Shown piece by piece: positions 1-64,000 of a stretch of DNA of 64,000 bases. The DNA comes from a virus. The stretch is from IMG/VR virus record IMGVR_UViG_3300031566_000021; one strand, 5' to 3'. A model generated the notes under the pieces. That model was not told the DNA's origin and made no database searches. It worked only from the letters and a program-made list of their open reading frames with translations. How positions within the stretch are numbered: position 1 is the first letter of the stretch; each line of letters opens with the position of its first letter. The translations under genes and the position numbers were made by a program.

Positions 1-10
1 GTGGAATTAA

Positions 11-286
11 GTGACTAGGTGGGTGTGTACCCACGAGGACGGAGGGGAGTGGCACTTCTCCGATTACGAAGGATGGTTACTGACTATTCAGGAGGAGGAA
101 TTGTCTACAGTATCGCAGGACGCTATCCGATACCGGTTTCTGCGGAGTAACCTACGCAGGCTCGAGGCGTCATCGAATCATTGGTCTCTAGTTACACCCT
201 ATGGTGACATAGGAGATCTACTTCAGGGCGAAGAACTAGACGCTGCCGTTGATGCTCTGATAGCTAATGAAACGTCGGCCACTTAG
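11..286 (+). CDS. hypothetical protein
   Basis: 91-aa ORF, first of a tightly packed co-oriented run; start uncertain at window edge. Confidence 0.55.
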   Translation: MTRWVCTHEDGGEWHFSDYEGWLLTIQEEELSTVSQDAIRYRFLRSNLRRLEASSNHWSLVTPYGDIGDLLQGEELDAAVDALIANETSAT

Positions 287-524
287 CGATGAGCAGATCC
301 GTATACTCCGCCGCATTCTTAAGGGCGAGCACCCCTCACCGGGTTCTGGGTATCTTGGCTGGCCACAACATGGCAAACCAAACCGCAAGTTCTTCGAGAT
401 CGTCACGTTCTCGGACGAGAACGAACGCGACTGGCGTGAATACAACCGCAAGAAACGGGAGCGAGAGCGAAGTCGGAGACGGAGGGGGTTTAAGATGACT
501 AAGAGAGGAGACCTATTGCTATGA
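267..524 (+). CDS. hypothetical basic protein
   Basis: Overlaps both neighbours, ATGA coupling at 521; Arg-rich C-terminus. Confidence 0.5.
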   Translation: MKRRPLSDEQIRILRRILKGEHPSPGSGYLGWPQHGKPNRKFFEIVTFSDENERDWREYNRKKRERERSRRRRGFKMTKRGDLLL

Positions 525-823
525 CCAAGATAGAAATTACCCGTTTATGTGCGGAAGCGATGGGCTATGTAGCTGCCCCGAATCGACTTTTTCTTCAGCC
601 CCCTACGCAGCACCCAGAGTCCGCCGTTCGAGTCTCTCCAGGAGCAAAGGCAGACTTCTGGTATGATCCACGCAACAACGATGCACACGCGTTCGGGCTA
701 CTAACCGTTTACCCTACTACGTGTAAGCCGGCCTTCGAGATGTACGAGTCTTGTGGTGGGGATCTCCGTGCTCTCATCTGCCACGCCGTAGCAACCCATC
801 AACTGAGGAGCAAGCAGTTATGA
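521..823 (+). CDS. hypothetical protein
   Basis: GAGAGGAG RBS upstream, ATGA coupling at both ends. Confidence 0.65.
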   Translation: MTKIEITRLCAEAMGYVAAPNRLFLQPPTQHPESAVRVSPGAKADFWYDPRNNDAHAFGLLTVYPTTCKPAFEMYESCGGDLRALICHAVATHQLRSKQL

Positions 824-915
824 CCACTATGTATCTAACCGGGATGATCTGTGGGGTATCCATTTCCACAGCAATCGTTTGGTACTATAAGACCTACGGA
901 GGTATCTGTTCATGA
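820..915 (+). CDS. 31-aa putative membrane peptide (not in ORF track)
   Basis: MTTMYLTGMICGVSISTAIVWYYKTYGGICS; fills the gap exactly with ATGA overlaps on both sides. Confidence 0.5.
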   Translation: MTTMYLTGMICGVSISTAIVWYYKTYGGICS

Positions 916-1349
916 CCGCTAAGACTTTTAACGTCCCTGTTGTTCTTAATCCTGGCGACACTGCTGGGGATCCTAACGACGGCTTTGAACTTGTACCCGA
1001 GTTCCTGGAGTTCAAGTTTGGTAAGCAGGAGACGGCTCCACTGATCGATCAGGTTGCTCGGGCCAACACTGCTCTAGCATCTATTACCAAGTGGGTCAAG
1101 GCTGCTAAGGTTATCCTCGGTAAGCGGTTTGTTGTTCCCACGGATTCAGACTCGCCCACTATCAATCCAGGTGTCAAATTTGTTGGGGTATATTCCAAGA
1201 GAACCCGCAACGCCCTGGACCAAGAGAGGGTTAAAGAGGAGATGGGTGAAGAGTGGTTTGCTCTGCACTGCAAAGAGACCTCCTACTTCGAGATGCGGTT
1301 CAAACCTGTCGGAGAGGAGTCGGGAGACGAATACAATGCCAAAGCGTAA
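912..1349 (+). CDS. hypothetical protein
   Basis: 145-aa ORF, GGAGG RBS, ATGA coupling. Confidence 0.7.
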   Translation: MTAKTFNVPVVLNPGDTAGDPNDGFELVPEFLEFKFGKQETAPLIDQVARANTALASITKWVKAAKVILGKRFVVPTDSDSPTINPGVKFVGVYSKRTRNALDQERVKEEMGEEWFALHCKETSYFEMRFKPVGEESGDEYNAKA

Positions 1350-1791
1350 TTCCTGCGGAGGCTGTAGCTTCGCTCTGTTCCTCCACCCGACTGCCTCGGA
1401 GGTGAAGGACGGCTTCCCCGACTTCTACGTGTATTGCCTTCACGAAACGTCCCTGATCAAAGGGCCTCGTGGGGAGACACTAGCCCTGCTTGCATCTTCA
1501 GCGCGTAGAAATGCTGGTAGACTATGTGGTCCACAGGCTCTCTGGTGGAAGGCTGCAGAACAGCTCCTACCCGAACACTTCGCTGCCCCGCTTGCGAGAT
1601 CTAAACGACGCCACGACAACGCGTCCGGAGGGGCTAGTGCAACTGGGGTACGCGTAAAGCCTGGAGCTGGCTCTATGCAGGTTAAGAGTAGATCCCCGAG
1701 ACGTGGGGAAGTCCCTGGGGTCCCCTTAGAGGAGTATAGGCATAAGAGAGCGTTGTATAACGTTCCGGGTGAGCCTGATCATGGGGGATGA
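1336..1791 (+). CDS. hypothetical Cys-containing protein (restart of track ORF 1129-1791)
   Basis: ATG 1336 after GGAG; CGGC plus two further Cys suggest metal binding. Confidence 0.5.
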   Translation: MPKRNSCGGCSFALFLHPTASEVKDGFPDFYVYCLHETSLIKGPRGETLALLASSARRNAGRLCGPQALWWKAAEQLLPEHFAAPLARSKRRHDNASGGASATGVRVKPGAGSMQVKSRSPRRGEVPGVPLEEYRHKRALYNVPGEPDHGG

Positions 1792-2233
1792 ACAGGGGTT
1801 TAAGGACTTTCTCACCCAGGTTATGGGAGGAGGCCCACACCCTAAACAAGTGGGGATCCCTCCCACTGAGGACGAACAGGCTGTTTCTTTGCTGATGTAC
1901 GCTACTGCTCTGACTGAAAGCATCTTTAGCGACCTGAGGAGGATCCAAAGTTTGGCGCTCCCAGGTAATCCTGACATCGACGATTTTAGGAATCACCTTT
2001 CCAGAATAATCACAGTCAGGCAGACTGTCATGTACCATCTAGGGGCCATTCAGTTCATTATCCAGTACATGCGAAAGCAGAGGGACGCGGGGATTTTCCT
2101 TAATGCCAGGGAGAAACATATCCTAGGTCTAGAGTCCCTATGTGATGAGGCAGAGAATCTGCTTACTGAGCTGGCTAGCTTGTTTGTATCGGCCCTCGAG
2201 ATCTACGTCGAATACCGGAAATCTATCAACTAG
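1769..2233 (+). CDS. hypothetical helical protein
   Basis: 154-aa ORF ending just before the promoter at 2253; start may be ATG 1781. Confidence 0.65.
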   Translation: MSLIMGDEQGFKDFLTQVMGGGPHPKQVGIPPTEDEQAVSLLMYATALTESIFSDLRRIQSLALPGNPDIDDFRNHLSRIITVRQTVMYHLGAIQFIIQYMRKQRDAGIFLNAREKHILGLESLCDEAENLLTELASLFVSALEIYVEYRKSIN

Positions 2234-2237
2234 GGTT

Positions 2238-2282
2238 ACCATCATCTGACTCTTGCATGCCCAGCGATGGTTGCTTTATAAT
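2238..2282 (+). promoter_or_regulatory. sigma70-type promoter with ACCATCA upstream box
   Basis: ACCATCA 2238-2244, 8 nt, TTGCAT 2253-2258, 18 nt, TATAAT 2277-2282. Confidence 0.75.
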
Positions 2283-2351
2283 ATAGGTGTAAGCTCGAGT
2301 TTCGGCTGCTCGGCTTATGTACCACAACAAAGCCGCACGGAGATGTAATTC

Positions 2352-2564
2352 ATGTCGAACATCGTATACATGCAGGGAGTTCAGCAGCGTCCGGACCGCA
2401 CGAATTACCGGGTCGCTATTATCGATGGCATTCGCACCGAGATTCCCTACACACCCAGTTGGAACTACGAGATTCGCGGTACCAGCTTCCTGACGGAGAG
2501 TGGCGAGATCCGGATTCGTGTTCTTCGGGTCGACGCCTACGGTAACGAGAAGGTCATCGCTTAA
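2352..2564 (+). CDS. hypothetical protein
   Basis: GGAGA RBS, first gene after the promoter. Confidence 0.7.
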   Translation: MSNIVYMQGVQQRPDRTNYRVAIIDGIRTEIPYTPSWNYEIRGTSFLTESGEIRIRVLRVDAYGNEKVIA

Positions 2565-2567
2565 CCA

Positions 2568-2795
2568 ATGGAGACAATGATGCAAATCTGCACCCGTTGC
2601 AAAGTCGAGCCCGCGGTAATTCTTGAAGGCGAGGATCCCCGGCTGAACACCGCTTGTGAAACCTGTAAGATATCCCTGCGTCGCTATTTCGGACGCAGTG
2701 ACTCCGCCAAGAAGGGGGTCGAGACGAAGCGAGCGAAGTACACCAACTGGCCCTCGAAGAAGGGTCAGCAAGCAGTCAGGAGGTCCGACCACTAA
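2568..2795 (+). CDS. small putative zinc-binding protein
   Basis: Two CxxC pairs (CTRC, CETC). Confidence 0.6.
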   Translation: METMMQICTRCKVEPAVILEGEDPRLNTACETCKISLRRYFGRSDSAKKGVETKRAKYTNWPSKKGQQAVRRSDH

Positions 2796-2871
2796 AAGTC
2801 CAGCTATGTGGGTCTGTGTTGCTACACAGGCTCACCAGGGTGGGCTGTTCCACCATAAAGGAGTTAATCAC

Positions 2872-3123
2872 ATGAAACTTCGCCGCAGATTCCTGGAGAC
2901 CCAGGTTACGGAACTGAAAGCACAGCTTGCCGTTCACGATCACGAGACGCGGAAGAACCTGCGTGCTCGTTTGGTGAAGACCGCTGGGGAGCTGAAGAGC
3001 ACCACAGTTGCGCTCGAGACTACCAAGAAGGCTTTGGTTACCTCTCAGGAGCTGGTCGAGAGCCTCAAGGCCGAACTCCACAACGTCGAAGACACGCCTG
3101 AGGCGAAGGTCGCTAATGGCTGA
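2872..3123 (+). CDS. hypothetical coiled-coil protein
   Basis: AAGGAG RBS before ATG 2872; heptad-like Leu/Glu/Lys pattern. Confidence 0.7.
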   Translation: MKLRRRFLETQVTELKAQLAVHDHETRKNLRARLVKTAGELKSTTVALETTKKALVTSQELVESLKAELHNVEDTPEAKVANG

Positions 3124-3340
3124 GCCCACCAAGAAGAGCCCCGCGATCGAGAAGTTCCTCAACAAGATGGGCGGGAGAACTATGGCAATTCGGGCGAATC
3201 AATGCGTCGAGCCTCCTATTGGTTGTGGAGGTCCTGCTCAGGCATTCGACGACTCTTTGTCCGTGAGGGAGTTTCGCATTACCGGTTTATGTCAGAAGTG
3301 TCAGAACGCCCTTTATGGCTCTGGAGGTCCCGATGGCTAA
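3116..3340 (+). CDS. small Cys-rich phage protein
   Basis: ATG 3116 overlaps the upstream stop; C-x6-C and CQKC. Confidence 0.65.
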   Translation: MAEPTKKSPAIEKFLNKMGGRTMAIRANQCVEPPIGCGGPAQAFDDSLSVREFRITGLCQKCQNALYGSGGPDG

Positions 3341-3590
3341 ATCCAAAGCTAAAGGCCCTGCGGAGTACTACATCCGGAGGATGGGGCCTGAAGAGTACCA
3401 GGTGTCTAAGTTCTCCGGTAACGACGTCCCTGATGTCTCGTACACCGTCAAGCTTGCTACCAGCCGAGAGCGTGGGAGCTGTGACTGTCCAGCTGGGATG
3501 TATCGTAAGAAGGGGCTGGAAGACAAGCATATCCAGATGGTCATGCGGTGGATCGACGCTAATGAGCCCCAGGGGGTGGCCTTCGTATGA
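3333..3590 (+). CDS. SWIM-like zinc finger protein
   Basis: GGAGG RBS; Y-x-V...CDCP-x10-DKH resembles SWIM CxC...CxH with Asp at the third ligand. Confidence 0.6.
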   Translation: MAKSKAKGPAEYYIRRMGPEEYQVSKFSGNDVPDVSYTVKLATSRERGSCDCPAGMYRKKGLEDKHIQMVMRWIDANEPQGVAFV

Positions 3591-3624
3591 GTCCCGTCGC
3601 TGCCAGGCATAAGGAGTACTCGAG

Positions 3625-3822
3625 ATGATCCTAACCGATGAGAACAAAACGTACATCGACTCGCTCGATCATTACCAACTCCTAGAACGGTGGCGTTTCG
3701 CGGCCGTTGGTGACCTTTGGTTCCAAGGCGATACGGGCGTGTATTGGAGTCTGCGCATGTCTGGGTTGAGCAAAGCGGACCCAGCTCAGGCTGTTCGCAA
3801 TAGTAAGGACTTGATGCGATGA
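3625..3822 (+). CDS. hypothetical protein
   Basis: AAGGAG RBS, ATGA coupling downstream. Confidence 0.7.
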   Translation: MILTDENKTYIDSLDHYQLLERWRFAAVGDLWFQGDTGVYWSLRMSGLSKADPAQAVRNSKDLMR

Positions 3823-4028
3823 GCACCGACCTTCTACACGACGACTTCCGGGAGCTAGTTTATAGTCTGGATCCGGATCATTGGATTGCGGACGAGAGCC
3901 AGCCTATCGACGAGGACGTGATGACGGAATTGCTACTTACTGGTAGCGCTACCGTTAAGGTAGGTAGTCGCTCCTTTGTTCTTAGCCTATCCTATACGGA
4001 GGTGCCGAGTGATGACATACCTTATTGA
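3819..4028 (+). CDS. small acidic protein ending in DDIPY
   Basis: ATGA-coupled, Asp/Glu-rich. Confidence 0.65.
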   Translation: MSTDLLHDDFRELVYSLDPDHWIADESQPIDEDVMTELLLTGSATVKVGSRSFVLSLSYTEVPSDDIPY

Positions 4029-4131
4029 GTGGTGGATTGGGCTCTCGATGACGGATGCGACTCAGGTCCTTATCGTGCCGCTTTTCCTGATTGCAGCGTA
4101 CCATCTGCTCCGGGGAGAGCGACATGACTAA
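4012..4131 (+). CDS. 39-aa putative membrane peptide (not in ORF track)
   Basis: GGAGG RBS; MTYLIEWWIGLSMTDATQVLIVPLFLIAAYHLLRGERHD bridges the two flanking genes. Confidence 0.45.
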   Translation: MTYLIEWWIGLSMTDATQVLIVPLFLIAAYHLLRGERHD

Positions 4132-4429
4132 GCCTGTTCTGGATAACTGGTCTCTCGTAGCCTCGGTGGATAATCCTTATCAGCCGCCTGAGCTTGCCGA
4201 CCACAAAGCCAAAGGCCTCGTTTACGGACATCCCAGTTTCACGGATGGCCAGTCTATCATCACCAGCCGGATTGTGGGTTTCGACTATCCCAACAAGGAG
4301 ATCACCACCCAGAAGAGGACTTATACCTTGGGGACGATCGATCCGAACTACGCCACCTGGCTTAGGGGTAGCGACATCATCCCCAAGACCTTCGACATAG
4401 AGGACTTCGACATAGAGGACTTCGAATGA
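4124..4429 (+). CDS. conserved phage hypothetical protein
   Basis: W...NPY.PPE...G.VYGHP.F.DG..I.TS.I pattern of a recurrent phage family; GGAGAG RBS. Confidence 0.75.
   Translation: MTKPVLDNWSLVASVDNPYQPPELADHKAKGLVYGHPSFTDGQSIITSRIVGFDYPNKEITTQKRTYTLGTIDPNYATWLRGSDIIPKTFDIEDFDIEDFE
4390..4425 (+). repeat. 15-bp tandem repeat (2.4 copies) encoding FDIED-FDIED-FE
   Basis: cttcgacatagagga x2 plus cttcga. Confidence 0.9.
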
Positions 4430-4626
4430 TTCTCCATCTGGTTGGAGCTTACGGACGCCAGACCACTTTGGCGGATTGGGTAGATGGGAAGGACTTTTGG
4501 ATTTGCCCTGACGGTCCCTATTGCTCACGTCGTGATCGGGCCTACATGAAGGCAAAGGGCGTTACCGACATCCAGCTACTTTCCTACCCACAGATGAACA
4601 TTATCCATGAGGAGGCGGTTATATGA
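4426..4626 (+). CDS. hypothetical protein
   Basis: ATGA coupling at both ends. Confidence 0.65.
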   Translation: MILHLVGAYGRQTTLADWVDGKDFWICPDGPYCSRRDRAYMKAKGVTDIQLLSYPQMNIIHEEAVI

Positions 4627-4877
4627 GTGCCACCTACTTAGCTCGCTGGCAGAGCGGAGCTGTTGGTCTTCCTTGGCAGCACGAATTCGATATGGCCTCG
4701 GATGCAATGGCTATTGGCTACATTCGTCGCCACATGAAAACCAGTTTGGAACTCCGCCATGCTCACCGTCTCGATCTATTTCGGGTTCACCCTGATGAGA
4801 AGCTGGTAGGTTCCTTCCGTCATGGCGAGATCGAGGTTCTCCTGGAGGACTCCAACGGAGCTAAGTTTACAACCTAG
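4623..4877 (+). CDS. hypothetical protein
   Basis: GAGGAGG RBS, last gene before the terminator. Confidence 0.7.
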   Translation: MSATYLARWQSGAVGLPWQHEFDMASDAMAIGYIRRHMKTSLELRHAHRLDLFRVHPDEKLVGSFRHGEIEVLLEDSNGAKFTT

Positions 4878-4898
4878 TTATTCCCAAACATCTCCTTT

Positions 4899-4930
4899 AG
4901 CCCGGCTAGTGTCATCGCCGGGTTCTTTTT
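4899..4930 (+). terminator. intrinsic terminator between convergent gene blocks
   Basis: agcccggc-N10-gccgggtt followed by cttttt. Confidence 0.75.
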
Positions 4931-4932
4931 GC

Positions 4933-5229
4933 TTATTCACCGACTGGTTTTAGCTTCCCGTCTTTGTATACCAGGAGCTTAGTAAAACCTTTCTGGTATA
5001 GCCATTTCTTGATGCCAGGAAGCTTTTGAGTCACTACCTCGTACGATTCATAGTCCCCGAATATGTACATGAGATAAGGCTTTTGGAAACTAGGAGCGGG
5101 GTCATTAGAGAATGGTTTATGTCCTGCTAGATTAGGCCAAGCGACTACGACTCGAAAGCCTCTGAACTCTTCCCGGATTGGGCTAGTGATCTCGCGGACC
5201 TTATAGTAGGCCGTTTGTGACAGTTTCAC
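4933..5229 (-). CDS. hypothetical protein
   Basis: GTG start after CCAGGAGATG RBS shared by the leftward genes; own promoter. Confidence 0.7.
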   Translation of the reverse strand: MKLSQTAYYKVREITSPIREEFRGFRVVVAWPNLAGHKPFSNDPAPSFQKPYLMYIFGDYESYEVVTQKLPGIKKWLYQKGFTKLLVYKDGKLKPVGE

Positions 5230-5281
5230 GGTTGCATCTCCTGGTAGGATGTTACGGTTTTAGATTTTTAACTACACCTCT

Positions 5282-5311
5282 ATTATATAGCAGTCCTTCG
5301 CTAGGCCGCAA
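5282..5311 (-). promoter_or_regulatory. sigma70-type promoter (no ACCATCA box)
   Basis: TTGCGG-18-TATAAT on the minus strand. Confidence 0.7.
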
Positions 5312-5341
5312 GAGTCTGACTAGTCATTTTTTAGGTATAGG

Positions 5342-5360
5342 AAAAGCCCTCTCGGGCTTT
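5342..5360 (-). terminator. intrinsic terminator
   Basis: aaagccc-tctc-gggcttt hairpin with A/T flanks, just after the stop at 5370. Confidence 0.6.
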
Positions 5361-5369
5361 AATCCTCGT

Positions 5370-5528
5370 TTAGCCGTACTCGTAAATGGTATCCATCCCG
5401 CGGTACACCTTGACATGGATCTTGAGGGCTACCTGGAGAGCGTTCGCTACCACCATACTGGCCTCCTCGCTGTCGGTCTTCAGGACGTGTATCACGCCCT
5501 TGTAGATGAACCGGATGGTGAAGTTCAT
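5370..5528 (-). CDS. 52-aa hypothetical protein (not in ORF track)
   Basis: MNFTIRFIYKGVIHVLKTDSEEASMVVANALQVALKIHVKVYRGMDTIYEYG; GAGGGG RBS; start overlaps the upstream stop. Confidence 0.65.
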   Translation of the reverse strand: MNFTIRFIYKGVIHVLKTDSEEASMVVANALQVALKIHVKVYRGMDTIYEYG

Positions 5529-5887
5529 CACGTCCCCCTCGTTGCTTCTAGGTTCTTGAGGATCGACTCGCAGATGGGACCTGAGTCCGCATCCATGTCG
5601 TAGCGGAGCGTGTTTATCAGGTAATCCAGTTCCTCCTTGGTAAAGGCGAAGTGGGTTCTATCGTCCCCCGCCTCCTCCTGTACACACTCTTCCTCCAGCT
5701 GGACGTGAAGTGATGGCCATTTACCTGATGGAGAGGCGAAGACGCTTAGGCGATCAGGACTGCTGCCGTCCTCGGGATGGAGCTGAATCTCCGCCCAACG
5801 AGTAGTTATCTTGTCCACAGTTACATGCCGCTGAATGACCGAGATCTTGATGACTCGGTGGATGTAAGAGTCGTGGGTGATTGGCAT
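5528..5887 (-). CDS. hypothetical acidic protein
   Basis: Restart of track ORF at MPITHDS, adjacent to the stop of the 5889-6149 gene. Confidence 0.6.
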   Translation of the reverse strand: MPITHDSYIHRVIKISVIQRHVTVDKITTRWAEIQLHPEDGSSPDRLSVFASPSGKWPSLHVQLEEECVQEEAGDDRTHFAFTKEELDYLINTLRYDMDADSGPICESILKNLEATRGT

Positions 5888-5888
5888 G

Positions 5889-6149
5889 TTAGACCTTGTG
5901 GATTTTGACGTGTTGATGAAGTCGCCCCGCCGACATATGACTGCCGCAGAAGGAGCAGATGCATCTGGCCCTGTGCTGCCTGCGACCACCCTTTGGATTG
6001 CGGGGTTTCACGTATACGACCGTGTTCCCAATTGTCATTTCGGGTAGACCTACATCAGGCCAATTCTTACCGCATCGGAGGAGGGCTTTCAAGTGGTACG
6101 TTTGAAGGCTCCAGCCCCGCTCGTCTTTCAGGTTGTCTCGGACTTCCAT
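5889..6149 (-). CDS. C2H2-type zinc finger protein
   Basis: CSFC-x11-H-x3-H at the C-terminus; CCAGGAGATA RBS. Confidence 0.7.
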   Translation of the reverse strand: MEVRDNLKDERGWSLQTYHLKALLRCGKNWPDVGLPEMTIGNTVVYVKPRNPKGGRRQHRARCICSFCGSHMSAGRLHQHVKIHKV

Positions 6150-6197
6150 GGCTGTTATCTCCTGGTTGGAGCCGCCTTTACTGAGCGGCTCCGGTTC

Positions 6198-6386
6198 TTA
6201 GGTTTTGGTGTTGTCTTCGTCGACCGTGAGCACGATGTGCTCGGGAGGCGGTCGATTCGCGAAGGCGCTCTTGCGGATGTATATGGCAGTAACGCCAGCG
6301 CTGTCGTGGATTGCCTCAGCGCACTCGAAGACATGTGTCCCCTTCGTACTACGCGTGTGGTGGAGGCTGATAGTGAACTTATCCAT
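6198..6386 (-). CDS. small hypothetical beta-rich protein (AbrB-like fold possible)
   Basis: AAGGAA RBS before MDKFTISL; fold suggestion from alternating hydrophobic pattern only. Confidence 0.6.
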   Translation of the reverse strand: MDKFTISLHHTRSTKGTHVFECAEAIHDSAGVTAIYIRKSAFANRPPPEHIVLTVDEDNTKT

Positions 6387-6444
6387 CGCTTTATTCCTTG
6401 TAGCCTTAGTGGGAGGGTCGAAGGCCCCCTCCCTTAGCCGCTCC

Positions 6445-6522
6445 TTACAACTGGCGCGCGTACCAAACAACTAGCGCCACGATTAGGAGCCCTATGATGA
6501 TCCCGTTTAAGAGAGCTTTCAT
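6445..6522 (-). CDS. 25-aa putative membrane peptide (not in ORF track)
   Basis: MKALLNGIIIGLLIVALVVWYARQL. Confidence 0.4.
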   Translation of the reverse strand: MKALLNGIIIGLLIVALVVWYARQL

Positions 6523-6538
6523 AGGGGTTGTGCGATTG

Positions 6539-6859
6539 CTACTTGGTTAGTGTTGCTTTGGCGTCCCGCTCTTCCTTGATCACCCGTTTCAGGGGGCGGC
6601 TAAGGACGTTACGAGCGTGCTGGTAGAGGATGCCGAGTTTCTTTGATATCGGTCCCGGCTTCATACCCAGTGCTGACAAAGCGCGGATGGCATTGCTCTT
6701 GTTGCCGTAGAGGGCGATGACTTCGCTTGCCCCCATCGCTTCGACTTTTTCTTGTGTCATTCCGTCGACCTTCGGCATTTCGACCGATTTGAAACTCGCT
6801 GGCGGAATCGTGCTGGCGGTTTCGGGCTTGGGATTGGCAGTTTGGTTTTGCATCTTCAT
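6539..6859 (-). CDS. small HTH DNA-binding protein, paralog 1
   Basis: YGNKSNAIRALSALGMKPGPISKKLGILYQHARNVL, aligns with 8240-8470 and 9141-9350. Confidence 0.8.
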   Translation of the reverse strand: MKMQNQTANPKPETASTIPPASFKSVEMPKVDGMTQEKVEAMGASEVIALYGNKSNAIRALSALGMKPGPISKKLGILYQHARNVLSRPLKRVIKEERDAKATLTK

Positions 6860-6925
6860 GGTGCATCTCCTGGTTTTTAAAGGACGGCTATATATAGGAA
6901 TAGCGAAATGCTACCCTATGTTTCT

Positions 6926-6955
6926 ATTATATAGTAGTCCGCTATATGGTTGCAA
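6926..6955 (-). promoter_or_regulatory. sigma70-type promoter
   Basis: TTGCAA-18-TATAAT; shares GGACTNCTATATAATAG with the 5282-5311 promoter. Confidence 0.75.
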
Positions 6956-7072
6956 TCGGGGTCCCACAGAAATGACCTGTATTATTTTATTGCCTAGTTC
7001 CTAAAGGGCTGTACTTATAACTTATATGGTCTCTGCCGAAAGGTACTCGCGGGAGCGTTTTTTCGCATAACT

Positions 7073-7357
7073 AAGTAACGAAGTAAAGGTATGTGCCTTC
7101 TCTAACTAGTTGATTTTTAAAGAGAAGTACTACAAGTAGTTTGACTACTTAATCTATCAAGTGGTTGAAATTGGGGGAAATATGTCAGGAATGGTCCTAG
7201 GATACTTATATGTCTTTATGGTATGTCCGAAATGTTCCACGGACTTGTATACCCAAATATAATTTGGTATAACAATTTAGGTAGTCAAAGTACTGAAGTA
7301 CTTTTCCCTTTAGAATCAACGAGTTAACTGTTAGCAGATACCTTTACTTTGTTACTT
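7073..7357. repeat. long imperfect inverted repeat (~80-bp arms) in an AT-rich non-coding stretch
   Basis: Arm 7073-7152 matches the reverse complement of 7276-7357 in blocks AAGTAAC, AAGTAAAGGTAT, TAACT, GTTGATT, TAAAG, AAGTACT, TTTGACTAC. Confidence 0.85.
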
Positions 7358-7541
7358 CGATAGTTCATCCGGATCGATAAAGTCTACGACTCGTGAGCAC
7401 GGTCTAGTGCCTTAGGCTGCCTGGGCCCTCCTTCTCTAAGGTTAGTCTCATGGATGACAGGTCCCGCTGCCTGGTCCTAGGATCAGCCTGCATAGGCACA
7501 CTCATGAGGGACCGCGCTAGACCGGGCTGAATCAGGCATAT

Positions 7542-7563
7542 AAGAAAGGGCCGCTAAGCCCCT
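7542..7563 (-). terminator. possible intrinsic terminator
   Basis: Short GC stem followed by TTTCTT on the minus strand, after the stop at 7572. Confidence 0.4.
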
Positions 7564-7571
7564 CCCCTTTG

Positions 7572-7745
7572 TTAGCCCGTGGTACTGACGTAGTCACCGG
7601 CGTAACGGTAACCTCCTAGTTCCTCGAGACCTCGGTCTAGAATTTCCTTCAGGTCCTTTCGACCTTGCTCGGGCGTATTATCGATCGGGCAGTCCGGGTC
7701 TTGGATGATCAGGCTGACTTGGATAGTCGCAACTAGGAATTTCAT
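7572..7745 (-). CDS. small acidic hypothetical protein
   Basis: GGAG RBS before MKFLVATI. Confidence 0.6.
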   Translation of the reverse strand: MKFLVATIQVSLIIQDPDCPIDNTPEQGRKDLKEILDRGLEELGGYRYAGDYVSTTG

Positions 7746-7747
7746 GA

Positions 7748-7951
7748 CTACTCCATATGTGAATGGTAGATGCACAGGTCGGCCAGGAACGCTTTGATCC
7801 CGGTTCTATCGTGGCTGGTAAAGCCCTCCCAGGAACTGTGGTCACTGTCCGCTAGGTAGGCCTTCAATGCCCTACCTAGCTCCTCGTCCGGTACTTCGGA
7901 CAGGGTATTAATGGATGTGTCAATGTGTGGGTCCTGCCTCTTCTTTGCCAT
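7748..7951 (-). CDS. small acidic hypothetical protein
   Basis: CCAGGAGA RBS. Confidence 0.7.
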   Translation of the reverse strand: MAKKRQDPHIDTSINTLSEVPDEELGRALKAYLADSDHSSWEGFTSHDRTGIKAFLADLCIYHSHME

Positions 7952-8001
7952 GGTCTCTTCTCCTGGTCGTTTTAATGGGCCCCATATTTATTGGGGCTAT
8001 T

Positions 8002-8029
8002 ATTATTATAGTTTAGTCCCTGTGGTCAA
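8002..8029 (-). promoter_or_regulatory. possible promoter for 7748-7951
   Basis: TTGACC followed by TATAATAATAAT; spacing is non-ideal (13, 16 or 19 nt). Confidence 0.4.
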
Positions 8030-8210
8030 ATCTAGGGCGGGCCGTTAAGTTTGACTAGTCCTTTTTAACGGACGGGTCCTCGGATGACATGTCCTCATCG
8101 CGTTGCGGAATTTGGAACGCGGTCGCACGGTCTAGGCTCATAGCGCGGCGGGACCGGTCAGTTTAAGGACATGTCCGCGAGCTCACGATGACATGTCCCC
8201 GATGGGGAAT

Positions 8211-8234
8211 AAAAGAAGGGGCCGAAGCCCCTTC
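8211..8234 (-). terminator. intrinsic terminator with cUUCGg loop
   Basis: Minus strand gaagggg-cttcgg-ccccttc-tttt after the HTH paralog 2 stop. Confidence 0.8.
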
Positions 8235-8239
8235 CCTTG

Positions 8240-8470
8240 TTAGACCTGCACTTCAGGCTTGGGCGTCTCGACCACCTTGGGCTTGGAGACCGGGGTGATC
8301 AGGACGTTGCGAACGTGCTGGTACCGAATGCCAAGGGCGACCGAAATCTCCTTCCTGGTTTTGCCCTGTGCGTTCAGGGCTCGAATCGCCCCGGACTTCG
8401 TACCATGCTGCTTGATCAGGTCTTTGGCCGTATCCGGCGCGACCTGGGTTTGGCTTTGGCTTTTGGTCAT
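8240..8470 (-). CDS. small HTH DNA-binding protein, paralog 2
   Basis: HGTKSGAIRALNAQGKTRKEISVALGIRYQHVRNVLITP; CCAGGAGATG RBS. Confidence 0.85.
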   Translation of the reverse strand: MTKSQSQTQVAPDTAKDLIKQHGTKSGAIRALNAQGKTRKEISVALGIRYQHVRNVLITPVSKPKVVETPKPEVQV

Positions 8471-8521
8471 TTGTCATCTCCTGGTTCTACATACGAGGCG
8501 TTATTGCCATCGTATGAACCT

Positions 8522-8551
8522 ATTATAAAGCAGACCAGCTATTGACCACAA
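8522..8551 (-). promoter_or_regulatory. sigma70-type promoter
   Basis: TTGTGG-18-TATAAT. Confidence 0.7.
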
Positions 8552-8595
8552 CGTGATTATATGAATGCCCGCAATAAAGGGCGCTTATGCTAAGT

Positions 8596-9079
8596 CCCCC
8601 GGGGTTACCCCTCGGATGACCGGTCCCCTGGGGTTGGGGGTGGATAAACGCGGGTGCACGGGCTAGCGTCTTAGCCCCTCGGAGGGGTCCCGTTACCCCG
8701 AAGGGGTAATACGCCTTGGCACTCTCTAGGCCCTATATACGCCCGGGCCCGGTCCCGAAGGGGTAATAAAACGTTGGCACGGTCTAGCGTCATAGCGGGC
8801 CCCCTATATACCGGGGGGTATATATAGGACATGTCCCTATGGGGGGTATATAGGGGGGGGGTATACATGTCCCTATATAGGGTATACTATATACCTATAT
8901 ACCTATACTATATACCTATACCTGTATAGTACTAGTACCTAGGTAGGTATAGTTATAGTACTAGTCCCTACGACCTACTAGGAGGCACCGTCGTGATACC
9001 CCTACCCGGAGGAGGGGTAAGATTGGAATACCCATCCCGCGCGCATGGGCTAGTGTAACACCCCCCCGGGGACCGGTCC
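8596..9079. other. palindrome- and G/C-run-dense non-coding region; candidate packaging site or origin
   Basis: ttacccc-gaa-ggggtaa, cccct-cgg-agggg, ccctatataggg, tacctaggta, tagtacta, G6/G9 runs and cctata repeats; lies upstream of the terminase genes. Confidence 0.5.
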
Positions 9080-9085
9080 TACAAA

Positions 9086-9125
9086 TAAAAAATAAGAACT
9101 ATTCTTAACTAAGAATAGTTCTTAT
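9086..9125 (-). terminator. AT-rich intrinsic terminator
   Basis: Perfect 16-bp inverted repeat 9092-9125 (ataagaactattctta-ac-taagaatagttcttat) followed by a T-run on the minus strand. Confidence 0.75.
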
Positions 9126-9140
9126 CTAAAGATCAATTAT

Positions 9141-9350
9141 TTATTTTATAACCTTAGGATTTTTGATTGGTGTAATAAGAACGTTTCTTACATGTTGATA
9201 ACGAATGTTAAGAAGAAGAGCAATTTCTTTTCTCGTGAAGTTTTGTTGATTAAGAGAACGAATCGCAGATGATTTTGTTCCATATTTATTTATTAGTTCA
9301 AGAGATGAAAGATCTTTATCTTCTTTATGATCAATTTGAATTTTGTTCAT
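9141..9350 (-). CDS. small HTH DNA-binding protein, paralog 3 (low-GC copy)
   Basis: YGTKSSAIRSLNQQNFTRKEIALLLNIRYQHVRNVLITP; hand count 57/210 G+C (27%); TAAGGA RBS. Confidence 0.85.
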   Translation of the reverse strand: MNKIQIDHKEDKDLSSLELINKYGTKSSAIRSLNQQNFTRKEIALLLNIRYQHVRNVLITPIKNPKVIK

Positions 9351-9450
9351 AATTAAAATTCCTTATCTACTAATTAGACTAATCACAATTGACTAGTCAC
9401 TAACATCATAACTTGATCATCAAGAAAGAACAACTCAAAAACTTAATGAC

Positions 9451-9479
9451 GTTATAAACAAACCTTATTTACTTGTCCA
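9451..9479 (-). promoter_or_regulatory. probable promoter of the low-GC HTH gene
   Basis: TGGACA-17-TATAAC. Confidence 0.5.
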
Positions 9480-9574
9480 GTAGGGCCGTAGAAAATGTGG
9501 GCAATTTTGTATAAACCGGGGGACATATAGCAGACCAGGAAATTTTTTGGAAAAAATCCTACCAGACTTAAGGG

Positions 9575-9619
9575 ACCATCAAAAACAGGTTGACCCACCC
9601 TAGGAGATACCTATATAAT
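9575..9619 (+). promoter_or_regulatory. terminase operon promoter with ACCATCA box
   Basis: ACCATCA 9575-9581, 8 nt, TTGACC 9590-9595, 18 nt, TATAAT 9614-9619. Confidence 0.8.
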
Positions 9620-9625
9620 AGAGGT

Positions 9626-10735
9626 ATGAACGCACCATCCCAAGAGAGGCAGCTGGTCATCCCCAATCAAGACAGCCAAGCTGCCGTAGATCTTAAACTG
9701 TCCTACAGGGCAGATCTGGCGAGACGTGCTGCGTCAAGACTACCGATGACAGCTGAGGGTCTCCCAGTTGGCTTCTATCGTGTGGATCTTCTTCCCGCGA
9801 CCAGAGAGGAGCTACAGGGCAGCAGCGAAGCCGATGCACTACGGATTGCATACCAAGACCTGTCCTACGAATTCGGGTATCCCACTCTACAAGACGGGAG
9901 ACCTTTCTGGCACAAGCTGGAATTCGAAGCCAGCCTAGCCTATGGATGCTTCCAGGTCTACTTGGATCGACAGGATGAAGGCCCAAGAGAGCTGACCCAG
10001 CTTGCTTTGAACGGCGAGCTGATGGACATCTTCAGACGCAGGAATGAGGCGGAAGGTGGTACGAATACTTGGACCTTCGAGCAGACCCTCCAGACCCTCC
10101 AAGAGTTTAGCGCCCTGCACTATTGGCGGTATCGCGCTAAGGCTTACGACGTATATAAAGAGGCGGCGTACAGACATATCCGTCTACGTAGACAGTCGAG
10201 TACGGAGGACGAGCATTTCCAACTCGCCAAGACCTTGATGACTAAGTTGCAAGATCAGGTCCTGAATAAGCCCGACTTCTTCAAGGAGATGGCTCCGAAG
10301 GTAGCAGTTGATCTCCTACATAAGCTAGTCGCTATCCAGCGCATCTCTACTGGCTTGCCTGCCACGGGCCCCCTAGCAAATAAAGAAGCTCCGGAGGACA
10401 CATCTTTCGAGATGATCCTGAGAAGTCTAAGTCAGAGAGCTGGTCAAGAGCTAGGTGGGACAATGTACGACCAATCAGGGGAAGTCGTCGAAGGCGGCAA
10501 AGGTATCCTAGCAAGGGTCCTAGAGGATAGAGACAATGTCACCCTGATGCAGGAGATGGTTGTTCGCGTAACAAGGGCGACTCAAAGCAGCCAGGACGCT
10601 CGTAATGCCAGCAACACCCACCGTAAGTTCAAGGGACGCAACCTTAGTGGTAGAGGTCCCATCAGTAGTGAGGACACCCTCCCTTATGATGTGAGCGGTG
10701 CTCCAGGTGAGAACGTGGGCGATGGAAACGAGTAA
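9626..10735 (+). CDS. putative terminase small subunit
   Basis: Directly upstream of and overlapping terL; W..RA.AYD motif; ATG 9626 chosen because TTG 9590 is the -35 element. Confidence 0.6.
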   Translation: MNAPSQERQLVIPNQDSQAAVDLKLSYRADLARRAASRLPMTAEGLPVGFYRVDLLPATREELQGSSEADALRIAYQDLSYEFGYPTLQDGRPFWHKLEFEASLAYGCFQVYLDRQDEGPRELTQLALNGELMDIFRRRNEAEGGTNTWTFEQTLQTLQEFSALHYWRYRAKAYDVYKEAAYRHIRLRRQSSTEDEHFQLAKTLMTKLQDQVLNKPDFFKEMAPKVAVDLLHKLVAIQRISTGLPATGPLANKEAPEDTSFEMILRSLSQRAGQELGGTMYDQSGEVVEGGKGILARVLEDRDNVTLMQEMVVRVTRATQSSQDARNASNTHRKFKGRNLSGRGPISSEDTLPYDVSGAPGENVGDGNE

Positions 10736-12290
10736 CGGCGGTCTAGATCTGTCCCTCGAGATAGAGGGCATCCTGGATCCTAGGTCTAAGGAGTTCCAGG
10801 AGGCGATCAAGTTAACACCAGCTACCTTAGCGCACTATCGTACCAGAGGTAAGTGGGAGCCCGCTGAGCATCTGATGTTCGTATCCAGCATCCTGGCAAA
10901 CGAGATTACCCAGGGTGATGCTAGGATCATCGTCGAAATGCCCCCGAGGCACGGTAAATCCGAGGAGATAAGTGTTCACACTCCGACGTGGTTCTTGGAG
11001 AAGTTCCCTTGGGCACAAACGATCCTGACAACCTACGCCAGCGACCTTAGTATCAGCTTCGGTCGCCGCGTACGAGACAATTTCCTGGCCGATGAGAGTG
11101 GCATCCTTAGTACTCGCCTAAGAGATGACGTCCAACGCACCGACAGGTTCCTTACGACCGCAGGTGGTGGGATGTACTCCGTAGGTATCGGAGGTCCAAT
11201 CACAGGTTTCGGTGCTCACCTCTTAGTCGTGGACGACTACCTGAAGAATTGGATGGAGGCAAGTAGTGATACTACTATCAAAGCCATCCAAGACTGGTTC
11301 CTCACAACTGCCTATACTCGACTAGAACCAGGCGGTAGCTGCGTCATCCTGGCAACACGCTGGGTAATCGACGACTTGATTGGCTACTTAATAGAGAACG
11401 ACGCAGAGCACATGTGGACGGTGATCAGGCTTCCAGCTATAGCGGAGGAGAATGATCTCCTAAACCGTGAAATAGGTGAGGCTCTTTGGCCCGCTCGTTA
11501 TCCCATCGAAAAGCTGTTCCAGATCAAGCGGGTAATGGGCACCTACATGTTTGACGCGATGTACCAGCAAAACCCGAAGAAGGTCGGAGAGTCTAAAGCA
11601 AACGTCGAGATGCTCCGGATTTATGAGGAGATCCCAACTCCTACGGCCTTTAGGTGGGTACGAAGCTGGGATCTAGCAGCAACCGGGACAAATGAGAAGA
11701 AGAAGACCGGAGGTAAGAAACATAAGGGAGACTGGTCAGTAGGTACCCTCATAGGGACAAATGGTCGGGCAGGGAGTCCAACAGCCATTACGATCCTCGG
11801 CGATATGGTCCGTGAGCGATTGCGTCCAAGCCAACTAGAGGATAAGATCCTCGAAACGGCCCAAGCTGATGGCCCGAGTATCCCGATTGTTATCGAACAG
11901 GAGCCCGGTGCTAGTGGCAAAGGGTTCGCCGAGCATCTCGCAACCAATATCCTCCGGGGCTACCGAGTCGAGATCAAGCCTCCTAGTGGCGGGAACAAGT
12001 GGATTCGGGCTCAGCCGTATATCGCAGCGGTCGATCACGGTCGTGTAGGTATGCTCCGGGCAATCTGGAACGACATACATAAAGGGGAGCTGAGAGACTT
12101 CCCCGATGCTAAGTTCGATGATACCGTTGACTCGGCCGCACAAGGCTTCAACCATCTACATCTAACCAAGGTATTAGTACCTACTTGGGGTCGCACCCAA
12201 GGTGGTATCGTAGTCCCAGCAGCGCAGAAATTAGTCACTGGGGCCGTGTTCGGTCGCAGAGTCACTCCTTCTCCTACTACCACTCACTAG
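10722..12290 (+). CDS. terL: terminase large subunit
   Basis: Walker A PPRHGKS, Walker B LLVVDD, nuclease motifs RSWDLAA and DDTVDS. Confidence 0.95.
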   Translation: METSNGGLDLSLEIEGILDPRSKEFQEAIKLTPATLAHYRTRGKWEPAEHLMFVSSILANEITQGDARIIVEMPPRHGKSEEISVHTPTWFLEKFPWAQTILTTYASDLSISFGRRVRDNFLADESGILSTRLRDDVQRTDRFLTTAGGGMYSVGIGGPITGFGAHLLVVDDYLKNWMEASSDTTIKAIQDWFLTTAYTRLEPGGSCVILATRWVIDDLIGYLIENDAEHMWTVIRLPAIAEENDLLNREIGEALWPARYPIEKLFQIKRVMGTYMFDAMYQQNPKKVGESKANVEMLRIYEEIPTPTAFRWVRSWDLAATGTNEKKKTGGKKHKGDWSVGTLIGTNGRAGSPTAITILGDMVRERLRPSQLEDKILETAQADGPSIPIVIEQEPGASGKGFAEHLATNILRGYRVEIKPPSGGNKWIRAQPYIAAVDHGRVGMLRAIWNDIHKGELRDFPDAKFDDTVDSAAQGFNHLHLTKVLVPTWGRTQGGIVVPAAQKLVTGAVFGRRVTPSPTTTH

Positions 12291-12301
12291 GACGCCACAT
12301 C

Positions 12302-13714
12302 ATGGCCTCAAGCCTTATCTCCCGAGCTCTACTCGCTGTCAAAGCTGGAATGTCGTTTGGTGGTGCACGAGATCTGTACTCCCAGTTTGGGTATCCGCAA
12401 AACCTTTTACACGACCAGCTTCTGGCTAAGTATCAGCGCCAAGACTTGGCTGCACGAGTCGTCGATATGCCCCCAGAGGAGATGTGGAGTCATCCCCCGA
12501 CTTTAAAAGGTCCGGAGAAGGCTATTAAGCCCTGGGAGGACTTCGTCAAGAAGATGGGCCTCTGGGACAAAGTCATCCAAGCAGACAAGCTATGCTCCTT
12601 TGGTGAGTTCTCCGTCCTATGGGTAGGAACATCAGGTTCAGCAAACACACCCACCACAAGAGGGAGAGATCTGGACGACTTTCTATACGTCCAAGCCTAT
12701 GGTGGGCAGAATGTGGAGATCAAGACCTTCGAGAACGATCCCACAAAGAGGCGCTACGGTCAGCCTCTGACATATCAAGTAACCCTTGGACCTAGAAATC
12801 AGATAAGAACTGTACCTGTCAGTCATACAAGGATCGTGCATATCGTGGATCGTCCCCTTCAGGGCCTCATGCTAGGAGAGCCTCGGCTCGCTCAAGTGTA
12901 CAACGTCCTGGATGACCTATTGAAGACGGCAGGTGGATCCGCAGAACTCTACTGGTTGACAGCCAATCGTGGTATGCAGGTGGATGTCGATAAGGACATG
13001 GAGCTCAATGAGGCCGATGCAACGGCGCTAGCTGATGAGTTGGATGAGTTCCAGCATCAGCTGAGAAGGTTCATCCGAACAAGAGGTGTACAGGTTAAAT
13101 CCCTTGGTGCCGACGCTACTGACCCGCGTGGAGTTTTCCAAGTTCTCCTGTCTGTGCTCAGTGGCGCAACGAGTATTCCCCAGAGGATCCTGATTGGGAG
13201 TGAAGCGGGTCAGTTGGCAAGTGAACAAGATCGTGCGAACTGGGCCGAATACATCAATCGCCGCAGAGCCGTGTTTGGCGAGCCCTTCGTCCTCAAGCCC
13301 ATCATCAAGTACCTAGAAGGGGTGAAATACCTCGATGAAGGCACCTGGGAAAAAGCCGAGTGGAAATGGCCTGAGTCTTTCCACATGTCGCCGTTGGAGG
13401 AAGGTCAGACGATGGCCGCAAAGGCGCGAGCTGTTGCCAATCTATCCAGACGCAACCAGTTTAACAACCCATTGGTTACGGACGAAGAGGTTCGTATATG
13501 GGTGGGTCTCCCAGAAGAAGTGGAAGGTACTCTCCCGGTACCGTATGTTGCTCCGCAACCGGACAATACAGACCCGAATAACGACGATGACAACGAGGAC
13601 GGGGATAACACGGGCGGAACGGGTCGAGCTCAGCCAGGTCGAACAGGTGGAGGCGAGAGGTCTCCAACAGTCCAAGAGACTCTCCCAGGAATTCGCCGGA
13701 TAAGAGAAGGGTAA
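12302..13714 (+). CDS. portal protein (DUF1073-type)
   Basis: Position after terL, ~470 aa, LAARVVDMPPEE and IPQRILIGSEAGQLAS patterns. Confidence 0.85.
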   Translation: MASSLISRALLAVKAGMSFGGARDLYSQFGYPQNLLHDQLLAKYQRQDLAARVVDMPPEEMWSHPPTLKGPEKAIKPWEDFVKKMGLWDKVIQADKLCSFGEFSVLWVGTSGSANTPTTRGRDLDDFLYVQAYGGQNVEIKTFENDPTKRRYGQPLTYQVTLGPRNQIRTVPVSHTRIVHIVDRPLQGLMLGEPRLAQVYNVLDDLLKTAGGSAELYWLTANRGMQVDVDKDMELNEADATALADELDEFQHQLRRFIRTRGVQVKSLGADATDPRGVFQVLLSVLSGATSIPQRILIGSEAGQLASEQDRANWAEYINRRRAVFGEPFVLKPIIKYLEGVKYLDEGTWEKAEWKWPESFHMSPLEEGQTMAAKARAVANLSRRNQFNNPLVTDEEVRIWVGLPEEVEGTLPVPYVAPQPDNTDPNNDDDNEDGDNTGGTGRAQPGRTGGGERSPTVQETLPGIRRIREG

Positions 13715-13715
13715 G

Positions 13716-14213
13716 ATGTCCCTGTATACCAGAGCTCGCGAGCATATCCGAGGTGGAGACCTTCTAGCTTGGAGTCACCGAGGACTGGATAGCTGGTATG
13801 ACTTTAAGGTCCAATTAGTGAGGATGGTGACCAGGAGCGAGTACTCCCATGTTGCAATGGCTTTCCCTTGTGGTAATCGTCTGCTTGTCCTAGAGGCTGT
13901 GATCCCGAGAGTACGGATCTATCCACTATCCATGTTGCTCCCGTGTGAGTGGTTTCCCTTAAACTTGGACTGGACCCGAGAGAATGAAGACATCGCTCTA
14001 GGTACGGTTGGACAGGGGTATTCCCAGCTCCAGGCTGTGATTGGTTACTTTCGGAAGGCTAAGGGTCCCCCTGATAAGCTCTGGTCTTGCGCCGAGCACT
14101 TCATCATAACAGGGAGCAACCACTTCGAGTGCGAGGAAACACCCTCGGCGGTGGTCCAAGTTGCTAGGGAACGGGGCGTGGCTAGCAAGCTTCTTAGTCA
14201 CGATTTTGAGTAG
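13716..14213 (+). CDS. permuted papain-like amidase (YiiX/YebB-like, NlpC/P60 superfamily)
   Basis: GDLL...YSHVAM (His) precedes WSCAE (Cys), the permuted order. Confidence 0.75.
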   Translation: MSLYTRAREHIRGGDLLAWSHRGLDSWYDFKVQLVRMVTRSEYSHVAMAFPCGNRLLVLEAVIPRVRIYPLSMLLPCEWFPLNLDWTRENEDIALGTVGQGYSQLQAVIGYFRKAKGPPDKLWSCAEHFIITGSNHFECEETPSAVVQVARERGVASKLLSHDFE

Positions 14214-14270
14214 GGTAGGGTACGGCTGCGGCCTACTCATGAGACTGGCCGTTAGTCGCGGGCGAGAAAT

Positions 14271-14315
14271 TTAATGGTCGTAGACTTGATTGTCCTATGG
14301 TATATCCTATATAAT
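14271..14315 (+). promoter_or_regulatory. capsid operon promoter with inverted box
   Basis: TTGATT 14286-14291, 18 nt, TATAAT 14310-14315; TTAATGGT (reverse complement ACCATTAA) at 14271-14278. Confidence 0.7.
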
Positions 14316-14398
14316 CAAAGTATGGGACGTCCGTCTCCAGTTGTTAGTTAGCACACAGTCGCGGTCAAAACTAGGAACTACAACGCAGGAGCGGCGCC

Positions 14399-15889
14399 TT
14401 GAAGCCGAAGCCGAAGCCGAACGACGTTTACGCCCATCGGGAAGTCAAGCTATACATACAGCGCGATTCCACGGGTGGACAAGAATTCGAGATTAAGACC
14501 CTCAGTGGTCGTAAACACACAATCGTACCGTCGATCATCCTCACTGAAGGGGTACTCTGGAGCAGTAATGCTGCCCACCCAGCCCTAGCACTGGCTGAGG
14601 AGTTCGGTTTATTTCCCCAGGCATGGGACGGTAGACCAGTAGTATTTGGTCACCCCCAGCTAAACAATGAACCGGTGAGTGCCAACTTACCCGTCATCTG
14701 GGATCAAGAGGTTATCGGCCAGCTCTTCGGCACGAGCCTCAAGGAAAACAAGAAGCTAGCCACGTTCCTGTGGCTGGATCAGCAGAAAACTCCGCAGGAA
14801 GTCTTCAATCGTCTCGAGGCGGGTGACGCTATTGAGGTGTCTACTGGCCTGTTTACCCTCGAGGAACAAGCCGAAGGGGTGCACGAAGGCGACAAGTTCG
14901 AGGTCATTTGGCGCAATATCATGCCCGATCACCTTGCAGTTCTGCCCGAGGGGACCAAAGGAGCCTGCAGTATAGAGGACGGATGTGGCGCCCCCAGGAC
15001 CAACCAAGGAAGGGATATTTACATGAGTAAGGACCTGAAAACTGCGGATTCTGCGCTAAATCCGGCCGAAAAGGCGCCTGAAATCAGCGTTTCCCGCCGG
15101 ATTTTCGACGGTTTCCTACGTGTTCTAGGCTTGGGACTGAAGACTAGCGAGATTTCCGACCAGGATCGCAGAACTGCATTGGAAATGGCTCTGGGAGCGA
15201 AATTCCCGGAGACCTTCAGCTATGTTGTGGCCGTCTTCAACGAATCCTTCGTGTATGCCACTCTGACGGATGACTTTCAGTGGCGTACCTACCAACAGAA
15301 CTACACCTTGAGTGAGGGTGGCGCGATCACTTTGGGTGAGGAGCGGACAGAGGTTCGCCCTGAGACTGACTTCGTGCCGTTTGTGGTCAATAGTCAGGGA
15401 CAGTCTACCTTAACCGATAAGGAAACCAGCAACATGTCCGATCCGAAGAAACCCGATGAGGGTCTACCTGAAGCAACGGGTGCCCCAGCAGTAGCAGCAG
15501 CGGCGGCTCCCGCCGAGACGAAGAAGATCTCGTCCCAAGAAGAGCTGATCGCCAATGCCGAAACCGGCTTTGCCGCTTCGGTCAATGAGGCGCTCGCGTA
15601 CACTCAAGCCCGTCGTGACTCCTTGATCAAGGATCTCGAAGCCAAGGCCGACATGTCGTCCGAGGAGCTCCAAGGGCTCAGCATCAACGTACTCGAGAAG
15701 ATGTCCAAGGCAGTGACGACCCCGGCAGCTCCAGCAGCGGCAATCCCGGCGGTTCCAGCTGTAAACGCGGAAGCAGCAGACTATTCCGGTGCGGCCGGAA
15801 CGGGACGCGACGCCGCGGGCAAAGGGCCGGCTTTCACGCCAGCTCTGAAAGTGTTCGAAGGCAAGAAGGACGAACAAGCCGCCGCCTAG
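14399..15889 (+). CDS. prohead protease/scaffold (DUF2213-type)
   Basis: HP, EVSTG, DHLAVLP...GACS..DGCG motifs, low-complexity Ala-rich C-terminal scaffold; start uncertain. Confidence 0.8.
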   Translation: MKPKPKPNDVYAHREVKLYIQRDSTGGQEFEIKTLSGRKHTIVPSIILTEGVLWSSNAAHPALALAEEFGLFPQAWDGRPVVFGHPQLNNEPVSANLPVIWDQEVIGQLFGTSLKENKKLATFLWLDQQKTPQEVFNRLEAGDAIEVSTGLFTLEEQAEGVHEGDKFEVIWRNIMPDHLAVLPEGTKGACSIEDGCGAPRTNQGRDIYMSKDLKTADSALNPAEKAPEISVSRRIFDGFLRVLGLGLKTSEISDQDRRTALEMALGAKFPETFSYVVAVFNESFVYATLTDDFQWRTYQQNYTLSEGGAITLGEERTEVRPETDFVPFVVNSQGQSTLTDKETSNMSDPKKPDEGLPEATGAPAVAAAAAPAETKKISSQEELIANAETGFAASVNEALAYTQARRDSLIKDLEAKADMSSEELQGLSINVLEKMSKAVTTPAAPAAAIPAVPAVNAEAADYSGAAGTGRDAAGKGPAFTPALKVFEGKKDEQAAA

Positions 15890-15958
15890 CCAGGCGAAGT
15901 AATATCGGCAGTCATCCAGTCGACAAAAAATCCGACCTGAAATGAAAAGGAAGTAAAC

Positions 15959-16408
15959 ATGGCAAGCAAAACCATCTGGCTAAAGGGCGACGGACTCGTC
16001 AAAGAAGCCAATGCCGGGGGCGCAATCACTCCTGGGCATCTCGTCTTCATCGCCACCGACGGCGATGTCGAAGTTCACGGTACGGCTGCAGTGAACGCCA
16101 TTCCGGCGTTTGCTCTGGAAGCGGACTTCATCGGCAAGGGCATCGACGTAGCCTATGCCGCTGGTGAACGCGTCCAGTACTTGATGCCGCAGAGGGGCGC
16201 GGAAATCTTCGCCCTGGTCGCAGCTTCGGCAGCGGCAATCGTCATCGGGGATTACCTCGAATCAGCCGGCGACGGCACGGTTCGAATCCTCACGGCAGCT
16301 GCAGCAACGTCGGAAGCAGCCCGGCAATCCGTGGTCGCTCGCGCGATCGAAGCGGTCGATAACTCCGGTGGAGGTTCGCCGGCGCGTATCAAGATCGAAG
16401 TCGTCTAA
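15959..16408 (+). CDS. capsid decoration/cement protein
   Basis: Position between protease and MCP, Ala/Gly-rich, strong codon bias. Confidence 0.65.
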   Translation: MASKTIWLKGDGLVKEANAGGAITPGHLVFIATDGDVEVHGTAAVNAIPAFALEADFIGKGIDVAYAAGERVQYLMPQRGAEIFALVAASAAAIVIGDYLESAGDGTVRILTAAAATSEAARQSVVARAIEAVDNSGGGSPARIKIEVV

Positions 16409-16481
16409 GACGGCACAACGCACAGTTCACTAGTTTGGTACGCTTTTAGTACCACCCAGAAACGAAAAGGAAGGAAGTCAG

Positions 16482-17474
16482 ATGAAGGATGCTCAGCAAC
16501 TCGATGCGTTGGTGCTGAACGAAGGCAGCGGCTTCGGATTTGGATCCGTCGCACAACGTCTCATGCAAAATGGGATGAATATCAACGCCCTACGCACCAA
16601 TGACGTCCTCCGCAAGGAGGAGTGGCTCCTGTTCGATCGCACAGTCGTGGAGATCGCACGGGCACGGCTACTGCTGGTAAGCGATCTCGTCACACGAGGT
16701 CTCACCGTTCCAATCCCGAATGCAATGGGTACGACGGTTATCCAGCATGAGACGTCCAGCGACATGACGGCGGCCAGCCTGACGATGTCAGGGCTTGCGG
16801 ACGCCGAGCGTGATCGACTGGAATTCGCGCAAGTCAACACGCCTCTGCCGATCGCGCACAAGGATTTCCAGGTCAGCGTTCGCAACCTTGAGTCCTCGCG
16901 TCGCCTCGGAATGCCGCTCGACACGTCAATGGCGGCTGTTGCCACTCGTAAGGTGGTGGATCTGCTCGAGAGCATCGTCATGAACGGTGCCACGATCACA
17001 TCCGGAGGTGGTTCGCTCTACGGTTATCGTACCCACCCGAACATCAATACGGGTTCGATTACCGCTTCCTGGTCGTCTGCAACCGGCGCCCAGGTCATGA
17101 CCGATGTTCTGGCCATGATTGCTGCTTTGCAAGCCGACAACATGTTCGGCCCGTACGTCATCTACGTCGACTACGCCGCGTACAACAACCTGTTGAACGA
17201 CTTCAAAGTCGAGAGCGACAAGACGATCCTGCAGCGCATCCTGGAGATTCCCGACGTTACGGCGGTTCGTCCGTCATCGAACGCCACGGCCGGGGAAGCC
17301 CTCATGGTGCAAATGAGCAGCGACGTTGTCGATCTGCTCGAGGGTATGCAGCCGACGACCGTCATGTGGGAAACCCATGGCGGGATGATGATCAACTTCA
17401 AGGTCATGGCAATCATGACGCCGCGCCTCAAGGCGGATCAAGAAGGTCGATCGGGGATCATCCTACTCAGCTAA
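16482..17474 (+). CDS. major capsid protein (HK97 fold, encapsulin/linocin-like)
   Basis: 330 aa, strong RBS and codon bias; LRKEEW..FD..V and PLPI.HKDF...R.L..SR...PLD patterns. Confidence 0.85.
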   Translation: MKDAQQLDALVLNEGSGFGFGSVAQRLMQNGMNINALRTNDVLRKEEWLLFDRTVVEIARARLLLVSDLVTRGLTVPIPNAMGTTVIQHETSSDMTAASLTMSGLADAERDRLEFAQVNTPLPIAHKDFQVSVRNLESSRRLGMPLDTSMAAVATRKVVDLLESIVMNGATITSGGGSLYGYRTHPNINTGSITASWSSATGAQVMTDVLAMIAALQADNMFGPYVIYVDYAAYNNLLNDFKVESDKTILQRILEIPDVTAVRPSSNATAGEALMVQMSSDVVDLLEGMQPTTVMWETHGGMMINFKVMAIMTPRLKADQEGRSGIILLS

Positions 17475-17499
17475 TCCTGGGTTGCCCCACCAAGAGGGA

Positions 17500-17531
17500 A
17501 ACTGGGGGAGTCTTAACCAGCTCCTCCAGTT
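17500..17531 (+). promoter_or_regulatory. stem-loop after MCP (attenuator or mRNA stabiliser)
   Basis: aactgggggag / ctcctccagtt stem with a weak U-tail. Confidence 0.4.
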
Positions 17532-17564
17532 ACCATCCATAGTCCAGCACAAGGAGCACAGATC

Positions 17565-17780
17565 ATGGCAAAGTTCAAGGTTAAAGGCGGTAAACACTAC
17601 GGCCCCGACGGTACAGTCTATCGTAAGGGAGACGTAGTCGAGTCGGACAAGGAGCTCAGTGAGAGTTTCCCGAACAAGTTCGAGCGTTTAGCCTTGAGTT
17701 ACGGCCCGCGGAAGCAGGAACAAGTGGACCAAGTTGCTGCTCTCTCGACCGCTACGAAACCGGCGCTACAACGCCAGTAA
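17565..17780 (+). CDS. small head-associated hypothetical protein
   Basis: AAGGAG RBS; G..Y..GD.VE pattern common right after capsid genes. Confidence 0.65.
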   Translation: MAKFKVKGGKHYGPDGTVYRKGDVVESDKELSESFPNKFERLALSYGPRKQEQVDQVAALSTATKPALQRQ

Positions 17781-17792
17781 CAAGGACAGGTC

Positions 17793-18170
17793 ATGCCAAG
17801 AACGGCAGAAGCTCAGGTTCAGAACCTTATTCAGGTTCCCAATGCTGACGTAGCGTTAGCGATGGATATTGCCGGGGCTATGGTTGACGAGATGTTACCG
17901 TCAACTCTGGGCCTGTCTGAAGTAGTCCTTACCAATATCGAGCTCTTCCTAGCTGCCCATGTCTACGAGCTGCAAACCAAAGATGGTGCACTTGCGGCTC
18001 AGACTATCGGTGAAGCTACCGAGCGGTATCACGATATCTTTGGTCCTGGCTTGTCTTCCACGAAGTACGGACAGATGGCCATTACGTTAGATACGACACT
18101 GACACTCGCAAGAGTGGCGGCAAATGTAGCAACCCCCAACAAGCAAGATGCACGATTCTTAGTCATATAG
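17793..18170 (+). CDS. head-tail adaptor (DUF4054-like)
   Basis: IELFLAAH and L.STKYGQ motifs, synteny. Confidence 0.75.
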   Translation: MPRTAEAQVQNLIQVPNADVALAMDIAGAMVDEMLPSTLGLSEVVLTNIELFLAAHVYELQTKDGALAAQTIGEATERYHDIFGPGLSSTKYGQMAITLDTTLTLARVAANVATPNKQDARFLVI

Positions 18171-18184
18171 TCAAGGAGACAGTC

Positions 18185-19798
18185 ATGACAGGTACAGCAC
18201 GCGGTAGTTTCATCGGGCGAGCCCCGACGGTTCTAATACAACCAGCTCCGCCGAAAAAGGGGAATGGTCAGCTGTTCGGCAATCCAGAGCAGTTGAAGTA
18301 CGAGAAGATGTGGGCCCACGAGCAATATCGGGCAGTAGCTCCGGGCGAAAACTGTGCTCAGCTTTTCCTGGCTGAAGCGCGTCCTCCTGCTGGGGCTCAT
18401 GTCATCGACTTCGGTTGCGGTACTGGACGAGGAGCTATCGCGCTCGCGATGTTCGGCAAAGTCAAGGTAACTCTGGTGGATTTCGCCATCAATTGCCTCG
18501 ATCCCTTCGTCTACAAGGCTCTATCGAATCAGGGTGACACGCTGAAATTCATCCAGGCAGACCTCGAAAAGCCGCTGCCTGTTGCTGCACAATATGGCTT
18601 CTGCACCGATGTGATGGAGCACATCCCCGAAGACAAGGTGGAGATCGTGCTCAAGAACATCATGAAGGCCGCGGAGTACGTGTTCTTCCAAATCAGTACC
18701 ACCGATGATGCCTGTGGAGTGCTAATCGGCGAGAAACTCCACCTTACAGTCAAGCCGCCTGCTTGGTGGTCCTTGAAGTTCCGGAACTTGGGAGCCCAAG
18801 TTAACTGGTACAAGGAGTACGACAACTGCGTGATGCTCTACGCTACGGCGTGGAATAGCGCCAGAGAGATCGCCATCCGCGGCACCTTGAACACGGTTAA
18901 GGAAAAGCTCATCGAGAACATCCAGCTCAGCACCAAGCGAGGCTGGCCTCAGATGATCCCTCACGATCGTCAGGATCGCCCCGCTCTGGTTTTGTGTGGT
19001 GGCCCATCCCTGAACGATTATGCAGACGAAATCCGGCAGAAGCGTGAAGGGGGACATTCCCTCATAACCGTTAATGGCGCCTACAAATGGGCCCTAGACC
19101 ACGGGATGGTCCCCTCTGCTCAGGTTATGCTGGACGGTCGAGAGTTCAACAAGCGATTCCTGGAGCCAATCGTCGAGAACTGCCACTATTTCATCGCGAG
19201 CCACTGCGACCCAGCAACCTTCGATATGGTTCCGAAGGGTAAGGGGCTCATCTGGCACTGCGTCGATAACGAGGAACTAGCTGCCCCTCTGAACGAGCAC
19301 TACGGAGAAGGCGCCTGGTTCTACGTCCCCGGCGGTTCCACAGTAGTCCTTCGTACTATCGTCCTGCTACGTATGCTCGGTGTATGGCGTCAAGAGCTCT
19401 ATGGCTTCGACTCCTGCCTGAAGGAGAGCTGGGTATGCCAACAGGCTGATGGCTCACTAGTCAAGCACGACACCCTTGGGCATATCCTCGAGTACAATAC
19501 CAAGGAAGAAGCGCAACAGGCTTCGGACACTCTATCGAACGATTTCGGAGTGCCGAATGTAGCAGTTTCCAAGTATGGACATCACGCCTACGAACAGAAG
19601 GAAAACGACGGACAAAGCGTGGTCAAGGTTACTTGTGGCGGAAGGATCTTCTACTGCAACACGTGGATGGTCTCTCAAGCACACGAGTTCATGGACCAGG
19701 TGAAGTTCATGGGGAACGAGGTTGAGTTAGCCGTCCATGGAGATGGCCTTATCGCGCACATCATCAAGACGGGCGCGGAACTACCTGACAAGGAGTAA
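18185..19798 (+). CDS. fusion of class I SAM methyltransferase and Maf/DUF115 (MptE-like) domain
   Basis: VIDFGCGTG, CTDVMEHIP, HLTV...WW; then VLCGGPSL, ITVNGA, GGSTV, LYGFDS. Confidence 0.75.
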   Translation: MTGTARGSFIGRAPTVLIQPAPPKKGNGQLFGNPEQLKYEKMWAHEQYRAVAPGENCAQLFLAEARPPAGAHVIDFGCGTGRGAIALAMFGKVKVTLVDFAINCLDPFVYKALSNQGDTLKFIQADLEKPLPVAAQYGFCTDVMEHIPEDKVEIVLKNIMKAAEYVFFQISTTDDACGVLIGEKLHLTVKPPAWWSLKFRNLGAQVNWYKEYDNCVMLYATAWNSAREIAIRGTLNTVKEKLIENIQLSTKRGWPQMIPHDRQDRPALVLCGGPSLNDYADEIRQKREGGHSLITVNGAYKWALDHGMVPSAQVMLDGREFNKRFLEPIVENCHYFIASHCDPATFDMVPKGKGLIWHCVDNEELAAPLNEHYGEGAWFYVPGGSTVVLRTIVLLRMLGVWRQELYGFDSCLKESWVCQQADGSLVKHDTLGHILEYNTKEEAQQASDTLSNDFGVPNVAVSKYGHHAYEQKENDGQSVVKVTCGGRIFYCNTWMVSQAHEFMDQVKFMGNEVELAVHGDGLIAHIIKTGAELPDKE

Positions 19799-19804
19799 GG
19801 AAAG

Positions 19805-20239
19805 ATGGCTGCAACAGCATGGGCGGTATACAACCAAGCGAAGCGCAAAATCGGGGATGGTGTCATTCAGCTGGGCACCGATATCTTCAAGGTGCAGCTG
19901 CACAAGAGCACCTCGAACGCGTCGGTCGCGACGCTATCCACGGCTGCCTCGGTCACCAACGAGGTAAACAACGCCAACGGCTACGTCACGGGCGGGCAAT
20001 CGCTCTTGACTCGGTCTTGGGTAGTTGGAGCGTCAGCAGGTCAGTACAAGTTCGATGCTGCCGATCCTCTCTGGACAGCAACTGGTGGCAATATCACCAG
20101 CATCATGTTCGCGCTGATCAAGAACTCAGCCGGCCAAGCGGTATGCTGGTCGAAGTTGACTGCAGCGGCGTTCGCGCTGACGCAGAACAACACGCTGACG
20201 ATCCAGATGCACGCGAACGGGATCTTCACGCTGGCGTAG
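19805..20239 (+). CDS. small structural protein (putative fibre anchor or decoration)
   Basis: TD.FKV.L...E....GY..GG..L...FDAAD..W...TIQ..A.GIF pattern of a recurrent phage family; terminator follows. Confidence 0.65.
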   Translation: MAATAWAVYNQAKRKIGDGVIQLGTDIFKVQLHKSTSNASVATLSTAASVTNEVNNANGYVTGGQSLLTRSWVVGASAGQYKFDAADPLWTATGGNITSIMFALIKNSAGQAVCWSKLTAAAFALTQNNTLTIQMHANGIFTLA

Positions 20240-20255
20240 CAGCGAGCATTCGGGC

Positions 20256-20285
20256 ACCGAGGGGCATATTGCTCCTCGGTTTCTC
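20256..20285 (+). terminator. probable intrinsic terminator
   Basis: accgagg-ggca-tat-tgct-cctcggt followed by ttct. Confidence 0.6.
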
Positions 20286-20408
20286 GACTAGTACGGCGAC
20301 ATAGTACGCTAGTACGCTAAACGACGGAACCGAACTTTAACGCACACTGAACAGACATACGGGACCAAGATCATGCCGGCAGCTAAGGTACCTCTCGAAC
20401 GGTAACGT

Positions 20409-21284
20409 ATGGCTATCGCCTTCAGATCATCCACCGAAGCCGGGACGGGAGCGGCAGCAGCTAGTCTCGCTGTCAACGTTCCTGCCGGTGTGCAGGACGA
20501 TGACCTGTTATTGTTGTACGGCGTAACAGCCGATGGCGACGACGGTGGCTTCAACACGCTCACCGGCTGGAACCAGATCGTCAACAACGTGTTGACCGGA
20601 GGTGCCGCGCCTTCTCCGCCGGGGATAACGGTCTGGTGGCGCATTGCTTCGAGCGAGCCTGCAAGCTACACGATTACCCCGTCATTCGGTTCTACGGGTA
20701 TCTGCGGAAAGATGCTCGCGTTCACCGGAGTCGATACGACGACACCGATTGATGTCACCACGGTCACGGCCACAGGTGACAGTACAAACGCGGACCCCGG
20801 CTCGATCGACTATCTGGACGCTGGTGCAACGATTGTCGTTTCCGCTGTATGGGATTCGGCAGGTGGTGACTTCACTTCCGTTCCATCTGGCTACACCGAT
20901 CCCGACACGCTGGGCGACATCGTTGCCAACGGCGGAGGTAATGGAGGTTCGCTTGCGTGTGCCTACGATCTGACGCCGGCCGCTGATCCAGAGAATCCGC
21001 CTGCGTTTACATCTGGTACCGAACAGTGGGTGTGCACCACAGTCGCGCTTCGTCCCGCTGTCGCATACACGACCGAGCAGGATAGCTTCCGCTTCTACGA
21101 CGACGGAACCGAGTCTGGCTCGACGGCGCTTGAAGCGCAGAACGTCGATCTCGGCATTGGAAAGGAGACGACGTTCCACCTCCGAGTCGGCGGACAGATG
21201 ACGGGTGATGCCCCGGCGATCTCGGCCGAGTTGCAATACAAGGAAACATCGGACGCCGCGAGCGAGTGGCGCAAGGTGCCGTAA
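20409..21284 (+). CDS. putative minor structural beta-sandwich protein
   Basis: VPAGVQDDDLLL...GW...VWWRIA..EPASYT...AFTGVD..PID pattern; Gly/Thr/Ala-rich. Confidence 0.65.
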   Translation: MAIAFRSSTEAGTGAAAASLAVNVPAGVQDDDLLLLYGVTADGDDGGFNTLTGWNQIVNNVLTGGAAPSPPGITVWWRIASSEPASYTITPSFGSTGICGKMLAFTGVDTTTPIDVTTVTATGDSTNADPGSIDYLDAGATIVVSAVWDSAGGDFTSVPSGYTDPDTLGDIVANGGGNGGSLACAYDLTPAADPENPPAFTSGTEQWVCTTVALRPAVAYTTEQDSFRFYDDGTESGSTALEAQNVDLGIGKETTFHLRVGGQMTGDAPAISAELQYKETSDAASEWRKVP

Positions 21285-21550
21285 TGGGCCAAGAGACACA
21301 AAAAGACGAGCCAATCTGGTACTACGAGTGGGACGTGGCCTCGAACGACCCCATTCGGTATGCAGGTGTCATTCGTGTCGTTGTTGAAACTGACAGGAAC
21401 GGCACCGAGCATTTGACGATCGACGACCCCAACGCTCCCGGCGGCAAGCGAAACATCAACAACGTGAAGAACATCGAGCAGTGGGACCACCGCAAAGACC
21501 TAAACGCTCAGAGCTACTGGGAACGCGCTGACGAGAGCTGGACACCGTAA
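21284..21550 (+). CDS. hypothetical acidic protein
   Basis: TAATG coupling at both ends. Confidence 0.65.
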   Translation: MGQETQKDEPIWYYEWDVASNDPIRYAGVIRVVVETDRNGTEHLTIDDPNAPGGKRNINNVKNIEQWDHRKDLNAQSYWERADESWTP

Positions 21551-24500
21551 TGGCCGTTCGCTTAAACACCGCCGCATCAAGCAATACCGATAGCTTCAGC
21601 TACTCGGTTAGCGCGGGAAACAATCGCTGCCTAATCGTCGGGATTACGCAGGAGGTTGCAAGTCCATCGCAGCCGACCGTTGCCTACGGCGGTCAGTCGA
21701 TGACGCATGTCGTTGGGATCGCGGTGGGTGATGCCACCGACCAGCGAGTTGATCTGTTCTTTCTGAATGACGCCGGCATTCAAGCGGCGAGCGGCACCAC
21801 GATTGTCGTCACGGGCGAGCCTGCGGCGTTCACGATCAATGCAGCTTCGTATGAGAACTGCGTACAAACCACGCCCACGGTCACCGACACACACGCCTCG
21901 ACCGGGGCGGGTACTACCACCCTCGACATCACGTCGTCAGACACGTCGGTTGCGGTGTGTCTCGGCGGCATGGGCAACTCTGGTACGGTCGCGTGGTCTG
22001 GCGGAGTTACCGAGCAGACCGAGCAAGTTGACGTTGGTGCGACTACGACTGGCTCGCTTGCTGATGAGGAGGTCACGACCGGCGCGGCGGAAAACTACGT
22101 AGGCACTTGGACTACGGCCAACCGGCGAGCGGGCTGCGCACTGATCCTTGCGAACCTGCCGGCGGAGGGAATCACAGGTGTCGTGCCGTCCGAGTTCGAC
22201 ATGGACACGGCCGATGTCGATGTCGATGGGCTGAACTTCGGAGCATCGCAAGGCTCAGCCACGGTCTACCTGTCGGATGCCAACACCCTCGCGGGGAGCG
22301 CGAATGAGGTAGACATCACCAGCGCGGTCAATACGTGGTCCGACACGCAGGTCAACCTCGATCTCACGCAGTTGTCCGCCGGAGAACTCGCCAGCCTTCA
22401 TACACTGGGGCCGGGGCAGCGGTTCGTCATCATCCTGACGGATGCTTCTGACGAGTACGGGTCTGCGGCGATCACGCTGCACCGCCCGCAAGGCTTCCAG
22501 ATGGTGTTGGGGGCAGCGACCCCAGGTACGACGACGCAGCGCCTCACTGGAATGTCCGGCACGTTCGGCGGTGGCCGAATCGAGGAGACGGCGGCCCAGA
22601 ACCCATCGACCACGAATACTGACGTTGCCAACAACGGCAACCGCGAGGACGTGTGGTCGATTGAGGCGAAGGTCAACTCGCGCGCGGTTCAATACGACTT
22701 CCGAGTCCTGTATGACGGTGAAGTTGCCGACACGATCACGCAGACGCCGCAGGTCACGATCTCCGCCGGGGAGAACATACCCGTCGGCGCAGGTGCACTT
22801 ACTCTGGTCGGTCATGCGCCGACTGCGTCCGTAGCTTCGAGTATTGCCGTCGACGCGGGCTCCGCGGCTATCACCGGCTGGGCGCCGACTGTGTCCGTAG
22901 CCTCGAGTATCGCCGTCGACGACGGCGCTCTAGCTCTAGTCGGTCTGGTACCGACTCTTGCTCTGTCCGATCATATCACGCGTGCCCCTGCAGAGGACGT
23001 ACTCGCATTCGGAGGATTAGTACCCTCCATCGTCATAGGAGTGGTCTTCACTCCGGGAGTGCCCGTTGTCCAGAAGTTGGGCGCTGTGGATATTGGCACC
23101 TTCGGGCTCCCCCTCGAGGGCACGTTTACCAAAGAGGGCACGGTGTTTCCCGTCAGCGTGCCTATCGTGCTCGATCATGTAGACTTCAACCTCAGGAAGG
23201 AAGGATCTCCCACAGGGAACCTCGTCATAGAGGTGTACCTCTGCAACGAGGGTAATAGCTATGTCGGCTATTACCCGGCGTACTTAGACAGCCCGGTTGC
23301 CACATCTACCACTACGTTGGACGTGTCTACTCTCACCGGCACGCTTACACTGTACACGCTAGATTTCGCCGGCGAGGTTCTGCCCCCCGGTATTTACGCG
23401 TTTGTAGCTACCTATAACGACGGCGACCCCGACAACTACGTTGAGACCCAGATATTCTTCAATAGAAATCCGAACGCTATAGGCGGCTACCAGCAGATTA
23501 TAGAGTACACAGAGCCTGACGATCCGTTTAGCTGGTATCCATCCTTCGGAGGGTGGGATTCAGGTACACAGCCGGCTACTTCAGACGGCACCGAGATGCT
23601 CGTCTTCGTCCGCGGGCTGAGCATCATGGGGCAGTTGCCCAGGCTGGTCGTAACTGAGCTTCTTCCTGTAGGAGGCGCTGGCACTATTACGATTGAAGGG
23701 CTAGCTCCGACACTATCGGACAGCTTGCACCCCAACATTGCGGTGGATAAGGCTGATCTCGTACTCGCCACCTACGCACCTACTCTGGACTTCAAGGACA
23801 AGTACGTCTTCCCCGATGCTGCCGAGCACGATTTTATACTGCATCCGCAGACAGTCGGCTTCTTTAATTTTATAGGTATAGACAGCCGCGGTGAGGTCTT
23901 TCGTAGTCCTGAGGGCGGCATATTGCGCCGCGTGGACTTCCTGCTGGCGAAGAACGGAGGGCCTGTAGGAACTGTTATCGCGCGCCTGTACGCGGCCGAC
24001 ACGGGGGACTTCGACGCGTTAACCGCTAACCCCGCTAACGGTGCGTCTCCGCTCGCCTCGTCGACGAATACCTTCGACGCTGCCACAGACATATCTTTAT
24101 CCGCGAATACATTCCGATTTGACTTCGCTGGGTACAGACTCGAGCCAAACACGCCGTACGCCATAGTGGTGGAGTTCACCGGTTCCGGCGTTGGCGACCA
24201 CCTCACGATGTATGTGTGGCAGCCAAAGACATTCCCTGGCTACCACACGAGGGGATTCCCCAGCGGGGCGTGGAATCAGGTTACCAACACGAATACCACT
24301 ATGCGGCTCGTCGTAGAGTCGCTACACATCTCTGGACAAACTCCTGTAGTCGGTATCAATCTAACTTCGATATCCCCCGCTCAGGATACTCTACTCTTCG
24401 CCGGCCTGGCACCATCGCTCCTGCTGCAGCCATCTCAGCCAAGCGAGGGTACACTAGTCTTCACGGGATTTGCTCCAACTGTACTCGCCGCCCCCGTTGT

Positions 24501-27500
24501 TAAGCCTGACGAGGGTATTCTCACACTCACGGGTTATGCTCCTGACGTCGGGATCATCTATATTACGGAGCCTGCTGAGGACACCTTAGTCCTTACTGGG
24601 GAGATACCAGTCTCGCTGGTTGGCGAGCGCGTGCGGCCAGGCGAAGATACGCTAGCACTGACAGGAGAAATACCCACTGTAGAGATCAGCTATCGGTTTG
24701 CTCCGGCGGAAGACGTACTTGCCCTCACTGGTGAAGTACCCAGTGTTGAGCTCGATTATACCTTAAGCCCTGCTGAAGATACACTTGCCTTCAGCGGGTT
24801 GGCTCCCTCGGTTGGGATCAGCTATTTCCTCTCGCCCGGAGTAGGTGCTCTCAATATCACACAACGGCAGCCGTATATCAAGCCGACGCTGATTGGTACG
24901 TATACCACGGCTCTTCGTCAGCAGTCCCTCGCTCAGAGCGACACCGTAGATATTCCAGAGGGCACCGAGCTAGTTATCGTGGCTGTGTCTTCGTGGAACT
25001 ACTTTACCGCAGGTTTAAAGAGAGAGGGCGCAGCCGTTCTTGGCGGAAAGGACATGCTGGACATTGCCAATCTGCCCCAGACTGGTAGTGGTGTACTGAA
25101 TGGCGAGATCGTTACTAAGATCGGGTATGCAACCAGCATCTGGATAAGCTATTTACTCAACCCCGCACCGGGGCCACAGACTCTGGCATACACGTGGAAT
25201 AGTAGCTACCACATTTCAGACCCGTCGTGGGATCTCATTTATCCAGACGAGGTGACATATCTGTTCTACGCAGGTATGCGCAAGGACGGTGTTGTCGTTC
25301 GCGATGTGTCGTATGCCAACGACGAGGTGCTTATTGATCTATGGGTGGAGGTCGCAGCGACCGTCGATTCGCGCGCTACTGACTTGGTCTGCGGGTTTCT
25401 CACGTCCTATAGCTGGGTCTGGAACGACTACGACCTGCGTCCTAGTGTCACCGAGAATATCCTCACAGACGAGGTGTACACCGGACAGACGGAGATAAGC
25501 CATACCGGCCCGACTCTTGACCGTGGTGGAGAGTCGGGTGGTATCACCGTGGGTGTGGTAGACGCCCCCGGTAGTACCACCTCCACCATGAAGGGTGTAG
25601 CAGACTACACGCAGCTAGTTGTGCTGTCGCTGCGCGGAGCGAACGATCAGGACAGGTTCCTATACGGACCGGCTACGGCTGTAGCTACCTTCACCGGGGA
25701 GATTCCCACAATTGTCACCACAGGAGTAGCTCTGACGATACCTGTGGATGCCGGGATACTCGGAATATCCTCGGACGTCGTCGTCTCGGAGGCGGGTCCG
25801 TCCGTCGTAGCTCCTGTCGATGCTGCTCTCGCTATCGCAGGGGCGATCCCGACGGTGTTTGTCAGTACGTTCACGCTGCTCGGCACGGTTCTAATTGACC
25901 AATGTCTCGAGCTAATCCTCGTTGATGAGGCTACCGGCGTAGTCCCCGGAGCTCCTGTCACGGTTACCAAGTCCGTCACGGTGCCGGTTGGTACGACTCT
26001 AGCGATTGTCTTCTCCGCCCAGTATAACGCGGTAGAAAATATCTCTGTCACGGGTATTTCGCTCGGCGGCCAAGCTCTGGAGACGGCTTCCCTTGATGGG
26101 GCGCTGGTGGTTCTTTTTTGGGGTCCGTATATAGCGTATCTACGCAGTCCGCCCACCGGTGCGCAGGATCTGGCTGTGTCGTACAACGTCCCGATCTCGC
26201 AGTCGCCCCACATCCACGTAGCCTTCTACTCGGGTACTCACCCTACCTTTGCCCCGCGCGGAGTAGCTTTTGACCGCCACGGCTATTTCCCGGGCGAGGC
26301 AGGGTCGGTAGATATCGCCTCGAGGTCCGACGATCTGGTCGTGGCCGGGATAGTGGGGTGGTACGGGTTTACTGACGTCGCTCCTGCAGGGTCGAATCAG
26401 CACGTAATAGCACAGGCAAACTCAGGACCTAGGTACTGGCCCTTCACCTTCGACGGCTTCGACGCCTACAACGACCCCCACTGGGACGGGTACGAGCACA
26501 CCTACTCGTCCTTCATAAGGGAGTACCCGCCCGCCGACGGTCTATCTACCATCCACAATACAGTCTCCGGATCTGAGGGCTTCACGACTATCGCCGCGTT
26601 GGCGTTCCCGTCTATCAACTCGACGGAGCAGGTGTTCTGGGTGGCTCCGGATACGCTGGCCTTCACAGGGGAGATCCCGTCCTTACTAGTCGGTGAGATT
26701 GTTGTTCCGGACGAAGATACCCTCGTCCTTACTGGCCAGATCCCAGTAGTAGACGTCCAGTCGTTCGACAAGGTATTCGAGCCTGCTGAAGATATACTAG
26801 TTATTGCTGGTGAAGTTCCTGTTGTCCAAGCCGGACAAGGGGCTTTCCCACAACCAGGCGTTGGTACACTAGCTATCACAGGTCTCGCGCCTAGTATCGA
26901 GATCAGCTATACCTTCAAGCCTGCTGAAGATACCCTACAGATTACAGGAGAGCAGCCCACAGCTTCGGTTAATCTCCTGGTCGCTCCGGGCCCTGACACC
27001 CTCCTCCTCGTAGGCGAGCAACCCATTGTCTCCCAGGGCCTCGTCTATACTCCGGGTGCCGGGGCCCTCCAGCTAACTGGTCAACAACCAAGTGCGGAAA
27101 TTGACTACACCATTGAAGTGCCGGTTGGTAGTTTGGCCTTCACTGGTCGTATCCCCGTATCGCAATCCGGAGATGACCAAACATCCCAGCCGGATGAAGA
27201 TGTACTCCAGATTATAGGCCTCGTCCCATCGGTCGAGGTTAGCTATCGCTTCACACCGGCAGAAGATACACTATCGCTCACCGGCCTCACACCTCTATGC
27301 ACGATCCAGCTCTACACATTCCCAGGAGTAGCTGCACTCGCGTTCACAGGTCAGGAGCCTAGCAACGATGTAAGCTACACCTTTACTCCGGGCGAAGACA
27401 CCCTCGACTTTACGGGTCTCGTCCCAGTTGTAGCTATCGGCGTTATTCGTCAGCCGGGAGAAGATACCCTAGCCCTCACAGGCCAACAGCCGAGCGTAGG

Positions 27501-28773
27501 AATCGACTACGTCTTCTCGCCGGCTAACGATGCGCTGGTCTTTACGGGTGAGGTACCGATTGCCCAGTCGGGAGATGACCGGACGGCTCAGCCGAATGCA
27601 GGCACCTTAGCTATTACAGGCCTAGCACCCTCGGTTGAGATTAGCTACAGGTTCGTTGTACCTAATGATGTGCTTTCCATCTCGGGCGAGCAGCCTAGTG
27701 TGGAGATCGACTATACGATCGCCGTTGGAGAGGATACACTAGCGCTGACAGGTGAAATCCCAGCGGTCAATGCGACCACGGGAGTAACGGAACAACCTGG
27801 TGCGGGTGTTCTTGTTATTACCGGCGAAATACCCGTTGCGGCTAGTACTGAGAACCAGTATGTAGCCCCGGGCGACGGCGCGCTATCGCTGAGTGGAGCC
27901 GTTAGTACAGTCGTAGTAACGGACAATCGAGACGCACAGCCTGATGCTGGCGTTCTAAACATAGTAGGACTTGCGCCGACGATTGGTGTTGGTATCGTCC
28001 GCATACCTGATAATGGCATTTTAGACCTAGTTGGTCAGACGCCTGTAGTTGCTCGGACTGAACACCAATATCCAGCACCAGGAGTTGGAACTCTTGATCT
28101 TACCGGATTTACACCATCAACGGCCGGAGAAGTCTTCGCCAGTCCTGGGACAGATGTTCTTTCCATCGTTGGTCAGGAACCAGTACTATTCCGCACAGAA
28201 GGCGTCTGGGAGCTGCCGGGAGTTGGTACTGCGAACATTACAGGTCAGATACCTGTACTCGAGCTATCTGACTCCTGGGTTAACTTCCCGGATACAGGTA
28301 GTATTACATTCGCCGGGTACAATCCAGTACCATCTACTAGCAACAATCTACAGCTCGGTCCAGACAGGGATATCCTGGCTATTACAGGCCAGCAGCCGAA
28401 TATCGTAATAGACCACAGGTTCTATCCTGCAAGTGATACGCTAGCCCTCACAGGACAGCCAGTAGAAATAGCACGCGTCTTCAAAGTCCCCGCTGGGGCC
28501 TTAAGCTTCGTCGCATATGTACCCGAACTGCTCGTCACGGGCGATAGAAAGGCTCTCCCGTACGTCGATCATCTCCGGATTACCGGTCTAGCTCCAGTCG
28601 CTTACGTAACGCCAGTCGACGTAATAGTGTATGTAGACATGGACTTCGCGTCCGACATTGTTAAGGGCATGATATTTGCTGATCCTGCCCTACCAGTTAA
28701 CGAGGTTACCTTCGACCAGTACGACGGAGCGGACCCCGGAATTAAACAGACTATCACTTTAAGCGGGAGTTAG
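21550..28773 (+). CDS. giant repeat-containing fibre-like structural protein (2407 aa)
   Basis: Dozens of ~23-26-aa repeats P.(E/D/G).L.(L/F/I)TG..P.V with four inserted aromatic-rich globular domains. Confidence 0.8.
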   Translation: MAVRLNTAASSNTDSFSYSVSAGNNRCLIVGITQEVASPSQPTVAYGGQSMTHVVGIAVGDATDQRVDLFFLNDAGIQAASGTTIVVTGEPAAFTINAASYENCVQTTPTVTDTHASTGAGTTTLDITSSDTSVAVCLGGMGNSGTVAWSGGVTEQTEQVDVGATTTGSLADEEVTTGAAENYVGTWTTANRRAGCALILANLPAEGITGVVPSEFDMDTADVDVDGLNFGASQGSATVYLSDANTLAGSANEVDITSAVNTWSDTQVNLDLTQLSAGELASLHTLGPGQRFVIILTDASDEYGSAAITLHRPQGFQMVLGAATPGTTTQRLTGMSGTFGGGRIEETAAQNPSTTNTDVANNGNREDVWSIEAKVNSRAVQYDFRVLYDGEVADTITQTPQVTISAGENIPVGAGALTLVGHAPTASVASSIAVDAGSAAITGWAPTVSVASSIAVDDGALALVGLVPTLALSDHITRAPAEDVLAFGGLVPSIVIGVVFTPGVPVVQKLGAVDIGTFGLPLEGTFTKEGTVFPVSVPIVLDHVDFNLRKEGSPTGNLVIEVYLCNEGNSYVGYYPAYLDSPVATSTTTLDVSTLTGTLTLYTLDFAGEVLPPGIYAFVATYNDGDPDNYVETQIFFNRNPNAIGGYQQIIEYTEPDDPFSWYPSFGGWDSGTQPATSDGTEMLVFVRGLSIMGQLPRLVVTELLPVGGAGTITIEGLAPTLSDSLHPNIAVDKADLVLATYAPTLDFKDKYVFPDAAEHDFILHPQTVGFFNFIGIDSRGEVFRSPEGGILRRVDFLLAKNGGPVGTVIARLYAADTGDFDALTANPANGASPLASSTNTFDAATDISLSANTFRFDFAGYRLEPNTPYAIVVEFTGSGVGDHLTMYVWQPKTFPGYHTRGFPSGAWNQVTNTNTTMRLVVESLHISGQTPVVGINLTSISPAQDTLLFAGLAPSLLLQPSQPSEGTLVFTGFAPTVLAAPVVKPDEGILTLTGYAPDVGIIYITEPAEDTLVLTGEIPVSLVGERVRPGEDTLALTGEIPTVEISYRFAPAEDVLALTGEVPSVELDYTLSPAEDTLAFSGLAPSVGISYFLSPGVGALNITQRQPYIKPTLIGTYTTALRQQSLAQSDTVDIPEGTELVIVAVSSWNYFTAGLKREGAAVLGGKDMLDIANLPQTGSGVLNGEIVTKIGYATSIWISYLLNPAPGPQTLAYTWNSSYHISDPSWDLIYPDEVTYLFYAGMRKDGVVVRDVSYANDEVLIDLWVEVAATVDSRATDLVCGFLTSYSWVWNDYDLRPSVTENILTDEVYTGQTEISHTGPTLDRGGESGGITVGVVDAPGSTTSTMKGVADYTQLVVLSLRGANDQDRFLYGPATAVATFTGEIPTIVTTGVALTIPVDAGILGISSDVVVSEAGPSVVAPVDAALAIAGAIPTVFVSTFTLLGTVLIDQCLELILVDEATGVVPGAPVTVTKSVTVPVGTTLAIVFSAQYNAVENISVTGISLGGQALETASLDGALVVLFWGPYIAYLRSPPTGAQDLAVSYNVPISQSPHIHVAFYSGTHPTFAPRGVAFDRHGYFPGEAGSVDIASRSDDLVVAGIVGWYGFTDVAPAGSNQHVIAQANSGPRYWPFTFDGFDAYNDPHWDGYEHTYSSFIREYPPADGLSTIHNTVSGSEGFTTIAALAFPSINSTEQVFWVAPDTLAFTGEIPSLLVGEIVVPDEDTLVLTGQIPVVDVQSFDKVFEPAEDILVIAGEVPVVQAGQGAFPQPGVGTLAITGLAPSIEISYTFKPAEDTLQITGEQPTASVNLLVAPGPDTLLLVGEQPIVSQGLVYTPGAGALQLTGQQPSAEIDYTIEVPVGSLAFTGRIPVSQSGDDQTSQPDEDVLQIIGLVPSVEVSYRFTPAEDTLSLTGLTPLCTIQLYTFPGVAALAFTGQEPSNDVSYTFTPGEDTLDFTGLVPVVAIGVIRQPGEDTLALTGQQPSVGIDYVFSPANDALVFTGEVPIAQSGDDRTAQPNAGTLAITGLAPSVEISYRFVVPNDVLSISGEQPSVEIDYTIAVGEDTLALTGEIPAVNATTGVTEQPGAGVLVITGEIPVAASTENQYVAPGDGALSLSGAVSTVVVTDNRDAQPDAGVLNIVGLAPTIGVGIVRIPDNGILDLVGQTPVVARTEHQYPAPGVGTLDLTGFTPSTAGEVFASPGTDVLSIVGQEPVLFRTEGVWELPGVGTANITGQIPVLELSDSWVNFPDTGSITFAGYNPVPSTSNNLQLGPDRDILAITGQQPNIVIDHRFYPASDTLALTGQPVEIARVFKVPAGALSFVAYVPELLVTGDRKALPYVDHLRITGLAPVAYVTPVDVIVYVDMDFASDIVKGMIFADPALPVNEVTFDQYDGADPGIKQTITLSGS

Positions 28774-28775
28774 AA

Positions 28776-29087
28776 ATGGCACACCACGACGCGGTTTCGC
28801 AGGACGCTAAAATCATCCTGCGCGTCACCTGCACGAAGAAAAGCGGTGGGGTGATCAACCTCACTGGAGGCTCAGCTACGCTCCGGTGGAAAGTTGGAAC
28901 TGCCGCTGCGGTCGAGAAAGCAATGACAATCGTTGATGCCATAAATGGTGTCGTCGAGTACGAATTCCAGACTGACGAGCTGGAGGCTCCGATGATGCGG
29001 TATGAGGTCACGGTTACTCTAGCGGATGCGACGGTAGTTACATCCATCCATGAGCATAGACTGTCCGTAAGAGAGAGGTTAGCCTAA
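28776..29087 (+). CDS. BppU N-terminal-like Ig-fold structural protein
   Basis: INLTG.S.TL...IVDA.NGVVEY...D...YEVTVT pattern. Confidence 0.6.
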   Translation: MAHHDAVSQDAKIILRVTCTKKSGGVINLTGGSATLRWKVGTAAAVEKAMTIVDAINGVVEYEFQTDELEAPMMRYEVTVTLADATVVTSIHEHRLSVRERLA

Positions 29088-29422
29088 TGGTACACGTCGT
29101 CACTCGCGGTTTGAAACAGGATGCCACTTGGTGGGCAGTCACCCCTGATGGCTACGGTGGCGACACCTTCGGGCCCGCTATTGCGGTCAAAGTTCGTTGG
29201 GAGGACCGGAAAGAAGTGTACTATGGTCAGCTTGATCGTCGGGAGCTAATCAGCAACGCCGTGGTCTTTGTTGACCGTGACGTCGCTACCGGTGACTGGC
29301 TATACTTAGGAACAACTGACGCCGGTGACCCATCACTGTTTGCCGGTGCCTTCAAAGTGCAGAGGTTCGATAAGATACCGGATCTCAGGAATCTTAACCC
29401 GATGAGAAGGGCAGTTCTGTAA
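29087..29422 (+). CDS. head closure (stopper) protein
   Basis: Synteny before the gp10-like gene, ~110 aa, beta-rich. Confidence 0.65.
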   Translation: MVHVVTRGLKQDATWWAVTPDGYGGDTFGPAIAVKVRWEDRKEVYYGQLDRRELISNAVVFVDRDVATGDWLYLGTTDAGDPSLFAGAFKVQRFDKIPDLRNLNPMRRAVL

Positions 29423-29892
29423 TGGCTAAGGCTACCAGCTTCAAGGCCAACTTCGGGCGGCTGCCTGGCCGTGTACGAGCGGGTAGCCCAGCCTTCTTCA
29501 GGAAGGCAACGACTAAGACTGCTCAAGCGGACATGGCGGCTATTATCCAGCGGTACGACGGCTTTATTAAGCACCTCCAGGGTGTCACACCTGAGGCCAT
29601 ATACGATGCGCTGGAGCCGGTATTTGACAAGAGTCAAGAGTACGTACCAAAGGCAACAGGTCTCCTTGCTGAGAGCGCCGAGATGAACATTAACCAGCTA
29701 GATAATGGTCGGATCGAAGGTGAGATCACATACGGCAGCACGTCTGCTTGGTATGCTGCGCTAGTCCACGAGCTGGTGTATGTTAATCACGAACCTCCTA
29801 CGCGCAGCAAATATCTCCAGGCAGCGCTCGAAGAGGAGATGGACAACTTTCTAACCAGTATTCTACTACACTACACGGGAGTGTTCAAATGA
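29422..29892 (+). CDS. HK97 gp10-like tail completion protein
   Basis: SQEYVPKATGLL.ES, YA..VHE, KYLQAAL motifs. Confidence 0.8.
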   Translation: MAKATSFKANFGRLPGRVRAGSPAFFRKATTKTAQADMAAIIQRYDGFIKHLQGVTPEAIYDALEPVFDKSQEYVPKATGLLAESAEMNINQLDNGRIEGEITYGSTSAWYAALVHELVYVNHEPPTRSKYLQAALEEEMDNFLTSILLHYTGVFK

Positions 29893-30329
29893 GGGATCCT
29901 GCAATCATCGTTAAGGACCTTCTGGAGGCTGCGGGCGTAGGTCAGTTCGCCGTCACTTCTGGATGGTGTCTCTGTCTAGGTGATCCACCAGATGTGCCGG
30001 ACAGTGTAGTACTGGTTAATCAAACAGGGGGGCTTAATCCGTATCCACACTTACTCATCAACCAACCCAGCGTACAAGTAATAGTCAGAGGTGCGCGGAA
30101 TGGCTACCCAGCAGCGCGTGAGAAGATAGACGAAGCCATCAGGACTCTATTAGGCATCTACACCTATGTGGATCCTGTAAGTGGCGACATCTATCGGTCC
30201 TGCATCCAGTTAGGAGACGTTGCCTATCTGGGCAGGGATGACAACACGAGGACAATGTTCTCAGCGAATTTCCGTTTCATAGTCGAGCCGGTAGAGGCTG
30301 CAGGGTCGCATAGGATCGCGATCACATAA
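29889..30329 (+). CDS. tail terminator (minor capsid 3-like)
   Basis: PSVQVIVRG...Y...LGRDDN.R..FS.NF pattern, synteny. Confidence 0.75.
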   Translation: MRDPAIIVKDLLEAAGVGQFAVTSGWCLCLGDPPDVPDSVVLVNQTGGLNPYPHLLINQPSVQVIVRGARNGYPAAREKIDEAIRTLLGIYTYVDPVSGDIYRSCIQLGDVAYLGRDDNTRTMFSANFRFIVEPVEAAGSHRIAIT

Positions 30330-30353
30330 CGTACCAAAGGAAGGAATTTAATC

Positions 30354-31400
30354 ATGGCAGCGAAACAAGTAGCACTATCCACCGACGACGCCACTTACCG
30401 GCTCCTCCCGGGTGGCACAGGTGAAATCACGAGGGAGGGAGTTGCGATCGAGGACACGATCTTCGGTCAGACGTACAAGTCGGAGATCACCGGACCGATC
30501 ACATGGGGCATGAACGCCAATGCGATCTACAAGGGGTACCCGGGTTACGTCGGCACCCTCAAGAAGCCTGGCACTCCAGTTGTGGCGGATGGTGAAGCCT
30601 GTACGCTCGTGTCAGGCAAAACCTACCAGATCGACGCGGCGGCAAAGCGGGTCTGGGATCGCACGGATACGGTCGTGGTGTATGACAATGCGGTGGATCA
30701 TACCGCGGATGTCGAGTCGATCGACTATCTGTTCGGAACGGTGACGTTCAAGCCGGCCTATACCGTTACGTCTCCGGTGACTGTGGATGTCAGTTACTTC
30801 CCCATGGCGACTCTCGGCAAGTTCACCGGCTTCACGTTGAACATGACGGCTGATGCCATTCGGGATTCAGACATCCCGGCGCTGATCGCCAACGGTGGAT
30901 TTCACACCCACATTCCTGGGTTGAAAACCGTTACGCTGGAGGTTCCGACGGTGTTCGATGCGACGGACGACTGGCCAGCTGGTCTGGAGGCTCGTGCGGA
31001 GTACCTGCTCGAGCTGAATCCGGACGGTCTGGGCGAGGCAAGCGGCTCGTTGGCCCGAGGCTTCTTCCGCCTCACTTCGCAAAGACAGTCTGGGGATGTC
31101 GGGGCGCTCGAGGAAGAGAGCCTGATGTTCAGCCTCAACGTGCCGTATCTCGACAGTCCAGGTCTCACGACTCCGTTCGGTTGGATCCACGATGCAGCAT
31201 CGCCGATGCCTCTAGCGATTCAGGATGCTCTGACTCGGTGGGCTGGTGATCTCTCCATCTGGGGCCGATATCTGCACGACGGGATCGTAGGCTGGAAGGG
31301 CTCGGGAGTTATCACGAACATCTCACTTTCGGCAGGAATGGAAGCGATGAACGTGTTTACCTGCAATCTCCAAATGTCAGGTGCAGCAACCGACGTCTAA
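30354..31400 (+). CDS. major tail tube protein
   Basis: Strong RBS and codon bias, position before chaperone and tape measure. Confidence 0.8.
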   Translation: MAAKQVALSTDDATYRLLPGGTGEITREGVAIEDTIFGQTYKSEITGPITWGMNANAIYKGYPGYVGTLKKPGTPVVADGEACTLVSGKTYQIDAAAKRVWDRTDTVVVYDNAVDHTADVESIDYLFGTVTFKPAYTVTSPVTVDVSYFPMATLGKFTGFTLNMTADAIRDSDIPALIANGGFHTHIPGLKTVTLEVPTVFDATDDWPAGLEARAEYLLELNPDGLGEASGSLARGFFRLTSQRQSGDVGALEEESLMFSLNVPYLDSPGLTTPFGWIHDAASPMPLAIQDALTRWAGDLSIWGRYLHDGIVGWKGSGVITNISLSAGMEAMNVFTCNLQMSGAATDV

Positions 31401-31465
31401 GAAGCACAGCAGCATATAAAGCAGTATAGGGCAGTTAACCAGTTACCTACGTAAGGAGTAGAACC

Positions 31466-31834
31466 ATGACGGAAGCGAAGAAGTCAAGAGCCGACCTACG
31501 GAGTAGGATCCTGGGCGAGAAGGTTCGCAAGGAAATTATTACGTTGCCAAACGGAGATAAGGTTGAAGTGCACGAGCCCTCGGTGAGTCAGATGTTGCGC
31601 ACTGTGGCCATCGAGGACACTCGTACACGTATGCTCCGGATGCTGGTCGACTCTTGCTTTGTACCTGGTACGAACGAGAAGGTCTTCGAGGACGCAGACA
31701 TAGACGCTCTGGGTGAATTGCCGTTCGGGGGTTCGTACAACGCCCTGATCGACAAGGTCCAAAGCTTTATGGACATCTCCAAGAAGGTCGAAGAAGAGGG
31801 AAAAGTTACCGAAGGGGCTCCAGCCAATTCCTAG
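31466..31834 (+). CDS. tail assembly chaperone (G-like)
   Basis: Between tube and tape measure, carries a slippery site. Confidence 0.8.
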   Translation: MTEAKKSRADLRSRILGEKVRKEIITLPNGDKVEVHEPSVSQMLRTVAIEDTRTRMLRMLVDSCFVPGTNEKVFEDADIDALGELPFGGSYNALIDKVQSFMDISKKVEEEGKVTEGAPANS

Positions 31835-31989
31835 TCAGCTGGGTGGGGTTCCACTTAGGCTTGACTGAGAACGAGGTCGGAGCGTTAAGCACAAGTGAGT
31901 TTGCACGCTGGATCGTGTTTATAGGGAAGATGAACGATAATGGCCAGACAAGTGGATCTCGGAAGGGTAGGGTTCGGGCTCGTAGCTGA
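31798..31989 (+). other. programmed -1 frameshift (G GGA AAA) and GT-like extension
   Basis: In-frame X XXY YYZ at 31798-31804; the -1 frame is open to TGA 31987-31989 and reads ...LGLTENEVGALSTSEFARWIVF... Confidence 0.8.
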
Positions 31990-34900
31990 CTCCACTCAGT
32001 TACAGTCTTCCCTACGCCATCTCCGCAAATTCGGGCAAGAGGTTAACACCTTATCCAGGGCCACTGATGCGGCCGGGACGAAGATGTTTTCCAAGTTTGC
32101 CGGAGTTGAGCGGCAACTCACTAGCTTATTCTCCCGTACGCAAGCCGTCACCGCTAAAATGCGGCAGACGGGGGTTGCGGCGGCGGAGATCGATAAGGTA
32201 TCGGTTTCCTACCAGCGGCTAACGAGGGAGGTGACGCGTAACGCAGCGACGATGTCGCGCCACAATATCGCTCGGGCCACTACGGGAATGAGTGCCATTA
32301 TTGGCCGTGGGAACGCGTCGGCGGCGGCTAAGCAGACGAAAAACATGGCGTTGGCATTCCGCGACCTCGAACGAGCTGCCATTCTTGCGGTAGGTCCCTT
32401 GTCGGGTGTTGGTGCTCGACTTGCGGTACTTGCCGCCTTATTCGAAAGCACTGGTGCGAAGATGGCGTTGTTTATCGCCGGAACCACCGCTGTTGCAGTC
32501 GTCTTCGGTTTACTAGCTACGGCCGGTGTCAAGGCGACAATGAAGATGGAGCAGTTTAACGCCCAGTTATCAACAGCTGCGGGGTCTGCTGCTCTAGTCA
32601 GCGAAGAATACGCGTTTGTTTCCGAACAGGCCGATAAGTTCGGGTTGAGTGTCGAGAAGATGGTCGAACCGTATGCGAAGTTTGCTACGGCCGCACGCCT
32701 ATCGAATGTCACCCTGAAAGAGCAGCGCAACATCTTCGTGGCAGCTACGACCGCTGGTGTAGCAATGCGTCTGTCCTCGGAACGAATGGGTCTCGTCTTC
32801 TTGGCTCTAGAGCAAATGCTGTCCAAAGGTACGGTGACGATGGAAGAACTACGTCGCCAGATGGGTGACTTGATTCCAGGGTCCTTCGAACTTGCCGCTA
32901 GAGCGATGGGAGTAACTGGTGGCGAGCTGGCTTCGATGATTAAGAAGGGTGAGGTCCTAGCTACTGATCTACTACCTAAGTTGTCCAAGCAATGGATGAT
33001 GGTCTTCGGACCTGGCGCTGCTCAGGCAAGTCAGACTCTCCAAGCCGAGCTGGAACGTTTTAGCACATCTACATTTGAGCTGTCCAAAGCTTTAGACAAA
33101 GCTACCAACGCTTCTGCGCTATTCCGTAATATAGTTGTTAGCACTCGGGAGACTATCCAATCGCTGACGAAGAACATGGATACGGTGATGAAAGTCACTG
33201 CGGCTCTAGCCGGGGCGGGTGGTATGCTGGCCCTCCTAAGTATAATGCTCCGGCTTCCGGCTGCGATTGCCTTCGTCACTAGAGGCCTCTTGGGACTAGC
33301 TGCTGCAATTACAGGCGTAGGGACAGCTGCTACACTAGCTAGTGGTTTAGGCCTCCTCAAGTTCTTCCTTCGTCTTGGTGTAGCCGTAGGCGGAGCAGCT
33401 CTTGTTTACGACTTGATGGGCAAGAAGATGAACGTCTTGGTTGAGGAGACCGATGATTTCCTCATCAAGGCCGAGGCGTGGGTGAAGATATTCGAGCACG
33501 TAGGCGGAGCAGACGCTCGTACTACGCAGCAGTTGAAGGATACGGCTACTTTGCGTATGACCCTGATTGCCGACGAGATTGCTGCTATGCAGTTAAAGCT
33601 CGAGGCTATGAAAGAGGTAGCAGCCGCTTCCGCTCCGACAATGTCAAGCTCGATCGGTATGGGCTTGACAGCTGGTGGTCGTATGATCGGAAGGCCGTCA
33701 CCAGGTACTAAGACAAAGACAGTCGTAGACGAACAAATCGAAGGCGCACAAGCTTCGATGAAGAAGCTCAAGGACGCTTTAGAGCGTGTCCGGGGGTTCC
33801 AGGTAGCCCTGATGAACATCGAGGTCGCTCCGGCCCAGAAAGGTAGTGGTGCGGATGAAACTGGTACTGGCTTTGTAAACTGGGTCAAGCGTATTAAGAA
33901 GTCCATCCGAGAAGTGCAGGCGCTATCGGCTGAAATTGCACAGGCCGACTTTGGTGAAGATGCAATGCGGAAAGCCAGGTCTATGAAAGAGGCCATGGAT
34001 ACTGTAGCTGCGATGCCGATCAAGAAGCAAGGATCGATCTCCGCCATTGCAGAGCAACTTCGCAAAGCTGGCTTCGAGGGTAAGAACCTCACGGAACAGC
34101 TTGCCAACATGTACTTCCTAATCGACAAGAGGAAGGATACACTCAAGGAGCTGGAGCAGTTCTCTAAGAACGCTGAGAAGGTCGGCAAGTCGATTAGCGA
34201 TATGTTCCGCGACCTAGAGTCCATGAAGCGTGGGGCTCTAGCGGCTGATCCTGAAGAGTTCCGTAATGCGGAGCGTCGCGAGGTAGCCGCCGGTAAAATG
34301 GTCGATCTCCTCAAGACGATGGGAATGGATCAAGCGAATATCAACTTCCTGGTCGATGAGTATCGAGCCAAGTGGGAGGATGTCCGAGGTGTCGAGAAGG
34401 AGGCGATCCGTATCAAGGAGCTCCGCAAGGAGATGGACAGTCTGTTCGAGAACACCGGCAACAAAGGTGCTCGAGCGTTGCAGAAGATGGACAGGCAGAT
34501 CGAGACAGTTACGGAGGCTCTGGAAAAGGGTGTCATCACTTGGGAGGAGGCTTTTGAGGCCTACGAGGCTATCAGTGATGATCGGTTGCAGAACATGCTC
34601 AGTAAGACCGAGGTATTCGGTCGTAGTATCACTGAACTGATGAAGTCCCTCGAGTCCGATCTTTCCAAGACCTTCGCCGATATCGCAATGGGTGGTAAGG
34701 CTACCTGGAAGGATATGTTCGAGCAGATCGAGCGGCAAGCTCTTGAGTTCGGGTTCAAGATGATGCTAGTCGCGCCAATCATGAAAGGCATATTCGGAGG
34801 TTTGTATACCGGGAAGTCGGCAGACGAAGGTACTGGCTTAATGGAGGGTGTTGTCAAGATGATAGCTGGGGGCTTTGCCTCTGGGGGTGGGGGTGGAGGT

Positions 34901-35167
34901 GCAGGTCTAGAATCTATCGGACTTAGTTCAGTAGTCCCAATGGCTAGTGGCGGCCCATTCCGTGCTGGTCAACCAATGCTTGTTGGCGAAGAAGGTCCCG
35001 AGCTGATCGTACCCAATACGGCAGGTAATGTTGTACCGGGTGGAGCCGGTGGAGTCACCATCTACATGAACATCTCCACTCCGGATGCCAATAGCTTCCG
35101 AGCATCTCGGACACAGATTATCTCAGATATGTCCAACAGCTTGTCACGCGTAAGAAGGGGTAGCTAA
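31940..35167 (+). CDS. tape measure protein
   Basis: 1075 aa, Ala-rich helical, EELRRQMGD tape-measure domain, C-terminal VGEEGPELIVP. Confidence 0.92.
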   Translation: MARQVDLGRVGFGLVADSTQLQSSLRHLRKFGQEVNTLSRATDAAGTKMFSKFAGVERQLTSLFSRTQAVTAKMRQTGVAAAEIDKVSVSYQRLTREVTRNAATMSRHNIARATTGMSAIIGRGNASAAAKQTKNMALAFRDLERAAILAVGPLSGVGARLAVLAALFESTGAKMALFIAGTTAVAVVFGLLATAGVKATMKMEQFNAQLSTAAGSAALVSEEYAFVSEQADKFGLSVEKMVEPYAKFATAARLSNVTLKEQRNIFVAATTAGVAMRLSSERMGLVFLALEQMLSKGTVTMEELRRQMGDLIPGSFELAARAMGVTGGELASMIKKGEVLATDLLPKLSKQWMMVFGPGAAQASQTLQAELERFSTSTFELSKALDKATNASALFRNIVVSTRETIQSLTKNMDTVMKVTAALAGAGGMLALLSIMLRLPAAIAFVTRGLLGLAAAITGVGTAATLASGLGLLKFFLRLGVAVGGAALVYDLMGKKMNVLVEETDDFLIKAEAWVKIFEHVGGADARTTQQLKDTATLRMTLIADEIAAMQLKLEAMKEVAAASAPTMSSSIGMGLTAGGRMIGRPSPGTKTKTVVDEQIEGAQASMKKLKDALERVRGFQVALMNIEVAPAQKGSGADETGTGFVNWVKRIKKSIREVQALSAEIAQADFGEDAMRKARSMKEAMDTVAAMPIKKQGSISAIAEQLRKAGFEGKNLTEQLANMYFLIDKRKDTLKELEQFSKNAEKVGKSISDMFRDLESMKRGALAADPEEFRNAERREVAAGKMVDLLKTMGMDQANINFLVDEYRAKWEDVRGVEKEAIRIKELRKEMDSLFENTGNKGARALQKMDRQIETVTEALEKGVITWEEAFEAYEAISDDRLQNMLSKTEVFGRSITELMKSLESDLSKTFADIAMGGKATWKDMFEQIERQALEFGFKMMLVAPIMKGIFGGLYTGKSADEGTGLMEGVVKMIAGGFASGGGGGGAGLESIGLSSVVPMASGGPFRAGQPMLVGEEGPELIVPNTAGNVVPGGAGGVTIYMNISTPDANSFRASRTQIISDMSNSLSRVRRGS

Positions 35168-36021
35168 TGGCCTTCCTTGAAATACAATTCCCCACATCTA
35201 TCAGCTACGGAGCTGCTGGTGGTCCTTCTTACAGTACAGACGTTATAGTCCTAGATTCCGGGTTTGAGAGTCGCAACCAGAACTGGTCCGTAGCTCGTGC
35301 ATCATGGGACGTTGCTCATGGGATTAAGAACCAAGCGAATCTCGACGTCCTAATTGCCTTCTTCCGAGTAGCGAAGGGTAAGGCAAACGGATTCCGGTTT
35401 AAAGACTGGATCGACTATCTAGTAGCCCAAACTGAAGGGCGTTTAGGTACAACCGCTGTCGGTACAGGTTTCGCAGCTTACCAGCTGTACAAGAGATACA
35501 GTAATGCAGCCGGTTCAGAGGACCGTATTATCCAGAAGCCTGTATCGGGACAGACTACGGTGTACCGTGATTCCAGTCCTGTAACAGTCGGTGGAGGTGC
35601 TGGTCAGATCGCTATCGACTACACCACGGGTATCATCACGTTTGTTGCGGACAGTTCATTTAGCATCACTGCTATCACTAAAGCGGATCCCGGTGTAGTC
35701 ACAACCAGCGCACCCCACGGGTTCTCCAACGGTGACCTGATATATATTTCAGGGGTCGGTGGTATGGTGGAGGTCAACAATCGTGTGTTCGCGATCACGG
35801 GAGCGAGCGGTAGTGTCTTCTCGATAGAGGACACATCCGGACATACTACCTATACCACTGGCGGGCTAGCTTCCAAGTTTCCTCAGCCGGCCGAATCGCT
35901 TCAATGGGCTGGAGAGTTTGATGTACCGGCAAGATTCGATACGGACAAGATGAACGCCCGTGCTGAGACGTACAGCCTCTTCGACTGGGGTCAGATTCCG
36001 GTAATGGAAATAAGGGTGTAA
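35167..36021 (+). CDS. distal tail protein (DUF2460, GTA-like) with inserted beta domain
   Basis: GGPSYSTDV, G.ESRNQNW, FFRVAKGKANGFRFKDW, GEFDVPARFDTD. Confidence 0.88.
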   Translation: MAFLEIQFPTSISYGAAGGPSYSTDVIVLDSGFESRNQNWSVARASWDVAHGIKNQANLDVLIAFFRVAKGKANGFRFKDWIDYLVAQTEGRLGTTAVGTGFAAYQLYKRYSNAAGSEDRIIQKPVSGQTTVYRDSSPVTVGGGAGQIAIDYTTGIITFVADSSFSITAITKADPGVVTTSAPHGFSNGDLIYISGVGGMVEVNNRVFAITGASGSVFSIEDTSGHTTYTTGGLASKFPQPAESLQWAGEFDVPARFDTDKMNARAETYSLFDWGQIPVMEIRV

Positions 36022-36022
36022 T

Positions 36023-36871
36023 ATGTCACGTACAATATCAGCCAATCTAGAAATCCACGTCGCAGAAGAGGCGACTACGCTTGCCACCCTATGGAAGGTG
36101 ACACGCGTCGACAGTGTTGTCTTCGGCTTTACCGATCACGATCAGGACATCGTCTACTTAGGTCTCACCTACAGCGCGTCCACAAGCTATCGGCGCAGTG
36201 CTATGCGAGCGAATCTTGGCCTGGAGGTCGACGACATGGAGATCCAGGGAGCCTTTGACTCGGCGGCGATTACGGAGGCTGATCTCCTAGCCGGACTTTG
36301 GGACTATGCCACTGTCGAGCAGTTCACTATCAACTGGTCCGATACGTCTCAGGGTGTAATCATAGGTCCTAAAGGTCGTCTAGGTGAAGTAAGTGTCAAC
36401 CGGAATAGTTTTAATGTCGAACTGCGAAGCCTGTCACAAGCTCTTCAACAGCCTGTAGGCCGCCTTTATATGCCCGCCTGTGATGCGGATCTAGGCGATG
36501 CTCGCTGCGCCTTTAATCTACCCTCCCTTCAGGTATCTGGAACGATTACAGGAATATCTAATCGGCGGATCTTCTTCGACACCTCTCGTGCAGAAGCTAC
36601 AGGCTACTTCGATCAAGGTAAGATCACCTGGACTTCGGGCAACAACAGTGGGTTCTCTGCCGAAGTGAAATACTTCCTAGTTACGGGAGGCCAGATCGAT
36701 CTACAGATGTCGCTGCCATACGACGTGCAGGTAGGCGACGGATACACAATGACGCCTGGATGCAATAAGACATTCGCGACCTGCATTTCGAAGTTCTCCA
36801 ACGGGGTTAACTTCCAGGGCTTCCCGCATATCCCCGGACTTGATAGAATGCTTAGCGGAGGACGAACATGA
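36023..36871 (+). CDS. tail hub protein (DUF2163, GTA-like)
   Basis: FGFTDHD, CDADLGDARC, GCNKTFATC..KFSN.VNFQGFPHIPG. Confidence 0.9.
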   Translation: MSRTISANLEIHVAEEATTLATLWKVTRVDSVVFGFTDHDQDIVYLGLTYSASTSYRRSAMRANLGLEVDDMEIQGAFDSAAITEADLLAGLWDYATVEQFTINWSDTSQGVIIGPKGRLGEVSVNRNSFNVELRSLSQALQQPVGRLYMPACDADLGDARCAFNLPSLQVSGTITGISNRRIFFDTSRAEATGYFDQGKITWTSGNNSGFSAEVKYFLVTGGQIDLQMSLPYDVQVGDGYTMTPGCNKTFATCISKFSNGVNFQGFPHIPGLDRMLSGGRT

Positions 36872-37284
36872 ACGGTATGGCGGTCGTTGAAGAGGCGCGC
36901 AAGTACCTCGGTAGTCCATTTAGACACCAAGGACGTACGCATACCGGTATAGATTGTGCTGGCCTAATAATTAAGGCCCTCAGCAATCTTGGGACCAACC
37001 TCTACGACGTGCCTGGTTACGGTAGACAACCCAAGGATAGTGAGCTCGAGGGACAGATGGATAAGCAGCTAGTACGCTTGTCTGCTCAGGAGTCGTGGCG
37101 GGTTGGTGACGTACTACTAATGAGATTTGGACTCGAGCCGCAACATGTAGCTCTGGTATCGCGTCTTGACCCAGTTTATATTCTGCACACGAATAGTAGT
37201 ATTGGTCGCGTAGTTGAGCATATCCTCGATCAAAGATGGCAGCGTCTCGTGGTATGTTCATATCGACTACCGGGAGTAAACTAG
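36868..37284 (+). CDS. tail tip NlpC/P60 peptidase
   Basis: YLGSPFRHQGR...DCAGL, QHVAL, VVEH. Confidence 0.9.
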   Translation: MNGMAVVEEARKYLGSPFRHQGRTHTGIDCAGLIIKALSNLGTNLYDVPGYGRQPKDSELEGQMDKQLVRLSAQESWRVGDVLLMRFGLEPQHVALVSRLDPVYILHTNSSIGRVVEHILDQRWQRLVVCSYRLPGVN

Positions 37285-37285
37285 G

Positions 37286-40200
37286 ATGGCTATACTTGCA
37301 TTAGGCGTAATAGGTGCGGGACTAGGTACGGCGGCACTTGGCGCTGGCGTAGTCGCGTTCGGGATGACCGGTACGGCAATTGGTTGGACTCTTGGTACCA
37401 TAGCCGGTTCGCTCCTGTTCCCACCGAAGGGTTCTCATACCTCGCAGCAAGGACCGCGCATCTCGGATAACAAGATCCAGACTAGTACTTACGGCCAAGC
37501 GATCCCAAAGGTATATGGTCGGGCACGGATCGCGGGCAACATCATCTGGTCGTCCGATATCATTGAGACCGCCCACGTAATCGTGCAGGAGTCAGGAGGA
37601 GGAGGCAAAGGCGGAGGTGGGGGCTCCTCACAAACCAGCACGACTTATACGTATCACATACACATCGCGATTGGTCTGTGTGAAGGCGCGATTGTTGGTG
37701 TGCGAAAGATCTGGGCTAACGGTCGGTTGATCTATAACATCGGCGACACTGTAGACGCGAATACAATCTATGCCTCGAACAAGCGGTCCGATGGGATAAC
37801 TGTTTATACCGGCGATACAACGCAGTTGCCGAGCTCTCTGATGGAGTCGTATCAAGGTGCTGGTAACGTGCCCGCGTACCGAAATCTAGCCTACGTTGTG
37901 TTCAACGACTTCCAGCTAGAGGACTTCGGTAATAATGTCCCTGCACTCGAATTCGAGGTCATATCTCAAGGGACGCTGACATTAGTGACGGGTGGCATCT
38001 CGGGCGCTACAGAATATTGGTCGCCGCCCTCTGATCAGGTCGGGGGATGTACCTTTGACTCATCAACAGCTGTTTCAGGAAATACTAACAACCGGTGTAC
38101 GCACGGTATTGACTCGAATGACTATTTCTCGTTCAGCCGCCTATGGGTAACCCTTTTCAATGGCCAGCATCACATGGTAGCGGAAATACGGCGTGACTTC
38201 AATGGGGCAGGATTTAACGACCAGCGTCCCAGCGTCATAGTAGATAACATCATAGCAACAACATACTTCTACGGTGGTGGTAGGAGTATGAGGACTGGTG
38301 GAATCATGCAAGGCGATCGGAAATACCTTGTCTGGACAGACAACTTCGCAACGGGGTGGAGTGCAGGTAAGCTGTGGATGAGTTGGGACATGGACAATAA
38401 CGTACTGAAACAGATTGAAGGTCCCGGCACTATTGGGTCGTCATGGACACCAATAATGTCCTGTGCTAGATATGGCAACCACCTCTATGTGAAGTGCTGG
38501 GTCTGGAACGGTTGGGCCTGCAACCTCTTCTATGTTGATATGTCAGCTCCCTACCCAGCTGCCGTTATACTTTCTGCGAGTGGGGTAAATGTCGGCGACT
38601 ACCTATTCGCGGACGTAGTCGGTCTACACATAGGGAAGGGGCCCGATGGTGGTCACGCCAGTTTCGGTTTTAAGAGCTACGCGCACGGGACACTTACGGA
38701 GATCGCATCAATTGCCGCAGCTCAGGGCACGACTCTGACGGGTATGGAACGTCTCGATGACGGAGCGTTCATCACGGAAGAGCGCAGCTCTTTATGGCAT
38801 ACTTCCATAGGTGGGGTGCGTACGAACCTCGGCACCGTCCCAGCTCAGTACTTCTCCTCATGGGCATACGGGGCATATAAGAACGGAGTCTGGGGTACTG
38901 CCGATCACGAGCCATCTTCAGGTATAGTTAACAAGTGGTACGGGGTGGCAGTATCGTCTACTGGTACAATAGCTCTCTCGGTCATAGTGCAGGATCTCTG
39001 CCTGCAAAGTGGCTTATTAGCAGGAGACATTAACGTAGCGGCCCTTACGGATCAAGTACGTGGTTATGTAAAAGGTTCCCGTGTTTCTTTACGGGCAGCA
39101 CTCGAGCCGCTTATGATCGCGTACAGTTTCGACGGACTGGAGTCGGATGGTAAGGTGAAATTTGTTAAGCGTGGTGGAGCTGTTGCAGCTACCTTCGACA
39201 ACGATGACCTTGCCGCTCATGAGTCTGGTAGCGACATACCTGCTCAGGTATTGGTAACCAGGCAATCTGATCTAGAAATGCCTGACGAGATAACCGTAGC
39301 TTTCATCAACGAGAATGCCAACTACGAGCAGGGAGCGCAATACGCTCGTCGTACAGTTCCTGCTTCTAACTCCCAGGTTAGCGTTGAGCTGCCAGTCGTT
39401 CTATCCGACAATGAAGCTCGCCAGATTGCTGAGCGTGTGTTGTACTCACTTTGGCAGTCTCGACAGGATTACAGGTGGTCTACCAGCAGGAAGTACGTGA
39501 AGTACGATCCTGCCGACGTCATCAACCTTCCGGTAACAGGAGAGAACAAGCAGGTCCGGATTCGGCAGAGGGATGAAGGGGCTAATGGTATTGTTCAGTG
39601 GGAAGGATCGGGGGAAGATGCTGCGGTGTATACGCAGACTCTAATCGCGCAGACTCCTCTGGATCCGATATCTGCAGTGTCCTCTCAAGGACCTACTGAC
39701 TTCCGGTTATTAGATATTCCTCTCCTAAGAGCGTCCGATAACAGTTACGGCTTTTATGCTGCTGCTGCTGGTCTTATGGCTGCATGGAAGGGTGGAGTTG
39801 CTCACATTGCGCGCGACGGGATTGCGTACCTCGCAATACCAGAAGGAGTCTTTCTTGGATCGGCTACTATGGGGAAGGCTACTTTAGTCTTAGCAACTGT
39901 TACTAATCCTCATCAGTGGGACGAGGCTAAGACCGTCAATGTTGAGTTGACCTCTGGCGCCTTGTCTAGCGTAACTCGAGCACAGGCTCTAACAGGCCAA
40001 AATGTCATCCTACTCGGGACCGAAGTTATCCTATTCACGGATGCTACTCTCGTTTCCGGCACAACGTACAAACTCAGCGGTATGTTACGAGGGCGTTTAG
40101 GTACCGATATCTTCATGGGCGATCACGCGATCGGGGAGAGTTTCGTTCTGCTAAATGCTACCTACCTGCGCTTCCTGCCAATGGTCAGCTCCGATGTAGG

Positions 40201-40612
40201 TCAGCTGTATCCTTGGAAGTGTCCTTCCTTTACCCAGGTGATAACAGATGCCACTGCTATCTCGGCTACATACCAAGGGAACAATCTTAAACCTCTACAT
40301 CCAGTACACGTAGCAGGAGGGAGGAACCACCTCAGTGACATCATCATCAAGTGGGCCCGACAGACTCGACTCCCAGCCGTAATGCGCGACTATGTAGACG
40401 CTCCCCTCGGTGAGGATACAGAGAGCTACGAGGTAGATATCATGAGCGGATCTACTGTGAAGAGGACACTTGCCAGCTCTACTAAGACCGTTACATACTT
40501 ATCAGCCGACCAGACTACCGACTTCGGGGCACCCCAGAGTAGCCTCGTGATCAATGTATACCAGCTATCTGCCCAAGTGGGTAGGGGCTTCGCCGAGAAC
40601 GAGACCGTCTAG
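37286..40612 (+). CDS. central tail/host-specificity protein (GTA megatron or J-like)
   Basis: STYG..IPKVYG..RIAGNIIW, PAYRNLAYVVF, LRGRLGT; non-conserved internal domain at ~37980-38950. Confidence 0.88.
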   Translation: MAILALGVIGAGLGTAALGAGVVAFGMTGTAIGWTLGTIAGSLLFPPKGSHTSQQGPRISDNKIQTSTYGQAIPKVYGRARIAGNIIWSSDIIETAHVIVQESGGGGKGGGGGSSQTSTTYTYHIHIAIGLCEGAIVGVRKIWANGRLIYNIGDTVDANTIYASNKRSDGITVYTGDTTQLPSSLMESYQGAGNVPAYRNLAYVVFNDFQLEDFGNNVPALEFEVISQGTLTLVTGGISGATEYWSPPSDQVGGCTFDSSTAVSGNTNNRCTHGIDSNDYFSFSRLWVTLFNGQHHMVAEIRRDFNGAGFNDQRPSVIVDNIIATTYFYGGGRSMRTGGIMQGDRKYLVWTDNFATGWSAGKLWMSWDMDNNVLKQIEGPGTIGSSWTPIMSCARYGNHLYVKCWVWNGWACNLFYVDMSAPYPAAVILSASGVNVGDYLFADVVGLHIGKGPDGGHASFGFKSYAHGTLTEIASIAAAQGTTLTGMERLDDGAFITEERSSLWHTSIGGVRTNLGTVPAQYFSSWAYGAYKNGVWGTADHEPSSGIVNKWYGVAVSSTGTIALSVIVQDLCLQSGLLAGDINVAALTDQVRGYVKGSRVSLRAALEPLMIAYSFDGLESDGKVKFVKRGGAVAATFDNDDLAAHESGSDIPAQVLVTRQSDLEMPDEITVAFINENANYEQGAQYARRTVPASNSQVSVELPVVLSDNEARQIAERVLYSLWQSRQDYRWSTSRKYVKYDPADVINLPVTGENKQVRIRQRDEGANGIVQWEGSGEDAAVYTQTLIAQTPLDPISAVSSQGPTDFRLLDIPLLRASDNSYGFYAAAAGLMAAWKGGVAHIARDGIAYLAIPEGVFLGSATMGKATLVLATVTNPHQWDEAKTVNVELTSGALSSVTRAQALTGQNVILLGTEVILFTDATLVSGTTYKLSGMLRGRLGTDIFMGDHAIGESFVLLNATYLRFLPMVSSDVGQLYPWKCPSFTQVITDATAISATYQGNNLKPLHPVHVAGGRNHLSDIIIKWARQTRLPAVMRDYVDAPLGEDTESYEVDIMSGSTVKRTLASSTKTVTYLSADQTTDFGAPQSSLVINVYQLSAQVGRGFAENETV

Positions 40613-40620
40613 GAGACATT

Positions 40621-41736
40621 ATGACCACTCTTACCCAACTGACAGAAGCTCAGGCAGGCAAAACCACCACGATCAACGAGATCCTCACTACCCTCCAATG
40701 GGCAGGGATATTTGCTCGTAACTACACTACGTCTGCTGGATTGACGCACCAGTACTTCGGGGGCTACATTTACGTCGATGGTGTACCTACCTTAAAGAGC
40801 AATAGCAGTGTCGCTCTGACCAATGCTACGAACTACGTCGAGGTCGATCGCGCAGGTACTATTAGTGTCAACACGAGTGGCTTTACTGCTGGGCAGATTC
40901 CGCTCTATGTGATCGTCGCTGCTGGCGGGGTCGTCTCAACTATTACCGACTGGCGTCCTTGGAGCATCCGGGTAATGGAATCGCGGCTATCCAAAGCCAT
41001 AGGCGGTTCTGGCGCCGTTACTCTGACAGACGACGAAGCCCGAGTCAAGATCCTTGAGTTCACTGGAGCCTTATCAGGCAATCGCTCTGTGGAGGTTCCT
41101 TCAGCTGTCTGGGACTACGTCGTCTTCAACAATACGACCGGCGACTTCACTCTTACGGTCCTAGTGAATGGTCAAACAGGAATCGTGATCCCGAGAGGGG
41201 CTACGATGTACTTGTACGTGAATAACACGGACGTGAAAGCTGAACCGGTTGCTTTCGAGATCGGCGCAGCTAACATCGGAGCCTTCGCTGTCTTGAAGGC
41301 TAGTGTCGATACTACGCAGGTCGGAAACATCGGTGTAGGAGAGGACGACCTCATCACTTACAGCCTACCTGCCGATGCAATGAGTGTAGCAGGTAAGGGA
41401 GTCCGTATCACAGCTTGGGGCACCTTCCCCAACAATGCGGATACCAAGACGCTGAAGATCTACTTCGGCTCGCAAGTCATCTTGACATATGCCTTCACCG
41501 TTAGTATCGACGGTGCTTGGAGGGCTGTCGCTGAGGTATTCTCTACAGGAACAGATACGCAGGACTACGTCGCTCAGTTGAACGTGTTCGAGACTACTCC
41601 CGCCAGTGCTATCGATATCGAAACCGGTACCGCTACGCAGGATGATGGAGCTGCCATTACGATCAAGTGCACTGGCGAAGCAACCAGTGATAACGACATC
41701 GTACAACTGGGACAGCTAGTCGAGTTCCTAAACTAA
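40621..41736 (+). CDS. tail fibre or tail-associated protein (DUF2793-like N-terminus)
   Basis: L..AQAGK..TINE.L..L start, last tail gene. Confidence 0.6.
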   Translation: MTTLTQLTEAQAGKTTTINEILTTLQWAGIFARNYTTSAGLTHQYFGGYIYVDGVPTLKSNSSVALTNATNYVEVDRAGTISVNTSGFTAGQIPLYVIVAAGGVVSTITDWRPWSIRVMESRLSKAIGGSGAVTLTDDEARVKILEFTGALSGNRSVEVPSAVWDYVVFNNTTGDFTLTVLVNGQTGIVIPRGATMYLYVNNTDVKAEPVAFEIGAANIGAFAVLKASVDTTQVGNIGVGEDDLITYSLPADAMSVAGKGVRITAWGTFPNNADTKTLKIYFGSQVILTYAFTVSIDGAWRAVAEVFSTGTDTQDYVAQLNVFETTPASAIDIETGTATQDDGAAITIKCTGEATSDNDIVQLGQLVEFLN

Positions 41737-41745
41737 GGAGTACCT

Positions 41746-42093
41746 GTGCTAACAGAAATTGCAGCTGCTGTCGGGCTTAAGGTGGGGGGGCTATTAGCTG
41801 CCATCTTTGGTGCGCTGGTTAGTATCCCCTTTATCCCATCCCCGTACGAGGAGCGCGGCAAGGCCTCCATATACAAGACCTCCGTTCTAGGTTGTGGAAT
41901 ATTATCAGCTATCTATGTCGGACCTTTAGTAGTCCACTACACTGAATTAGCCAAGGCGGAGAACGCAATCATCTTTCTGACCGGAACCTTCTTCATGTCG
42001 TTCGCAACAGCTATCCATAAAGCGGCCCAACAAGCCGACCTCAGGATGCTCAGCGAGATGTTGAAGACATGGTTCACGGGTCCGAAGAAGTAG
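41746..42093 (+). CDS. putative holin
   Basis: Three hydrophobic segments, basic C-terminus, first gene of the lysis cassette. Confidence 0.6.
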   Translation: MLTEIAAAVGLKVGGLLAAIFGALVSIPFIPSPYEERGKASIYKTSVLGCGILSAIYVGPLVVHYTELAKAENAIIFLTGTFFMSFATAIHKAAQQADLRMLSEMLKTWFTGPKK

Positions 42094-42103
42094 AGGGGTC
42101 GCT

Positions 42104-42553
42104 ATGTATGATCAATTAGGTTTAACCTTCATGCAGGTCTTAGGAGTGTCTTCGGCGGTTATCATATTCGTGATAGCTGTTACTCTGGTTCTACACCGAG
42201 ACTACGATGATGGCCTAATCGGTAAACTAGCTCTAAGTGGTCTTGTCATTGCTACGTTGGGCCCCTTGTGGGAGCACTTCCATGCTGGGATACGTTATAA
42301 CTTGCTACAGACAACCCTCCTGTTGTACGTGTCCATAGCCCTCTTCCTAATGAGACATGTTTGGCGCTTCAACAGGTACCTAAAGTGCGGAGCCTTCTCG
42401 TGGAGCTCTAGTAATATCCAGCGGAGGAGGATAGCTAGGGAGGCTAAAGGTGAAACTAAGAAACGACCAAGCTATTTCAACATGGGCAAACAGATTGTCT
42501 GGACTGCTCTTGTAATCGCTGGCCTGTACCTAATTACCGAAGGAGGCTGGTAA
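42104..42553 (+). CDS. membrane protein (holin or antiholin candidate)
   Basis: 3-4 hydrophobic segments. Confidence 0.6.
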   Translation: MYDQLGLTFMQVLGVSSAVIIFVIAVTLVLHRDYDDGLIGKLALSGLVIATLGPLWEHFHAGIRYNLLQTTLLLYVSIALFLMRHVWRFNRYLKCGAFSWSSSNIQRRRIAREAKGETKKRPSYFNMGKQIVWTALVIAGLYLITEGGW

Positions 42554-43050
42554 TGCGACAGATCAAGGCAATCGTTATTCACTGTGCCGCGACCCCAGAT
42601 GGCGATGCTAGGTTCGATCGTACCTGGTGTGATATACTACACCGTAAGAAGGGCTGGCGTATGATCGGCTACCACCGCTACATCGAGATTAGCGGGTTGG
42701 TTGTCGTCGGGCGTAAGCTCAAAGAGATCGGCGCACACGTGTCAGGACAGAACAGCCGCACAGTTGGAATCTGCATAGCTGGCATGAGTCGCTTCACGCT
42801 CCCTCAATGGGAGTCACTTGCCAACCAGGTGAACGATTTACAAGACCTGTATCCTACTGCGGAGGTGAAAGGACACAGGGACTACTCCCCGGATCTCAAT
42901 GGCGACGGTATCATCGAGCCGTGGGAGTACATGAAAGAGTGTCCATGCTTCGATGTAGCAACCTGGCTTGCCGGAGCTAAGCAACCTCTAGCGGGTCATA
43001 TATTCGTCCCTGATAACCAAGGAGAAGATAATGTCCCTCAAGTCCCTTAA
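42553..43050 (+). CDS. N-acetylmuramoyl-L-alanine amidase (T7 lysozyme-like endolysin)
   Basis: IVIHC, IGYH, GAHV.G.N..TVGIC, GHRD, K.CPCFDV zinc ligands. Confidence 0.92.
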   Translation: MRQIKAIVIHCAATPDGDARFDRTWCDILHRKKGWRMIGYHRYIEISGLVVVGRKLKEIGAHVSGQNSRTVGICIAGMSRFTLPQWESLANQVNDLQDLYPTAEVKGHRDYSPDLNGDGIIEPWEYMKECPCFDVATWLAGAKQPLAGHIFVPDNQGEDNVPQVP

Positions 43051-43210
43051 GACTAGCTGGACCGCATGGTGGAACAAGTACCTATCGCTGGATGGGACAG
43101 TCGATTCATACCTCATGCGGTTTATCAGCTGGAAGTACTCGACAGGTATCGTCGTAGTGATTCTGATCCTTGCAGCCATCGGGGCAGTAGTGATCTCGAA
43201 GTCGGGCTGA
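43031..43210 (+). CDS. 59-aa single-pass membrane protein (not in ORF track)
   Basis: AAGGAG RBS; MSLKSLKTSWTAWWNKY...GIVVVILILAAIGAVVISKSG. Confidence 0.55.
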   Translation: MSLKSLKTSWTAWWNKYLSLDGTVDSYLMRFISWKYSTGIVVVILILAAIGAVVISKSG

Positions 43211-43258
43211 AGTAGCCTCTAGTTATCTTAGTCATGCACCAGTCAAGGAGTCAATCAG

Positions 43259-43909
43259 ATGCAAGTTGCAACCAGAGTACAGATGGTCGATATCATACCG
43301 GAAAGCGAGTATGTCATCGATCAGTACCTTAGCCATTTGAACGAGGCGTTTGAGCGCTTCGAGGTCAACACGCCTTTAAGGCAGGCGGCTTTCATTGCCC
43401 AGATCGGCCATGAGAGTATTAGGATGACCCAGATCGAGGAGAATCTGAACTACTCCGCGAATGGGTTACTTCGGACGTTTCCTGACTACTTCACACCGGA
43501 GTCCTCGAAGGAGTTTGCATACAAGCCGATGCGGATTGCTAATCGGGTGTATGCTAACCGAGGCGGTAATGGTCCTGAGGATTCGGGCGACGGCTGGAGA
43601 TATCGTGGTAGAGGTCTCATCCGGATCCACTACCAAAGAGCCTACATGCTTGCGAGTAAGAGGCTGACTGGTAAGCCGAACTTCTTTACCGACGATCCCA
43701 ATCTGGTTTTCCAGCCTGAGTGGTCTGTTAGAACGGCGTTCGACTTCTGGGAGGCCAATGAGCTCACTCCTTATGCCGACCGAAACTCGGCTATCGAGAT
43801 GCGCAACATGACTCGTAAGATTAACCGGGGACTTCGAGGATTAGACGATCGTCTGTTCTTGTGGCGTCGTGCTAAGGACATCTTCGGCGCTCCCCCAGAA
43901 GAGGAGTAA
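43259..43909 (+). CDS. glycoside hydrolase family 19 endolysin-like protein
   Basis: AAFIAQIGHES, EENLNYS, IANRVYANR.GNG, GDGWRYRGRGL. Confidence 0.88.
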   Translation: MQVATRVQMVDIIPESEYVIDQYLSHLNEAFERFEVNTPLRQAAFIAQIGHESIRMTQIEENLNYSANGLLRTFPDYFTPESSKEFAYKPMRIANRVYANRGGNGPEDSGDGWRYRGRGLIRIHYQRAYMLASKRLTGKPNFFTDDPNLVFQPEWSVRTAFDFWEANELTPYADRNSAIEMRNMTRKINRGLRGLDDRLFLWRRAKDIFGAPPEEE

Positions 43910-43914
43910 TCGTC

Positions 43915-44568
43915 ATGTTCGGATTTGGAATAGGTGAGATACTTACCATCTTCGGTGGTGGGGCTGCCGCTCTTGTCCCCAGTATCATTGGGAAGTTCTT
44001 CGTTGGTGGTGGTGCGACCTTCCCTATACTCATAGTCGTAGGACTATTGGGTGCTGCCGGAGGGTGGTATGTCACGAAGGCGTTCTGGAATGCCAGTGAA
44101 AAGGCGGCTGTGGAAATGGCCCTTGCGGATAGAGAGGTTCGTTTCCATACAGTCATCCAAACCGAGTATGTCTTCAAAGACAGGGTCAAGAAGGTATACG
44201 TAAAGGGAGAGGAGATTATCCGAAATGTTCCCGTCATCATTACCGAGAAGGTTGAGAAAGCTTGCCCTACTGGCCTCCCTAATGGTTATGTTAGGGTGCA
44301 CGACGGTGCCGCTCGAAACGAAGCTACCAGTGGCGCCACCGACACTGACGGAGATCCCGCAGGAGTTACGCTTACTCAAGCCGGACAAACTGTCGGAGAA
44401 AACTACAGGTCGTACAACGTCTGTCGAGAGCAAGTGATTGGCTGGAACGCTTTCTACACGTGTCTCCGCAAGCTAGGATACGAAGCTGACGAGAAGGATG
44501 TTATATCCTGTATCAAGGCTGAAAGTAACCTGCTGGACAGGGGGCTAGGAACACTAGATTCCCGTTGA
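43915..44568 (+). CDS. Rz: inner-membrane spanin (Rz-like)
   Basis: N-terminal TM, C..P.GYVRVHDGAA, NY...C; hosts an embedded lipoprotein gene. Confidence 0.75.
   Translation: MFGFGIGEILTIFGGGAAALVPSIIGKFFVGGGATFPILIVVGLLGAAGGWYVTKAFWNASEKAAVEMALADREVRFHTVIQTEYVFKDRVKKVYVKGEEIIRNVPVIITEKVEKACPTGLPNGYVRVHDGAARNEATSGATDTDGDPAGVTLTQAGQTVGENYRSYNVCREQVIGWNAFYTCLRKLGYEADEKDVISCIKAESNLLDRGLGTLDSR
44225..44437 (+). CDS. Rz1: outer-membrane lipoprotein spanin (Rz1-like), embedded in +1 frame
   Basis: Basic N-region RRLRK, hydrophobic core, LG|C lipobox-like site, Pro-rich mature part. Confidence 0.7.
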   Translation: MFPSSLPRRLRKLALLASLMVMLGCTTVPLETKLPVAPPTLTEIPQELRLLKPDKLSEKTTGRTTSVESK

Positions 44569-44594
44569 AGGACCACAGGCAATTGCTTTATAAT
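44565..44594 (+). promoter_or_regulatory. promoter of primase-helicase
   Basis: TTGAAG-18-TATAAT. Confidence 0.7.
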
Positions 44595-44668
44595 ATCCTT
44601 AGTGTTGTCCTTTTAGTAGCACTCAGGATGGGTAGAGCAGCACTACAATCAGGTCATGCGGAGGGGAC

Positions 44669-47137
44669 GTGCAGATAGTCACGGCGGATCAACTCTTGGC
44701 GCAGGACTTAGCTAAGAGTGGATTAGAGACCAAGGACCTAGATGCGCACTTAGCGCAAGAGTCCGAACTAGCGGCAGTCGGCATTAGGCCGCATCTATAC
44801 ATGGATACTCCAGGAGTAGGTACTCCAGGGTATGTCATACCGTATTACGACCTTAGTGGTAATAGGGCTCCTTTCTATCGTGTCAGGCTTTTTCAGCCTC
44901 TCCCGAAGGGTGCTAGATATCTACAACCACAGAACTCCGGCTCTTGGCTATACTTTCCTAAGGCATTCGCTGAGCTCGCACGCGCCGCAGCTGCTGGTAA
45001 GGGTCGGACCAAAATAAACGGATTCCCATCGGCAATCATCCTAACTGAGGGTGAGAAGAAGGCAGCTAAAGCTTGTGCAGAAGGGTTTCCTACATGCGCG
45101 GTAGGGGGCACTTATAACTGGCGCACTCGAACTCTCATCCTCCCTGAAGGTACGACACTTCTTAAGAACCGGGATGGCGACATAGTCGCAAAGCTGGAGA
45201 AGGGAGCCAATCTAGCCCCTACCTCCGATAACAAAGCCTTCCTAGCAAGCGGTCTCGAGAATCTGATCCGGTTCGTTAAGGATCACGACATGCAGATCAT
45301 CATAGCCTTCGATAGTGACAATCCTGCCAACTCGAAGGTCCAGGAAGCTGCTGCAGAACTCGGCTTCGAGCTCCGCATTCAAGGCTTGATTAGCCGTAAC
45401 ATTCGCCAACTCATCCTGCCTGCTAGTGAAGGTAAAAAGGTGGGACTGGACGATTTCCTACAAGGACATGGAGCAGACGGACTAGACTTGGTCCTCAAGC
45501 AGTGCATCGAGCTGAAGAGTGCATTTCCTATCCACCCCAATCTAAAGAGCCTGCTGAATAAACGTCTCGGTGCAACTCTGTACAGATCGGAAGCTAAGGA
45601 ACTAGCTTTAATGGTCCTAAGTGATATGGACCGGTCTGGTATTAGAATGATGGAACAAGGTACTGATACCCCGTTCTACTTCGATAGCCGATCCAAGAAG
45701 TTGTTGCGGGTGAATCTACTACAACACCATAGCCAGCCTCTGCACGAGAGTAAGTTCGGCGAGTTCATGTATAAGAACTACGATATTGGTCAGGCAGATT
45801 CCAAGTTTGTCCAGTGGCTCGCTGCCAGCTTCACAGGTGAACAACCTGTCGAAAGTGTTCAGCCCCGAAGTACATTGGCCCTATTAGACCCTTTCAGGTT
45901 GGCATATCAGTTGGACGATGGACATTTTGCTGTAGTGTCTGCCGATCCAGAACAGTCCTTCGTCATCAAGGAGAACGGTTCAGATGGATTGTTATTCAAA
46001 GCAGATCAGGTTGAGCCGCTAGATCATGCTCTACTTGCCAAGGAGTTCAAGAAGCAGATATCCTGGCTTCAGACTAAGCCTAAGTTCGAGGAGTTCTACT
46101 GGCCTAAGGTTCTTAAGCAGTTTAAGTTCGCCAGACCGAACGACTATAAGGTCCTGAGTATACTGAGCTACATGTCACCTTGGTTGTGGCGTTGGAACGG
46201 AGCTCAGCTACCTGTGGAACTTCTGATCGGCGAACCTGGATCCGGCAAGTCGAGCTACTACTCCCTCCGACTTCAGATCCTAACAGGCAGACCAGCTCTT
46301 CGAAACCAGCCTACGGACGTACGAGATTGGTACGCTAGTATTACGAGTAGTGATGGTATTCACGCTATCGACAACGTACATATGGTCAATAAGGAACTCC
46401 GGCAAAGACTGTCCGATGAGATATGTCGGATCGTGACTGAGCCTAGTCCTTATGTCGAGATGCGGAAGCTGTTCACGACCTCTGATAACTACCGTATTCC
46501 AGTCAGGACCGTATTTGCTATGACGGCCATTCAACAACCGTTCATGAATGCGGATATCCTACAACGGTCCCTAATCTTCGAGATGCAGGCTATTGGTACG
46601 GATCACGATTCTGATTGGGCCTCGGGAGCGCTCGTCGCACTCGGGGGACGAGAGGCTTGGTTAGCACATCAGCTAGCTGTTCTCCACATGCTATTCCGAA
46701 AAGCAAAGGATGGTGGGTGGAATCCTAGATACAAGAGCCAGCATCGACTAGCACACCTCGAGCAGTTGTTCCGCCTTGTAGGGAGTATTGTCGGTATGGC
46801 AGACGGTGAATTGGTAGGGGCGTCCTTAGCGACTGCCTCTGAGGAAGCAGTCAGCGAGTACGATTGGACGATGGAAGGTCTTAAGTCCTTCTCGCTGGAG
46901 TACTATCCGGAACTCAAGAGCAATCCCACCAAGGTCTTTACCTTACAGGACGTCGCGAGCTGGGCTATGTCGCGAGAGGAGTACTCCGAGAACAATATCA
47001 TTACCAATGCTCGCCGTTTGTCCAGGTACGTTAAGTCGCACAAGTTCATGGTTGAAAAAGTGGCTGGGTTCATACTTATGCCCAACAGGTATGGCAACCG
47101 TGATGGCTATAGACTAGGTGACGTTAGGCGACCCTAA
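44669..47137 (+). CDS. DNA primase (DUF3854 TOPRIM-like) fused to a helicase-like P-loop domain
   Basis: LTEGEKKA, IAFDSD, VGLDDFL; LIGEPGSGKS. Confidence 0.85.
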   Translation: MQIVTADQLLAQDLAKSGLETKDLDAHLAQESELAAVGIRPHLYMDTPGVGTPGYVIPYYDLSGNRAPFYRVRLFQPLPKGARYLQPQNSGSWLYFPKAFAELARAAAAGKGRTKINGFPSAIILTEGEKKAAKACAEGFPTCAVGGTYNWRTRTLILPEGTTLLKNRDGDIVAKLEKGANLAPTSDNKAFLASGLENLIRFVKDHDMQIIIAFDSDNPANSKVQEAAAELGFELRIQGLISRNIRQLILPASEGKKVGLDDFLQGHGADGLDLVLKQCIELKSAFPIHPNLKSLLNKRLGATLYRSEAKELALMVLSDMDRSGIRMMEQGTDTPFYFDSRSKKLLRVNLLQHHSQPLHESKFGEFMYKNYDIGQADSKFVQWLAASFTGEQPVESVQPRSTLALLDPFRLAYQLDDGHFAVVSADPEQSFVIKENGSDGLLFKADQVEPLDHALLAKEFKKQISWLQTKPKFEEFYWPKVLKQFKFARPNDYKVLSILSYMSPWLWRWNGAQLPVELLIGEPGSGKSSYYSLRLQILTGRPALRNQPTDVRDWYASITSSDGIHAIDNVHMVNKELRQRLSDEICRIVTEPSPYVEMRKLFTTSDNYRIPVRTVFAMTAIQQPFMNADILQRSLIFEMQAIGTDHDSDWASGALVALGGREAWLAHQLAVLHMLFRKAKDGGWNPRYKSQHRLAHLEQLFRLVGSIVGMADGELVGASLATASEEAVSEYDWTMEGLKSFSLEYYPELKSNPTKVFTLQDVASWAMSREEYSENNIITNARRLSRYVKSHKFMVEKVAGFILMPNRYGNRDGYRLGDVRRP

Positions 47138-47141
47138 AGAG

Positions 47142-47185
47142 ACCATCAAAGACCTCTTGCTATGAACCTTAGGATGCTATATAAT
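47142..47185 (+). promoter_or_regulatory. promoter with ACCATCA box
   Basis: ACCATCA 47142-47148, 8 nt, TTGCTA, 17 nt, TATAAT 47180-47185. Confidence 0.75.
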
Positions 47186-47261
47186 CTAATCATCGCTTAT
47201 CCACACGCAATGGGAGCGGCGACGTTTATTTTCCGTCAACCAGTGAAGAGGAGTTTGAACC

Positions 47262-47513
47262 ATGGCAACGAATCCATCAGGCAAGACAGCCGAAGCGAAA
47301 CTGGCAACCGACAAGGGCAAAGCAGGCGAAGGCGCCACCAAGCAAGGTGCAGCCGTCGTTCTCTCGAACGGCGAGCGTCGGATCGACTTCATCCGCCGGC
47401 GTTTCAAGGAAGGTGCGAAGCGTGGCGAGATCGCCAAGGAACTCGGCGTTCCGTACCAGATCGTGTTCGCCGCGACCAAGACCAAGAAGGAACCGGAAGC
47501 GAAAGCGGCCTAA
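47262..47513 (+). CDS. small HTH DNA-binding protein, distant paralog 4
   Basis: RIDFIRRRFKEGAKRGEIAKELGVPYQIVFA aligns with the KS.AIR.L...EI...L.I.YQ.V motif; own promoter and terminator. Confidence 0.75.
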   Translation: MATNPSGKTAEAKLATDKGKAGEGATKQGAAVVLSNGERRIDFIRRRFKEGAKRGEIAKELGVPYQIVFAATKTKKEPEAKAA

Positions 47514-47555
47514 CTATCATCTCCTGTACCGGCACCTCCCATCAGCCGGTATTTC

Positions 47556-47602
47556 AACGGGGTAGAGCCAGATCCCCTCTGGTCTTCTACCCCGTTCTTT
47601 TT
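47556..47602 (+). terminator. intrinsic terminator
   Basis: aacggggtaga...tctaccccgtt stem followed by ctttttt. Confidence 0.85.
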
Positions 47603-47625
47603 TCGGAGATAGGAGGTAAGGTCGG

Positions 47626-48138
47626 ATGAGCACAGTAATTAAGAACCTACTAAAAGTCTCCCTACCAGAGTCGACCCCTTGTATAGCGGCGATCGACCCA
47701 GGTGAAACTACAGGGCTATGCTGCTTCAGGGGTCATACCCTTGACGATGTCCGGCAGATAACCACTAAGAACGTTGCAAATGGAGCTTGGGACATCCGCC
47801 AGTGGCTTCATGATAGGCAGCCCGATATGGTCGTGATGGAGGACTATCGTGTGTACTCTTGGAAGGCCAAGGACCACGCATGGCAAGCGCTCCACACACC
47901 CAAACTCATTGGTGCGCTAGAGTATATCTGCATGATAGATGAATTCCCCCTCCATCTACAAATGGCGCAGCAAGCTAAAGGATTCTGTACCGACCAGAAG
48001 TTGAAAATCTGGGAGGTATATAATACTGGTCGCCACGCTCGTGATGCGATCAGGCACGCGATCTACTACCTGCTGTTCGAGGTAGCTAAGGTCCAAGTAG
48101 TCCAACAGTCAACAGGAGTTGCACATGAGCAAGAATGA
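47626..48138 (+). CDS. RuvC-like Holliday junction resolvase
   Basis: AAIDPGETTG, VVMEDY, HARDAIRH. Confidence 0.8.
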   Translation: MSTVIKNLLKVSLPESTPCIAAIDPGETTGLCCFRGHTLDDVRQITTKNVANGAWDIRQWLHDRQPDMVVMEDYRVYSWKAKDHAWQALHTPKLIGALEYICMIDEFPLHLQMAQQAKGFCTDQKLKIWEVYNTGRHARDAIRHAIYYLLFEVAKVQVVQQSTGVAHEQE

Positions 48139-48391
48139 TGCGGTTAATCATCCTTCGCACTACCAAGGATCAAACGGAGTCGAGACCATCGATGCGGTTG
48201 AAGGTTTCGAACTGGGCTTTCATGACGGCAATGCCGTAACTTACATCTGCCGGGCGAGGACAAAGGGTAAGGAGAAACAGGATATCCAGAAAGCAATCTG
48301 GTATCTGGTCCGACACTACTCGAACAGGTTCGGCCTGACTGTTATGGTCGATGCCGCAGGGGTTGTCACAGAACTTAAAGCCAAGAGGTAG
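48119..48391 (+). CDS. DUF3310 family protein (SaV/T7 gp1.7-like)
   Basis: VNHPSHY, ETID, GNAV.Y..RA..K...QDI.KA.WYL. Confidence 0.88.
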   Translation: MHMSKNDAVNHPSHYQGSNGVETIDAVEGFELGFHDGNAVTYICRARTKGKEKQDIQKAIWYLVRHYSNRFGLTVMVDAAGVVTELKAKR

Positions 48392-48395
48392 CAAC

Positions 48396-48581
48396 ATGAG
48401 CTCCCGGGAGCCGCCAGTAGGTGTCAGTCGAGACGCTTGGCTTAGCTTTGAAAGGTGGGCTGACGACAACGGTATCGAAGTTGATCCCGATGATTGGAAA
48501 CCTTGGTGGAACTGCTTCAAGAGCGGGTACAACATCGGGCACTTTGATGCAAGGATGAATCTCAAGTCACAACCTGATTAG
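48396..48581 (+). CDS. small Trp-rich hypothetical protein
   Basis: GAGG RBS before ATG 48396. Confidence 0.55.
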   Translation: MSSREPPVGVSRDAWLSFERWADDNGIEVDPDDWKPWWNCFKSGYNIGHFDARMNLKSQPD

Positions 48582-48593
48582 GGAGTAACAGTC

Positions 48594-48695
48594 ATGAGTC
48601 TAGGAGTAGCTGTTACAATCCTGGCGATCTATTGGGCCGCAGTGATGGTTGTATTCTGTTGTGGTCTACTCGGCGACAACTGCGAGGAGGAGTAG
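48594..48695 (+). CDS. 33-aa membrane peptide (not in ORF track)
   Basis: GGGAG RBS; MSLGVAVTILAIYWAAVMVVFCCGLLGDNCEEE. Confidence 0.5.
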   Translation: MSLGVAVTILAIYWAAVMVVFCCGLLGDNCEEE

Positions 48696-48773
48696 ATGTG
48701 CGAACTAGGCTACGCGGAATATATAGCCATAGGGATCGCCCTCGGCCTACTATTCACTATCGCCATTAGGTGA
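48696..48773 (+). CDS. 25-aa membrane peptide (not in ORF track)
   Basis: GAGGAGGAG RBS; MCELGYAEYIAIGIALGLLFTIAIR; GTGA overlap with the next gene. Confidence 0.5.
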   Translation: MCELGYAEYIAIGIALGLLFTIAIR

Positions 48774-49426
48774 CAGAGATGGCTAATCCACAGCTGACCG
48801 AAACGCTGCTAGGCGGAGGTCTCAACCTTCGAGGCCAGAAGTTTGGGATGCTATCGGTTACACGTCTGTGGCCAAGAAGGCACAATCGGAAACGCATGTG
48901 GGTATGCAAGTGCGACTGTGGGGAGGAAGTCGTTGTTAGGCATGATTACCTATTACACACGAACAATCCCAAGACACATTGCGGATGTGTAAATCGTGGG
49001 CTCCCAACGTTGTACTCCCAGGAATACCATATCCACAACAGCATGCTGAGGAGGTGTTATGTCGAGAATCATGTCGGCTATCCGGCATATGGTGGGCGCG
49101 GTATCCGAGTCTGCGATGCTTGGAAAGATAAGGAAACCGGCTTCGAGGCCTTCTTCAAAGACATGGGAGCACGACCCAGTAAGAAGCACTCTCTGGACCG
49201 AATCGATAGTAACGGAAACTATACTCCCGGAAACGTCCGATGGGCTACGCTTAAGGATCAGGCACGGAATAAGCGGAACTCTGTATATCTCCCTCATCCT
49301 ACCCACGGAGGGCTCGTGCCAGCTGCCGAAGTTGCCGAGTTTCTGGGTATACGATACCAATCCATGAGGGCTCGGTATATCAAAGAGGGTAAGTGGCCAG
49401 GGTCCGATAAAGAAGGTGTTACTTGA
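48770..49426 (+). CDS. HNH homing-endonuclease-like protein
   Basis: CKCDCG, YGGRGIRVC..W, F.AF..DMG.RP, SLDRIDSNGNY.P.NVRWAT. Confidence 0.88.
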   Translation: MTEMANPQLTETLLGGGLNLRGQKFGMLSVTRLWPRRHNRKRMWVCKCDCGEEVVVRHDYLLHTNNPKTHCGCVNRGLPTLYSQEYHIHNSMLRRCYVENHVGYPAYGGRGIRVCDAWKDKETGFEAFFKDMGARPSKKHSLDRIDSNGNYTPGNVRWATLKDQARNKRNSVYLPHPTHGGLVPAAEVAEFLGIRYQSMRARYIKEGKWPGSDKEGVT

Positions 49427-50856
49427 AAGCTGCCCGCAATCTAATTAACACCGAGCACCTTTGGGAGAGTGCCCTTCCAGGTCAGCTAGAGGACGCTGCC
49501 TTCATTGCCAAGAATGGTTCGGGAGTATTAGGTCACCGCACAGGAGCTGGCAAAACCCTCATGGCGATGCTGGCCTGGGACTCTTGGAGAGTCAACCGAA
49601 CTATCATCATGGGCACTCAGGGCTCGATCTATACCTGGCGAAGGCTATTACCCTATTGGACTGATACAAAGCCAGTAATCCTCATTGGGGAGGGTGATCC
49701 TGATTGGGACGATTTCTTTACGGATAACCCCGGCGTCTGGCTAACGACGTTTGCGTCCTTCCGAGCAAGGTTCGCTGCGGAACGCCGCTGGAAGTTGCCG
49801 CTAGTCGACCTGGTAATCAATGATGAGCTCCACCGTATATTGCGTAATAGGAAGACGCGGTACTTCGAGCAGCTCAGGCGACTTAAGACTAGCCACTTCA
49901 TCGGGATGAGTGCTACTTGGGCTTCTCGAGGTCCTCAAGACTTGTGGCCAGCACTGCATTACATGTCGCGTAAGACCTTTAGTTCCTACTGGAAGTTCGT
50001 CACTACCTGGTGCTGGGTTGACGATACGAGCTTCGGTAAGGAGATATACGGCGTTCGTAATCCCGAGCGGCTCAAAGAGATGATGCGGTCCCAGTACTAC
50101 GTTGCTCGACCTATCGAAGGCTTTCCAGGTACACGCCGAGAGGTGGTCGATCTCGATCCGTCTAAGAAGCAGCGGAAGTGGTACCAGGAACTTGATAGTG
50201 ACATGGTTCTTGAGATGGAAGGGGTTACCGTTGTAACACCTAATGCCATTTCCAAACTTACCCGTTTGCGGCAGCTGTGTTGTTCTCCTCGTATACTTGA
50301 TCCAGAGGCCGAAGTCGGTCCAGGCATTGATTACATCCTGGAGGGGATTAGTGATGATCCACATACGGTCGTCTTCTCCCTATTCTCCGCTACCTTAGAC
50401 ATCATTCGGGACGAGCTGATAAAGAGTGGGTACCCCGAAGACAGCATCTTTATACTCCGAGGAGGCTGTGGTGCTGACGAGATCGAACGGGTTGAGAACG
50501 AGTGGAAGCGTACTAAAGGAGTGTGTCTATGTACGATCACCTTTGCCCAAAGCTTCGCCCTTGATACGGGTCTCGTATCCTACTTCCTGGGATGGTCCTG
50601 GGACCCTAACGATAACATCCAGGCCGAGGGTCGACTTCGCCGTATGGATAGCGTGCTCAGAACCGATGTACTATGTAAGTACATCCTGATTAACGGTACG
50701 TGCGACGATGACGTTAAGGAGGTTGTGAACGGTAAGTATTACTCGACCAGCCAATTTCTAATTGACCATTACGCTAAAGTTCAGGAGGAGGAAGGGAAGG
50801 ACATCCCGGAGGTTATCGATCATCGACTTCATGGGGAACCATTAAAGACAACTTGA
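49423..50856 (+). CDS. SF2 (SNF2-like) helicase
   Basis: TGAGKT, NDELH, GMSAT, QAEGRLRR. Confidence 0.88.
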   Translation: MKAARNLINTEHLWESALPGQLEDAAFIAKNGSGVLGHRTGAGKTLMAMLAWDSWRVNRTIIMGTQGSIYTWRRLLPYWTDTKPVILIGEGDPDWDDFFTDNPGVWLTTFASFRARFAAERRWKLPLVDLVINDELHRILRNRKTRYFEQLRRLKTSHFIGMSATWASRGPQDLWPALHYMSRKTFSSYWKFVTTWCWVDDTSFGKEIYGVRNPERLKEMMRSQYYVARPIEGFPGTRREVVDLDPSKKQRKWYQELDSDMVLEMEGVTVVTPNAISKLTRLRQLCCSPRILDPEAEVGPGIDYILEGISDDPHTVVFSLFSATLDIIRDELIKSGYPEDSIFILRGGCGADEIERVENEWKRTKGVCLCTITFAQSFALDTGLVSYFLGWSWDPNDNIQAEGRLRRMDSVLRTDVLCKYILINGTCDDDVKEVVNGKYYSTSQFLIDHYAKVQEEEGKDIPEVIDHRLHGEPLKTT

Positions 50857-50882
50857 GTGTGCCTATAGTTTGCCTATATAAT
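50838..50882 (+). promoter_or_regulatory. promoter with ACCATTA box
   Basis: ACCATTA 50838-50844, 8 nt, TTGAGT, 18 nt, TATAAT 50877-50882. Confidence 0.75.
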
Positions 50883-50924
50883 AGACGTATAGATTGAATT
50901 ATCCAACGTTGGGAGGCTAGGACG

Positions 50925-52154
50925 GTGAACCTAGAACAGCTACAGTCCACCTTGGGCCTGGGCGCTAAACCATTCATATTACGTACATCTGACCGGATGC
51001 TTTTCCGGAAGTGTCGTAGGTTGTGGAAATGGCTTAGTCATCTTCAGGACGGGAGAGTCCTGCGTGAAAGCGCAGACTACTTGTGGTTCGGCACAGGTAT
51101 CCACTACGCACTCGAAGATTACCACGGCCTGAACCTCTATGGGCATCCAGCTATAGCGTTCATGGCATACGTGAAGGCTAGCGAGCTAGCTGGCATTCTA
51201 CCAGGAACATGGGAAGAGCATCAGCAGATGGGCGTAGCTCTGATGAGCTACTATGCCGATCATTGGCTATCATGGCGTGATCCTCATAAGACCTATGAGC
51301 ACAACGGTGTACCCCAGTGCGAGGTGAATGGAGCTATCGATATGGGGACCCAGACTCACGACGGTCGGCACGTTTTCTACGGCTTCACTATTGACAGGAT
51401 CGTTATCGATGAGTGGGATCGACTCTGGGTGGAGGAGTACAAGACAGCTAAGCAACTCCGACAGCAACATCTGGACGTGGATGATCAGGTCACTGCGTAC
51501 TGCTGGTGCGCCTGGAAGCTCTATGGTCTCCCAGTAGCTGGCGTGATATATACACAGTTCCTCAAGAAGGTGCCTGTCTTGCCGAAGGTCCTTGCAACGG
51601 GCAAGGTCTCTACCAACGATAAGGCCCCGACAACGGCTTCGATGTACGCCAAGCTCCTAAAGGATATGTACGGAGAAGTGGTTGATGCCCCGGGACCGAA
51701 CATAGCCTGCTACAACAAGCTTCTGTCTAGAGAGGACAGCGACAGAGACAAGTTCATAGCTCGGACTCGTGTCGAGCGTAACATGTACCAGATTCAGTCC
51801 TTCGAGGCTAAAGTCCGGATGGAGCTCGAAGATATTTCCAATCCGGATCTTCCTTTATATCCCAATCCAACTTACCTATGTGACTACATGTGCCCACTAC
51901 AAGCGGCCTGTGTTGCTGTGGATGACGGCTCAGACTGGGAAACAGTATTAGGTGTGTATAGTCGACCGACCGAAGACGGGTTGACACAACGTGAGAAGGA
52001 GCAGGAAAAATGGCGAAATCTACTCCCGGAACCGAACGAGGTTCATATGACGGAGCCGGATCTGATGTACCAGCAACTGATACAGGAGGTGGACCAGCTG
52101 GAGCAGCCAACCCTAAGGCCGGAGGAGGCTTTTCTGGAGGAACTCGGGCAGTAG
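50925..52154 (+). CDS. PD-(D/E)XK RecB/Cas4-like exonuclease
   Basis: FRKCRR.W, FGTGIH, IDRI...EEYKT, Q...Y, C-terminal C..C...C. Confidence 0.85.
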   Translation: MNLEQLQSTLGLGAKPFILRTSDRMLFRKCRRLWKWLSHLQDGRVLRESADYLWFGTGIHYALEDYHGLNLYGHPAIAFMAYVKASELAGILPGTWEEHQQMGVALMSYYADHWLSWRDPHKTYEHNGVPQCEVNGAIDMGTQTHDGRHVFYGFTIDRIVIDEWDRLWVEEYKTAKQLRQQHLDVDDQVTAYCWCAWKLYGLPVAGVIYTQFLKKVPVLPKVLATGKVSTNDKAPTTASMYAKLLKDMYGEVVDAPGPNIACYNKLLSREDSDRDKFIARTRVERNMYQIQSFEAKVRMELEDISNPDLPLYPNPTYLCDYMCPLQAACVAVDDGSDWETVLGVYSRPTEDGLTQREKEQEKWRNLLPEPNEVHMTEPDLMYQQLIQEVDQLEQPTLRPEEAFLEELGQ

Positions 52155-53080
52155 GTCAAGCGGCAGCTGCGATCTCGAGAGCAACCCAGACAGCTGTTGC
52201 TGCTGTTCCGGCTGGGCCACCGCCGATCCCTTTCGTCATCCATCCTCTGTCGGAGAAGAGTCGTTGGCTCAAGCTAATGGCTTATGGCGATTACGGTACG
52301 GGTAAGACAAGGCTAGTAGGTTCGGCTGCTCTCGTACCAGATATGCGAGATGTGCTATTCATCGATGCTGAGGCAGGTGATCTCACGATCTCGACCGAGG
52401 ATCAGGTAGACTATGCTGAGTCCGCTAAGAAGTATATCGACGTGGTTAGTGTAAACACGTTCAAGCAACTCGCACGTGTCCAGGAGTTCCTCAAGCTGCA
52501 CTGCACCCTACGGGATGCTGAAGGCGAAGAGGCGGAGAAGAAGCTCAAGGACCTGGAAGAGCGGCTTATGCCTGGAACGTTCGATGCTGACAAGCCGGCG
52601 AGAAGGTACCGGACAGCGATCATCGATTCCCTGTCTGAAGCGGAGCAATTCTCGATGTACCAGCTGCTTGGTATTTCCGATCGGACTCGCTTGGATGAGG
52701 AGGTTGCTAGCCCCGAGTGGGCCGAGTACAAACGCAATCACAGCCAGATCCTTCGTACGATCCGGGCATTTCGTGATCTGCCGATGCACATCCTAATGAC
52801 GGCTGGAGCAGCGTACATCCAGGACGAGAACAAGCGGATGCTATGGCAGCCAGCTCTTACGGGTCGTCTGGCGAAGCAGTGTCAGGGCTTTATGGATGTC
52901 GTCGGCTACATGTTTGTTACGGCCGATGAAACCTCCCAGAATAAGAAGATCCACAACCTACAAGTTCAGCCGTCTCCAAGGATCAATGCGAAGTGCCGGT
53001 TCTCGAACTTCAAAATGTCCGGCTGGCAGAATCCAGATATCCGGATGATCCTCAAAAGCGTGGGCCTGATGGAGGCGTAA
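52010..53080 (+). CDS. Sak4-like AAA ATPase (recombinase)
   Basis: YGDYGTGKT, FIDAE.G, IIDSLSE; followed by an SSB gene as in Sak4 modules. Confidence 0.85.
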   Translation: MAKSTPGTERGSYDGAGSDVPATDTGGGPAGAANPKAGGGFSGGTRAVGQAAAAISRATQTAVAAVPAGPPPIPFVIHPLSEKSRWLKLMAYGDYGTGKTRLVGSAALVPDMRDVLFIDAEAGDLTISTEDQVDYAESAKKYIDVVSVNTFKQLARVQEFLKLHCTLRDAEGEEAEKKLKDLEERLMPGTFDADKPARRYRTAIIDSLSEAEQFSMYQLLGISDRTRLDEEVASPEWAEYKRNHSQILRTIRAFRDLPMHILMTAGAAYIQDENKRMLWQPALTGRLAKQCQGFMDVVGYMFVTADETSQNKKIHNLQVQPSPRINAKCRFSNFKMSGWQNPDIRMILKSVGLMEA

Positions 53081-53081
53081 C

Positions 53082-53330
53082 ATGAGCGGCGAGCATAAGT
53101 TCGAGGTCAACCTCTTAGCGATACAGACCGCTGTGGATGATCTGAGAGTCTTGGGTGATGCCATGCACTTTATTGCTAAGTATGAAGGTGGGAAGCTTAC
53201 AACAGAGTGCCACCTCATGAAGGGCGGTAAGCGGCTTGCCTCAGTGGAGAACATTCCACAGGTTGCTAAGGGGGAGACCTGCACCATAGTCGTAACCCCC
53301 GATCAGTTCTACATCAAGGTCAGCATGTGA
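53082..53330 (+). CDS. hypothetical protein
   Basis: GGAGG RBS, coupled to both neighbours. Confidence 0.65.
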   Translation: MSGEHKFEVNLLAIQTAVDDLRVLGDAMHFIAKYEGGKLTTECHLMKGGKRLASVENIPQVAKGETCTIVVTPDQFYIKVSM

Positions 53331-53743
53331 TGCTCTCCTCTCAGGCGCCTATCTTTGTGTTCGGATCGAACCTGGCAGGCAGACATGGTCGAGGTTCAGC
53401 AGCAGTAGCTCGTAAGAGGTACGGAGCTGTCTATGGAGTAGGATCCGGATTTCGAGGAAGATCGTACGCGATACCTACCAAGGGGTGGGAGTTGGAGGTC
53501 TTGACTCTCCCTGTCATACAGGAGTTCGTAGACGAGTTCCTTCAATTCACCCAGGTCCATGATACCTGGAGGTTTATCGTGACGAAGATCGGATGTGGTC
53601 TAGCGGGGTACCATGAACTGCAGATCGCCCCCATGTTTCGAAGTGCGCCAGCTACGGTCGCTTTACCAGTAGGCTGGCGTAGACTATCTAACTTGACTTC
53701 TATCCCGGAGGATGGTCAGGCCTCCGTAAGGGAGCAGTCGTGA
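53327..53743 (+). CDS. macrodomain-like phage protein
   Basis: IFVFGSNL.G.HG.G.A, YAIPTK, F.VT.IGCGLAGY. Confidence 0.75.
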   Translation: MMLSSQAPIFVFGSNLAGRHGRGSAAVARKRYGAVYGVGSGFRGRSYAIPTKGWELEVLTLPVIQEFVDEFLQFTQVHDTWRFIVTKIGCGLAGYHELQIAPMFRSAPATVALPVGWRRLSNLTSIPEDGQASVREQS

Positions 53744-53752
53744 AGTACAACC

Positions 53753-53782
53753 TGGCCAACACACTAGACCGAGCTGTATAAC
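53753..53782 (+). promoter_or_regulatory. probable promoter for the SSB-que operon
   Basis: TGGCCA-18-TATAAC. Confidence 0.5.
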
Positions 53783-53803
53783 CTACATAAGGAAGGATGT
53801 CAC

Positions 53804-54292
53804 ATGGCAAAGAAAGACAATGCAGCACCCGCAGAAGCCTCAGAAGCCGCCCAGATGGAAGGTGGTGCTGAGAGTGGCGCCCTCGTGGTCGATCTCTCCG
53901 GCGTTTCGGATGAGACCGAACTTCCGGTAATCCCACGGGGGATCTATAATGCGGTCGTCGACGAACTGACCTTTGGCTACAGCCAGAGCTCCGGCAATCC
54001 CATGTGGACCTGGAGGTTCGAGATCCCGGACGGTGAGTATACCGGTCGTAAGCTGTTCTTCCACTCACCTTTCGTGGAGAGCATGCTGCCGCGGGTCAAG
54101 AAGGTCCTCTCGCGCGTTGCGCCAGAGCTGCTGAGCGGTCCATTCGATCCGGAGAAGATTGCGGACGAAGGGGTTCTTCTCGGTAAGGCCTGTCGCATTC
54201 GGGTGGAGATCAAGCCGTATGAGGGCAAGGCACGGAACAACGTGCGTGATGTTCTCGCCTCGGAAGAGGGCGGCGATTCGCAGTTCCTGTAA
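53804..54292 (+). CDS. single-stranded DNA-binding protein (DUF669)
   Basis: IP.G.Y.A.V, S.SGNPM...FEI..GEY.GRK.F, RNNV; acidic tail. Confidence 0.85.
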   Translation: MAKKDNAAPAEASEAAQMEGGAESGALVVDLSGVSDETELPVIPRGIYNAVVDELTFGYSQSSGNPMWTWRFEIPDGEYTGRKLFFHSPFVESMLPRVKKVLSRVAPELLSGPFDPEKIADEGVLLGKACRIRVEIKPYEGKARNNVRDVLASEEGGDSQFL

Positions 54293-54312
54293 GCTACCTA
54301 CTGTACGACTTT

Positions 54313-54408
54313 AGGGATGAACGTGTCAGTAATGGTGCGATAGAGGCCACAACGGAAGTGAACACAGCGCGAACTGCTTCCCATCCCTTCCTACCTTTGA
54401 AAGGATAG
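54313..54408 (+). ncRNA. candidate structured leader of queC
   Basis: Closing stem agggatg/catccct, GUAA-capped hairpin, ggaag/cttcc stem, RBS-occluding hairpin. Confidence 0.3.
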
Positions 54409-54414
54409 TCCAAC

Positions 54415-55134
54415 ATGGACACAACTACCAAGGCCTACGTACTGCTCTCAGGCGGAGTAGATTCATCTACCTGTCTGGGATTCGCTATACGAGAGGTCGG
54501 ACGTCCTCTTGTTACGGCGTACTCCGTCGACTATGGTCAGCGGCACGTTAAGGAAATGGATCACGCAAAGAAGGTTGCCGCCTACTTCGATGTTCCTCAC
54601 ATAGTCTTGGCGCTCCCGGGTATTCCAAAAGTCATGCTGACGGATCCTGAAGCGGAAGTACCAAATGCTGCGTACGCGGACCTTAAGGGGGTTTCACCAA
54701 CATACGTTCCATTCCGAAATGGTCAGCTGATTTCAAGACTAGCTGGAGTAGCTGCTCACGACATCGAGCAACACAACCAGAAGTCGGAGTTCTACGGAAC
54801 GGACGAAAGATGGAAGGGCACATTGTACTTCGGTGCGCATGCGGAAGATGCTGCCGGAGATGCTTATCCGGATTGTAGGTTCGATTTCGTAGGCTCGATG
54901 GCAGCTGCTGTGTACATCGGGTCATATCATTCGCTCCGCCTTCGTGCTCCGCTCATCGAGATGTTCAAGGATGACATCATCTTGGCTGGGATCAAGCTCG
55001 GAGTTCCTTATCACCTGACATGGTCCTGTTACAAAGGCGAGGAGCTTCACTGTGGAACCTGTCCCACCTGCCGAGCAAGAAAAGACGGATTCCGAAAAGC
55101 CGGATTCCCCGACCCCACTCACTACGCCGTCTGA
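54415..55134 (+). CDS. queC: 7-cyano-7-deazaguanine synthase
   Basis: LLSGGVDS, YVPFRN, YPDCR, TWSCY...HCGTCPTC. Confidence 0.95.
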   Translation: MDTTTKAYVLLSGGVDSSTCLGFAIREVGRPLVTAYSVDYGQRHVKEMDHAKKVAAYFDVPHIVLALPGIPKVMLTDPEAEVPNAAYADLKGVSPTYVPFRNGQLISRLAGVAAHDIEQHNQKSEFYGTDERWKGTLYFGAHAEDAAGDAYPDCRFDFVGSMAAAVYIGSYHSLRLRAPLIEMFKDDIILAGIKLGVPYHLTWSCYKGEELHCGTCPTCRARKDGFRKAGFPDPTHYAV

Positions 55135-55284
55135 AAAGCCGACGAAGGTAACAGTACCTCTTATGCCCCGATTTATGGGTGTAGGAGGATTTTCGATTAA
55201 GCTGATGACGGTCCAAGTTCATATGGCCATGCGAGATTGGGCGATTTGGGCTCCGCGTCTGGAAAAGGAAAGGAAGGATAAGAA

Positions 55285-55791
55285 ATGATCACAGCAGAGC
55301 GATACCACGACATCTCTTGCGGGCATCGAGTCTTTGGGCACGAGAGCAAGTGTGCTCATCTTCACGGCCACAACTACCGCATCCATTTTAGGTGCGCCGT
55401 ACCAGCTCTCGATAAGGTCGGGAGAGTGATTGACTTCAGCGTCATGAAGTCCGAGCTGTGTATGTGGGTGGAGGACAACTGGGACCACAAGTTCCTTCTG
55501 TGGCAAGAAGACGATTGGGGTACTACCCTATTCGACTTGGATCCTACTCTCGTCATCCTCCCATTCAATCCGACAGCTGAGAATATGGCTAAGCATCTCG
55601 TAGAGATTGTCGGCCCACTACAGCTGCGGCATTCGGATGTGAACCTAATCTCCTGTACCGTCGAAGAGACCAGGAAGTGCGGAGCTACCTATCTTTGGAG
55701 TGGACCACTCGAGGCTCTGGAAAGCATTAAGGCGCGTGCTCGAGAGTCCGAGAGGAAGTCCTTGGAGGTGGCAAATGCCCAAAAAGGCTAA
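55285..55791 (+). CDS. queD: 6-carboxytetrahydropterin synthase
   Basis: CGHRV...C.HLHGHNY, NPTAENMA, VEET. Confidence 0.92.
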   Translation: MITAERYHDISCGHRVFGHESKCAHLHGHNYRIHFRCAVPALDKVGRVIDFSVMKSELCMWVEDNWDHKFLLWQEDDWGTTLFDLDPTLVILPFNPTAENMAKHLVEIVGPLQLRHSDVNLISCTVEETRKCGATYLWSGPLEALESIKARARESERKSLEVANAQKG

Positions 55792-56407
55792 GGAACCTAT
55801 GGATGGGATGCTCTGGGAGGTTCTCGGTCCAGAGGTTGATAAGATGCGAGAGGTCCTCGAGCTCCTCGGTATCGACCTGGAGGACGAGAACTTTCGTGAA
55901 ACTCATATCCGCTTCGTCAGGTACCTGAAGGAGTATCTTCAGCCCTACGACGTCACCGATGTCCTGGGAATCGACTTCGCAAACCAGAATGCCGTGGGGG
56001 GACATGACTCCTACAAGGGGTTAGTGGCTCAAACGAACATTCCATGGAATACCATCTGTCCACATCATCTCCTTCCTGTTATCGGTCGCTGCCATATCGG
56101 CTACATTCCTAACGATCGTGTTGTTGGGTTGTCCAAACTGACTAGGTTAGCACAGGCTGTGGGTCGTGAGAAGCCACGGATGCAGGAGACGTGCACAGAT
56201 ATCATCGCCGACCAGTTTTCGGAATTGGTCAAGCCTAAAGGTATCGTGGTTGTCATTTCTGCTATCCATGGCTGTATGTCTGGAAGAGGCGTACTAGCGC
56301 ATGAGACACCTACTGTCACATCGACGGTTCGAGGGGTCTTCCGGGATGTCCCACAGGCTCGAGCAGAGTTCTTCGAGCTGGTTAGGATGAACCACGTCAT
56401 ACCCTGA
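55775..56407 (+). CDS. folE: GTP cyclohydrolase I
   Basis: ICPHHLLP, VGLSKL.R, MQE, HGCMSGRGV, TVTS..RGVF. Confidence 0.95.
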   Translation: MPKKAKEPMDGMLWEVLGPEVDKMREVLELLGIDLEDENFRETHIRFVRYLKEYLQPYDVTDVLGIDFANQNAVGGHDSYKGLVAQTNIPWNTICPHHLLPVIGRCHIGYIPNDRVVGLSKLTRLAQAVGREKPRMQETCTDIIADQFSELVKPKGIVVVISAIHGCMSGRGVLAHETPTVTSTVRGVFRDVPQARAEFFELVRMNHVIP

Positions 56408-56411
56408 TAAG

Positions 56412-56456
56412 AGCATCATAAGCCCCTTGATGACCCATATCGAGGTATGCTATAAT
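56412..56456 (+). promoter_or_regulatory. promoter with AGCATCA box variant
   Basis: AGCATCA 56412-56418, 8 nt, TTGATG, 18 nt, TATAAT 56451-56456. Confidence 0.75.
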
Positions 56457-56478
56457 TATAGAAAGGAGGCTTTCTCGA

Positions 56479-57282
56479 ATGTCGCACTATGCTCCCGTCG
56501 TCCCCACTGAAGTCGCTGCGTGGCTCCAGGACGATATCGACTACCTCGGTTCGTATCATCTCATACTGGCGCACGATGTGCTTGACAAACCTGGGGAGTA
56601 TAACCAGATATACAACAATGGTGTCCGGAAGCTGTACAAGGACTCATTCATCATTATGGACAACTCGGTTGTCGAACTCGGTTCGGCAATGGGAATGAAA
56701 GACCTTCTTGAGGCTTGCAAGATCGTTAAGCCAGACTGTCTCGTAATGCCTGATGTAATGGGTGACGGGTTTGCTACCAGAGAGCTGGCAGCAGACTTCT
56801 GCAAGGAGTTCGCTGGGGCGGCTGTAGGGAATCCTGATTTCGACCACATTATCCTAATGGGTGTTGTCCAAGGAGTGTCTCTCGAGGAGTGCTACCACAC
56901 GGCGAGCCTGTATTACACGCTGCCTCTAGTGCGTCACATCGGTGTCCCTCGGGTACTGACGAAGCAATTCGGCACCAGAGCGCAGGTAGTACATAAGATG
57001 ATCTCCGCTCCTCTATTCGATCGGATCCATCTGCTTGGCTTCTCGGACAACCTCCTGGATGACGTCGCTTGTGCTCGTATGCCTGGAGTTGCTGGGATCG
57101 ATTCCGCGGTTCCAGTTCGAGCTGGGCTAGCTGATATCATGCTGACTATTGAGGAGGAGCGTGACTATGGTCCTCGTGGAGACTTCTGGGACACCCTCAT
57201 GGAGATGTGCGATGCGCATGATCATAGCATCACCACGAATATCTCCATGTTCCGTTACTGGATTGGAGACACAGCCCGGTGA
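56479..57282 (+). CDS. dpdA: divergent TGT-fold DpdA-like 7-deazaguanine DNA transglycosylase
   Basis: IMDNS..E.G, MPDV..D...T, MGVVQG, IHLLG, GIDSA.P in TGT order; lies inside the que cluster. Confidence 0.65.
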   Translation: MSHYAPVVPTEVAAWLQDDIDYLGSYHLILAHDVLDKPGEYNQIYNNGVRKLYKDSFIIMDNSVVELGSAMGMKDLLEACKIVKPDCLVMPDVMGDGFATRELAADFCKEFAGAAVGNPDFDHIILMGVVQGVSLEECYHTASLYYTLPLVRHIGVPRVLTKQFGTRAQVVHKMISAPLFDRIHLLGFSDNLLDDVACARMPGVAGIDSAVPVRAGLADIMLTIEEERDYGPRGDFWDTLMEMCDAHDHSITTNISMFRYWIGDTAR

Positions 57283-59801
57283 CAGGAGAAGTCATCCCGA
57301 TTAAGAGGGCTCTTGGGGTAGCTCCAGTCCCGGAGATCCCCAAGTTCATCCCCGAGTTATGCCCTAATTGTCCTCAGGCTGGAGGTCGTAAAGTTGGCGC
57401 TCGAGGCAATCTAAGCGCTCCTCTGGTCATCCTAGGTGAGTCACCCGGAGCTCAGGAACTACGATTCGGAGCCCCTTTTGTTGGTCCTAGTGGTGAACTG
57501 CTAGGTAAGTGTTTGCCGGAGGACTTCGACCTGGATAGAGATGCCTTCATCATCAATGCGATGCAGTGTAGGCCTCCTAAGTACAGCGACCAGAACAGAG
57601 CTAAGGAGTGGAAGAGCCGAGCCTGCTCCGCTTGTCACAATCGCGTGATAGGCCAGATACTATCACACCCGAGGAAGTGTGTCTTAGCCCTAGGTGGTTG
57701 GGCAAATGCTGTCCTGACTGGTGACCATGACTTCAAGATTACCCAACGGAGGGGCGAGCCCTATCCTTTACTGATCCGGGATGAGATCACTGAGGAGGTC
57801 ACCGATGAGGTGATTGTTGTCCCAGCTGTGCATCCGGCCTTTCTTCTTAGAGGCTCTGGTAATCCGATCTCCTTCAAGGCTGATCTCCGGCTGGCTCTCT
57901 CGCTAGCATACCCTGACCGAGTGTCGCATGCGGATGTTCGATCGGACGTCGAGTGGGAGGATCCTGATGTTGCTGTTATGGAGACGCTACCCGATTTACG
58001 TCAGTTCTGGCACAGGTTAAGTGCACAACAAATATACGGAACTATTGAGGTAGCCTGCGATATTGAGACATCGGGCTTCAATGCTTATACAGACTATATC
58101 CTTTCGATAGGCTTCTATACCCCCTTGTTAGAGGACGCCGGCTTCATCATTCCAGGACGGAATCTCGACGATGAACTGTACCGACAGCAAGTCCGACAGA
58201 TATTTAAGATGCCTGGTATTCGCTGGATTTGGCAAGCAGGTAAATTCGACGAAGAGTTCCTGATCGAGAAAGGGCTCATTGACCTTGATGCGGAGATCGT
58301 CCATGAGGATACCTTACTACTGTCCTACGCAATGTCAGAGGCTACAAGGGATCATGACCTCGATGAGCAGGCAAAGAACGATCTAGGAGCACCCAAACAT
58401 AAGGACATGCTGAAGCAGTGGGTGCCTAAGAAGTCGGACTCATACGCTAAGGTTCCTGAGCCGATTCTATTCGACTATCACGCCAAGGACACTAAGAAGA
58501 CTTACCTGGTCTGGAAACATAAGAGGCCTCAGGTACGAGCTGACGCTCACCTAGAGAAGCTGTATACCCAGACACTTATACCTGTGAGCCATCTGCTTGT
58601 TAGGATTCAACGGTATGGAATTCATGTCGATTGGGATTATGTCAGGATCAATCGAGAAGGAGCTACCCAGGAAGATCTCGATAGCGGGTTAGTGATAGAG
58701 CTCGAACCTGGTCTGGAGTTTGAACTCGAAGACACCTTAGGCACTTTGGAGGGGGTGGCTGGCTGGAGAGTCAATCCGAATTCCCCGGCTGAAGTATCGA
58801 AGCTGTTGTACGATCAGTTCAGGCTCGTTATCAAAGGACGTCGTCCGCAGGACACTACGAAGGAGACCTTTGATAAACTTCCTAACCATCCTGCAGTAAA
58901 CCTTATCCGTCGGTATAGATCCTACACCAAAATGCTGAGCACTTACGTGCAGGCAATCGAGGTAAGGGCTCTTGAGGATCGGATCCATACTACATTCAAG
59001 CTCCATGCTACTACTACTGGTAGGCTATCATCTAGTGAGCCGAACATCCAGAACATACCCAGAGGCGCTCGCTGGAGGCGGATGTATTGTGCTAGACCTG
59101 GGTACGTATTGATTGAGGCCGACTATAACTCCGCTGAATTACGGATGTTGGCTGTACTATCACAGGATGCTTTCCTAACTGGCGTATTCCTAGACGGCAA
59201 GCGGAACCTTCACGACGAGGTTAGCATCGCTATGTATGGGGTGAACTTCGATATCGACCAACGCATACGTGCGAAGGCAATTAACTTCGGTATACCCTAT
59301 GGGAGGGAGGCCTTCTCCGTCGCCCAGGAATTCGACATTTCGGGTAGGGAAGCACAAAGGCTAATCGATGCGTGGTTCGAGCGTGCTCCTGAAGCGGCTC
59401 TGTTCCTTAAGAAGTGCCGACGTGCTCCCCTCCAAGGGAAGACACTGATCACAGTGTTCGGACGCAAACGCCGTCCTGGGGTTGTTTCTTCGGAACGGCA
59501 GCACAGTTTGCAGAATGAGTTTGCCAATTTCCATATGCAAAGTCCGATTTCCGACTTCACCCTCCATTCAGCCCTCGACCTTATAGATCCGCTCGAGGAG
59601 CTCGGAGCTGGAATTGTGAACTTAGTACATGACTCGCTACTCATCGAGTGCCCTAATAATCCTGAGGCTATCGGACAGGTGAAGTTGATGGCCAAAACCG
59701 TAATGGAGCATGTACCGACGCAGTGGATTAACACACCGATCAAGTTTGCTGTTGACCTCAAGGTGGGAACACATTGGGGATTACTCGAGAAGGCCGACTA
59801 A
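57279..59801 (+). CDS. polA: family A DNA polymerase with N-terminal family-4 UDG-like domain and 3'-5' exonuclease
   Basis: CPNC, GESPG, FVGPSG, CRPP, HPAF; DIETSG; TGRLSSSEPNIQNIP, DYNSAELR, KAINFGIPYG, VHDS. Confidence 0.95.
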   Translation: MTGEVIPIKRALGVAPVPEIPKFIPELCPNCPQAGGRKVGARGNLSAPLVILGESPGAQELRFGAPFVGPSGELLGKCLPEDFDLDRDAFIINAMQCRPPKYSDQNRAKEWKSRACSACHNRVIGQILSHPRKCVLALGGWANAVLTGDHDFKITQRRGEPYPLLIRDEITEEVTDEVIVVPAVHPAFLLRGSGNPISFKADLRLALSLAYPDRVSHADVRSDVEWEDPDVAVMETLPDLRQFWHRLSAQQIYGTIEVACDIETSGFNAYTDYILSIGFYTPLLEDAGFIIPGRNLDDELYRQQVRQIFKMPGIRWIWQAGKFDEEFLIEKGLIDLDAEIVHEDTLLLSYAMSEATRDHDLDEQAKNDLGAPKHKDMLKQWVPKKSDSYAKVPEPILFDYHAKDTKKTYLVWKHKRPQVRADAHLEKLYTQTLIPVSHLLVRIQRYGIHVDWDYVRINREGATQEDLDSGLVIELEPGLEFELEDTLGTLEGVAGWRVNPNSPAEVSKLLYDQFRLVIKGRRPQDTTKETFDKLPNHPAVNLIRRYRSYTKMLSTYVQAIEVRALEDRIHTTFKLHATTTGRLSSSEPNIQNIPRGARWRRMYCARPGYVLIEADYNSAELRMLAVLSQDAFLTGVFLDGKRNLHDEVSIAMYGVNFDIDQRIRAKAINFGIPYGREAFSVAQEFDISGREAQRLIDAWFERAPEAALFLKKCRRAPLQGKTLITVFGRKRRPGVVSSERQHSLQNEFANFHMQSPISDFTLHSALDLIDPLEELGAGIVNLVHDSLLIECPNNPEAIGQVKLMAKTVMEHVPTQWINTPIKFAVDLKVGTHWGLLEKAD

Positions 59802-59821
59802 CTAACTGAAGGCAGAGCCAC

Positions 59822-60097
59822 ATGAAGACGGATGACCTTGTTTCTATCCCTGATCTTGTTCCTGAACTGGAGACGTATCTCTACGTACATCGTTGCTGGC
59901 AAGACCATGACCTCGCGAAGAGTGAGAAGATGTCGGTTGAGCGAGCTATCAAGCTGTTACGCGAGTGTGCTATGGAGGCAACCAAGAAGCGAACAGGGAC
60001 TCGATTGGCAACTCGTTGTTACAAGCTGCTTGATGCTATTGTCTGCACAAACGTCTCGCCTGTTGATAACGTAGTTGAACTCCCGCGCAGGGGCTAG
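59822..60097 (+). CDS. hypothetical protein
   Basis: 91 aa between polA and queE. Confidence 0.65.
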   Translation: MKTDDLVSIPDLVPELETYLYVHRCWQDHDLAKSEKMSVERAIKLLRECAMEATKKRTGTRLATRCYKLLDAIVCTNVSPVDNVVELPRRG

Positions 60098-60900
60098 TGG
60101 TCATGTTTGGTACAAATCCCGTTCGAAAACAGGATCTGCGTCTAGACCAACCAGACGTAGGAACTCTCGATGTCCATGAAATCTTCCCCACCATTCAAGG
60201 AGAGGGTCCTTTCTCTGGACAGCCTTGTATCTTTCTCCGGCTGTGGGGCTGCAATCTACGGTGCTACTTCTGCGACACAGACTTCGAGACGCGGCGCCTT
60301 AAGATGGATCCGCATAGGATCATGGAGTCCATCGAGAGGACTGCAATGATCAAGGTCAACACCAAGCTGATAGTCATTACAGGTGGTGAGCCGCTGCGCC
60401 AGAACATTCTGCCTCTTTGTGTGTTGGCCGCTACTATGGGCTGGGATATCCAAATCGAGACCGCTGGTACTCTTTGGGTTCCTGGCCTAGAGGAGTTGAT
60501 CCATCAAGGGAGGCTGACTCTTGTGTGCTCCCCTAAGACGGGTAAGGTGGATGATAACGTCGCTAGGTGGTGTACAGACTGGAAGTACCTTGTCCGTAAA
60601 GGCCAGAACAACGAGATCGATGGTCTACCTGACTACTCGACCCAGGAGGAAGGGAAGAAGCTATCGCTGTACAGGCCCACTAAGGACTCCGACACTATTT
60701 GGCTCCAGCCTTGTGAGGAATATGCCGTCGCTAAGATTCCTGTTGCCACTATAGGAGTTTCTGGTACGGACCAAATGGTCACTTCGAAGGCTCGGAACGA
60801 AGGGCGGTCGGAGGAGAACATTATTGCTTGCGGAGCTATTGCTATGGCGCATGGCTACCGAGTGAGCCTCCAAATGCATAAGTACCTTAAGCTTCCCTAA
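60097..60900 (+). CDS. queE: 7-carboxy-7-deazaguanine synthase (radical SAM)
   Basis: EIF.TIQGEG, CNLRCYFCDT, ITGGEPL, IETAG, SPK, SLQMHK; start GTG 60097 or ATG 60103. Confidence 0.95.
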   Translation: MVMFGTNPVRKQDLRLDQPDVGTLDVHEIFPTIQGEGPFSGQPCIFLRLWGCNLRCYFCDTDFETRRLKMDPHRIMESIERTAMIKVNTKLIVITGGEPLRQNILPLCVLAATMGWDIQIETAGTLWVPGLEELIHQGRLTLVCSPKTGKVDDNVARWCTDWKYLVRKGQNNEIDGLPDYSTQEEGKKLSLYRPTKDSDTIWLQPCEEYAVAKIPVATIGVSGTDQMVTSKARNEGRSEENIIACGAIAMAHGYRVSLQMHKYLKLP

Positions 60901-60910
60901 ATCGAGGTCG

Positions 60911-60955
60911 ACCATCATTAGACTCTTGCGGAACCCCTTGTGGTTGATGTATAAT
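60911..60955 (+). promoter_or_regulatory. promoter with ACCATCA box
   Basis: ACCATCA 60911-60917, 8 nt, TTGCGG, 18 nt, TATAAT 60950-60955. Confidence 0.8.
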
Positions 60956-60993
60956 GTTATTAAGTTCACAAGTGTTTTCGAAAGGAAGTTCTT

Positions 60994-61419
60994 ATGAAAC
61001 TAGTACCCGTTAATCCGGACGACTTTCCGGACATTCGAGAAGGTCGCAGAGGGCGTGTGTCATATCCCTTACTCAAGTCGTTCCTGGAGACCAACGAGAG
61101 GCTCGTTATGGTCGATCGCACAGGGATGCAGCAGTCCATGCAAGGACTGACGTCGTGCTTGGGATCGTATATCCGCTCACATGGTTTGCCGATCAAGTTG
61201 ATAACCCGATCGGGGCAGATCTATTTGGCCAGAACGGATATTGACTCCGAGACCAATGAGATCGCTAGTCAAGGTACCATTGAGGACTACTCGAAAGCTG
61301 TTCGTGCTCCGGGTGGTTCCTCTAATGTGGTCGAGATCGAGCACCCTGGGGCGACGCCAATCAATGCAAGCGAGGTGAAGACCCGCTTCGCTGTTGAGAA
61401 GGATCAGGTAGGTAAGTAG
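60994..61419 (+). CDS. hypothetical protein (possible DNA-binding)
   Basis: AAGGAAG RBS; basic RRGR patch and compact alpha/beta N-terminal half. Confidence 0.7.
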   Translation: MKLVPVNPDDFPDIREGRRGRVSYPLLKSFLETNERLVMVDRTGMQQSMQGLTSCLGSYIRSHGLPIKLITRSGQIYLARTDIDSETNEIASQGTIEDYSKAVRAPGGSSNVVEIEHPGATPINASEVKTRFAVEKDQVGK

Positions 61420-62067
61420 ATGTCTGCTGATCCTACCAAGGTGTTGGTAGTTTGTGCCCGTAGATATAATGGGCATGAACTCTGGACTGCTCTCGGTGTT
61501 ATGCAGGAGGCAGGCCTAGAATTCGAGGTTGTATCCCAGGCAAAATACATCGAGGACGAAGTTACGGGGCAACCCAATGTACTCGAACGGAAGGTCTGGG
61601 ATGTCGATCCTTCGGAGATGACCTCGAAGTTCGGAGCTCTTATGCTTGTCTCCGGTAACATGGGAGATACAGAGGCCTACTGGAAGGATAACCATGTCCT
61701 AGGGCTAGTAGAGGCTGCCAATGCACCCCTCCAGCCTATCGCAGCCATCTGCTGTTCCGTTCCAACGATCCGGAATGCAGCACGAGGTAAGGCTGTAAGC
61801 TTCTTCCCTCTTATCCGATCGCGGGAACTTCTGACTAGAGCAGGAGCTATCCTACGTACCGTAGCTTGGACTGTTGATCAGAACTTGGTCACGGCCGAGC
61901 ATCAAATGGCTACCCAAATGTGGGCGGAGGCCTTTGTCGGTATGATTTACGGACGTGAACCTCCAAAGCCGCTACATGATTCTGGATACGTCCCTAAGGG
62001 TCGTCTTGTAAGAACGCCGAAGGTCATCGACGATATGCGTAGGGCAGCCAAGAAGACTACCGAGTGA
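61420..62067 (+). CDS. DJ-1/PfpI family protein
   Basis: N-terminal Glu (GHEL), AL.LVSG, nucleophile elbow IAAICC, VDQNLVTA. Confidence 0.85.
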   Translation: MSADPTKVLVVCARRYNGHELWTALGVMQEAGLEFEVVSQAKYIEDEVTGQPNVLERKVWDVDPSEMTSKFGALMLVSGNMGDTEAYWKDNHVLGLVEAANAPLQPIAAICCSVPTIRNAARGKAVSFFPLIRSRELLTRAGAILRTVAWTVDQNLVTAEHQMATQMWAEAFVGMIYGREPPKPLHDSGYVPKGRLVRTPKVIDDMRRAAKKTTE

Positions 62068-62591
62068 GATACGACCGAGAGTGTTTGTACGACGTCCCGT
62101 GGCAGTTGCTGCGGTTGCAGATGGTAGGTGGTTGGACTATGAGGTCCGGCATATCTACCAATCTAGAACGGCTAAGTGTCTACGTCGATCTGGGGTTCAT
62201 CGGGAAAAACTCGCCTGAGCGGATCTGGAGAGCCCTCAACTGCCTCAATGCCGTTCTCCTCGGGTATGGTCAAGGAGCTGCTCTAGGAAGAGATCCTCCG
62301 GACACTAAGCCATTAGTGGTAGCTTCTCGAGACCTGTTGAGTCTAGAGCACCAGGAAAGGCCTCTAGACACCCTCAAGAAGTGGGATTGGGAACTTGTAC
62401 GGAATGATATGCAGATGCCCACGTGGACCTACTCGGATCTGCGGTACCTCCGAACTAACCTACAAAGACGACTAACATCTGCTAGGAGACGTAAGGTCGA
62501 TCCGAAGGTAACGAGACCTGAGCTGGTGCGCTTCCTAGATATGCTCAACACCGAATTACTTCGCCGTCGGAGGAGCAACCATGGCACGTGA
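62064..62591 (+). CDS. hypothetical protein
   Basis: GTGA-coupled 175-aa ORF. Confidence 0.65.
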   Translation: MRYDRECLYDVPWQLLRLQMVGGWTMRSGISTNLERLSVYVDLGFIGKNSPERIWRALNCLNAVLLGYGQGAALGRDPPDTKPLVVASRDLLSLEHQERPLDTLKKWDWELVRNDMQMPTWTYSDLRYLRTNLQRRLTSARRRKVDPKVTRPELVRFLDMLNTELLRRRRSNHGT

Positions 62592-63090
62592 TAAGCGAAT
62601 GTACTACAGCGTTGGAGCTGATGAGCCGCGTCCTGTTGGTGTTGCTGTCCATCTTGATATGCTGCTTAGTGACGAGATCCTTGGGTTTACTGGCACTCGC
62701 GAGATCCCTACAGGAGAACAGGCTGCTAGGATGGTCGAGTTCATACCGATAGCTGCGGAGATACACCACGGATGCTGTGTAGGGGCCGATGAGGCTGCTC
62801 ATGCTATCGCTATGAACAATCAGGTGGCGATAGTTAAACATCCACCTACTGATAAGAGCCAGATGGCTCGTACCTGTACAGGCGGAGAAGAGCGTACTCC
62901 TCTACCTTACCTTGAACGCAACAAGAGGATAGTGTTCGAGTCTAGTCTACTGTTGGCAGTACCCAAGAGTGTGGTCGAAGAGCAGCGAGGATCAGGTACT
63001 TGGGCTACTATTCGATATGCAAGGGGGCTCTACCTACCCCACATCATCATTTACCCAGATGGGTCTTACGACCTAGTAGTCTATCAGTGA
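62581..63090 (+). CDS. SLOG superfamily (YspA/DprA-like) nucleotide-binding protein
   Basis: GFTGTR, HHGCCVGAD, YLERN..IV, SGTWATIRYA. Confidence 0.8.
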   Translation: MARDKRMYYSVGADEPRPVGVAVHLDMLLSDEILGFTGTREIPTGEQAARMVEFIPIAAEIHHGCCVGADEAAHAIAMNNQVAIVKHPPTDKSQMARTCTGGEERTPLPYLERNKRIVFESSLLLAVPKSVVEEQRGSGTWATIRYARGLYLPHIIIYPDGSYDLVVYQ

Positions 63091-63108
63091 CCTAGGAGGT
63101 CAAACGCC

Positions 63109-63450
63109 ATGCCATATTGTCTGAAAACCGGTGGGATTATTATCGATGAGAGTCATGCTTCTGCCATGGAGTGTGACCTCCATATCGAGGGGGACTGCCT
63201 CATCGCTATAACCTGTCCCTCTATGGATCGGCACACTCTCGCCGACGGGGATAAGGAGCGGATAACCGCTTTCATTCCGGTTGGTACGGACTTCTTCTAC
63301 AGACATCATACAGGGCCTTTCGGGGTGCTCGTGATAGAGCAGCGTAATGTACAGCTGACTCAGCTGATGTGGGAGCATATCATGAAACACTACTCCTGGG
63401 CACAGCTTCAGTTCTCCTTCGTAGCTGGGAGTCGTAATGGCCGACTCTAA
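63109..63450 (+). CDS. hypothetical protein
   Basis: AGGAGG RBS. Confidence 0.7.
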   Translation: MPYCLKTGGIIIDESHASAMECDLHIEGDCLIAITCPSMDRHTLADGDKERITAFIPVGTDFFYRHHTGPFGVLVIEQRNVQLTQLMWEHIMKHYSWAQLQFSFVAGSRNGRL

Positions 63451-64000
63451 ACCCTTTCGGCCGTTGTTGGCAGCTGAGACTCCTGTAGACCTTGAGGTTC
63501 TGGAGAAGCTCAAGCACTACCCATTGTTGTGCTCGACTAAGCTCGACGGTATTCGGGCTATCGTCAGGAATGGGGTTTTGGTCAGTCGAACGATGAAACC
63601 TATTCCATCACAGTTCGCCCAATACCACTTCGCGATGCCGGAGTTCGAGGGGTTCGATGGCGAGCTGCTGGTACCCGAGCAAACTGGTCGAACGATCTAC
63701 CACGATACCTATTCATCCGTGATGACCCATAAGTGTACGGACCCCTTGATCTTCAAGGTATTCGACCGGATGGAGCCTGGGAACTTTGATACACCCTACA
63801 TAAGCCGTCTTGAGGCCCTAAAGGAAATCCTGGAGTACAACGACGACTCCGAGTTTCCGGTAGAATTAGTCGAACAGATCATGGCCTACGACTTAGATGG
63901 CATACTACGTCTCGAGGAAGACGCCCTACGTAATGGGCACGAAGGTCTCATCATGCGTCGTCCTGATGCTCCTTACAAGCAGGGGCGTTCGACGTTGAAC
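63437..64000 (+). CDS. lig: ATP-dependent DNA ligase (truncated by window end; not in ORF track)
   Basis: ATG 63437, open to 64000: TKLDGIR (motif I), FDGEL (III), FKVFD (IIIa), EGLIMR (IV), YKQGRST. Confidence 0.92.
   Translation, partial: MADSKPFRPLLAAETPVDLEVLEKLKHYPLLCSTKLDGIRAIVRNGVLVSRTMKPIPSQFAQYHFAMPEFEGFDGELLVPEQTGRTIYHDTYSSVMTHKCTDPLIFKVFDRMEPGNFDTPYISRLEALKEILEYNDDSEFPVELVEQIMAYDLDGILRLEEDALRNGHEGLIMRRPDAPYKQGRSTLN

Follow-up and report, generated by a model that had tools for sequence, protein, structure and literature searches.

The acceptors of Maf glycosyltransferases are host flagellins, and some glycosyltransferases of phages are known to modify the host surface. Maf enzymes carry a degenerate methyltransferase-like N-terminal domain and a helical C-terminal domain that resembles flagellin chaperones (PMC11339370). 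They accept CMP-Kdo and CMP-Neu5Ac, and their activity requires E324 and D415 and, in CbMaf, also a conserved Ser located 23 residues before the second acid (10.1101/2020.06.03.131540). In the literature searched, virion glycosylation of tailed phages is documented only for mycobacteriophages, in which phage-encoded glycosyltransferases act on virion proteins; the targets are capsid and tail-tube subunits (Freeman et al. 2023, PMC10527164, as cited in PMC12619734). In chlorovirus PBCV-1, the glycosyltransferase–methyltransferase fusion A064R builds and methylates the capsid glycan (PMC9614988). In the chain-like fibres of phages GP4 and A1002, bead dimers are threaded on a rope; the threading relies on beta-sheet augmentation in A1002 (PMC13730344), and this paper mentions no modification of the A1002 fibre.

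We analysed a window of 64,000 nucleotides (IMG/VR virus record IMGVR_UViG_3300031566_000021), in which a sequence-only reading had placed a methyltransferase–Maf/DUF115 fusion gene among the neck genes. The open reading frame at 18185-19798 (plus strand) encodes 537 amino acids, starts with ATG downstream of an AAGGAG ribosome-binding site and is separated by 6 bases from the next gene. Its ribosome-binding site, Pfam domains and relatives established it as a real and conserved fusion gene, and the motifs noted earlier were all in place (DFGCGTG at residues 75-81, GGPSL at 272-276, GGSTV at 383-387 and GFDS at 407-410). The AF2 model consisted of two domains (pLDDT 92.5), with low confidence in the first 30 residues. 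At least 1562 relatives of the 537-aa enzyme were found, the best 120 of which were 42-63% identical, most of them over more than 90% of the length. The features of the enzyme and of the genes that follow it, all on the plus strand, are as follows.

18185-18250, plus strand: N-terminal arm (residues 1-22), one degenerate rope repeat, from its motif, a PSSM and a complex model
18281-18853, plus strand: class I SAM-dependent methyltransferase domain (residues ~33-223), from PF13649 and invariant SAM-motif residues
18407-18427, plus strand: SAM motif DFGCGTG, from the sequence
18860-19798, plus strand: Maf-type (PF01973/DUF115) glycosyltransferase-like domain (residues ~226-537), from Pfam, profile alignment and fold
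19133-19135, 19409-19411 and 19583-19585, plus strand: D317, D409 and H467, respectively, from profile alignment or conservation
19805-20239, plus strand: 144-aa (~145-aa) bead protein, GP4 gp80-like, from phrog_644 (E 3e-19) and a fold match
20409-21284, plus strand: 291-aa fibre-module protein with one rope-like repeat near residue 266
21550-28773, plus strand: 2407-aa protein, inferred rope, in which a 22-24-aa repeat occurs 42 times and globular domains are inserted
28776-29087, plus strand: 103-aa protein, uncertain candidate for a fibre-to-neck adaptor (weak BppU_N match, E 0.002)

The enzyme gene follows the major capsid gene (16482-17474) and a gene at 17793-18170 whose product has a weak DUF4054 adaptor-like match (E 0.011), and it precedes the block at 19805-28773. 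Thus, the placement originally described was correct as to these neighbours, but not as to a distance of 35 kb from the DNA-metabolism genes: the nearest of these, a primase-like gene at 44669, is about 25 kb from the enzyme gene, and it is queC that lies 35 kb off. This gene belongs to a 7-deazaguanine DNA-modification module at 54415-60900 (queC, queD, folE and queE), which also includes a UDG-fused DNA polymerase A gene (57279-59801). The downstream genes had also been described as Ser/Thr-rich; their Ser/Thr content is indeed 17-20%, but this is not distinctive, with ordinary tail genes of the same phage at 16-19%. We rejected Ser/Thr richness as support for glycosylation, as the median content was 27% in beads without the enzyme versus 24% in beads with it. 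The tail tip of the source phage is GTA-like (DUF2460, BR0599 and Rcc01698-like proteins), which suggests a proteobacterial, Gram-negative host. The lysis region (42553-44568) contains an amidase gene and a second, lysozyme-like ORF without a Pfam match, both candidate endolysins, as well as a spanin-like ORF. NCBIfam gave no curated name, three different queries found no cultured phage with the transferase (only methyltransferase-domain matches were returned), and our search of the literature on phages and Maf or nonulosonates found no description of this phage enzyme family.

The C-terminal domain of the enzyme matched PF01973 (Maf_flag10/DUF115) over residues 261-413 with 48.3 bits against a cut-off of 34.6, and 25 of 25 relatives also scored above this cut-off. 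In profile comparisons, its best solved match was Maf (5MU5; profile positions 23-192, 170 positions, E 4-5e-4), a remote similarity with an identity of about 15%. Archaeal MptE (6-hydroxymethylpterin diphosphokinase, 8SD5) shares the Pfam family and the first nucleotide-binding motif; in contrast to Maf, its alignment was weaker and partial, covering positions 17-87 of 265 (~70 positions) with E 0.1-0.18, and relatives of the phage enzyme lack a folate or pterin context. The automatic name 'MptE-like' given to these phage proteins is probably misleading. In the remote alignment to 5MU5 (E 5e-4), E324 fell on D317, T392 on T386 and D415 on D409, and the His-His motif of Maf fell on H466-H467. 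D317, D409 and H467 were invariant in 117 of 117 homologues; T386, which matches the conserved Maf Ser by spacing, was Thr in 116 and Ser in one. The DUF115 domain is thus nearer to Maf than to MptE and keeps the catalytic residues of Maf, in line with the original assignment. Structure prediction followed by a fold search, the check proposed earlier, ranked 5MU5 first among 48,161 chains (Z 21.1, 330 residues aligned); the match spanned both domains, and its rmsd of 15.6 resulted from a differing domain orientation. The whole protein was used in this search and the lists were dominated by methyltransferases, so that the absence of CstII, GT29 and MptE from them is no evidence.

The features shared with Maf (M. 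magneticum 5MU5, CbMaf and GkMaf) are the two catalytic acids within a PF01973 domain, a preceding Rossmann/methyltransferase-like domain, solubility and, as proposed below, a Ser/Thr acceptor on a filament subunit before its assembly. Unlike Maf, the phage enzyme has an intact SAM motif and an N-terminal rope-like arm, and it ends with the transferase domain: there is no C-terminal helical-bundle (FliS/flagellin-like) domain, and 5MU5 was matched only up to residue 499 of the 632 modelled. It also differs in being phage-encoded, without flagellin or nonulosonate biosynthesis genes beside it; the context consists of phage structural genes. On these sequence and model comparisons, the phage enzyme would work like Maf without being a canonical member, as it lacks the helical domain and the flagellar context. 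No CMP-sugar synthetase was found in 22 viral records of relatives, so any such donor would be host-derived; because the similarity to Maf is remote, the donor could also differ. The viral clusters also include relatives with GT2 domain fusions.

The N-terminal part of the enzyme matched Methyltransf_25 (PF13649) over residues 73-161 with E 1e-8, above the cut-off. It has the hallmarks of a class I methyltransferase, namely a Rossmann fold, a glycine-rich motif I (D75/G77/G79/G81) and an acidic motif II (D99), and D75, G77, G79, G81, D99, D142, E145 and H146 were invariant in 117 sequences. Fold searches gave Z scores of 17-19 to many class I methyltransferases; no solved subfamily stood out, and the domain fitted N-, O- and C-methyltransferases equally well. 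Both fusion orders (methyltransferase–transferase and transferase–methyltransferase) exist. Since the methyltransferase was fused, separate or missing across loci, and dispensable in some clades, the transferase and the small bead gene constitute the core of the system. In some homologues the methyltransferase domain was tandemly duplicated ahead of the transferase (P0003, P0004; L010:10001-11986), and the 874-aa homologue P0043 contained an intein with a LAGLIDADG domain; it interrupts the active-site motif of the methyltransferase immediately ahead of the residues that correspond to C140-H146.

The gene directly downstream of the enzyme encodes a protein that we propose, from its predicted fold, to be a dimeric bead of a chain-like fibre and the putative docking partner and acceptor of the enzyme. 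A Foldseek search with its model ranked the GP4 fibre I protein gp80 (8JOU_a) first (probability 0.99, E 0.019, TM 0.50). By VIA, gp80 was second (Z 9.4, rmsd 3.0 over 117 residues), behind a Klebsiella phage baseplate/sheath chain (9F4A_AY, Z 12.7). The likeness to gp80 emerged from the fold search: the bead profile gave no match to PDB sequences, a scan with the single protein as query gave none, and PF23140 was weakly matched by one of 26 bead family members. The 2407-aa protein, to judge from its 42 repeats, would be the rope that threads the bead dimers; in many loci the bead gene is followed by a relative of this protein with 4-30 repeats, and the pairing of repeat protein and bead is seen whether or not the enzyme is present. 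The 291-aa protein between them had no family match in Pfam, PHROG or NCBIfam and may also dock on the bead dimer via its single repeat. As a possible Gp77, the 103-aa protein had no BLAST match and a Gp77-like profile hit at only E 0.01 among seven proteins, which makes it a weak candidate for this adaptor and the only one in the window. Gp77 (PF23148) adjoins the enzyme in relatives and was carried by 5 of 19 of them.

This module thus shares with the chain-like fibres of GP4 (gp80, 8JOU), VP1 (gp11) and A1002 (gp40/gp41) a bead of ~140 amino acids with the same fold, an adjoining repeat protein and, in several relatives, Gp77-like adaptors. In contrast, no such enzyme was seen in the fibre region of GP4, whose candidate rope, gp79, has a different repeat, and the putative rope described here is distinguished from those of GP4-type fibres by its 42 repeats and inserted domains. 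Mycobacteriophages (Ogopogo, Kersh, Kostya, Courthouse; ~200 records; L128:6001-6432, L281-L329) were also found to encode a homologue of the bead, named only as a hypothetical protein; its gene adjoins minor tail proteins that carry the rope repeat of the window, and no transferase is present. These mycobacteriophages probably have undescribed chain-like fibres.

The association of the enzyme with the bead gene was consistent. In 114 loci examined, the enzyme gene was surrounded by structural genes whose head and tail types are unrelated; it therefore travels with the fibre module across unrelated backgrounds, which agrees with the virion-module context suggested earlier. The giant fibre that had been suspected as its companion was replaced in this role by the small bead gene, the invariant partner: a bead gene was present in 43 of 43 de-replicated loci with the same methyltransferase–transferase order, usually directly downstream. 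In the reverse test with the bead as query, 41 of 44 bead loci held the transferase, and the remaining three ended within 118 bases upstream. These counts are not phylogenetically independent. The reverse-order clade (transferase, then methyltransferase) had neither arm nor bead gene and belonged to a different structural module after the capsid genes. In this clade the gene is immediately preceded by the presumed major capsid gene and one for ~170 amino acids (L105, L107-L109, L111-L113, L115-L117 and L006-L008), and a capsid or cement protein may serve as the acceptor. Two further loci deserve mention: P0115, with Methyltransf_24, B12 radical-SAM and TPP-dependent genes 6-11 kb downstream, and L349, with a CxxCxxCC (PF03692) gene at 12676-13008, two genes past the bead gene. 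These genes may encode further tailoring enzymes.

We compared the bead sequences for positions that differ with the presence of the enzyme. Position 119 was Ser or Thr in 47 of 47 enzyme-linked beads versus 1 of 14 others, 10 of which have Asp, and Ser at S49 and S108 was likewise enriched in enzyme-linked beads. Position 119 is a glycosite lead only, since the two groups are separate clades and a Ser/Thr/Asp residue fits a turn cap.

The part overlooked by the sequence-only reading is the rope-like arm at the N-terminus of the enzyme. Its motif (hydrophobic-x-G-x-x-P-x-V-x-I) occurs in the G..P.V-type form in 98 of 115 homologue arms. When these 115 arms were scored with a PSSM built only from 180 rope repeats, their median was 8.8, compared with -4.2 for shuffled arms, -6.3 for the rest of the proteins and 17.9 for true rope repeats, and 80% of them exceeded the 95th percentile of the shuffles. 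A score of at least 5 was reached by 26 of 43 fused forms (five of which are cut by contig ends) and by 6 of 14 transferase-only forms beside a bead gene, versus 0 of 11 reverse-order forms, all of which lack a bead. In the bead-linked branch in which the transferase is alone or accompanied by a separate methyltransferase gene, 0 of 8 forms scored as high, and this branch has no arm. When a tree was built from the transferase domain, three transferase-only genes nested within the fused clade (100/99 support); these have lost the methyltransferase, and their transferase directly follows an arm-like N-terminus that is degenerate in the same way as that of their fused sister. That the arm is retained in methyltransferase-less forms places it outside the methyltransferase fold.

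Modelling predicts that the arm binds the bead dimer. When residues 1-32 were modelled together with two beads, on alignments made in the present analysis, the complex scored 0.86, compared with 0.32 for the best of three controls; of the reference pairs, 58 of 80 solved complexes attained the mark set for this score, as did 2 of 110 mismatched ones. At least 98% of contacts recurred between runs, and the pLDDT of the partner was at least 77. In the model, residues 1-22 contact both protomers, and the arm crosses the two-fold of the bead dimer. The confident score may reflect likeness to solved rope–bead fibres.

We consider it a little better than an even chance that the protein is a bead-decorating O-glycosyltransferase of the Maf fold, whose arm docks it on unassembled beads and which transfers a host CMP-activated ulosonic acid to Ser/Thr, with optional methylation. 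According to this mechanism, residues 1-22 would occupy the rope-binding groove across a free bead dimer, as suggested by sequence likeness and the predicted docking, and the arm would stand in for the role that the C-terminal helical domain is thought to have for flagellin in Maf. The PF01973 domain, judging by its fold and catalytic residues, would then, in the cytoplasm, move an ulosonic acid from host CMP-Kdo or a CMP-nonulosonate onto Ser/Thr residues in the bead or elsewhere in the fibre. In the weakest of the steps, the fused methyltransferase might methylate the new sugar as an optional tailoring. Finally, better-matching rope repeats would take the place of the arm and string the modified dimers into neck fibres; the resulting coat, acidic and methyl-capped, could alter adhesion, protease resistance or host recognition. 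Such a reaction would share with mycobacteriophage virion glycosylation a phage glycosyltransferase acting on a virion protein; no PF01973 enzyme was found in cultured mycobacteriophages, and the homologous bead genes there have none beside them. With chlorovirus A064R/A061L it would share a viral glycosyltransferase–methyltransferase fusion and an O-methylated sugar on a virion glycan. The chlorovirus case differs in involving a eukaryotic virus, rhamnosyltransferases of other families and a capsid N-glycan, and is thus an analogy, not a homology.

The same docking and virion target might serve another chemistry: the PF01973 domain might transfer a different group from its nucleotide-activated form, either a neutral sugar or a unit linked through phosphate or phosphonate, the methyltransferase might act on the protein itself at Lys, Glu or the N-terminus instead of on a sugar, or both. 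The identity to Maf of only ~15%, the inclusion of a kinase-type enzyme in PF01973, the equal match of N-, O- and C-methyltransferases and the position of one relative near TPP-dependent and B12 radical-SAM genes would all fit this possibility, and methylation of a tail protein by a host enzyme is reported to be needed for infectivity (PMC13445384). However, the Maf catalytic acids and the subsequent His-His motif are retained, and the GT2-fused relatives among the viral clusters point to glycan synthesis; we regard a different chemistry as unlikely, though with an appreciable share of the probability. The confidently predicted binding of the arm could instead make it a permanent virion tether, with the protein either acting as a head that binds sugars, such as those of nonulosonate-coated flagella or of LPS, or being delivered to the host surface. 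The late structural operon in which the gene lies is compatible with this, as is the single repeat of the 291-aa neighbour, which indicates that single-repeat proteins may be fibre attachments; moreover, no anchoring rope was seen in VP1 (PMC13730344). Against this, the arm in the model crosses the dimer two-fold, the expected rope site, so that arm and rope would compete, the SAM-binding and catalytic residues are invariant, an intein interrupts the active-site motif of the methyltransferase in one relative, and both SAM and CMP-sugars are found in the cytoplasm. A tether is, on this evidence, quite improbable.

That the enzyme modifies host flagellin, pilin, LPS or capsule against superinfection, with its adjacency to the bead gene reflecting late expression only, would agree with the flagellin acceptors of Maf and with the existence of surface-altering phage glycosyltransferases. 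The Maf-type helical C-terminal domain is missing, though, the bead gene pairing is strict in both directions and a rope-like arm only makes sense for a phage partner, making this explanation very improbable. We find scarcely credible a role as an MptE-like pterin diphosphokinase, or in DNA-base tailoring tied to queC/queD/folE/queE, which the name of the Pfam family and the preQ0 pathway of the source genome might bring to mind. MptE was aligned only over the first 70 profile positions (E 0.1), the neighbours are structural genes in every clade, and near-complete relatives lack QueC (0 of 9) and FolE (0 of 10). QueC was found in none of 22 viral records of relatives and FolE in none of 19, both occurring only in the source window. 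We therefore rejected a link of the enzyme to the preQ0 genes of the window, which appear unrelated to it; a pterin kinase or DNA role, raised at the outset as what would speak against a virion function, is unlikely in the absence of co-occurrence with pterin or 7-deazaguanine genes.

For the bead-decorating glycosyltransferase that we favour, the predicted arm would have consequences beyond this locus. It would offer a clear substrate-recognition mechanism for a Maf-fold enzyme, for which no acceptor sequon is known, make enzyme and acceptor a two-gene kit amenable to testing in laboratory E. coli without the phage, and be a possible short docking tag for glyco-engineering. The enzyme family has more than 1500 metagenome members, with none found in culture. 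We regard as plausible, at somewhat less than an even chance, a widespread, hitherto undescribed phage system in which a Maf-derived enzyme captures beads through an N-terminal arm that mimics a repeat of the phage's own rope, attaches to them a host ulosonic acid (for example Kdo or pseudaminic acid), caps this sugar with a methyl group and passes the beads on to the rope. If so, many environmental phages would cover one particular fibre subunit with acidic sugars taken from the host, and thousands of uncultured phages would bear sialylated-like beaded fibres. These findings suggest an unstudied route by which phages sugar-coat their fibres.

Follow-up and report, generated by a model that had tools for sequence, protein, structure and literature searches.

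Which modified base, if any, does an uncultured phage place in its DNA when a complete set of preQ0 genes flanks its polymerase gene, and which enzyme puts it there? This question is raised by a locus in a 64,000-nucleotide stretch of viral DNA (IMG/VR record IMGVR_UViG_3300031566_000021; the whole stretch is called the window here), whose source phage is known from metagenomes of soil and sediment only. FolE, QueD, QueE and QueC are enzyme families whose established chemistry turns GTP into preQ0 (7-cyano-7-deazaguanine), a free base. An initial annotation had reported queC, queD, folE, a gene for a 267-aa protein with a TGT fold, and queE at this locus, interleaved with a polymerase gene. 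All five genes were recovered on the plus strand, with boundaries that agree exactly or very nearly, and the polymerase gene (57279-59801) indeed separates queE from the other four. The module is laid out as follows:

54415-55134, plus strand: queC, preQ0 (7-cyano-7-deazaguanine) synthase, 239 aa
55285-55791, plus strand: queD, 6-carboxytetrahydropterin synthase, 168 aa
55775-56407, plus strand: folE, GTP cyclohydrolase I, 210 aa; longer ORF from 55700
56427-56456, plus strand: promoter-like site in the 71-bp gap preceding the DpdA3-like gene; consensus match only
56479-57282, plus strand: gene for the putative DpdA3-type 7-deazaguanine transglycosylase (P0001), 267 aa
57279-59801, plus strand: UDG4-exonuclease-PolA fusion, 840 aa (family-4 UDG, 3'-5' exonuclease, family A DNA polymerase)
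59822-60097, plus strand: 91-aa ORF directly 3' of the polymerase gene, function not assigned
60103-60900, plus strand: queE, 7-carboxy-7-deazaguanine synthase (radical SAM), 265 aa; ORF 60097-60900

The preQ0 pathway is complete, as had been proposed: all four enzymes are encoded with intact signature motifs (CPHH in FolE, CxxxHGH in QueD, CxxxCxxC in QueE, and SGGxDSS with a Cys cluster in QueC), and Pfam and NCBIfam matches back their assignment. QueC (PF06508, E 1.5e-48; TIGR00364, E 3.4e-39) possesses the PP-loop SGGVDSS and the C-terminal cluster C..CGTCPTC, and is a plain protein with no Gat domain fused to it. QueD (PF01242, E 2.6e-22; TIGR03367, E 2.5e-19) keeps its signature in the form CAHLHGH, and we do not regard it as a DpdL for this reason. 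FolE (PF01227, E 2e-45) likely starts at position 55775 inside the ORF 55700-56407; gene calls on identical contigs give the same length of 210 aa. QueE (PF04055, E 8.9e-10; radical SAM motif CNLRCYFC) likely starts at position 60103, and its best five NCBIfam matches are all QueE models, each of them scoring under its cut-off. Its identity to the QueE of the related phage locus L004 is 55%; there the gene sits between queD and folE, and this QueD-QueE-FolE order in relatives supports the orthology at the level of synteny.

The 267-aa protein has no sequence match in Pfam, NCBIfam, PHROG or PDB, and a PDB sequence search with its family profile returned nothing relevant. Its AlphaFold model (pLDDT 95.2, pTM 0.92) found its best solved match in TGT (Z 16.9, rmsd 3.6 Å, 238 residues aligned), and the top 50 entries of that comparison were all TGT; Foldseek also matched TGT (E 2e-7). 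On the strength of this model we confidently predict a TGT-fold TIM barrel, as had been claimed for 56479-57282; a fold other than that of TGT, which would have spoken against the initial reading, did not emerge. Relative to the TGT of Zymomonas mobilis and E. coli, the window protein has the same fold in about 100 residues fewer; where bacterial TGT has its CxCxxC..H zinc site, the window protein shows a gap, and its genetic context is DNA rather than tRNA. The suspected lack of a zinc-binding Cys cluster is thereby borne out: CxCxxC is absent, and the only Cys column conserved at >=90% in the family is C198.

These features had been taken to suggest a distinct subfamily of DpdA enzymes. Placement by HMM assigns the protein instead to DpdA3, which Cui, Hutinet et al. 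(NAR 2023, PMC10516641) had earlier named as a subfamily; within it the protein forms a separate deep clade but not a new subfamily. The family HMM matched the DpdA3 proteins of Cellulophaga phage phiST (2e-13), Chryseobacterium phage MA9V-3 (1e-12) and Campylobacter phage CP220 (2e-12), and hhalign of the family against the phi19:2 protein, which is 100% identical to phiST CGPG_00065, gave a probability of 96.8% (E 2.8e-10). In a structural search of BFVD with the 267-aa model, phiST DpdA3 took rank 3 (TM 0.74/0.76), and proteins of Bacillus phages, found by tblastn, bridge the window family and the founding DpdA3 family. The other subfamilies gave no such signal. The family HMM did not match Pseudomonas phage PaMx25 (DpdA1), and hhalign of the family against PaMx25 DpdA1 returned a probability of 0.06, i.e., no detectable similarity; the 267-aa protein had no Pfam match to PF01702 (canonical TGT/DpdA1/DpdA2) even at E 5, nor to DpdA4 (DUF6610, PF20314) at E up to 5. 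The cluster CxCxxC is missing in the 267-aa protein, phiST and CP220 alike, so its absence is normal for DpdA3. By these profile and structural matches, the protein is a member of the DpdA3 subfamily. Its clade is nevertheless deep (SH-aLRT 96) and lies on long branches from the experimentally linked DpdA3 proteins, to which the window protein is 16-19% identical; in a profile search the clade comprised 4568 clusters at 50% identity, of metagenomic origin.

Window protein and known DpdA3 proteins are alike in size and build, about 260-aa TGT-fold enzymes devoid of the zinc cluster, and they have in common the columns D61-N62, D92, Q131-G132, R167, H184, G187, D208 and N254, which read D-N, D, Q-G, R, H-x-L-G, D-S/T and N. 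Among these, D61, D92, Q131-G132, G187 and D208 vary little or not at all across 41 homologs and occur in phiST and CP220 as well. The residues following the conserved Gly differ: F-S in the window protein versus A-G in phiST and C-Q in CP220. An hhalign of the family against E. coli TGT was not significant (probability 1.2%, E 0.042) and was used for motif pairing only; in it, the conserved columns pair with D143, IQG, GVG and D264 of the E. coli enzyme. From this non-significant alignment together with the superposition of the folds, we infer that the catalytic residues of the DpdA3-like protein and of TGT are equivalent.

The gene is tied to replication by its position. Its stop codon overlaps the start of the polymerase gene (GTGA), and in 64 of 79 loci the polymerase ORF begins <=150 bp after the DpdA3-like gene. 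The promoter-like site (TTGATG, 18 nt, TATAAT with TG; 10/12 matches) belongs to a set of such sites whose number in the region does not exceed chance. The polymerase itself combines the domains PF03167, PF01612 and PF00476, and it displays the motifs GESPG and HPAFLLR and four Cys. Homologs of the 91-aa ORF, which matched no family in family-profile searches, occupy the same position in 13 other loci. We rejected one further candidate for a conserved que-linked gene, orf218 (48770-49426), as a mobile passenger whose sequence reads as an HNH-type Zn-ribbon; it also matches BSP7_052, which is placed between QueE and FolE.

Such linkage recurs in relatives. The full set of QueC, QueD, QueE, FolE, DpdA3-like protein and PolA is present in 38 of 44 well-flanked IMG/VR loci, with the DpdA3-like gene co-occurring with queC in 42 of the 44, and the gene order of the relatives is also found in the cultured phages StAshley, Youna2 (Weizmannia) and BSP7 (Bacillus). 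Among cultured phages, only the Brevundimonas phages vB_BpoS-StAshley and MaInes (ON529865, ON529866) encode a protein of the window clade (37% identity); their gene order of QueC, QueD, QueE, hypothetical protein and DNA polymerase matches that of the window, the clade-member gene being annotated as hypothetical. In known DpdA3 systems, too, the gene adjoins a polymerase gene and is accompanied by FolE, QueD and QueE, but there the polymerase is of the Pol III alpha type instead of a UDG-fused PolA, and the window phage differs further by having QueC and by its lack of DpdL, QueF and DpdN. An arrangement of preQ0 genes inside a replication module of Sak4, exonuclease, helicase and polymerase is likewise known from DpdA1 Queuovirinae (PaMx25; iggy, PMC10484667). 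The window QueD is 68% identical to that of PaMx25, whereas PaMx25 carries a 466-aa Gat-QueC fusion in place of the plain QueC.

What base, then, would be inserted? No known tailoring gene had been recognised in the window, and our searches agree for the families that they covered: no recognisable homolog of QueF, QueF-L, Gat-QueC, ArcS, DpdL, DpdM or DpdN turned up. All six frames of the window were searched by phmmer --max, the queries being E. coli QueF, PaMx25 Gat-QueC, phi19:2 DpdL, TGT and DpdA1. Only QueC was matched, by the QueC part of Gat-QueC; QueF, the Gat domain, DpdL, canonical TGT and DpdA1 all went without a match. Pfam analysis of about 58 ORFs, all but a few small ones, detected no QueF, PF01702 plus PUA, DUF3109 or PF00551. 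As the searches found neither QueF nor an amidinotransferase, decarboxylase, methylase or formylase, the inserted base would most simply be preQ0. This reading goes beyond the described systems. DpdA3 phages carry 7-deazaguanines in their DNA, but DpdA3 activity has never been reconstituted, and the authors who described DpdA3 report failed attempts in E. coli and doubt that DpdA3 inserts preQ0, because the pathways of phiST and of the Campylobacter phages stop earlier (PMC10516641).

We consider it probable that the region forms the DNA-modification part of the replication module and that preQ0 is swapped into DNA by the DpdA3-type enzyme, yielding dPreQ0. In such a scheme, FolE, QueD, QueE and QueC would make preQ0 from GTP. 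If the enzyme works as TGT does, C1' of a deoxyguanosine would be attacked by Asp208 and guanine released, and the 7-deazaguanine that comes in, bound by Asp92, Gln131 and Gly187, would then be linked to the sugar; these steps are modelled on the residue equivalence with TGT. The product would be dPreQ0 in virion DNA and protection from restriction enzymes. Production of the enzyme together with the replisome would follow from the promoter-like site in front of its gene and from the translational coupling of that gene to the polymerase gene. Known DpdA3 phages show complete replacement of G (PMC10516641), which makes a high degree of G replacement plausible for the window phage by analogy. The low identity to experimentally linked DpdA3 proteins, the long branches and the derivation of the TGT pairing from a non-significant alignment weigh on this explanation as a whole. 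That the phage DNA is 7-deazaguanine-modified is very probable; of the original proposal that virion DNA contains dPreQ0 or a derivative made by an unrecognised enzyme, modified virion DNA stands as the best inference, dPreQ0 becomes the plain prediction, and the derivative acquires a single candidate, a gene pair downstream of queE:

60994-61419, plus strand: orf141 (P0122), 141-aa winged-helix-like protein, upstream partner of the DJ-1/PfpI gene
61420-62067, plus strand: DJ-1/PfpI-family protein (P0121), a candidate for an accessory or tailoring role in the 7-deazaguanine pathway

The two genes appear to be an obligate pair: in 42 of 42 IMG/VR loci, the DJ-1 homolog is immediately preceded by an orf141-like gene. 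The orf141 protein matched no family and no fold significantly; it has a conserved core RGRVSYP..K.F.E, and its AlphaFold model has an H-E-H-E-E core with weak winged-helix matches only. The DJ-1/PfpI protein (PF01965, E 5e-10) contains the invariant motifs AICCS and AEHQM as well as invariant H19-E20 and E160-H161; its homologs are numerous at 55-72% identity. None was found in about 50,700 cultured-phage records. Our search of the published literature revealed no link between DJ-1/PfpI and preQ0.

The strongest rival to the dPreQ0 reading is that the final base is not preQ0 and that orf141 and the DJ-1/PfpI protein (60994-62067), with its Cys nucleophile, act as an undescribed two-protein component of the pathway. 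As a tailoring enzyme on the base or on DNA, the pair might hydrate the nitrile of preQ0 to the amide via a Cys-thioimidate, giving dADG; as a glutaminase, it might supply ammonia for QueC or for an amidine (G+), the role of the Gat domain in Gat-QueC. The invariance of the motifs, the strict pairing, the presence of que or dpdA genes no more than 10 kb away in 32 of the 42 loci and the placement of the pair between QueC and QueD or QueE in about 20 loci speak for such a role. DJ-1 proteins, however, serve many unrelated roles; 10 of the 42 loci have no que gene within 10 kb, and of the 80 nearest DpdA3-like loci just one has the pair, which marks it as optional. Moreover, the DpdA3-like proteins that accompany the pair fall into several subclades with different pocket residues, which argues against a changed inserted base. 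StAshley, unlike the window, lacks the pair; beside its folE lie genes for a phosphoribosyltransferase, a dNMP kinase and RNR. We view the involvement of the pair as a tentative proposal, with odds clearly against it. A change of the final base by this pair would count against dPreQ0 as the end product.

A rather unlikely alternative to insertion into DNA by the DpdA3-type enzyme is a base swap on free nucleotides before or during replication (dGMP/dGTP exchange or salvage), followed by incorporation by the polymerase. An enzyme about 100 residues shorter than TGT and devoid of the zinc subdomain, encoded in tight coupling to the polymerase gene, would suit such a task, and the modules of a minority of relatives include a phosphoribosyltransferase, MazG, dGTP diphosphohydrolase or dNMP kinase. 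To our knowledge, however, every TGT or DpdA enzyme characterised so far works on polynucleotides, and each of these nucleotide-metabolism genes is found in only 2 to 10 of 80 related loci. The complete G replacement of DpdA3 phages would fit a nucleotide-level swap, but the literature argues for post-replicative insertion (PMC10516641). None of the nucleotide-metabolism genes of the relatives is present in the window: Pfam detected no MazG, phosphoribosyltransferase or kinase there. A window counterpart of the dGTP diphosphohydrolase of L004 was rejected, the ORFs at the matching position being unrelated.

TIM barrels are common, other barrels also score in Foldseek (rank 34), and the closest solved structures of the 267-aa protein are tRNA enzymes; that the genes serve tRNA queuosine of host or phage, with this protein acting on tRNA, or that it is an unrelated barrel, is nonetheless highly improbable, given that the window contains no tRNA gene, the protein lacks the zinc subdomain, its catalytic Asp, Gln and Gly columns do not vary across a huge family, its gene is strictly tied to que genes and polymerase, and its nearest relatives stem from phages modified in DNA, not tRNA (PMC10516641).

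The anti-restriction principle of 7-deazaguanine DNA is already known and is left unchanged by the window phage. Such DNA shields phages against restriction enzymes and, in vitro, against Cas9, and it is relevant to phage therapy, to the sequencing and cloning of phage DNA, and to DNA-modifying tools. What changes is the picture of the DpdA3 type, which is a very large family rather than something confined to a handful of marine and Campylobacter phages; the family goes unannotated in Pfam, NCBIfam and PHROGs and is fixed beside the polymerase in many siphophages of soil and sediment. Most phages of the clade appear, by their gene content, to have QueC and no further tailoring gene, and DpdA3-made dPreQ0 is therefore predicted for them. 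The DJ-1/PfpI pair that travels with que clusters could be a missing step of the pathway; if it is a nitrile converter, the phages possessing it, among them the window phage, would have something other than plain dPreQ0 as their modified base.

With identical contigs of up to 68,056 bp, the genome of the uncultured phage is about 68 kb, and the window covers 64 kb of it; metagenomes of soil and marine sediment, generated in nine studies, contain the stretch. Its replication module (49.4-64 kb, + strand) opens with the + strand genes for a SNF2 helicase, a PDDEXK exonuclease, a Sak4/AAA_24 protein and a DUF669 SSB, in that order, and continues as follows:

54415-55134, + strand, QueC, with SGGVDSS motif and Cys cluster
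55285-55791, + strand, QueD, with CAHLHGH motif
55775-56407, + strand, FolE, with CPHH motif
56479-57282, + strand, 267-aa protein, TGT-fold, DpdA3-type (predicted)
57279-59801, + strand, UDG4-exonuclease-PolA fusion
59822-60097, + strand, 91-aa ORF without a family match, directly 3' of the polymerase gene, a position kept in 13 other loci
60103-60900, + strand, QueE, with CNLRCYFC motif

After QueE, the module ends with a 141-aa ORF (orf141, 60994-61419), a DJ-1/PfpI protein (61420-62067), three small ORFs and a DNA ligase. Signature motifs are present in all four pathway enzymes, and queC, queD, folE, the 267-aa gene and queE lie interleaved with the polymerase just as the initial annotation had described. 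Between the Sak4 and SSB genes (53327-53743) is a gene whose 138-aa product belongs to the A1S_2505 phage non-structural family (NF049995, E 8e-40; phrog_2072), and a 169-aa protein (62581-63090), with a homolog in the related metagenomic locus L004, gave weak DprA and YspA (SLOG) matches (E 0.014 and 0.044). Outside the module, a 537-aa SAM methyltransferase fused to an MptE-like/DUF115 domain (18185-19798; PF01973, E 1.3e-12) is encoded among the head and neck genes. A 218-aa protein (48770-49426) combines a Zn-ribbon rich in Cys with an HNH-like motif (HSLDRIDSNGNYTPGNVRWAT). Homologs occur in 17 related loci, and Bacillus phage BSP7 encodes one between QueE and FolE; the 218-aa protein is probably the product of a mobile homing-type gene.

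The 267-aa protein matched no Pfam, NCBIfam or PHROGs model and no PDB sequence. A word-indexed search retrieved 445 homologs, and a profile of 41 homologs matched 4568 representative clusters at E ≤ 0.001 (3221 at E ≤ 1e-10), with lengths of about 240-290 aa in all of the best 150 matches listed. Its AlphaFold model (pLDDT 95.2, pTM 0.92) bears out the TGT fold proposed earlier, since the best 50 solved structural matches are all tRNA-guanine transglycosylases; the top superposition aligns 238 residues across model residues 1-263 (Z 16.9, rmsd 3.6 Å), and Foldseek gave an E-value of 2e-7. The invariant columns of the family (D61-N62-S63, D92, G132, P157-R158, R167, H184, G187-F188-S189, G206-I-D208-S209, R233 and W237) sit at, or right after, predicted barrel strands of the model; Q131 and L186 are near-invariant (each at least 90%). 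In an hhalign comparison with E. coli TGT, non-significant on its own, invariant columns pair with FD143, IQG, GVG and GID264, and the E. coli zinc motif CDCYTC falls opposite a gap. D208 would serve as the nucleophile, and D92 would be the Asp recognising the base.

While the initial annotation had considered a distinct subfamily, HMM, hhalign and structural comparisons place the protein with DpdA3, the DNA 7-deazaguanine transglycosylase subfamily founded on CGPG_00065 of phage phiST (PMC10516641). The protein encoded between the CDG genes and the polymerase of Cellulophaga phage phi19:2 is 100% identical to CGPG_00065, and hhalign aligned the 267-aa family with it over 228 columns (probability 96.8%, E 2.8e-10). 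Run on whole phage records, the family HMM picked exactly the phi19:2 DpdA3 gene (2e-13); matches also came from Chryseobacterium phage MA9V-3, where the homolog of this gene was picked up (1e-12), and from Campylobacter phage CP220, through an ORF of 263 aa (2e-12). In contrast, the whole records of PaMx25 (DpdA1) and ACP17 gave no match, and no similarity was detected between PaMx25 DpdA1 and the family. In a viral structure library, the phiST protein ranked third for the 267-aa model (TM 0.74/0.76, rmsd 3.6), well above proteins annotated as queuine tRNA-ribosyltransferases. The window clade, Firmicute-phage proteins, phiST and CP220 have the catalytic columns in common, and the CxCxxC cluster is absent from all of them, in keeping with the earlier observation that the 267-aa protein lacks an obvious TGT Zn cluster. 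Together, these data argue that the protein is a DpdA3-type enzyme and not a new subfamily. It falls into a well-supported clade (SH-aLRT 96) containing Brevundimonas phage StAshley; this clade is set apart from the Firmicute-phage clade, and from phiST and CP220 as well, by long branches, which make the deeper branching order unsafe.

The cultured phages StAshley, Youna2 and BSP7 possess the gene order QueC, QueD, QueE, FolE, a hypothetical protein of about 260 aa and polymerase, which recurs in metagenomic contigs. When ORFs were clustered from 80 IMG/VR loci encoding a family member, many of them truncated, PolA was present in 78, QueE in 73, FolE in 71, and QueD and QueC in 63 each. Among the 44 well-flanked loci (upstream flank of 5 kb or more, downstream flank of 4 kb or more), all six genes (QueC, QueD, QueE, FolE, DpdA3-like and PolA) were present in 38 and QueC in 42. 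For 64 of 79 loci, the start of the polymerase ORF lies within 150 bp of the 3' end of the DpdA3-like gene; this phage has a four-base overlap between the two (GTGA), and the 71-bp gap upstream of its DpdA3-like gene holds a strong promoter-like site, a consensus match of a type whose number in the region is not above chance. In this phage QueE, usually located between QueD and FolE in relatives, has moved to a position 3' of the polymerase gene. At its N terminus, the polymerase has a domain (57279-57970) resembling a family-4 uracil-DNA glycosylase that is intact, with GESPG and HPAFLLR motifs and four Cys; relative L015 encodes this enzyme separately, between the DpdA3-like gene and PolA, and Firmicute-phage polymerases adjoining DpdA3-like genes apparently lack the domain.

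The view that the window holds no known tailoring gene was upheld: a six-frame search did not detect QueF, a Gat domain, DpdL, canonical TGT or DpdA1, and Pfam scans of about 58 window ORFs found no QueF, ArcS-like, DUF3109 or formyltransferase proteins. The window QueD retains the catalytic Cys that DpdL lacks. QueF also had no match in any of the 80 relatives, in which the other genes recurring nearby encode an HTH protein, RNR, ThyX and a dCTP-deaminase/dUTPase-like protein. The conserved core thus goes no further than preQ0, which makes dPreQ0 the simplest predicted product. PreQ0 had been judged an unlikely DpdA3 substrate, because the examples considered lack QueC or proceed to preQ1 (PMC10516641); with its predicted end-point, the window clade would be a counter-example.

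The modified base might also enter at the nucleotide level. Some relatives encode a phosphoribosyltransferase and MazG within the que cluster (L015, 6872-7799), a dGTP diphosphohydrolase (PF18909; L004, 574-1089) or a dNMP kinase (L001, 13941-15706), found in 5 (phosphoribosyltransferase), 4 (MazG), 10 and 2 of the 80 loci, respectively, and complete replacement has been reported for DpdA3 phages (PMC10516641), so such a route is possible in some lineages. However, all four genes are absent from the window, and for this phage the more economical reading is therefore that the transglycosylase inserts the base into DNA.

The DJ-1/PfpI protein has about 490 homologs (55-72% identity) with the invariant motifs AICCS, H19-E20 and E160-H161; its nearest solved relatives, plant DJ-1D and PfpI proteases, were found with weak E-values only. 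An ORF of about 140 aa resembling orf141 preceded the DJ-1 homolog in all three contexts inspected, two of which had the pair inside the que cluster (QueC, orf, DJ-1, QueD, QueE, FolE), and lay directly upstream in 42 of 42 IMG/VR loci. The conserved core of orf141, about 65 residues with a predicted helix-strand-helix-strand-strand order, gave only weak winged-helix structural matches. Winged-helix-like orf141 and DJ-1/PfpI form an obligate gene pair. In 32 of the 42 loci one or more que or dpdA genes lie within 10 kb of the pair, which usually sits 1-2 kb past QueC and about 1 kb ahead of QueD or QueE. The pair is optional: among the nearest 80 DpdA3-like loci only a single one has it, and it accompanies several DpdA3-like subclades differing in pocket residues. 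No DJ-1/PfpI homolog was found among about 50,700 cultured-phage records, and the literature searched held no link between the pair and preQ0. As a lead on an unrecognised enzyme, the pair may convert the nitrile, supply ammonia or serve an unrelated function.

The DpdA3-type module of this phage is real, well supported and of a kind already known; new here are the large extent of the unannotated family, the combination of DpdA3 with a preQ0 end-point that is predicted from its genes, and the DJ-1/PfpI pair.

Follow-up and report, generated by a model that had tools for sequence, protein, structure and literature searches.

The 7-deazaguanine modifications of phage DNA block restriction enzymes and Cas9, and the catalogue of eight 7-deazaguanine derivatives with their enzymes is recent and has gaps, such as the route to dADG in several phages. 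The physiological substrates of the DJ-1/PfpI superfamily are notoriously disputed; proteins of the PfpI/YhbO/PH1704 type are classed as peptidase C56 and as deglycases. The bacterial enzyme DpdC hydrates the dPreQ0 nitrile on DNA to dADG, independently of the transglycosylase (PMC10164549), and isocyanide hydratase (ICH/InhA), a member of the DJ-1 superfamily, hydrates a carbon-nitrogen triple bond via a Cys thioimidate (10.1101/524751, PMC12570138). The tailoring enzymes known from phages are QueF/QueF-L, ArcS, Gat-QueC, DpdL, DpdM and DpdN (PMC6884629, PMC10516641), none of which has a DJ-1/PfpI fold; PfpI, ThiJ, protease or amidase proteins are mentioned in neither of these two papers, and a literature search yielded no paper tying DJ-1/PfpI proteins to phage deazaguanine systems.

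The window (the whole 64,000-nt stretch of viral DNA analyzed here, IMG/VR record IMGVR_UViG_3300031566_000021) encodes FolE, QueD, QueE and QueC together at 54415-60900 (PF01227, PF01242, PF04055, PF06508). The queE gene lies directly upstream of a pair of genes, which we refer to as orf141 and DJ1, whereas in the closest relatives it is located between queD and folE. The features are presented in Table 1. The Pfam match of folE starts at residue 48, and the true start of the gene is thus probably downstream of position 55700. The candidate DpdA-like gene (56479-57282) had no match in Pfam or NCBIfam; in all related clusters, the gene is conserved next to polA, where dpdA is located, and it shows 36-37% identity to the unannotated proteins found at the same position in the Brevundimonas phages vB_BpoS-StAshley and MaInes. 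These phages, with genomes of ~69 kb, are the closest cultured relatives and possess the gene order exonuclease, queC, queD, queE, small ORF, DpdA-like gene, polA, but orf141 and DJ1 are absent from the annotated region of StAshley, and neither phage gave a tblastn match. The Brevundimonas relatives suggest hosts among the Caulobacterales for pair-bearing phages.

Table 1 Features of the 7-deazaguanine cluster and the orf141-DJ1 pair (positions in the window)
Feature	Position	Strand	Support or location
queC, preQ0 synthase, C-terminal Cys cluster	54415..55134	+	PF06508, E 1.5e-48; TIGR00364, 134.5 bits
queD, CPH4 synthase, PTPS family	55285..55791	+	PF01242, E 2.6e-22
folE, GTP cyclohydrolase I	55700..56407	+	PF01227, E 2e-45
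Candidate DpdA-like DNA transglycosylase	56479..57282	+	Position beside polA
queE, 7-carboxy-7-deazaguanine synthase, radical SAM	60097..60900	+	PF04055, E 8.9e-10
orf141, partner gene, 141 aa	60994..61419	+	Directly upstream of DJ1
DJ1, DJ-1/PfpI-fold enzyme, 215 aa, ATG start	61420..62067	+	PF01965, alignments, AlphaFold model
orf175 (175 aa) and orf169 (169 aa), two tightly packed ORFs	62064..63090	+	Downstream of the pair

The initial annotation had placed DJ1 520 nt downstream of queE. The distance is correct, as queE ends at 60900, but the interval is occupied by orf141, the TAG stop codon of which abuts the ATG of DJ1. A homolog of orf141 is located directly 5' of DJ1 in every one of the 41 related viral contigs (29 in the initial set, 12 in the extension), with a start/stop overlap of 4 nt in most of them, and an orf141 relative (hhalign 99.6%) is also found upstream of a distant DJ1 member, 35% identical. 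The unit is a two-protein module of orf141 and DJ1, not a lone enzyme. Two other small genes upstream of queC, one annotated as a 'putative DNA-binding protein' in StAshley and one in contig L026, were considered as orf141 relatives and rejected (hhalign probability <5%).

The assignment of DJ1 to the DJ-1/PfpI superfamily in the initial annotation was borne out. PF01965 (DJ-1_PfpI) is its only Pfam match, covering residues 7-173 with an E value of 5.2e-10 (39.8 bits; cut-off 26.6). The AlphaFold model has very high confidence (pLDDT 95.6) and presents a flavodoxin-like alpha/beta fold with a nucleophile-elbow Cys. Its nearest solved structures are of the PfpI/YhbO/PH1704 and DJ-1 glyoxalase III types, which superpose with Z scores of 23-26 and an rmsd of 1.8-2.2 over ~168 residues (4hcj: Z 26.1, rmsd 1.8, 168 residues; Pseudomonas aeruginosa PfpI: Z 24.9; DJ-1beta: Z 23). 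Isocyanide hydratase (3non) shares the superfamily fold, the elbow Cys nucleophile and an acidic residue with DJ1, but ranks below these types (Z 19.1, rmsd 3.7, 13% identity). True class I amidotransferases reach Z scores of 9.1-9.8, compared with 15-26 for DJ-1/PfpI members, and no GATase family of Pfam matched DJ1 at E <= 0.01. Despite the structural proximity to PfpI/YhbO and DJ-1 glyoxalase III proteins, DJ1 scores far below the family cut-offs of NCBIfam (TIGR01382, PfpI/YhbO: 46.7 bits vs 139.05; NF040823, PfpI/YhbO: 16.6 vs 330; TIGR01383, DJ-1 glyoxalase III: 23.3 vs 131.25) and differs from them by a C-terminal extension of ~40 aa, its phage-only occurrence and the strict pairing with orf141. 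Judged from the model, the fold by itself does not discriminate function.

Glu20, in the motif YNGHELW, and Cys111, in the motif AAICCSVPT, are invariant across 17 close homologs, so that the Glu and the nucleophile Cys (AICC) reported earlier are indeed intact, and both are near-invariant in 66 cluster representatives with identities down to 23%; in the alignment of these representatives, Glu20, which lies in the first beta-alpha loop and corresponds to Glu18 of DJ-1, is kept in at least 90%. Asp46, Glu47 and Thr49 (D-E-x-T), an SGNM..TE motif and TAE.QM are also invariant. Such strict conservation of the Cys, the Glu and the pocket motifs argues for catalysis by DJ1, with Cys111 and Glu20 as the predicted catalytic residues. 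In PH1704, Cys100 aligns with Cys111, and the first-loop Glu is also common to both proteins, but the Cys100-His101 dyad of PH1704 stands against Cys111-Cys112 in DJ1 (ICHG vs iCas in the alignment). Cys112 is invariant in the core family and replaced by Ala or Ser in distant members. A His is absent from the Cys-adjacent elbow position of DJ1; the His candidates elsewhere are His19, which is restricted to the core family, and His161, which is Asn, Ile or Ala in other members.

The partner protein consists of a basic alpha/beta N-terminal domain (residues 1-85; median pI 9.3) with the invariant signature RGRVSYP..K.F.E, followed by an acidic linker, which is variable, and by a C-terminal helix (residues ~121-138, EV..RF..EK...TK), which is conserved and predicted to dock on DJ1. 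No match to orf141 was found in Pfam, PHROG, NCBIfam or the sequences of the PDB, and Foldseek comparison of its model with the PDB gave nothing at E <= 0.001. A wider structure comparison reached Z scores of at most 5.6, within noise, to winged-helix (Stn1, CtsR, SarR) and R3H domains, while the only look-alikes in BFVD and Atlas were uncharacterized phage proteins of 80-90 aa. The basic pI and the within-noise winged-helix/R3H-like matches weakly suggest that orf141 may bind DNA.

Do the two proteins form a complex? The model supports their binding to each other: ipSAE was 0.75 (0.75, 0.79 and 0.73 in three runs), and the best control gave 0.00; 58 of 80 solved complexes attain this ipSAE mark, compared with 2 of 110 mismatched pairs. 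At least 71% of the contacts were common to all runs, and the partner pLDDT was at least 63. The predicted interface places orf141 residues 114-138 against DJ1 residues 18-30 and 37-55, with a predicted contact between the invariant Arg131 of orf141 and the invariant Trp22 of DJ1.

Searches for relatives outside this group of phages were negative. A scan for the YNGHELW and AICCSVPT motifs in prokaryotes, covering one genome each of 185,579 species, revealed no motif-bearing relative, so that, within the reach of this motif scan, we reject an origin from a prophage or a cellular genome. Among GenBank phages, there was no megablast match to positions 54000-64000 of the window and no tblastn match to DJ1 or orf141. 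Thus, by the prokaryote motif scan and the viral contigs, the pair is phage-only, with no cultured carrier in GenBank.

The initial annotation had suggested examining co-occurrence with que and dpdA genes across phages, and its proposed link to the 7-deazaguanine pathway stands up to that comparison. At least one que gene is present on 37 of the 41 pair-bearing viral contigs, the other four being fragments or not searchable. Of the pair-bearing records with a completeness of 45% or more, all 11 have QueC, and the DpdA-like gene was present in 5 of 5 tested, so no homolog on a sufficiently complete contig is independent of a que cluster, although the carriers are related and ancestry may contribute. 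In 15 contigs, que/dpdA genes lie to either side of the pair, in the arrangements queC-pair-queD and queD-pair-queE, the former of which recurs in at least four separate parts of the DJ1 tree. A one-sided cluster border is seen in L053 (dpdA-pair-polA) and in this window (queE-pair), and in L043 and L052 the contig end cuts the locus before the pair.

Within que-bearing phages, the presence of the pair is sporadic. The closest relative of the window phage, G011 (68.6 kb, with terminal repeats and 60-72% identity in neighboring genes), lacks both orf141 and DJ1; four further complete or near-complete que-positive genomes lack DJ1 (positive control 4/4), and the pair was found in none of 107 sampled QueC loci. 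In the QueC tree, phages with and without the pair are interleaved with support of 98-100, as are gains and losses. DJ1 was present in 2 of 13 que-positive loci, these two being near-identical contigs, vs 0 of 69 loci without queC in the fetched stretch, many of which are short, so that the absence of queC applies to the fetched DNA and not, for most of the 69, to the whole genome. Relatives with the same replication module in which no que genes were seen also lack the pair. This distribution fits an optional tailoring module and resembles that of the known phage tailoring enzymes, each of which is an optional addition to a folE-queD-queE-queC-dpdA cluster and would diversify the final base.

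Is another tailoring enzyme present in these clusters? The earlier reading of the window, in which no enzyme for a known preQ0 fate was in view, agrees with our scan: QueF, ArcS, Gat-QueC and the others were not found among orf91 and 29 ORFs of at least 120 aa. These ORFs come mainly from the replication module (42-64 kb) and from the initial 6 kb of the window, and include a minority of those in the structural region (14-41 kb). In five near-complete pair-bearing genomes, QueF (PF14489) gave only sub-threshold matches, which fell on FolE, and ArcS (PF17884) gave none; these clusters are thus without another known tailoring enzyme. In clusters without QueF or ArcS, the pair is the one conserved catalytic candidate left unexplained, although some of these clusters also contain a few small conserved ORFs.

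The key issue is whether the pair acts in the pathway beside which it is encoded. On balance, we judge it somewhat probable that it is functionally part of the 7-deazaguanine pathway. A less probable view, which we nevertheless take seriously, is that the pair travels with the replication module as a passenger unrelated to the pathway, serving to maintain DNA or nucleotides or to protect against stress, and that synteny and ancestry, within one broad group of siphophages, are what it shares with the que genes; its activity might then be that of a deglycase, a glyoxalase, a protease or an amidase on damaged nucleotides or proteins, which we likewise regard as rather doubtful. Consistent with a passenger, the pair lies 3-18 kb from que genes in ~23 of 42 contigs, adjacent to an SNF2 helicase or no more than a few genes from a DNA ligase, which is equally compatible with a general function in DNA metabolism, its nearest structures are of the PfpI/YhbO/DJ-1 deglycase or protease types, and all carriers share a module of PD-(D/E)XK, AAA_24 and DUF669 genes together with polA. 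Since the replication module is broadly similar among the carriers, shared ancestry could yield much of the co-occurrence. However, the pair was never seen on a sufficiently complete contig without queC/dpdA, module-sharing phages in which no que genes were seen lack it, and it has been repeatedly gained or lost inside que-positive lineages and occupies several positions inside the que cluster. The generic stress or glyoxalase gene that the initial annotation offered as an alternative is, moreover, weakened by the sub-cut-off NCBIfam scores, by the Cys in place of the Cys-adjacent His of the PfpI type and by the lack of motif-bearing relatives in the prokaryote scan, which would be odd for a generic stress enzyme; it is still a rival.

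A version of the earlier proposal in which DJ1 supplies ammonia is disfavored and, in our estimate, improbable. DJ1 would be an ammonia-releasing amidase or glutaminase feeding QueC, in the manner of GuaA, or the amidine step of dG+, with orf141 coupling the two. The DJ-1/PfpI fold is distantly related to that of class I amidotransferases, QueC resembles glutaminase-pairing PP-loop synthetase domains (weak NCBIfam matches to GMP, NAD and Asn synthases), queC is located immediately upstream of the pair in ~10 contigs, and Gat-QueC fusions are known to give G+ (PMC10516641). Nevertheless, the Z scores of 9-10 to these amidotransferases compare with 19-26 for DJ-1/PfpI members, GATase matches are missing, and the alignments show no conserved His as an obvious candidate for a Cys-His-Glu triad, given Cys at position 112 and the variability of His161; in close relatives, the same QueC operates in the absence of the pair, and the predicted partner of DJ1 is orf141, not QueC. 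More improbable still is a non-enzymatic or counter-defence role, in which the pair would sense or sequester a host factor or shield modified DNA from a host system and the Cys/Glu site would serve for binding or redox sensing rather than for pathway chemistry. Accessory and counter-defence genes of phages typically show such a sporadic presence in closely related genomes, and orf141 has no recognizable catalytic fold, but the Cys nucleophile, the Glu and a number of pocket motifs are strictly conserved in the 66 representatives, which speaks against such a role.

We tentatively favor the reading that orf141 and DJ1 constitute a two-subunit accessory enzyme of phage 7-deazaguanine DNA modification, for which a nitrile mechanism is proposed. 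FolE, QueD, QueE and QueC would make preQ0, and the DpdA-like transglycosylase would swap it into phage DNA. DJ1 would be the catalytic subunit, in which Glu20 tunes the Cys111 thiolate, as in other DJ-1/PfpI enzymes. The nitrile chemistry itself, attack of Cys111 on preQ0, probably in DNA, is a more tentative proposal than the accessory role: the thiolate would add to the nitrile carbon to give a covalent thioimidate, which could be resolved by water to the carboxamide (ADG/dADG) or, alternatively, by an amine to an amidine. Orf141 would act as an adaptor, with its C-terminal helix clamping helix A of DJ1 beside the YNGHELW loop and its basic N-terminal domain, with the RGRVSYP loop, delivering the enzyme to the substrate, for which dPreQ0 that is already part of the DNA is the most likely candidate. 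We infer the substrate (the preQ0 nitrile), the site of action (in DNA) and the product alike.

Action on dPreQ0 in DNA would parallel that of bacterial DpdC, which converts dPreQ0-DNA to dADG-DNA. The pair is a proposed functional analogue of DpdC and would likewise be an add-on after or beside DpdA, encoded with dpdA and the preQ0-pathway genes; it differs from DpdC in the DJ-1/PfpI fold, the small partner protein and the phage-only occurrence, and its activity is putative. The corresponding comparison with ICH/InhA sets an isocyanide against the proposed nitrile substrate and an enzyme that acts solo on small molecules, without an orf141-like partner, against a two-protein unit. In its most specific form, which we consider possible but not likely, the proposal is that the pair edits the 7-substituent after the deazaguanine has been placed in DNA, as a two-subunit enzyme with a small DNA-binding adaptor and DJ-1-fold Cys nitrile chemistry. 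It is similarly doubtful, though conceivable, that such a post-insertion editor is non-orthologous to DpdC, ArcS, QueF-L and Gat-QueC and yields dADG or an uncatalogued 7-deazaguanine derivative. If true, the pair would represent a new enzyme class for the 7-deazaguanine pathway and maybe lead to a new base, and DJ-1/PfpI chemistry would extend to nucleobase nitriles; if the link is one of synteny only, orf141 and DJ1 would nevertheless make up a new and well-defined pair of phage proteins.

A further lead comes from the distant members of the DJ1 family, for which there are 647 matches at E < 0.001. Word-based searches, a method that gives weak evidence on this point, found no longer or fused proteins of DJ1 or orf141, and the contigs of P0188, P0180 and P0193 are too short for que context. 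P0193, a distant family member, is fused to a domain that resembles D12 adenine DNA methyltransferases (atlas score 0.95, a language-model resemblance), although this C-terminal domain had no match in Pfam or PDB sequences. This methyltransferase-like fusion, one protein on one short contig, is a lead that points towards action on DNA.

With regard to the arrangement around the pair in this window, no promoters or terminators above chance were found in 59700-63600. Joint import of queE, orf141 and DJ1 was considered and rejected: the window queE is closest to that of a pair-less relative (51% vs 40-44% to other carriers), which makes rearrangement more likely than joint import. Downstream, orf175 and orf169 follow with overlaps of 4 and 11 nt in an operon-like string with the pair, but they do not travel with it elsewhere: among the related loci, no homolog of orf175 was found, and L045 alone has one of orf169.

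The gene for DJ1, a 215-aa DJ-1/PfpI-fold protein, and that of its 141-aa partner, orf141, form a real, conserved, phage-only two-gene module (the pair), of which the searchable literature gave no description. Across genomes, it is distributed like an optional component of phage 7-deazaguanine systems, with the putative chemistry proposed below. The initial annotation placed DJ1 520 nt from queE, which is correct (queE ends at 60900 and DJ1 starts at 61420); the interval is not a spacer and contains orf141, which had been overlooked. In the window, the TAG stop of orf141 abuts the ATG of DJ1, and in most contigs the two ORFs overlap by 4 nt. Searches with the single protein gave 29 viral contigs and searches with family motifs 12 more; each of these has an orf141 homolog directly upstream of DJ1. 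For P0188, a family member only 35% identical to DJ1, an orf141 homolog overlaps the start of the gene (hhalign 99.6%, E 5e-25).

Coordinates of the window features discussed in the text
Feature	Position	Strand	Description
2407-aa ORF	21550-28773	+	structural region
queD/folE ORFs as listed	55285-56407	+	overlap by 92 nt
DNA polymerase I	57279-59801	+	N-terminal uracil-DNA-glycosylase-superfamily domain (PF03167, residues 43-194)
queE	60097-60900		beside the pair
TATAAT element	60945-60957	+	perfect TATAAT with preceding TG
orf141	60994-61419	+	141-aa ORF, lies in the 520-nt queE-DJ1 interval
DJ1	61420-62067	+	intact 215-aa ORF; PF01965 DJ-1_PfpI

The pair depends genomically on the preQ0/DpdA pathway. 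At least one que gene is present on 37 of the 41 pair-bearing viral contigs, the other four being fragments or not searchable. The co-occurrence with que/dpdA genes across phages that the initial annotation had proposed as a check was borne out by whole-record searches: QueC was detected in all 11 pair-bearing records at least 45% complete and DpdA-like genes in all five tested, and QueC was missing from only three records, all fragments (29-38% complete). The cluster encloses the pair in 15 contigs, in the order queC|pair|queD-queE-folE-dpdA-polA or queC-queD|pair|queE-folE-dpdA. One-sided cluster borders occur in L053 (dpdA|pair|polA) and the window (queE|pair), and in contigs L043 and L052 the contig end cuts just upstream of the pair; in the remaining contigs, the pair is 3-18 kb from que genes, adjoining the SNF2 helicase or near a ligase. 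On a quick DJ1 tree, the queC|pair|queD order turns up in four or more separate places, so that embedding is either an ancestral state kept over a long time or one that has formed repeatedly.

Several other genes recur in these clusters. Three small conserved ORF families (100-176 aa; L002:14919-15449, L006:12837-13160 and L002:12821-13294, plus strand) occupy the folE-dpdA or the queC-queD interval of many pair-bearing clusters; they have no Pfam match, are absent from the window and could be further pathway components. LAGLIDADG-type homing endonuclease genes (weak PF00961 match) were found within several que clusters (L012:8974-9357, L047:6871-7272, L048:13290-13703), and a DUF6378 gene (L019:9272-9658) lies directly upstream of orf141 in the queD|pair|queE arrangement.

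Is the pair, in turn, required wherever que genes occur? G011, a 100% complete genome of 68.6 kb with terminal repeats, is the window phage's closest relative; it shares 60-72% identity with it in queC, queD, folE and polA and has the order queC-queD-queE-folE-dpdA-polA-orf91-ligase, with no trace of orf141 or DJ1. A profile search that recovered four of four known carriers found no DJ1 in four more complete or near-complete que-bearing genomes with the same replication module (PD-(D/E)XK, AAA_24 and DUF669 proteins with polA), and the pair was found in none of 107 arbitrarily sampled QueC loci, ~26 of them with the full module. The QueC tree mixes pair-bearing phages with verified pair-less ones: L039/L079, which lack the pair, are sister to the window (support 100), pair-less L145 is sister to L005/L008 (support 98), and L026 and L023 also fall among pair-less genomes. 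The pair is likewise absent from three module-sharing loci (L204, L228, L272) in which DUF669 runs to polA with no que gene between. Overall, the pair implies que/dpdA but not the reverse, with several gains or losses, a distribution to be expected of an optional tailoring or accessory enzyme.

Within the superfamily, DJ1 stands outside every characterized subfamily. PF01965 matches residues 7-173 (E 5.2e-10; 39.8 bits vs a gathering score of 26.6), whereas the scores for NCBIfam PfpI/YhbO (46.7 bits) and DJ-1 glyoxalase III (23.3 bits) are far under the cut-offs of 139 and 131 bits. The AlphaFold model, built from 66 family representatives, is very confident (pLDDT 95.6, pTM 0.88) and superposes on PfpI/YhbO/DJ-1-type structures with Z 23-26 (rmsd 1.8-2.2, ~168 residues), on isocyanide hydratase 3non with Z 19.1 and on genuine class I glutamine amidotransferases with Z of only 9-10. 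The intact Glu and nucleophile Cys (AICC) reported initially were confirmed as Glu20 (YNGHELW) and Cys111 (AAICCSVPT), which are invariant in 17 close homologs and, among 66 cluster representatives with identities as low as 23%, are kept in at least 90%. PH1704-type enzymes have a His after the catalytic Cys, whereas DJ1 has Cys112 at that place; the protein combines a DJ-1 fold and a conserved Cys-Glu pair with no PfpI-type His and apparently no GATase-type His.

The family is a discrete clade. Among 1.84 billion representatives, 647 matches were obtained, 68 with E <1e-30, beyond which the list fades to ordinary 170-aa PfpI proteins; none of 489 close homologs in a 5.8-billion-protein set has an informative name. 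No motif-bearing relative was found in 185,579 prokaryote species (one genome per species) and no relative in GenBank phages. In G002, the record of L025 (a complete 64-kb phage), a DJ1 profile match (G002:C1:12969-13577) has one in-frame TGA, either read-through of an end-of-gene stop or a disrupted copy.

orf141 had no match in Pfam, PHROG, NCBIfam or, by sequence, the PDB. In its model (pLDDT 72.7), an alpha/beta domain of 85 residues is joined to a C-terminal helix by a linker that is disordered and variable; the N-domain has a basic median pI of 9.3, and the rest is acidic. Fold searches returned winged-helix or R3H-like matches at noise level only, together with stand-alone 80-90-aa uncharacterised phage proteins. 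The predicted orf141-DJ1 complex reached an ipSAE of 0.75 (runs 0.75, 0.79, 0.73; best control 0.00), a mark attained by 58 of 80 complexes with solved structures and by 2 of 110 mismatched pairs, with at least 71% of contacts agreeing between runs and partner pLDDT of at least 63. The conserved C-terminal helix (114-138) is modelled against helix A of DJ1 and the hairpin beside it (18-30, 37-55), on a surface adjoining the invariant His19-Glu20 loop. This prediction supports binding of orf141, the obligatory partner, to DJ1 through a putative docking helix.

We propose that Cys111 would add to the preQ0 nitrile, giving a thioimidate that would be hydrolysed to the amide or aminolysed, and that orf141 may tether DJ1 to DNA. 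A Cys likewise attacks the preQ0 nitrile in QueF and QueF-L. Within the DJ-1 superfamily, isocyanide hydratase hydrates a carbon-nitrogen triple bond via a Cys thioimidate (10.1101/524751, PMC12570138), and DpdC, acting independently of DpdA/B, converts dPreQ0 in DNA to dADG by hydration (PMC10164549). The initial statement that no known preQ0-tailoring enzyme is visible agrees with our scan of window ORFs (29 of at least 120 aa, mainly in 42-64 kb and the first 6 kb, plus orf91), in which QueF, ArcS and the other known tailoring families were not found. In five near-complete pair-bearing genomes, ArcS (DUF5591) is absent and QueF gave sub-threshold signals only, all on FolE; their QueC proteins (220-300 aa) have no Gat fusion. 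PfpI, ThiJ, protease or amidase proteins are unmentioned in two key phage 7-deazaguanine papers (PMC6884629, PMC10516641), and a full-text literature search returned no paper joining DJ-1 to phage 7-deazaguanine.

Ammonia supply by an amidotransferase-like DJ1 is less likely than nitrile chemistry, because the model is structurally far from true amidotransferases, the candidate triad His residues vary (His19 is confined to the core family, and His161 is replaced by Asn, Ile or Ala in members) and the same QueC operates in relatives that have no pair. A passenger with a DNA-maintenance role is a serious rival, if a somewhat less probable one, because in about half of the contigs the neighbours of the pair are helicase or ligase genes. 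Shared ancestry is a possible source of the co-occurrence with que/dpdA, since all carriers are related siphophage lineages and the sample-based contrast (DJ1 in 2 of 13 que-bearing loci vs 0 of 69 without queC in the fetched stretch) rests on two near-identical contigs and on many loci too short to exclude outside que genes. For tailoring, a weak pointer to DNA as the place of action is the fusion of P0193 to a D12 methyltransferase-like domain.

P0193 itself (499 aa; GCA_044232495.1, 4.8-kb contig) is a distant family member that keeps the CC motif. Its fused ~300-aa C-terminal domain, with FxGxG-like and DPPK motifs, resembles D12 N6-adenine DNA methyltransferase clusters (ESM Atlas score 0.95) and has no Pfam or PDB sequence match; a 120-aa gene overlaps the P0193 start.

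The window represents most of a tailed-phage genome of ~68 kb, with terminase, portal, capsid and lysis amidase genes, a replication module (primase-helicase, SNF2 helicase, PD-(D/E)XK nuclease, AAA_24 and DUF669 proteins), queC, queD, folE and a DpdA-like gene, followed by a UDG-PolA fusion, queE, the pair, two ORFs without known function and an ATP-dependent ligase. The nearest cultured phages are the Brevundimonas phages StAshley and MaInes; StAshley has the queC-queD-queE-DpdA-like-polA order, as in the window phage, and no DJ1 or orf141 match was found in either. The 2407-aa ORF presumably encodes a protein of the tail or tape-measure type; Pfam gave it no domain at E <=0.001. The TATAAT element, which precedes the orf141 start by ~40 nt within the 93 nt that follow queE, is absent from the consensus-scan output, having no qualifying -35 hexamer, and might drive orf141-DJ1-orf175-orf169 apart from queE. 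In the polymerase ORF, whose first 4 nt overlap the end of the DpdA-like gene, PF03167 is fused to 3'-5' exonuclease and PolA domains. Because the FolE Pfam match begins only at residue 48, folE probably starts at a codon downstream of the listed GTG (55700). In the closest relatives, queE lies between queD and folE; in the window, it has moved to its place beside the pair.
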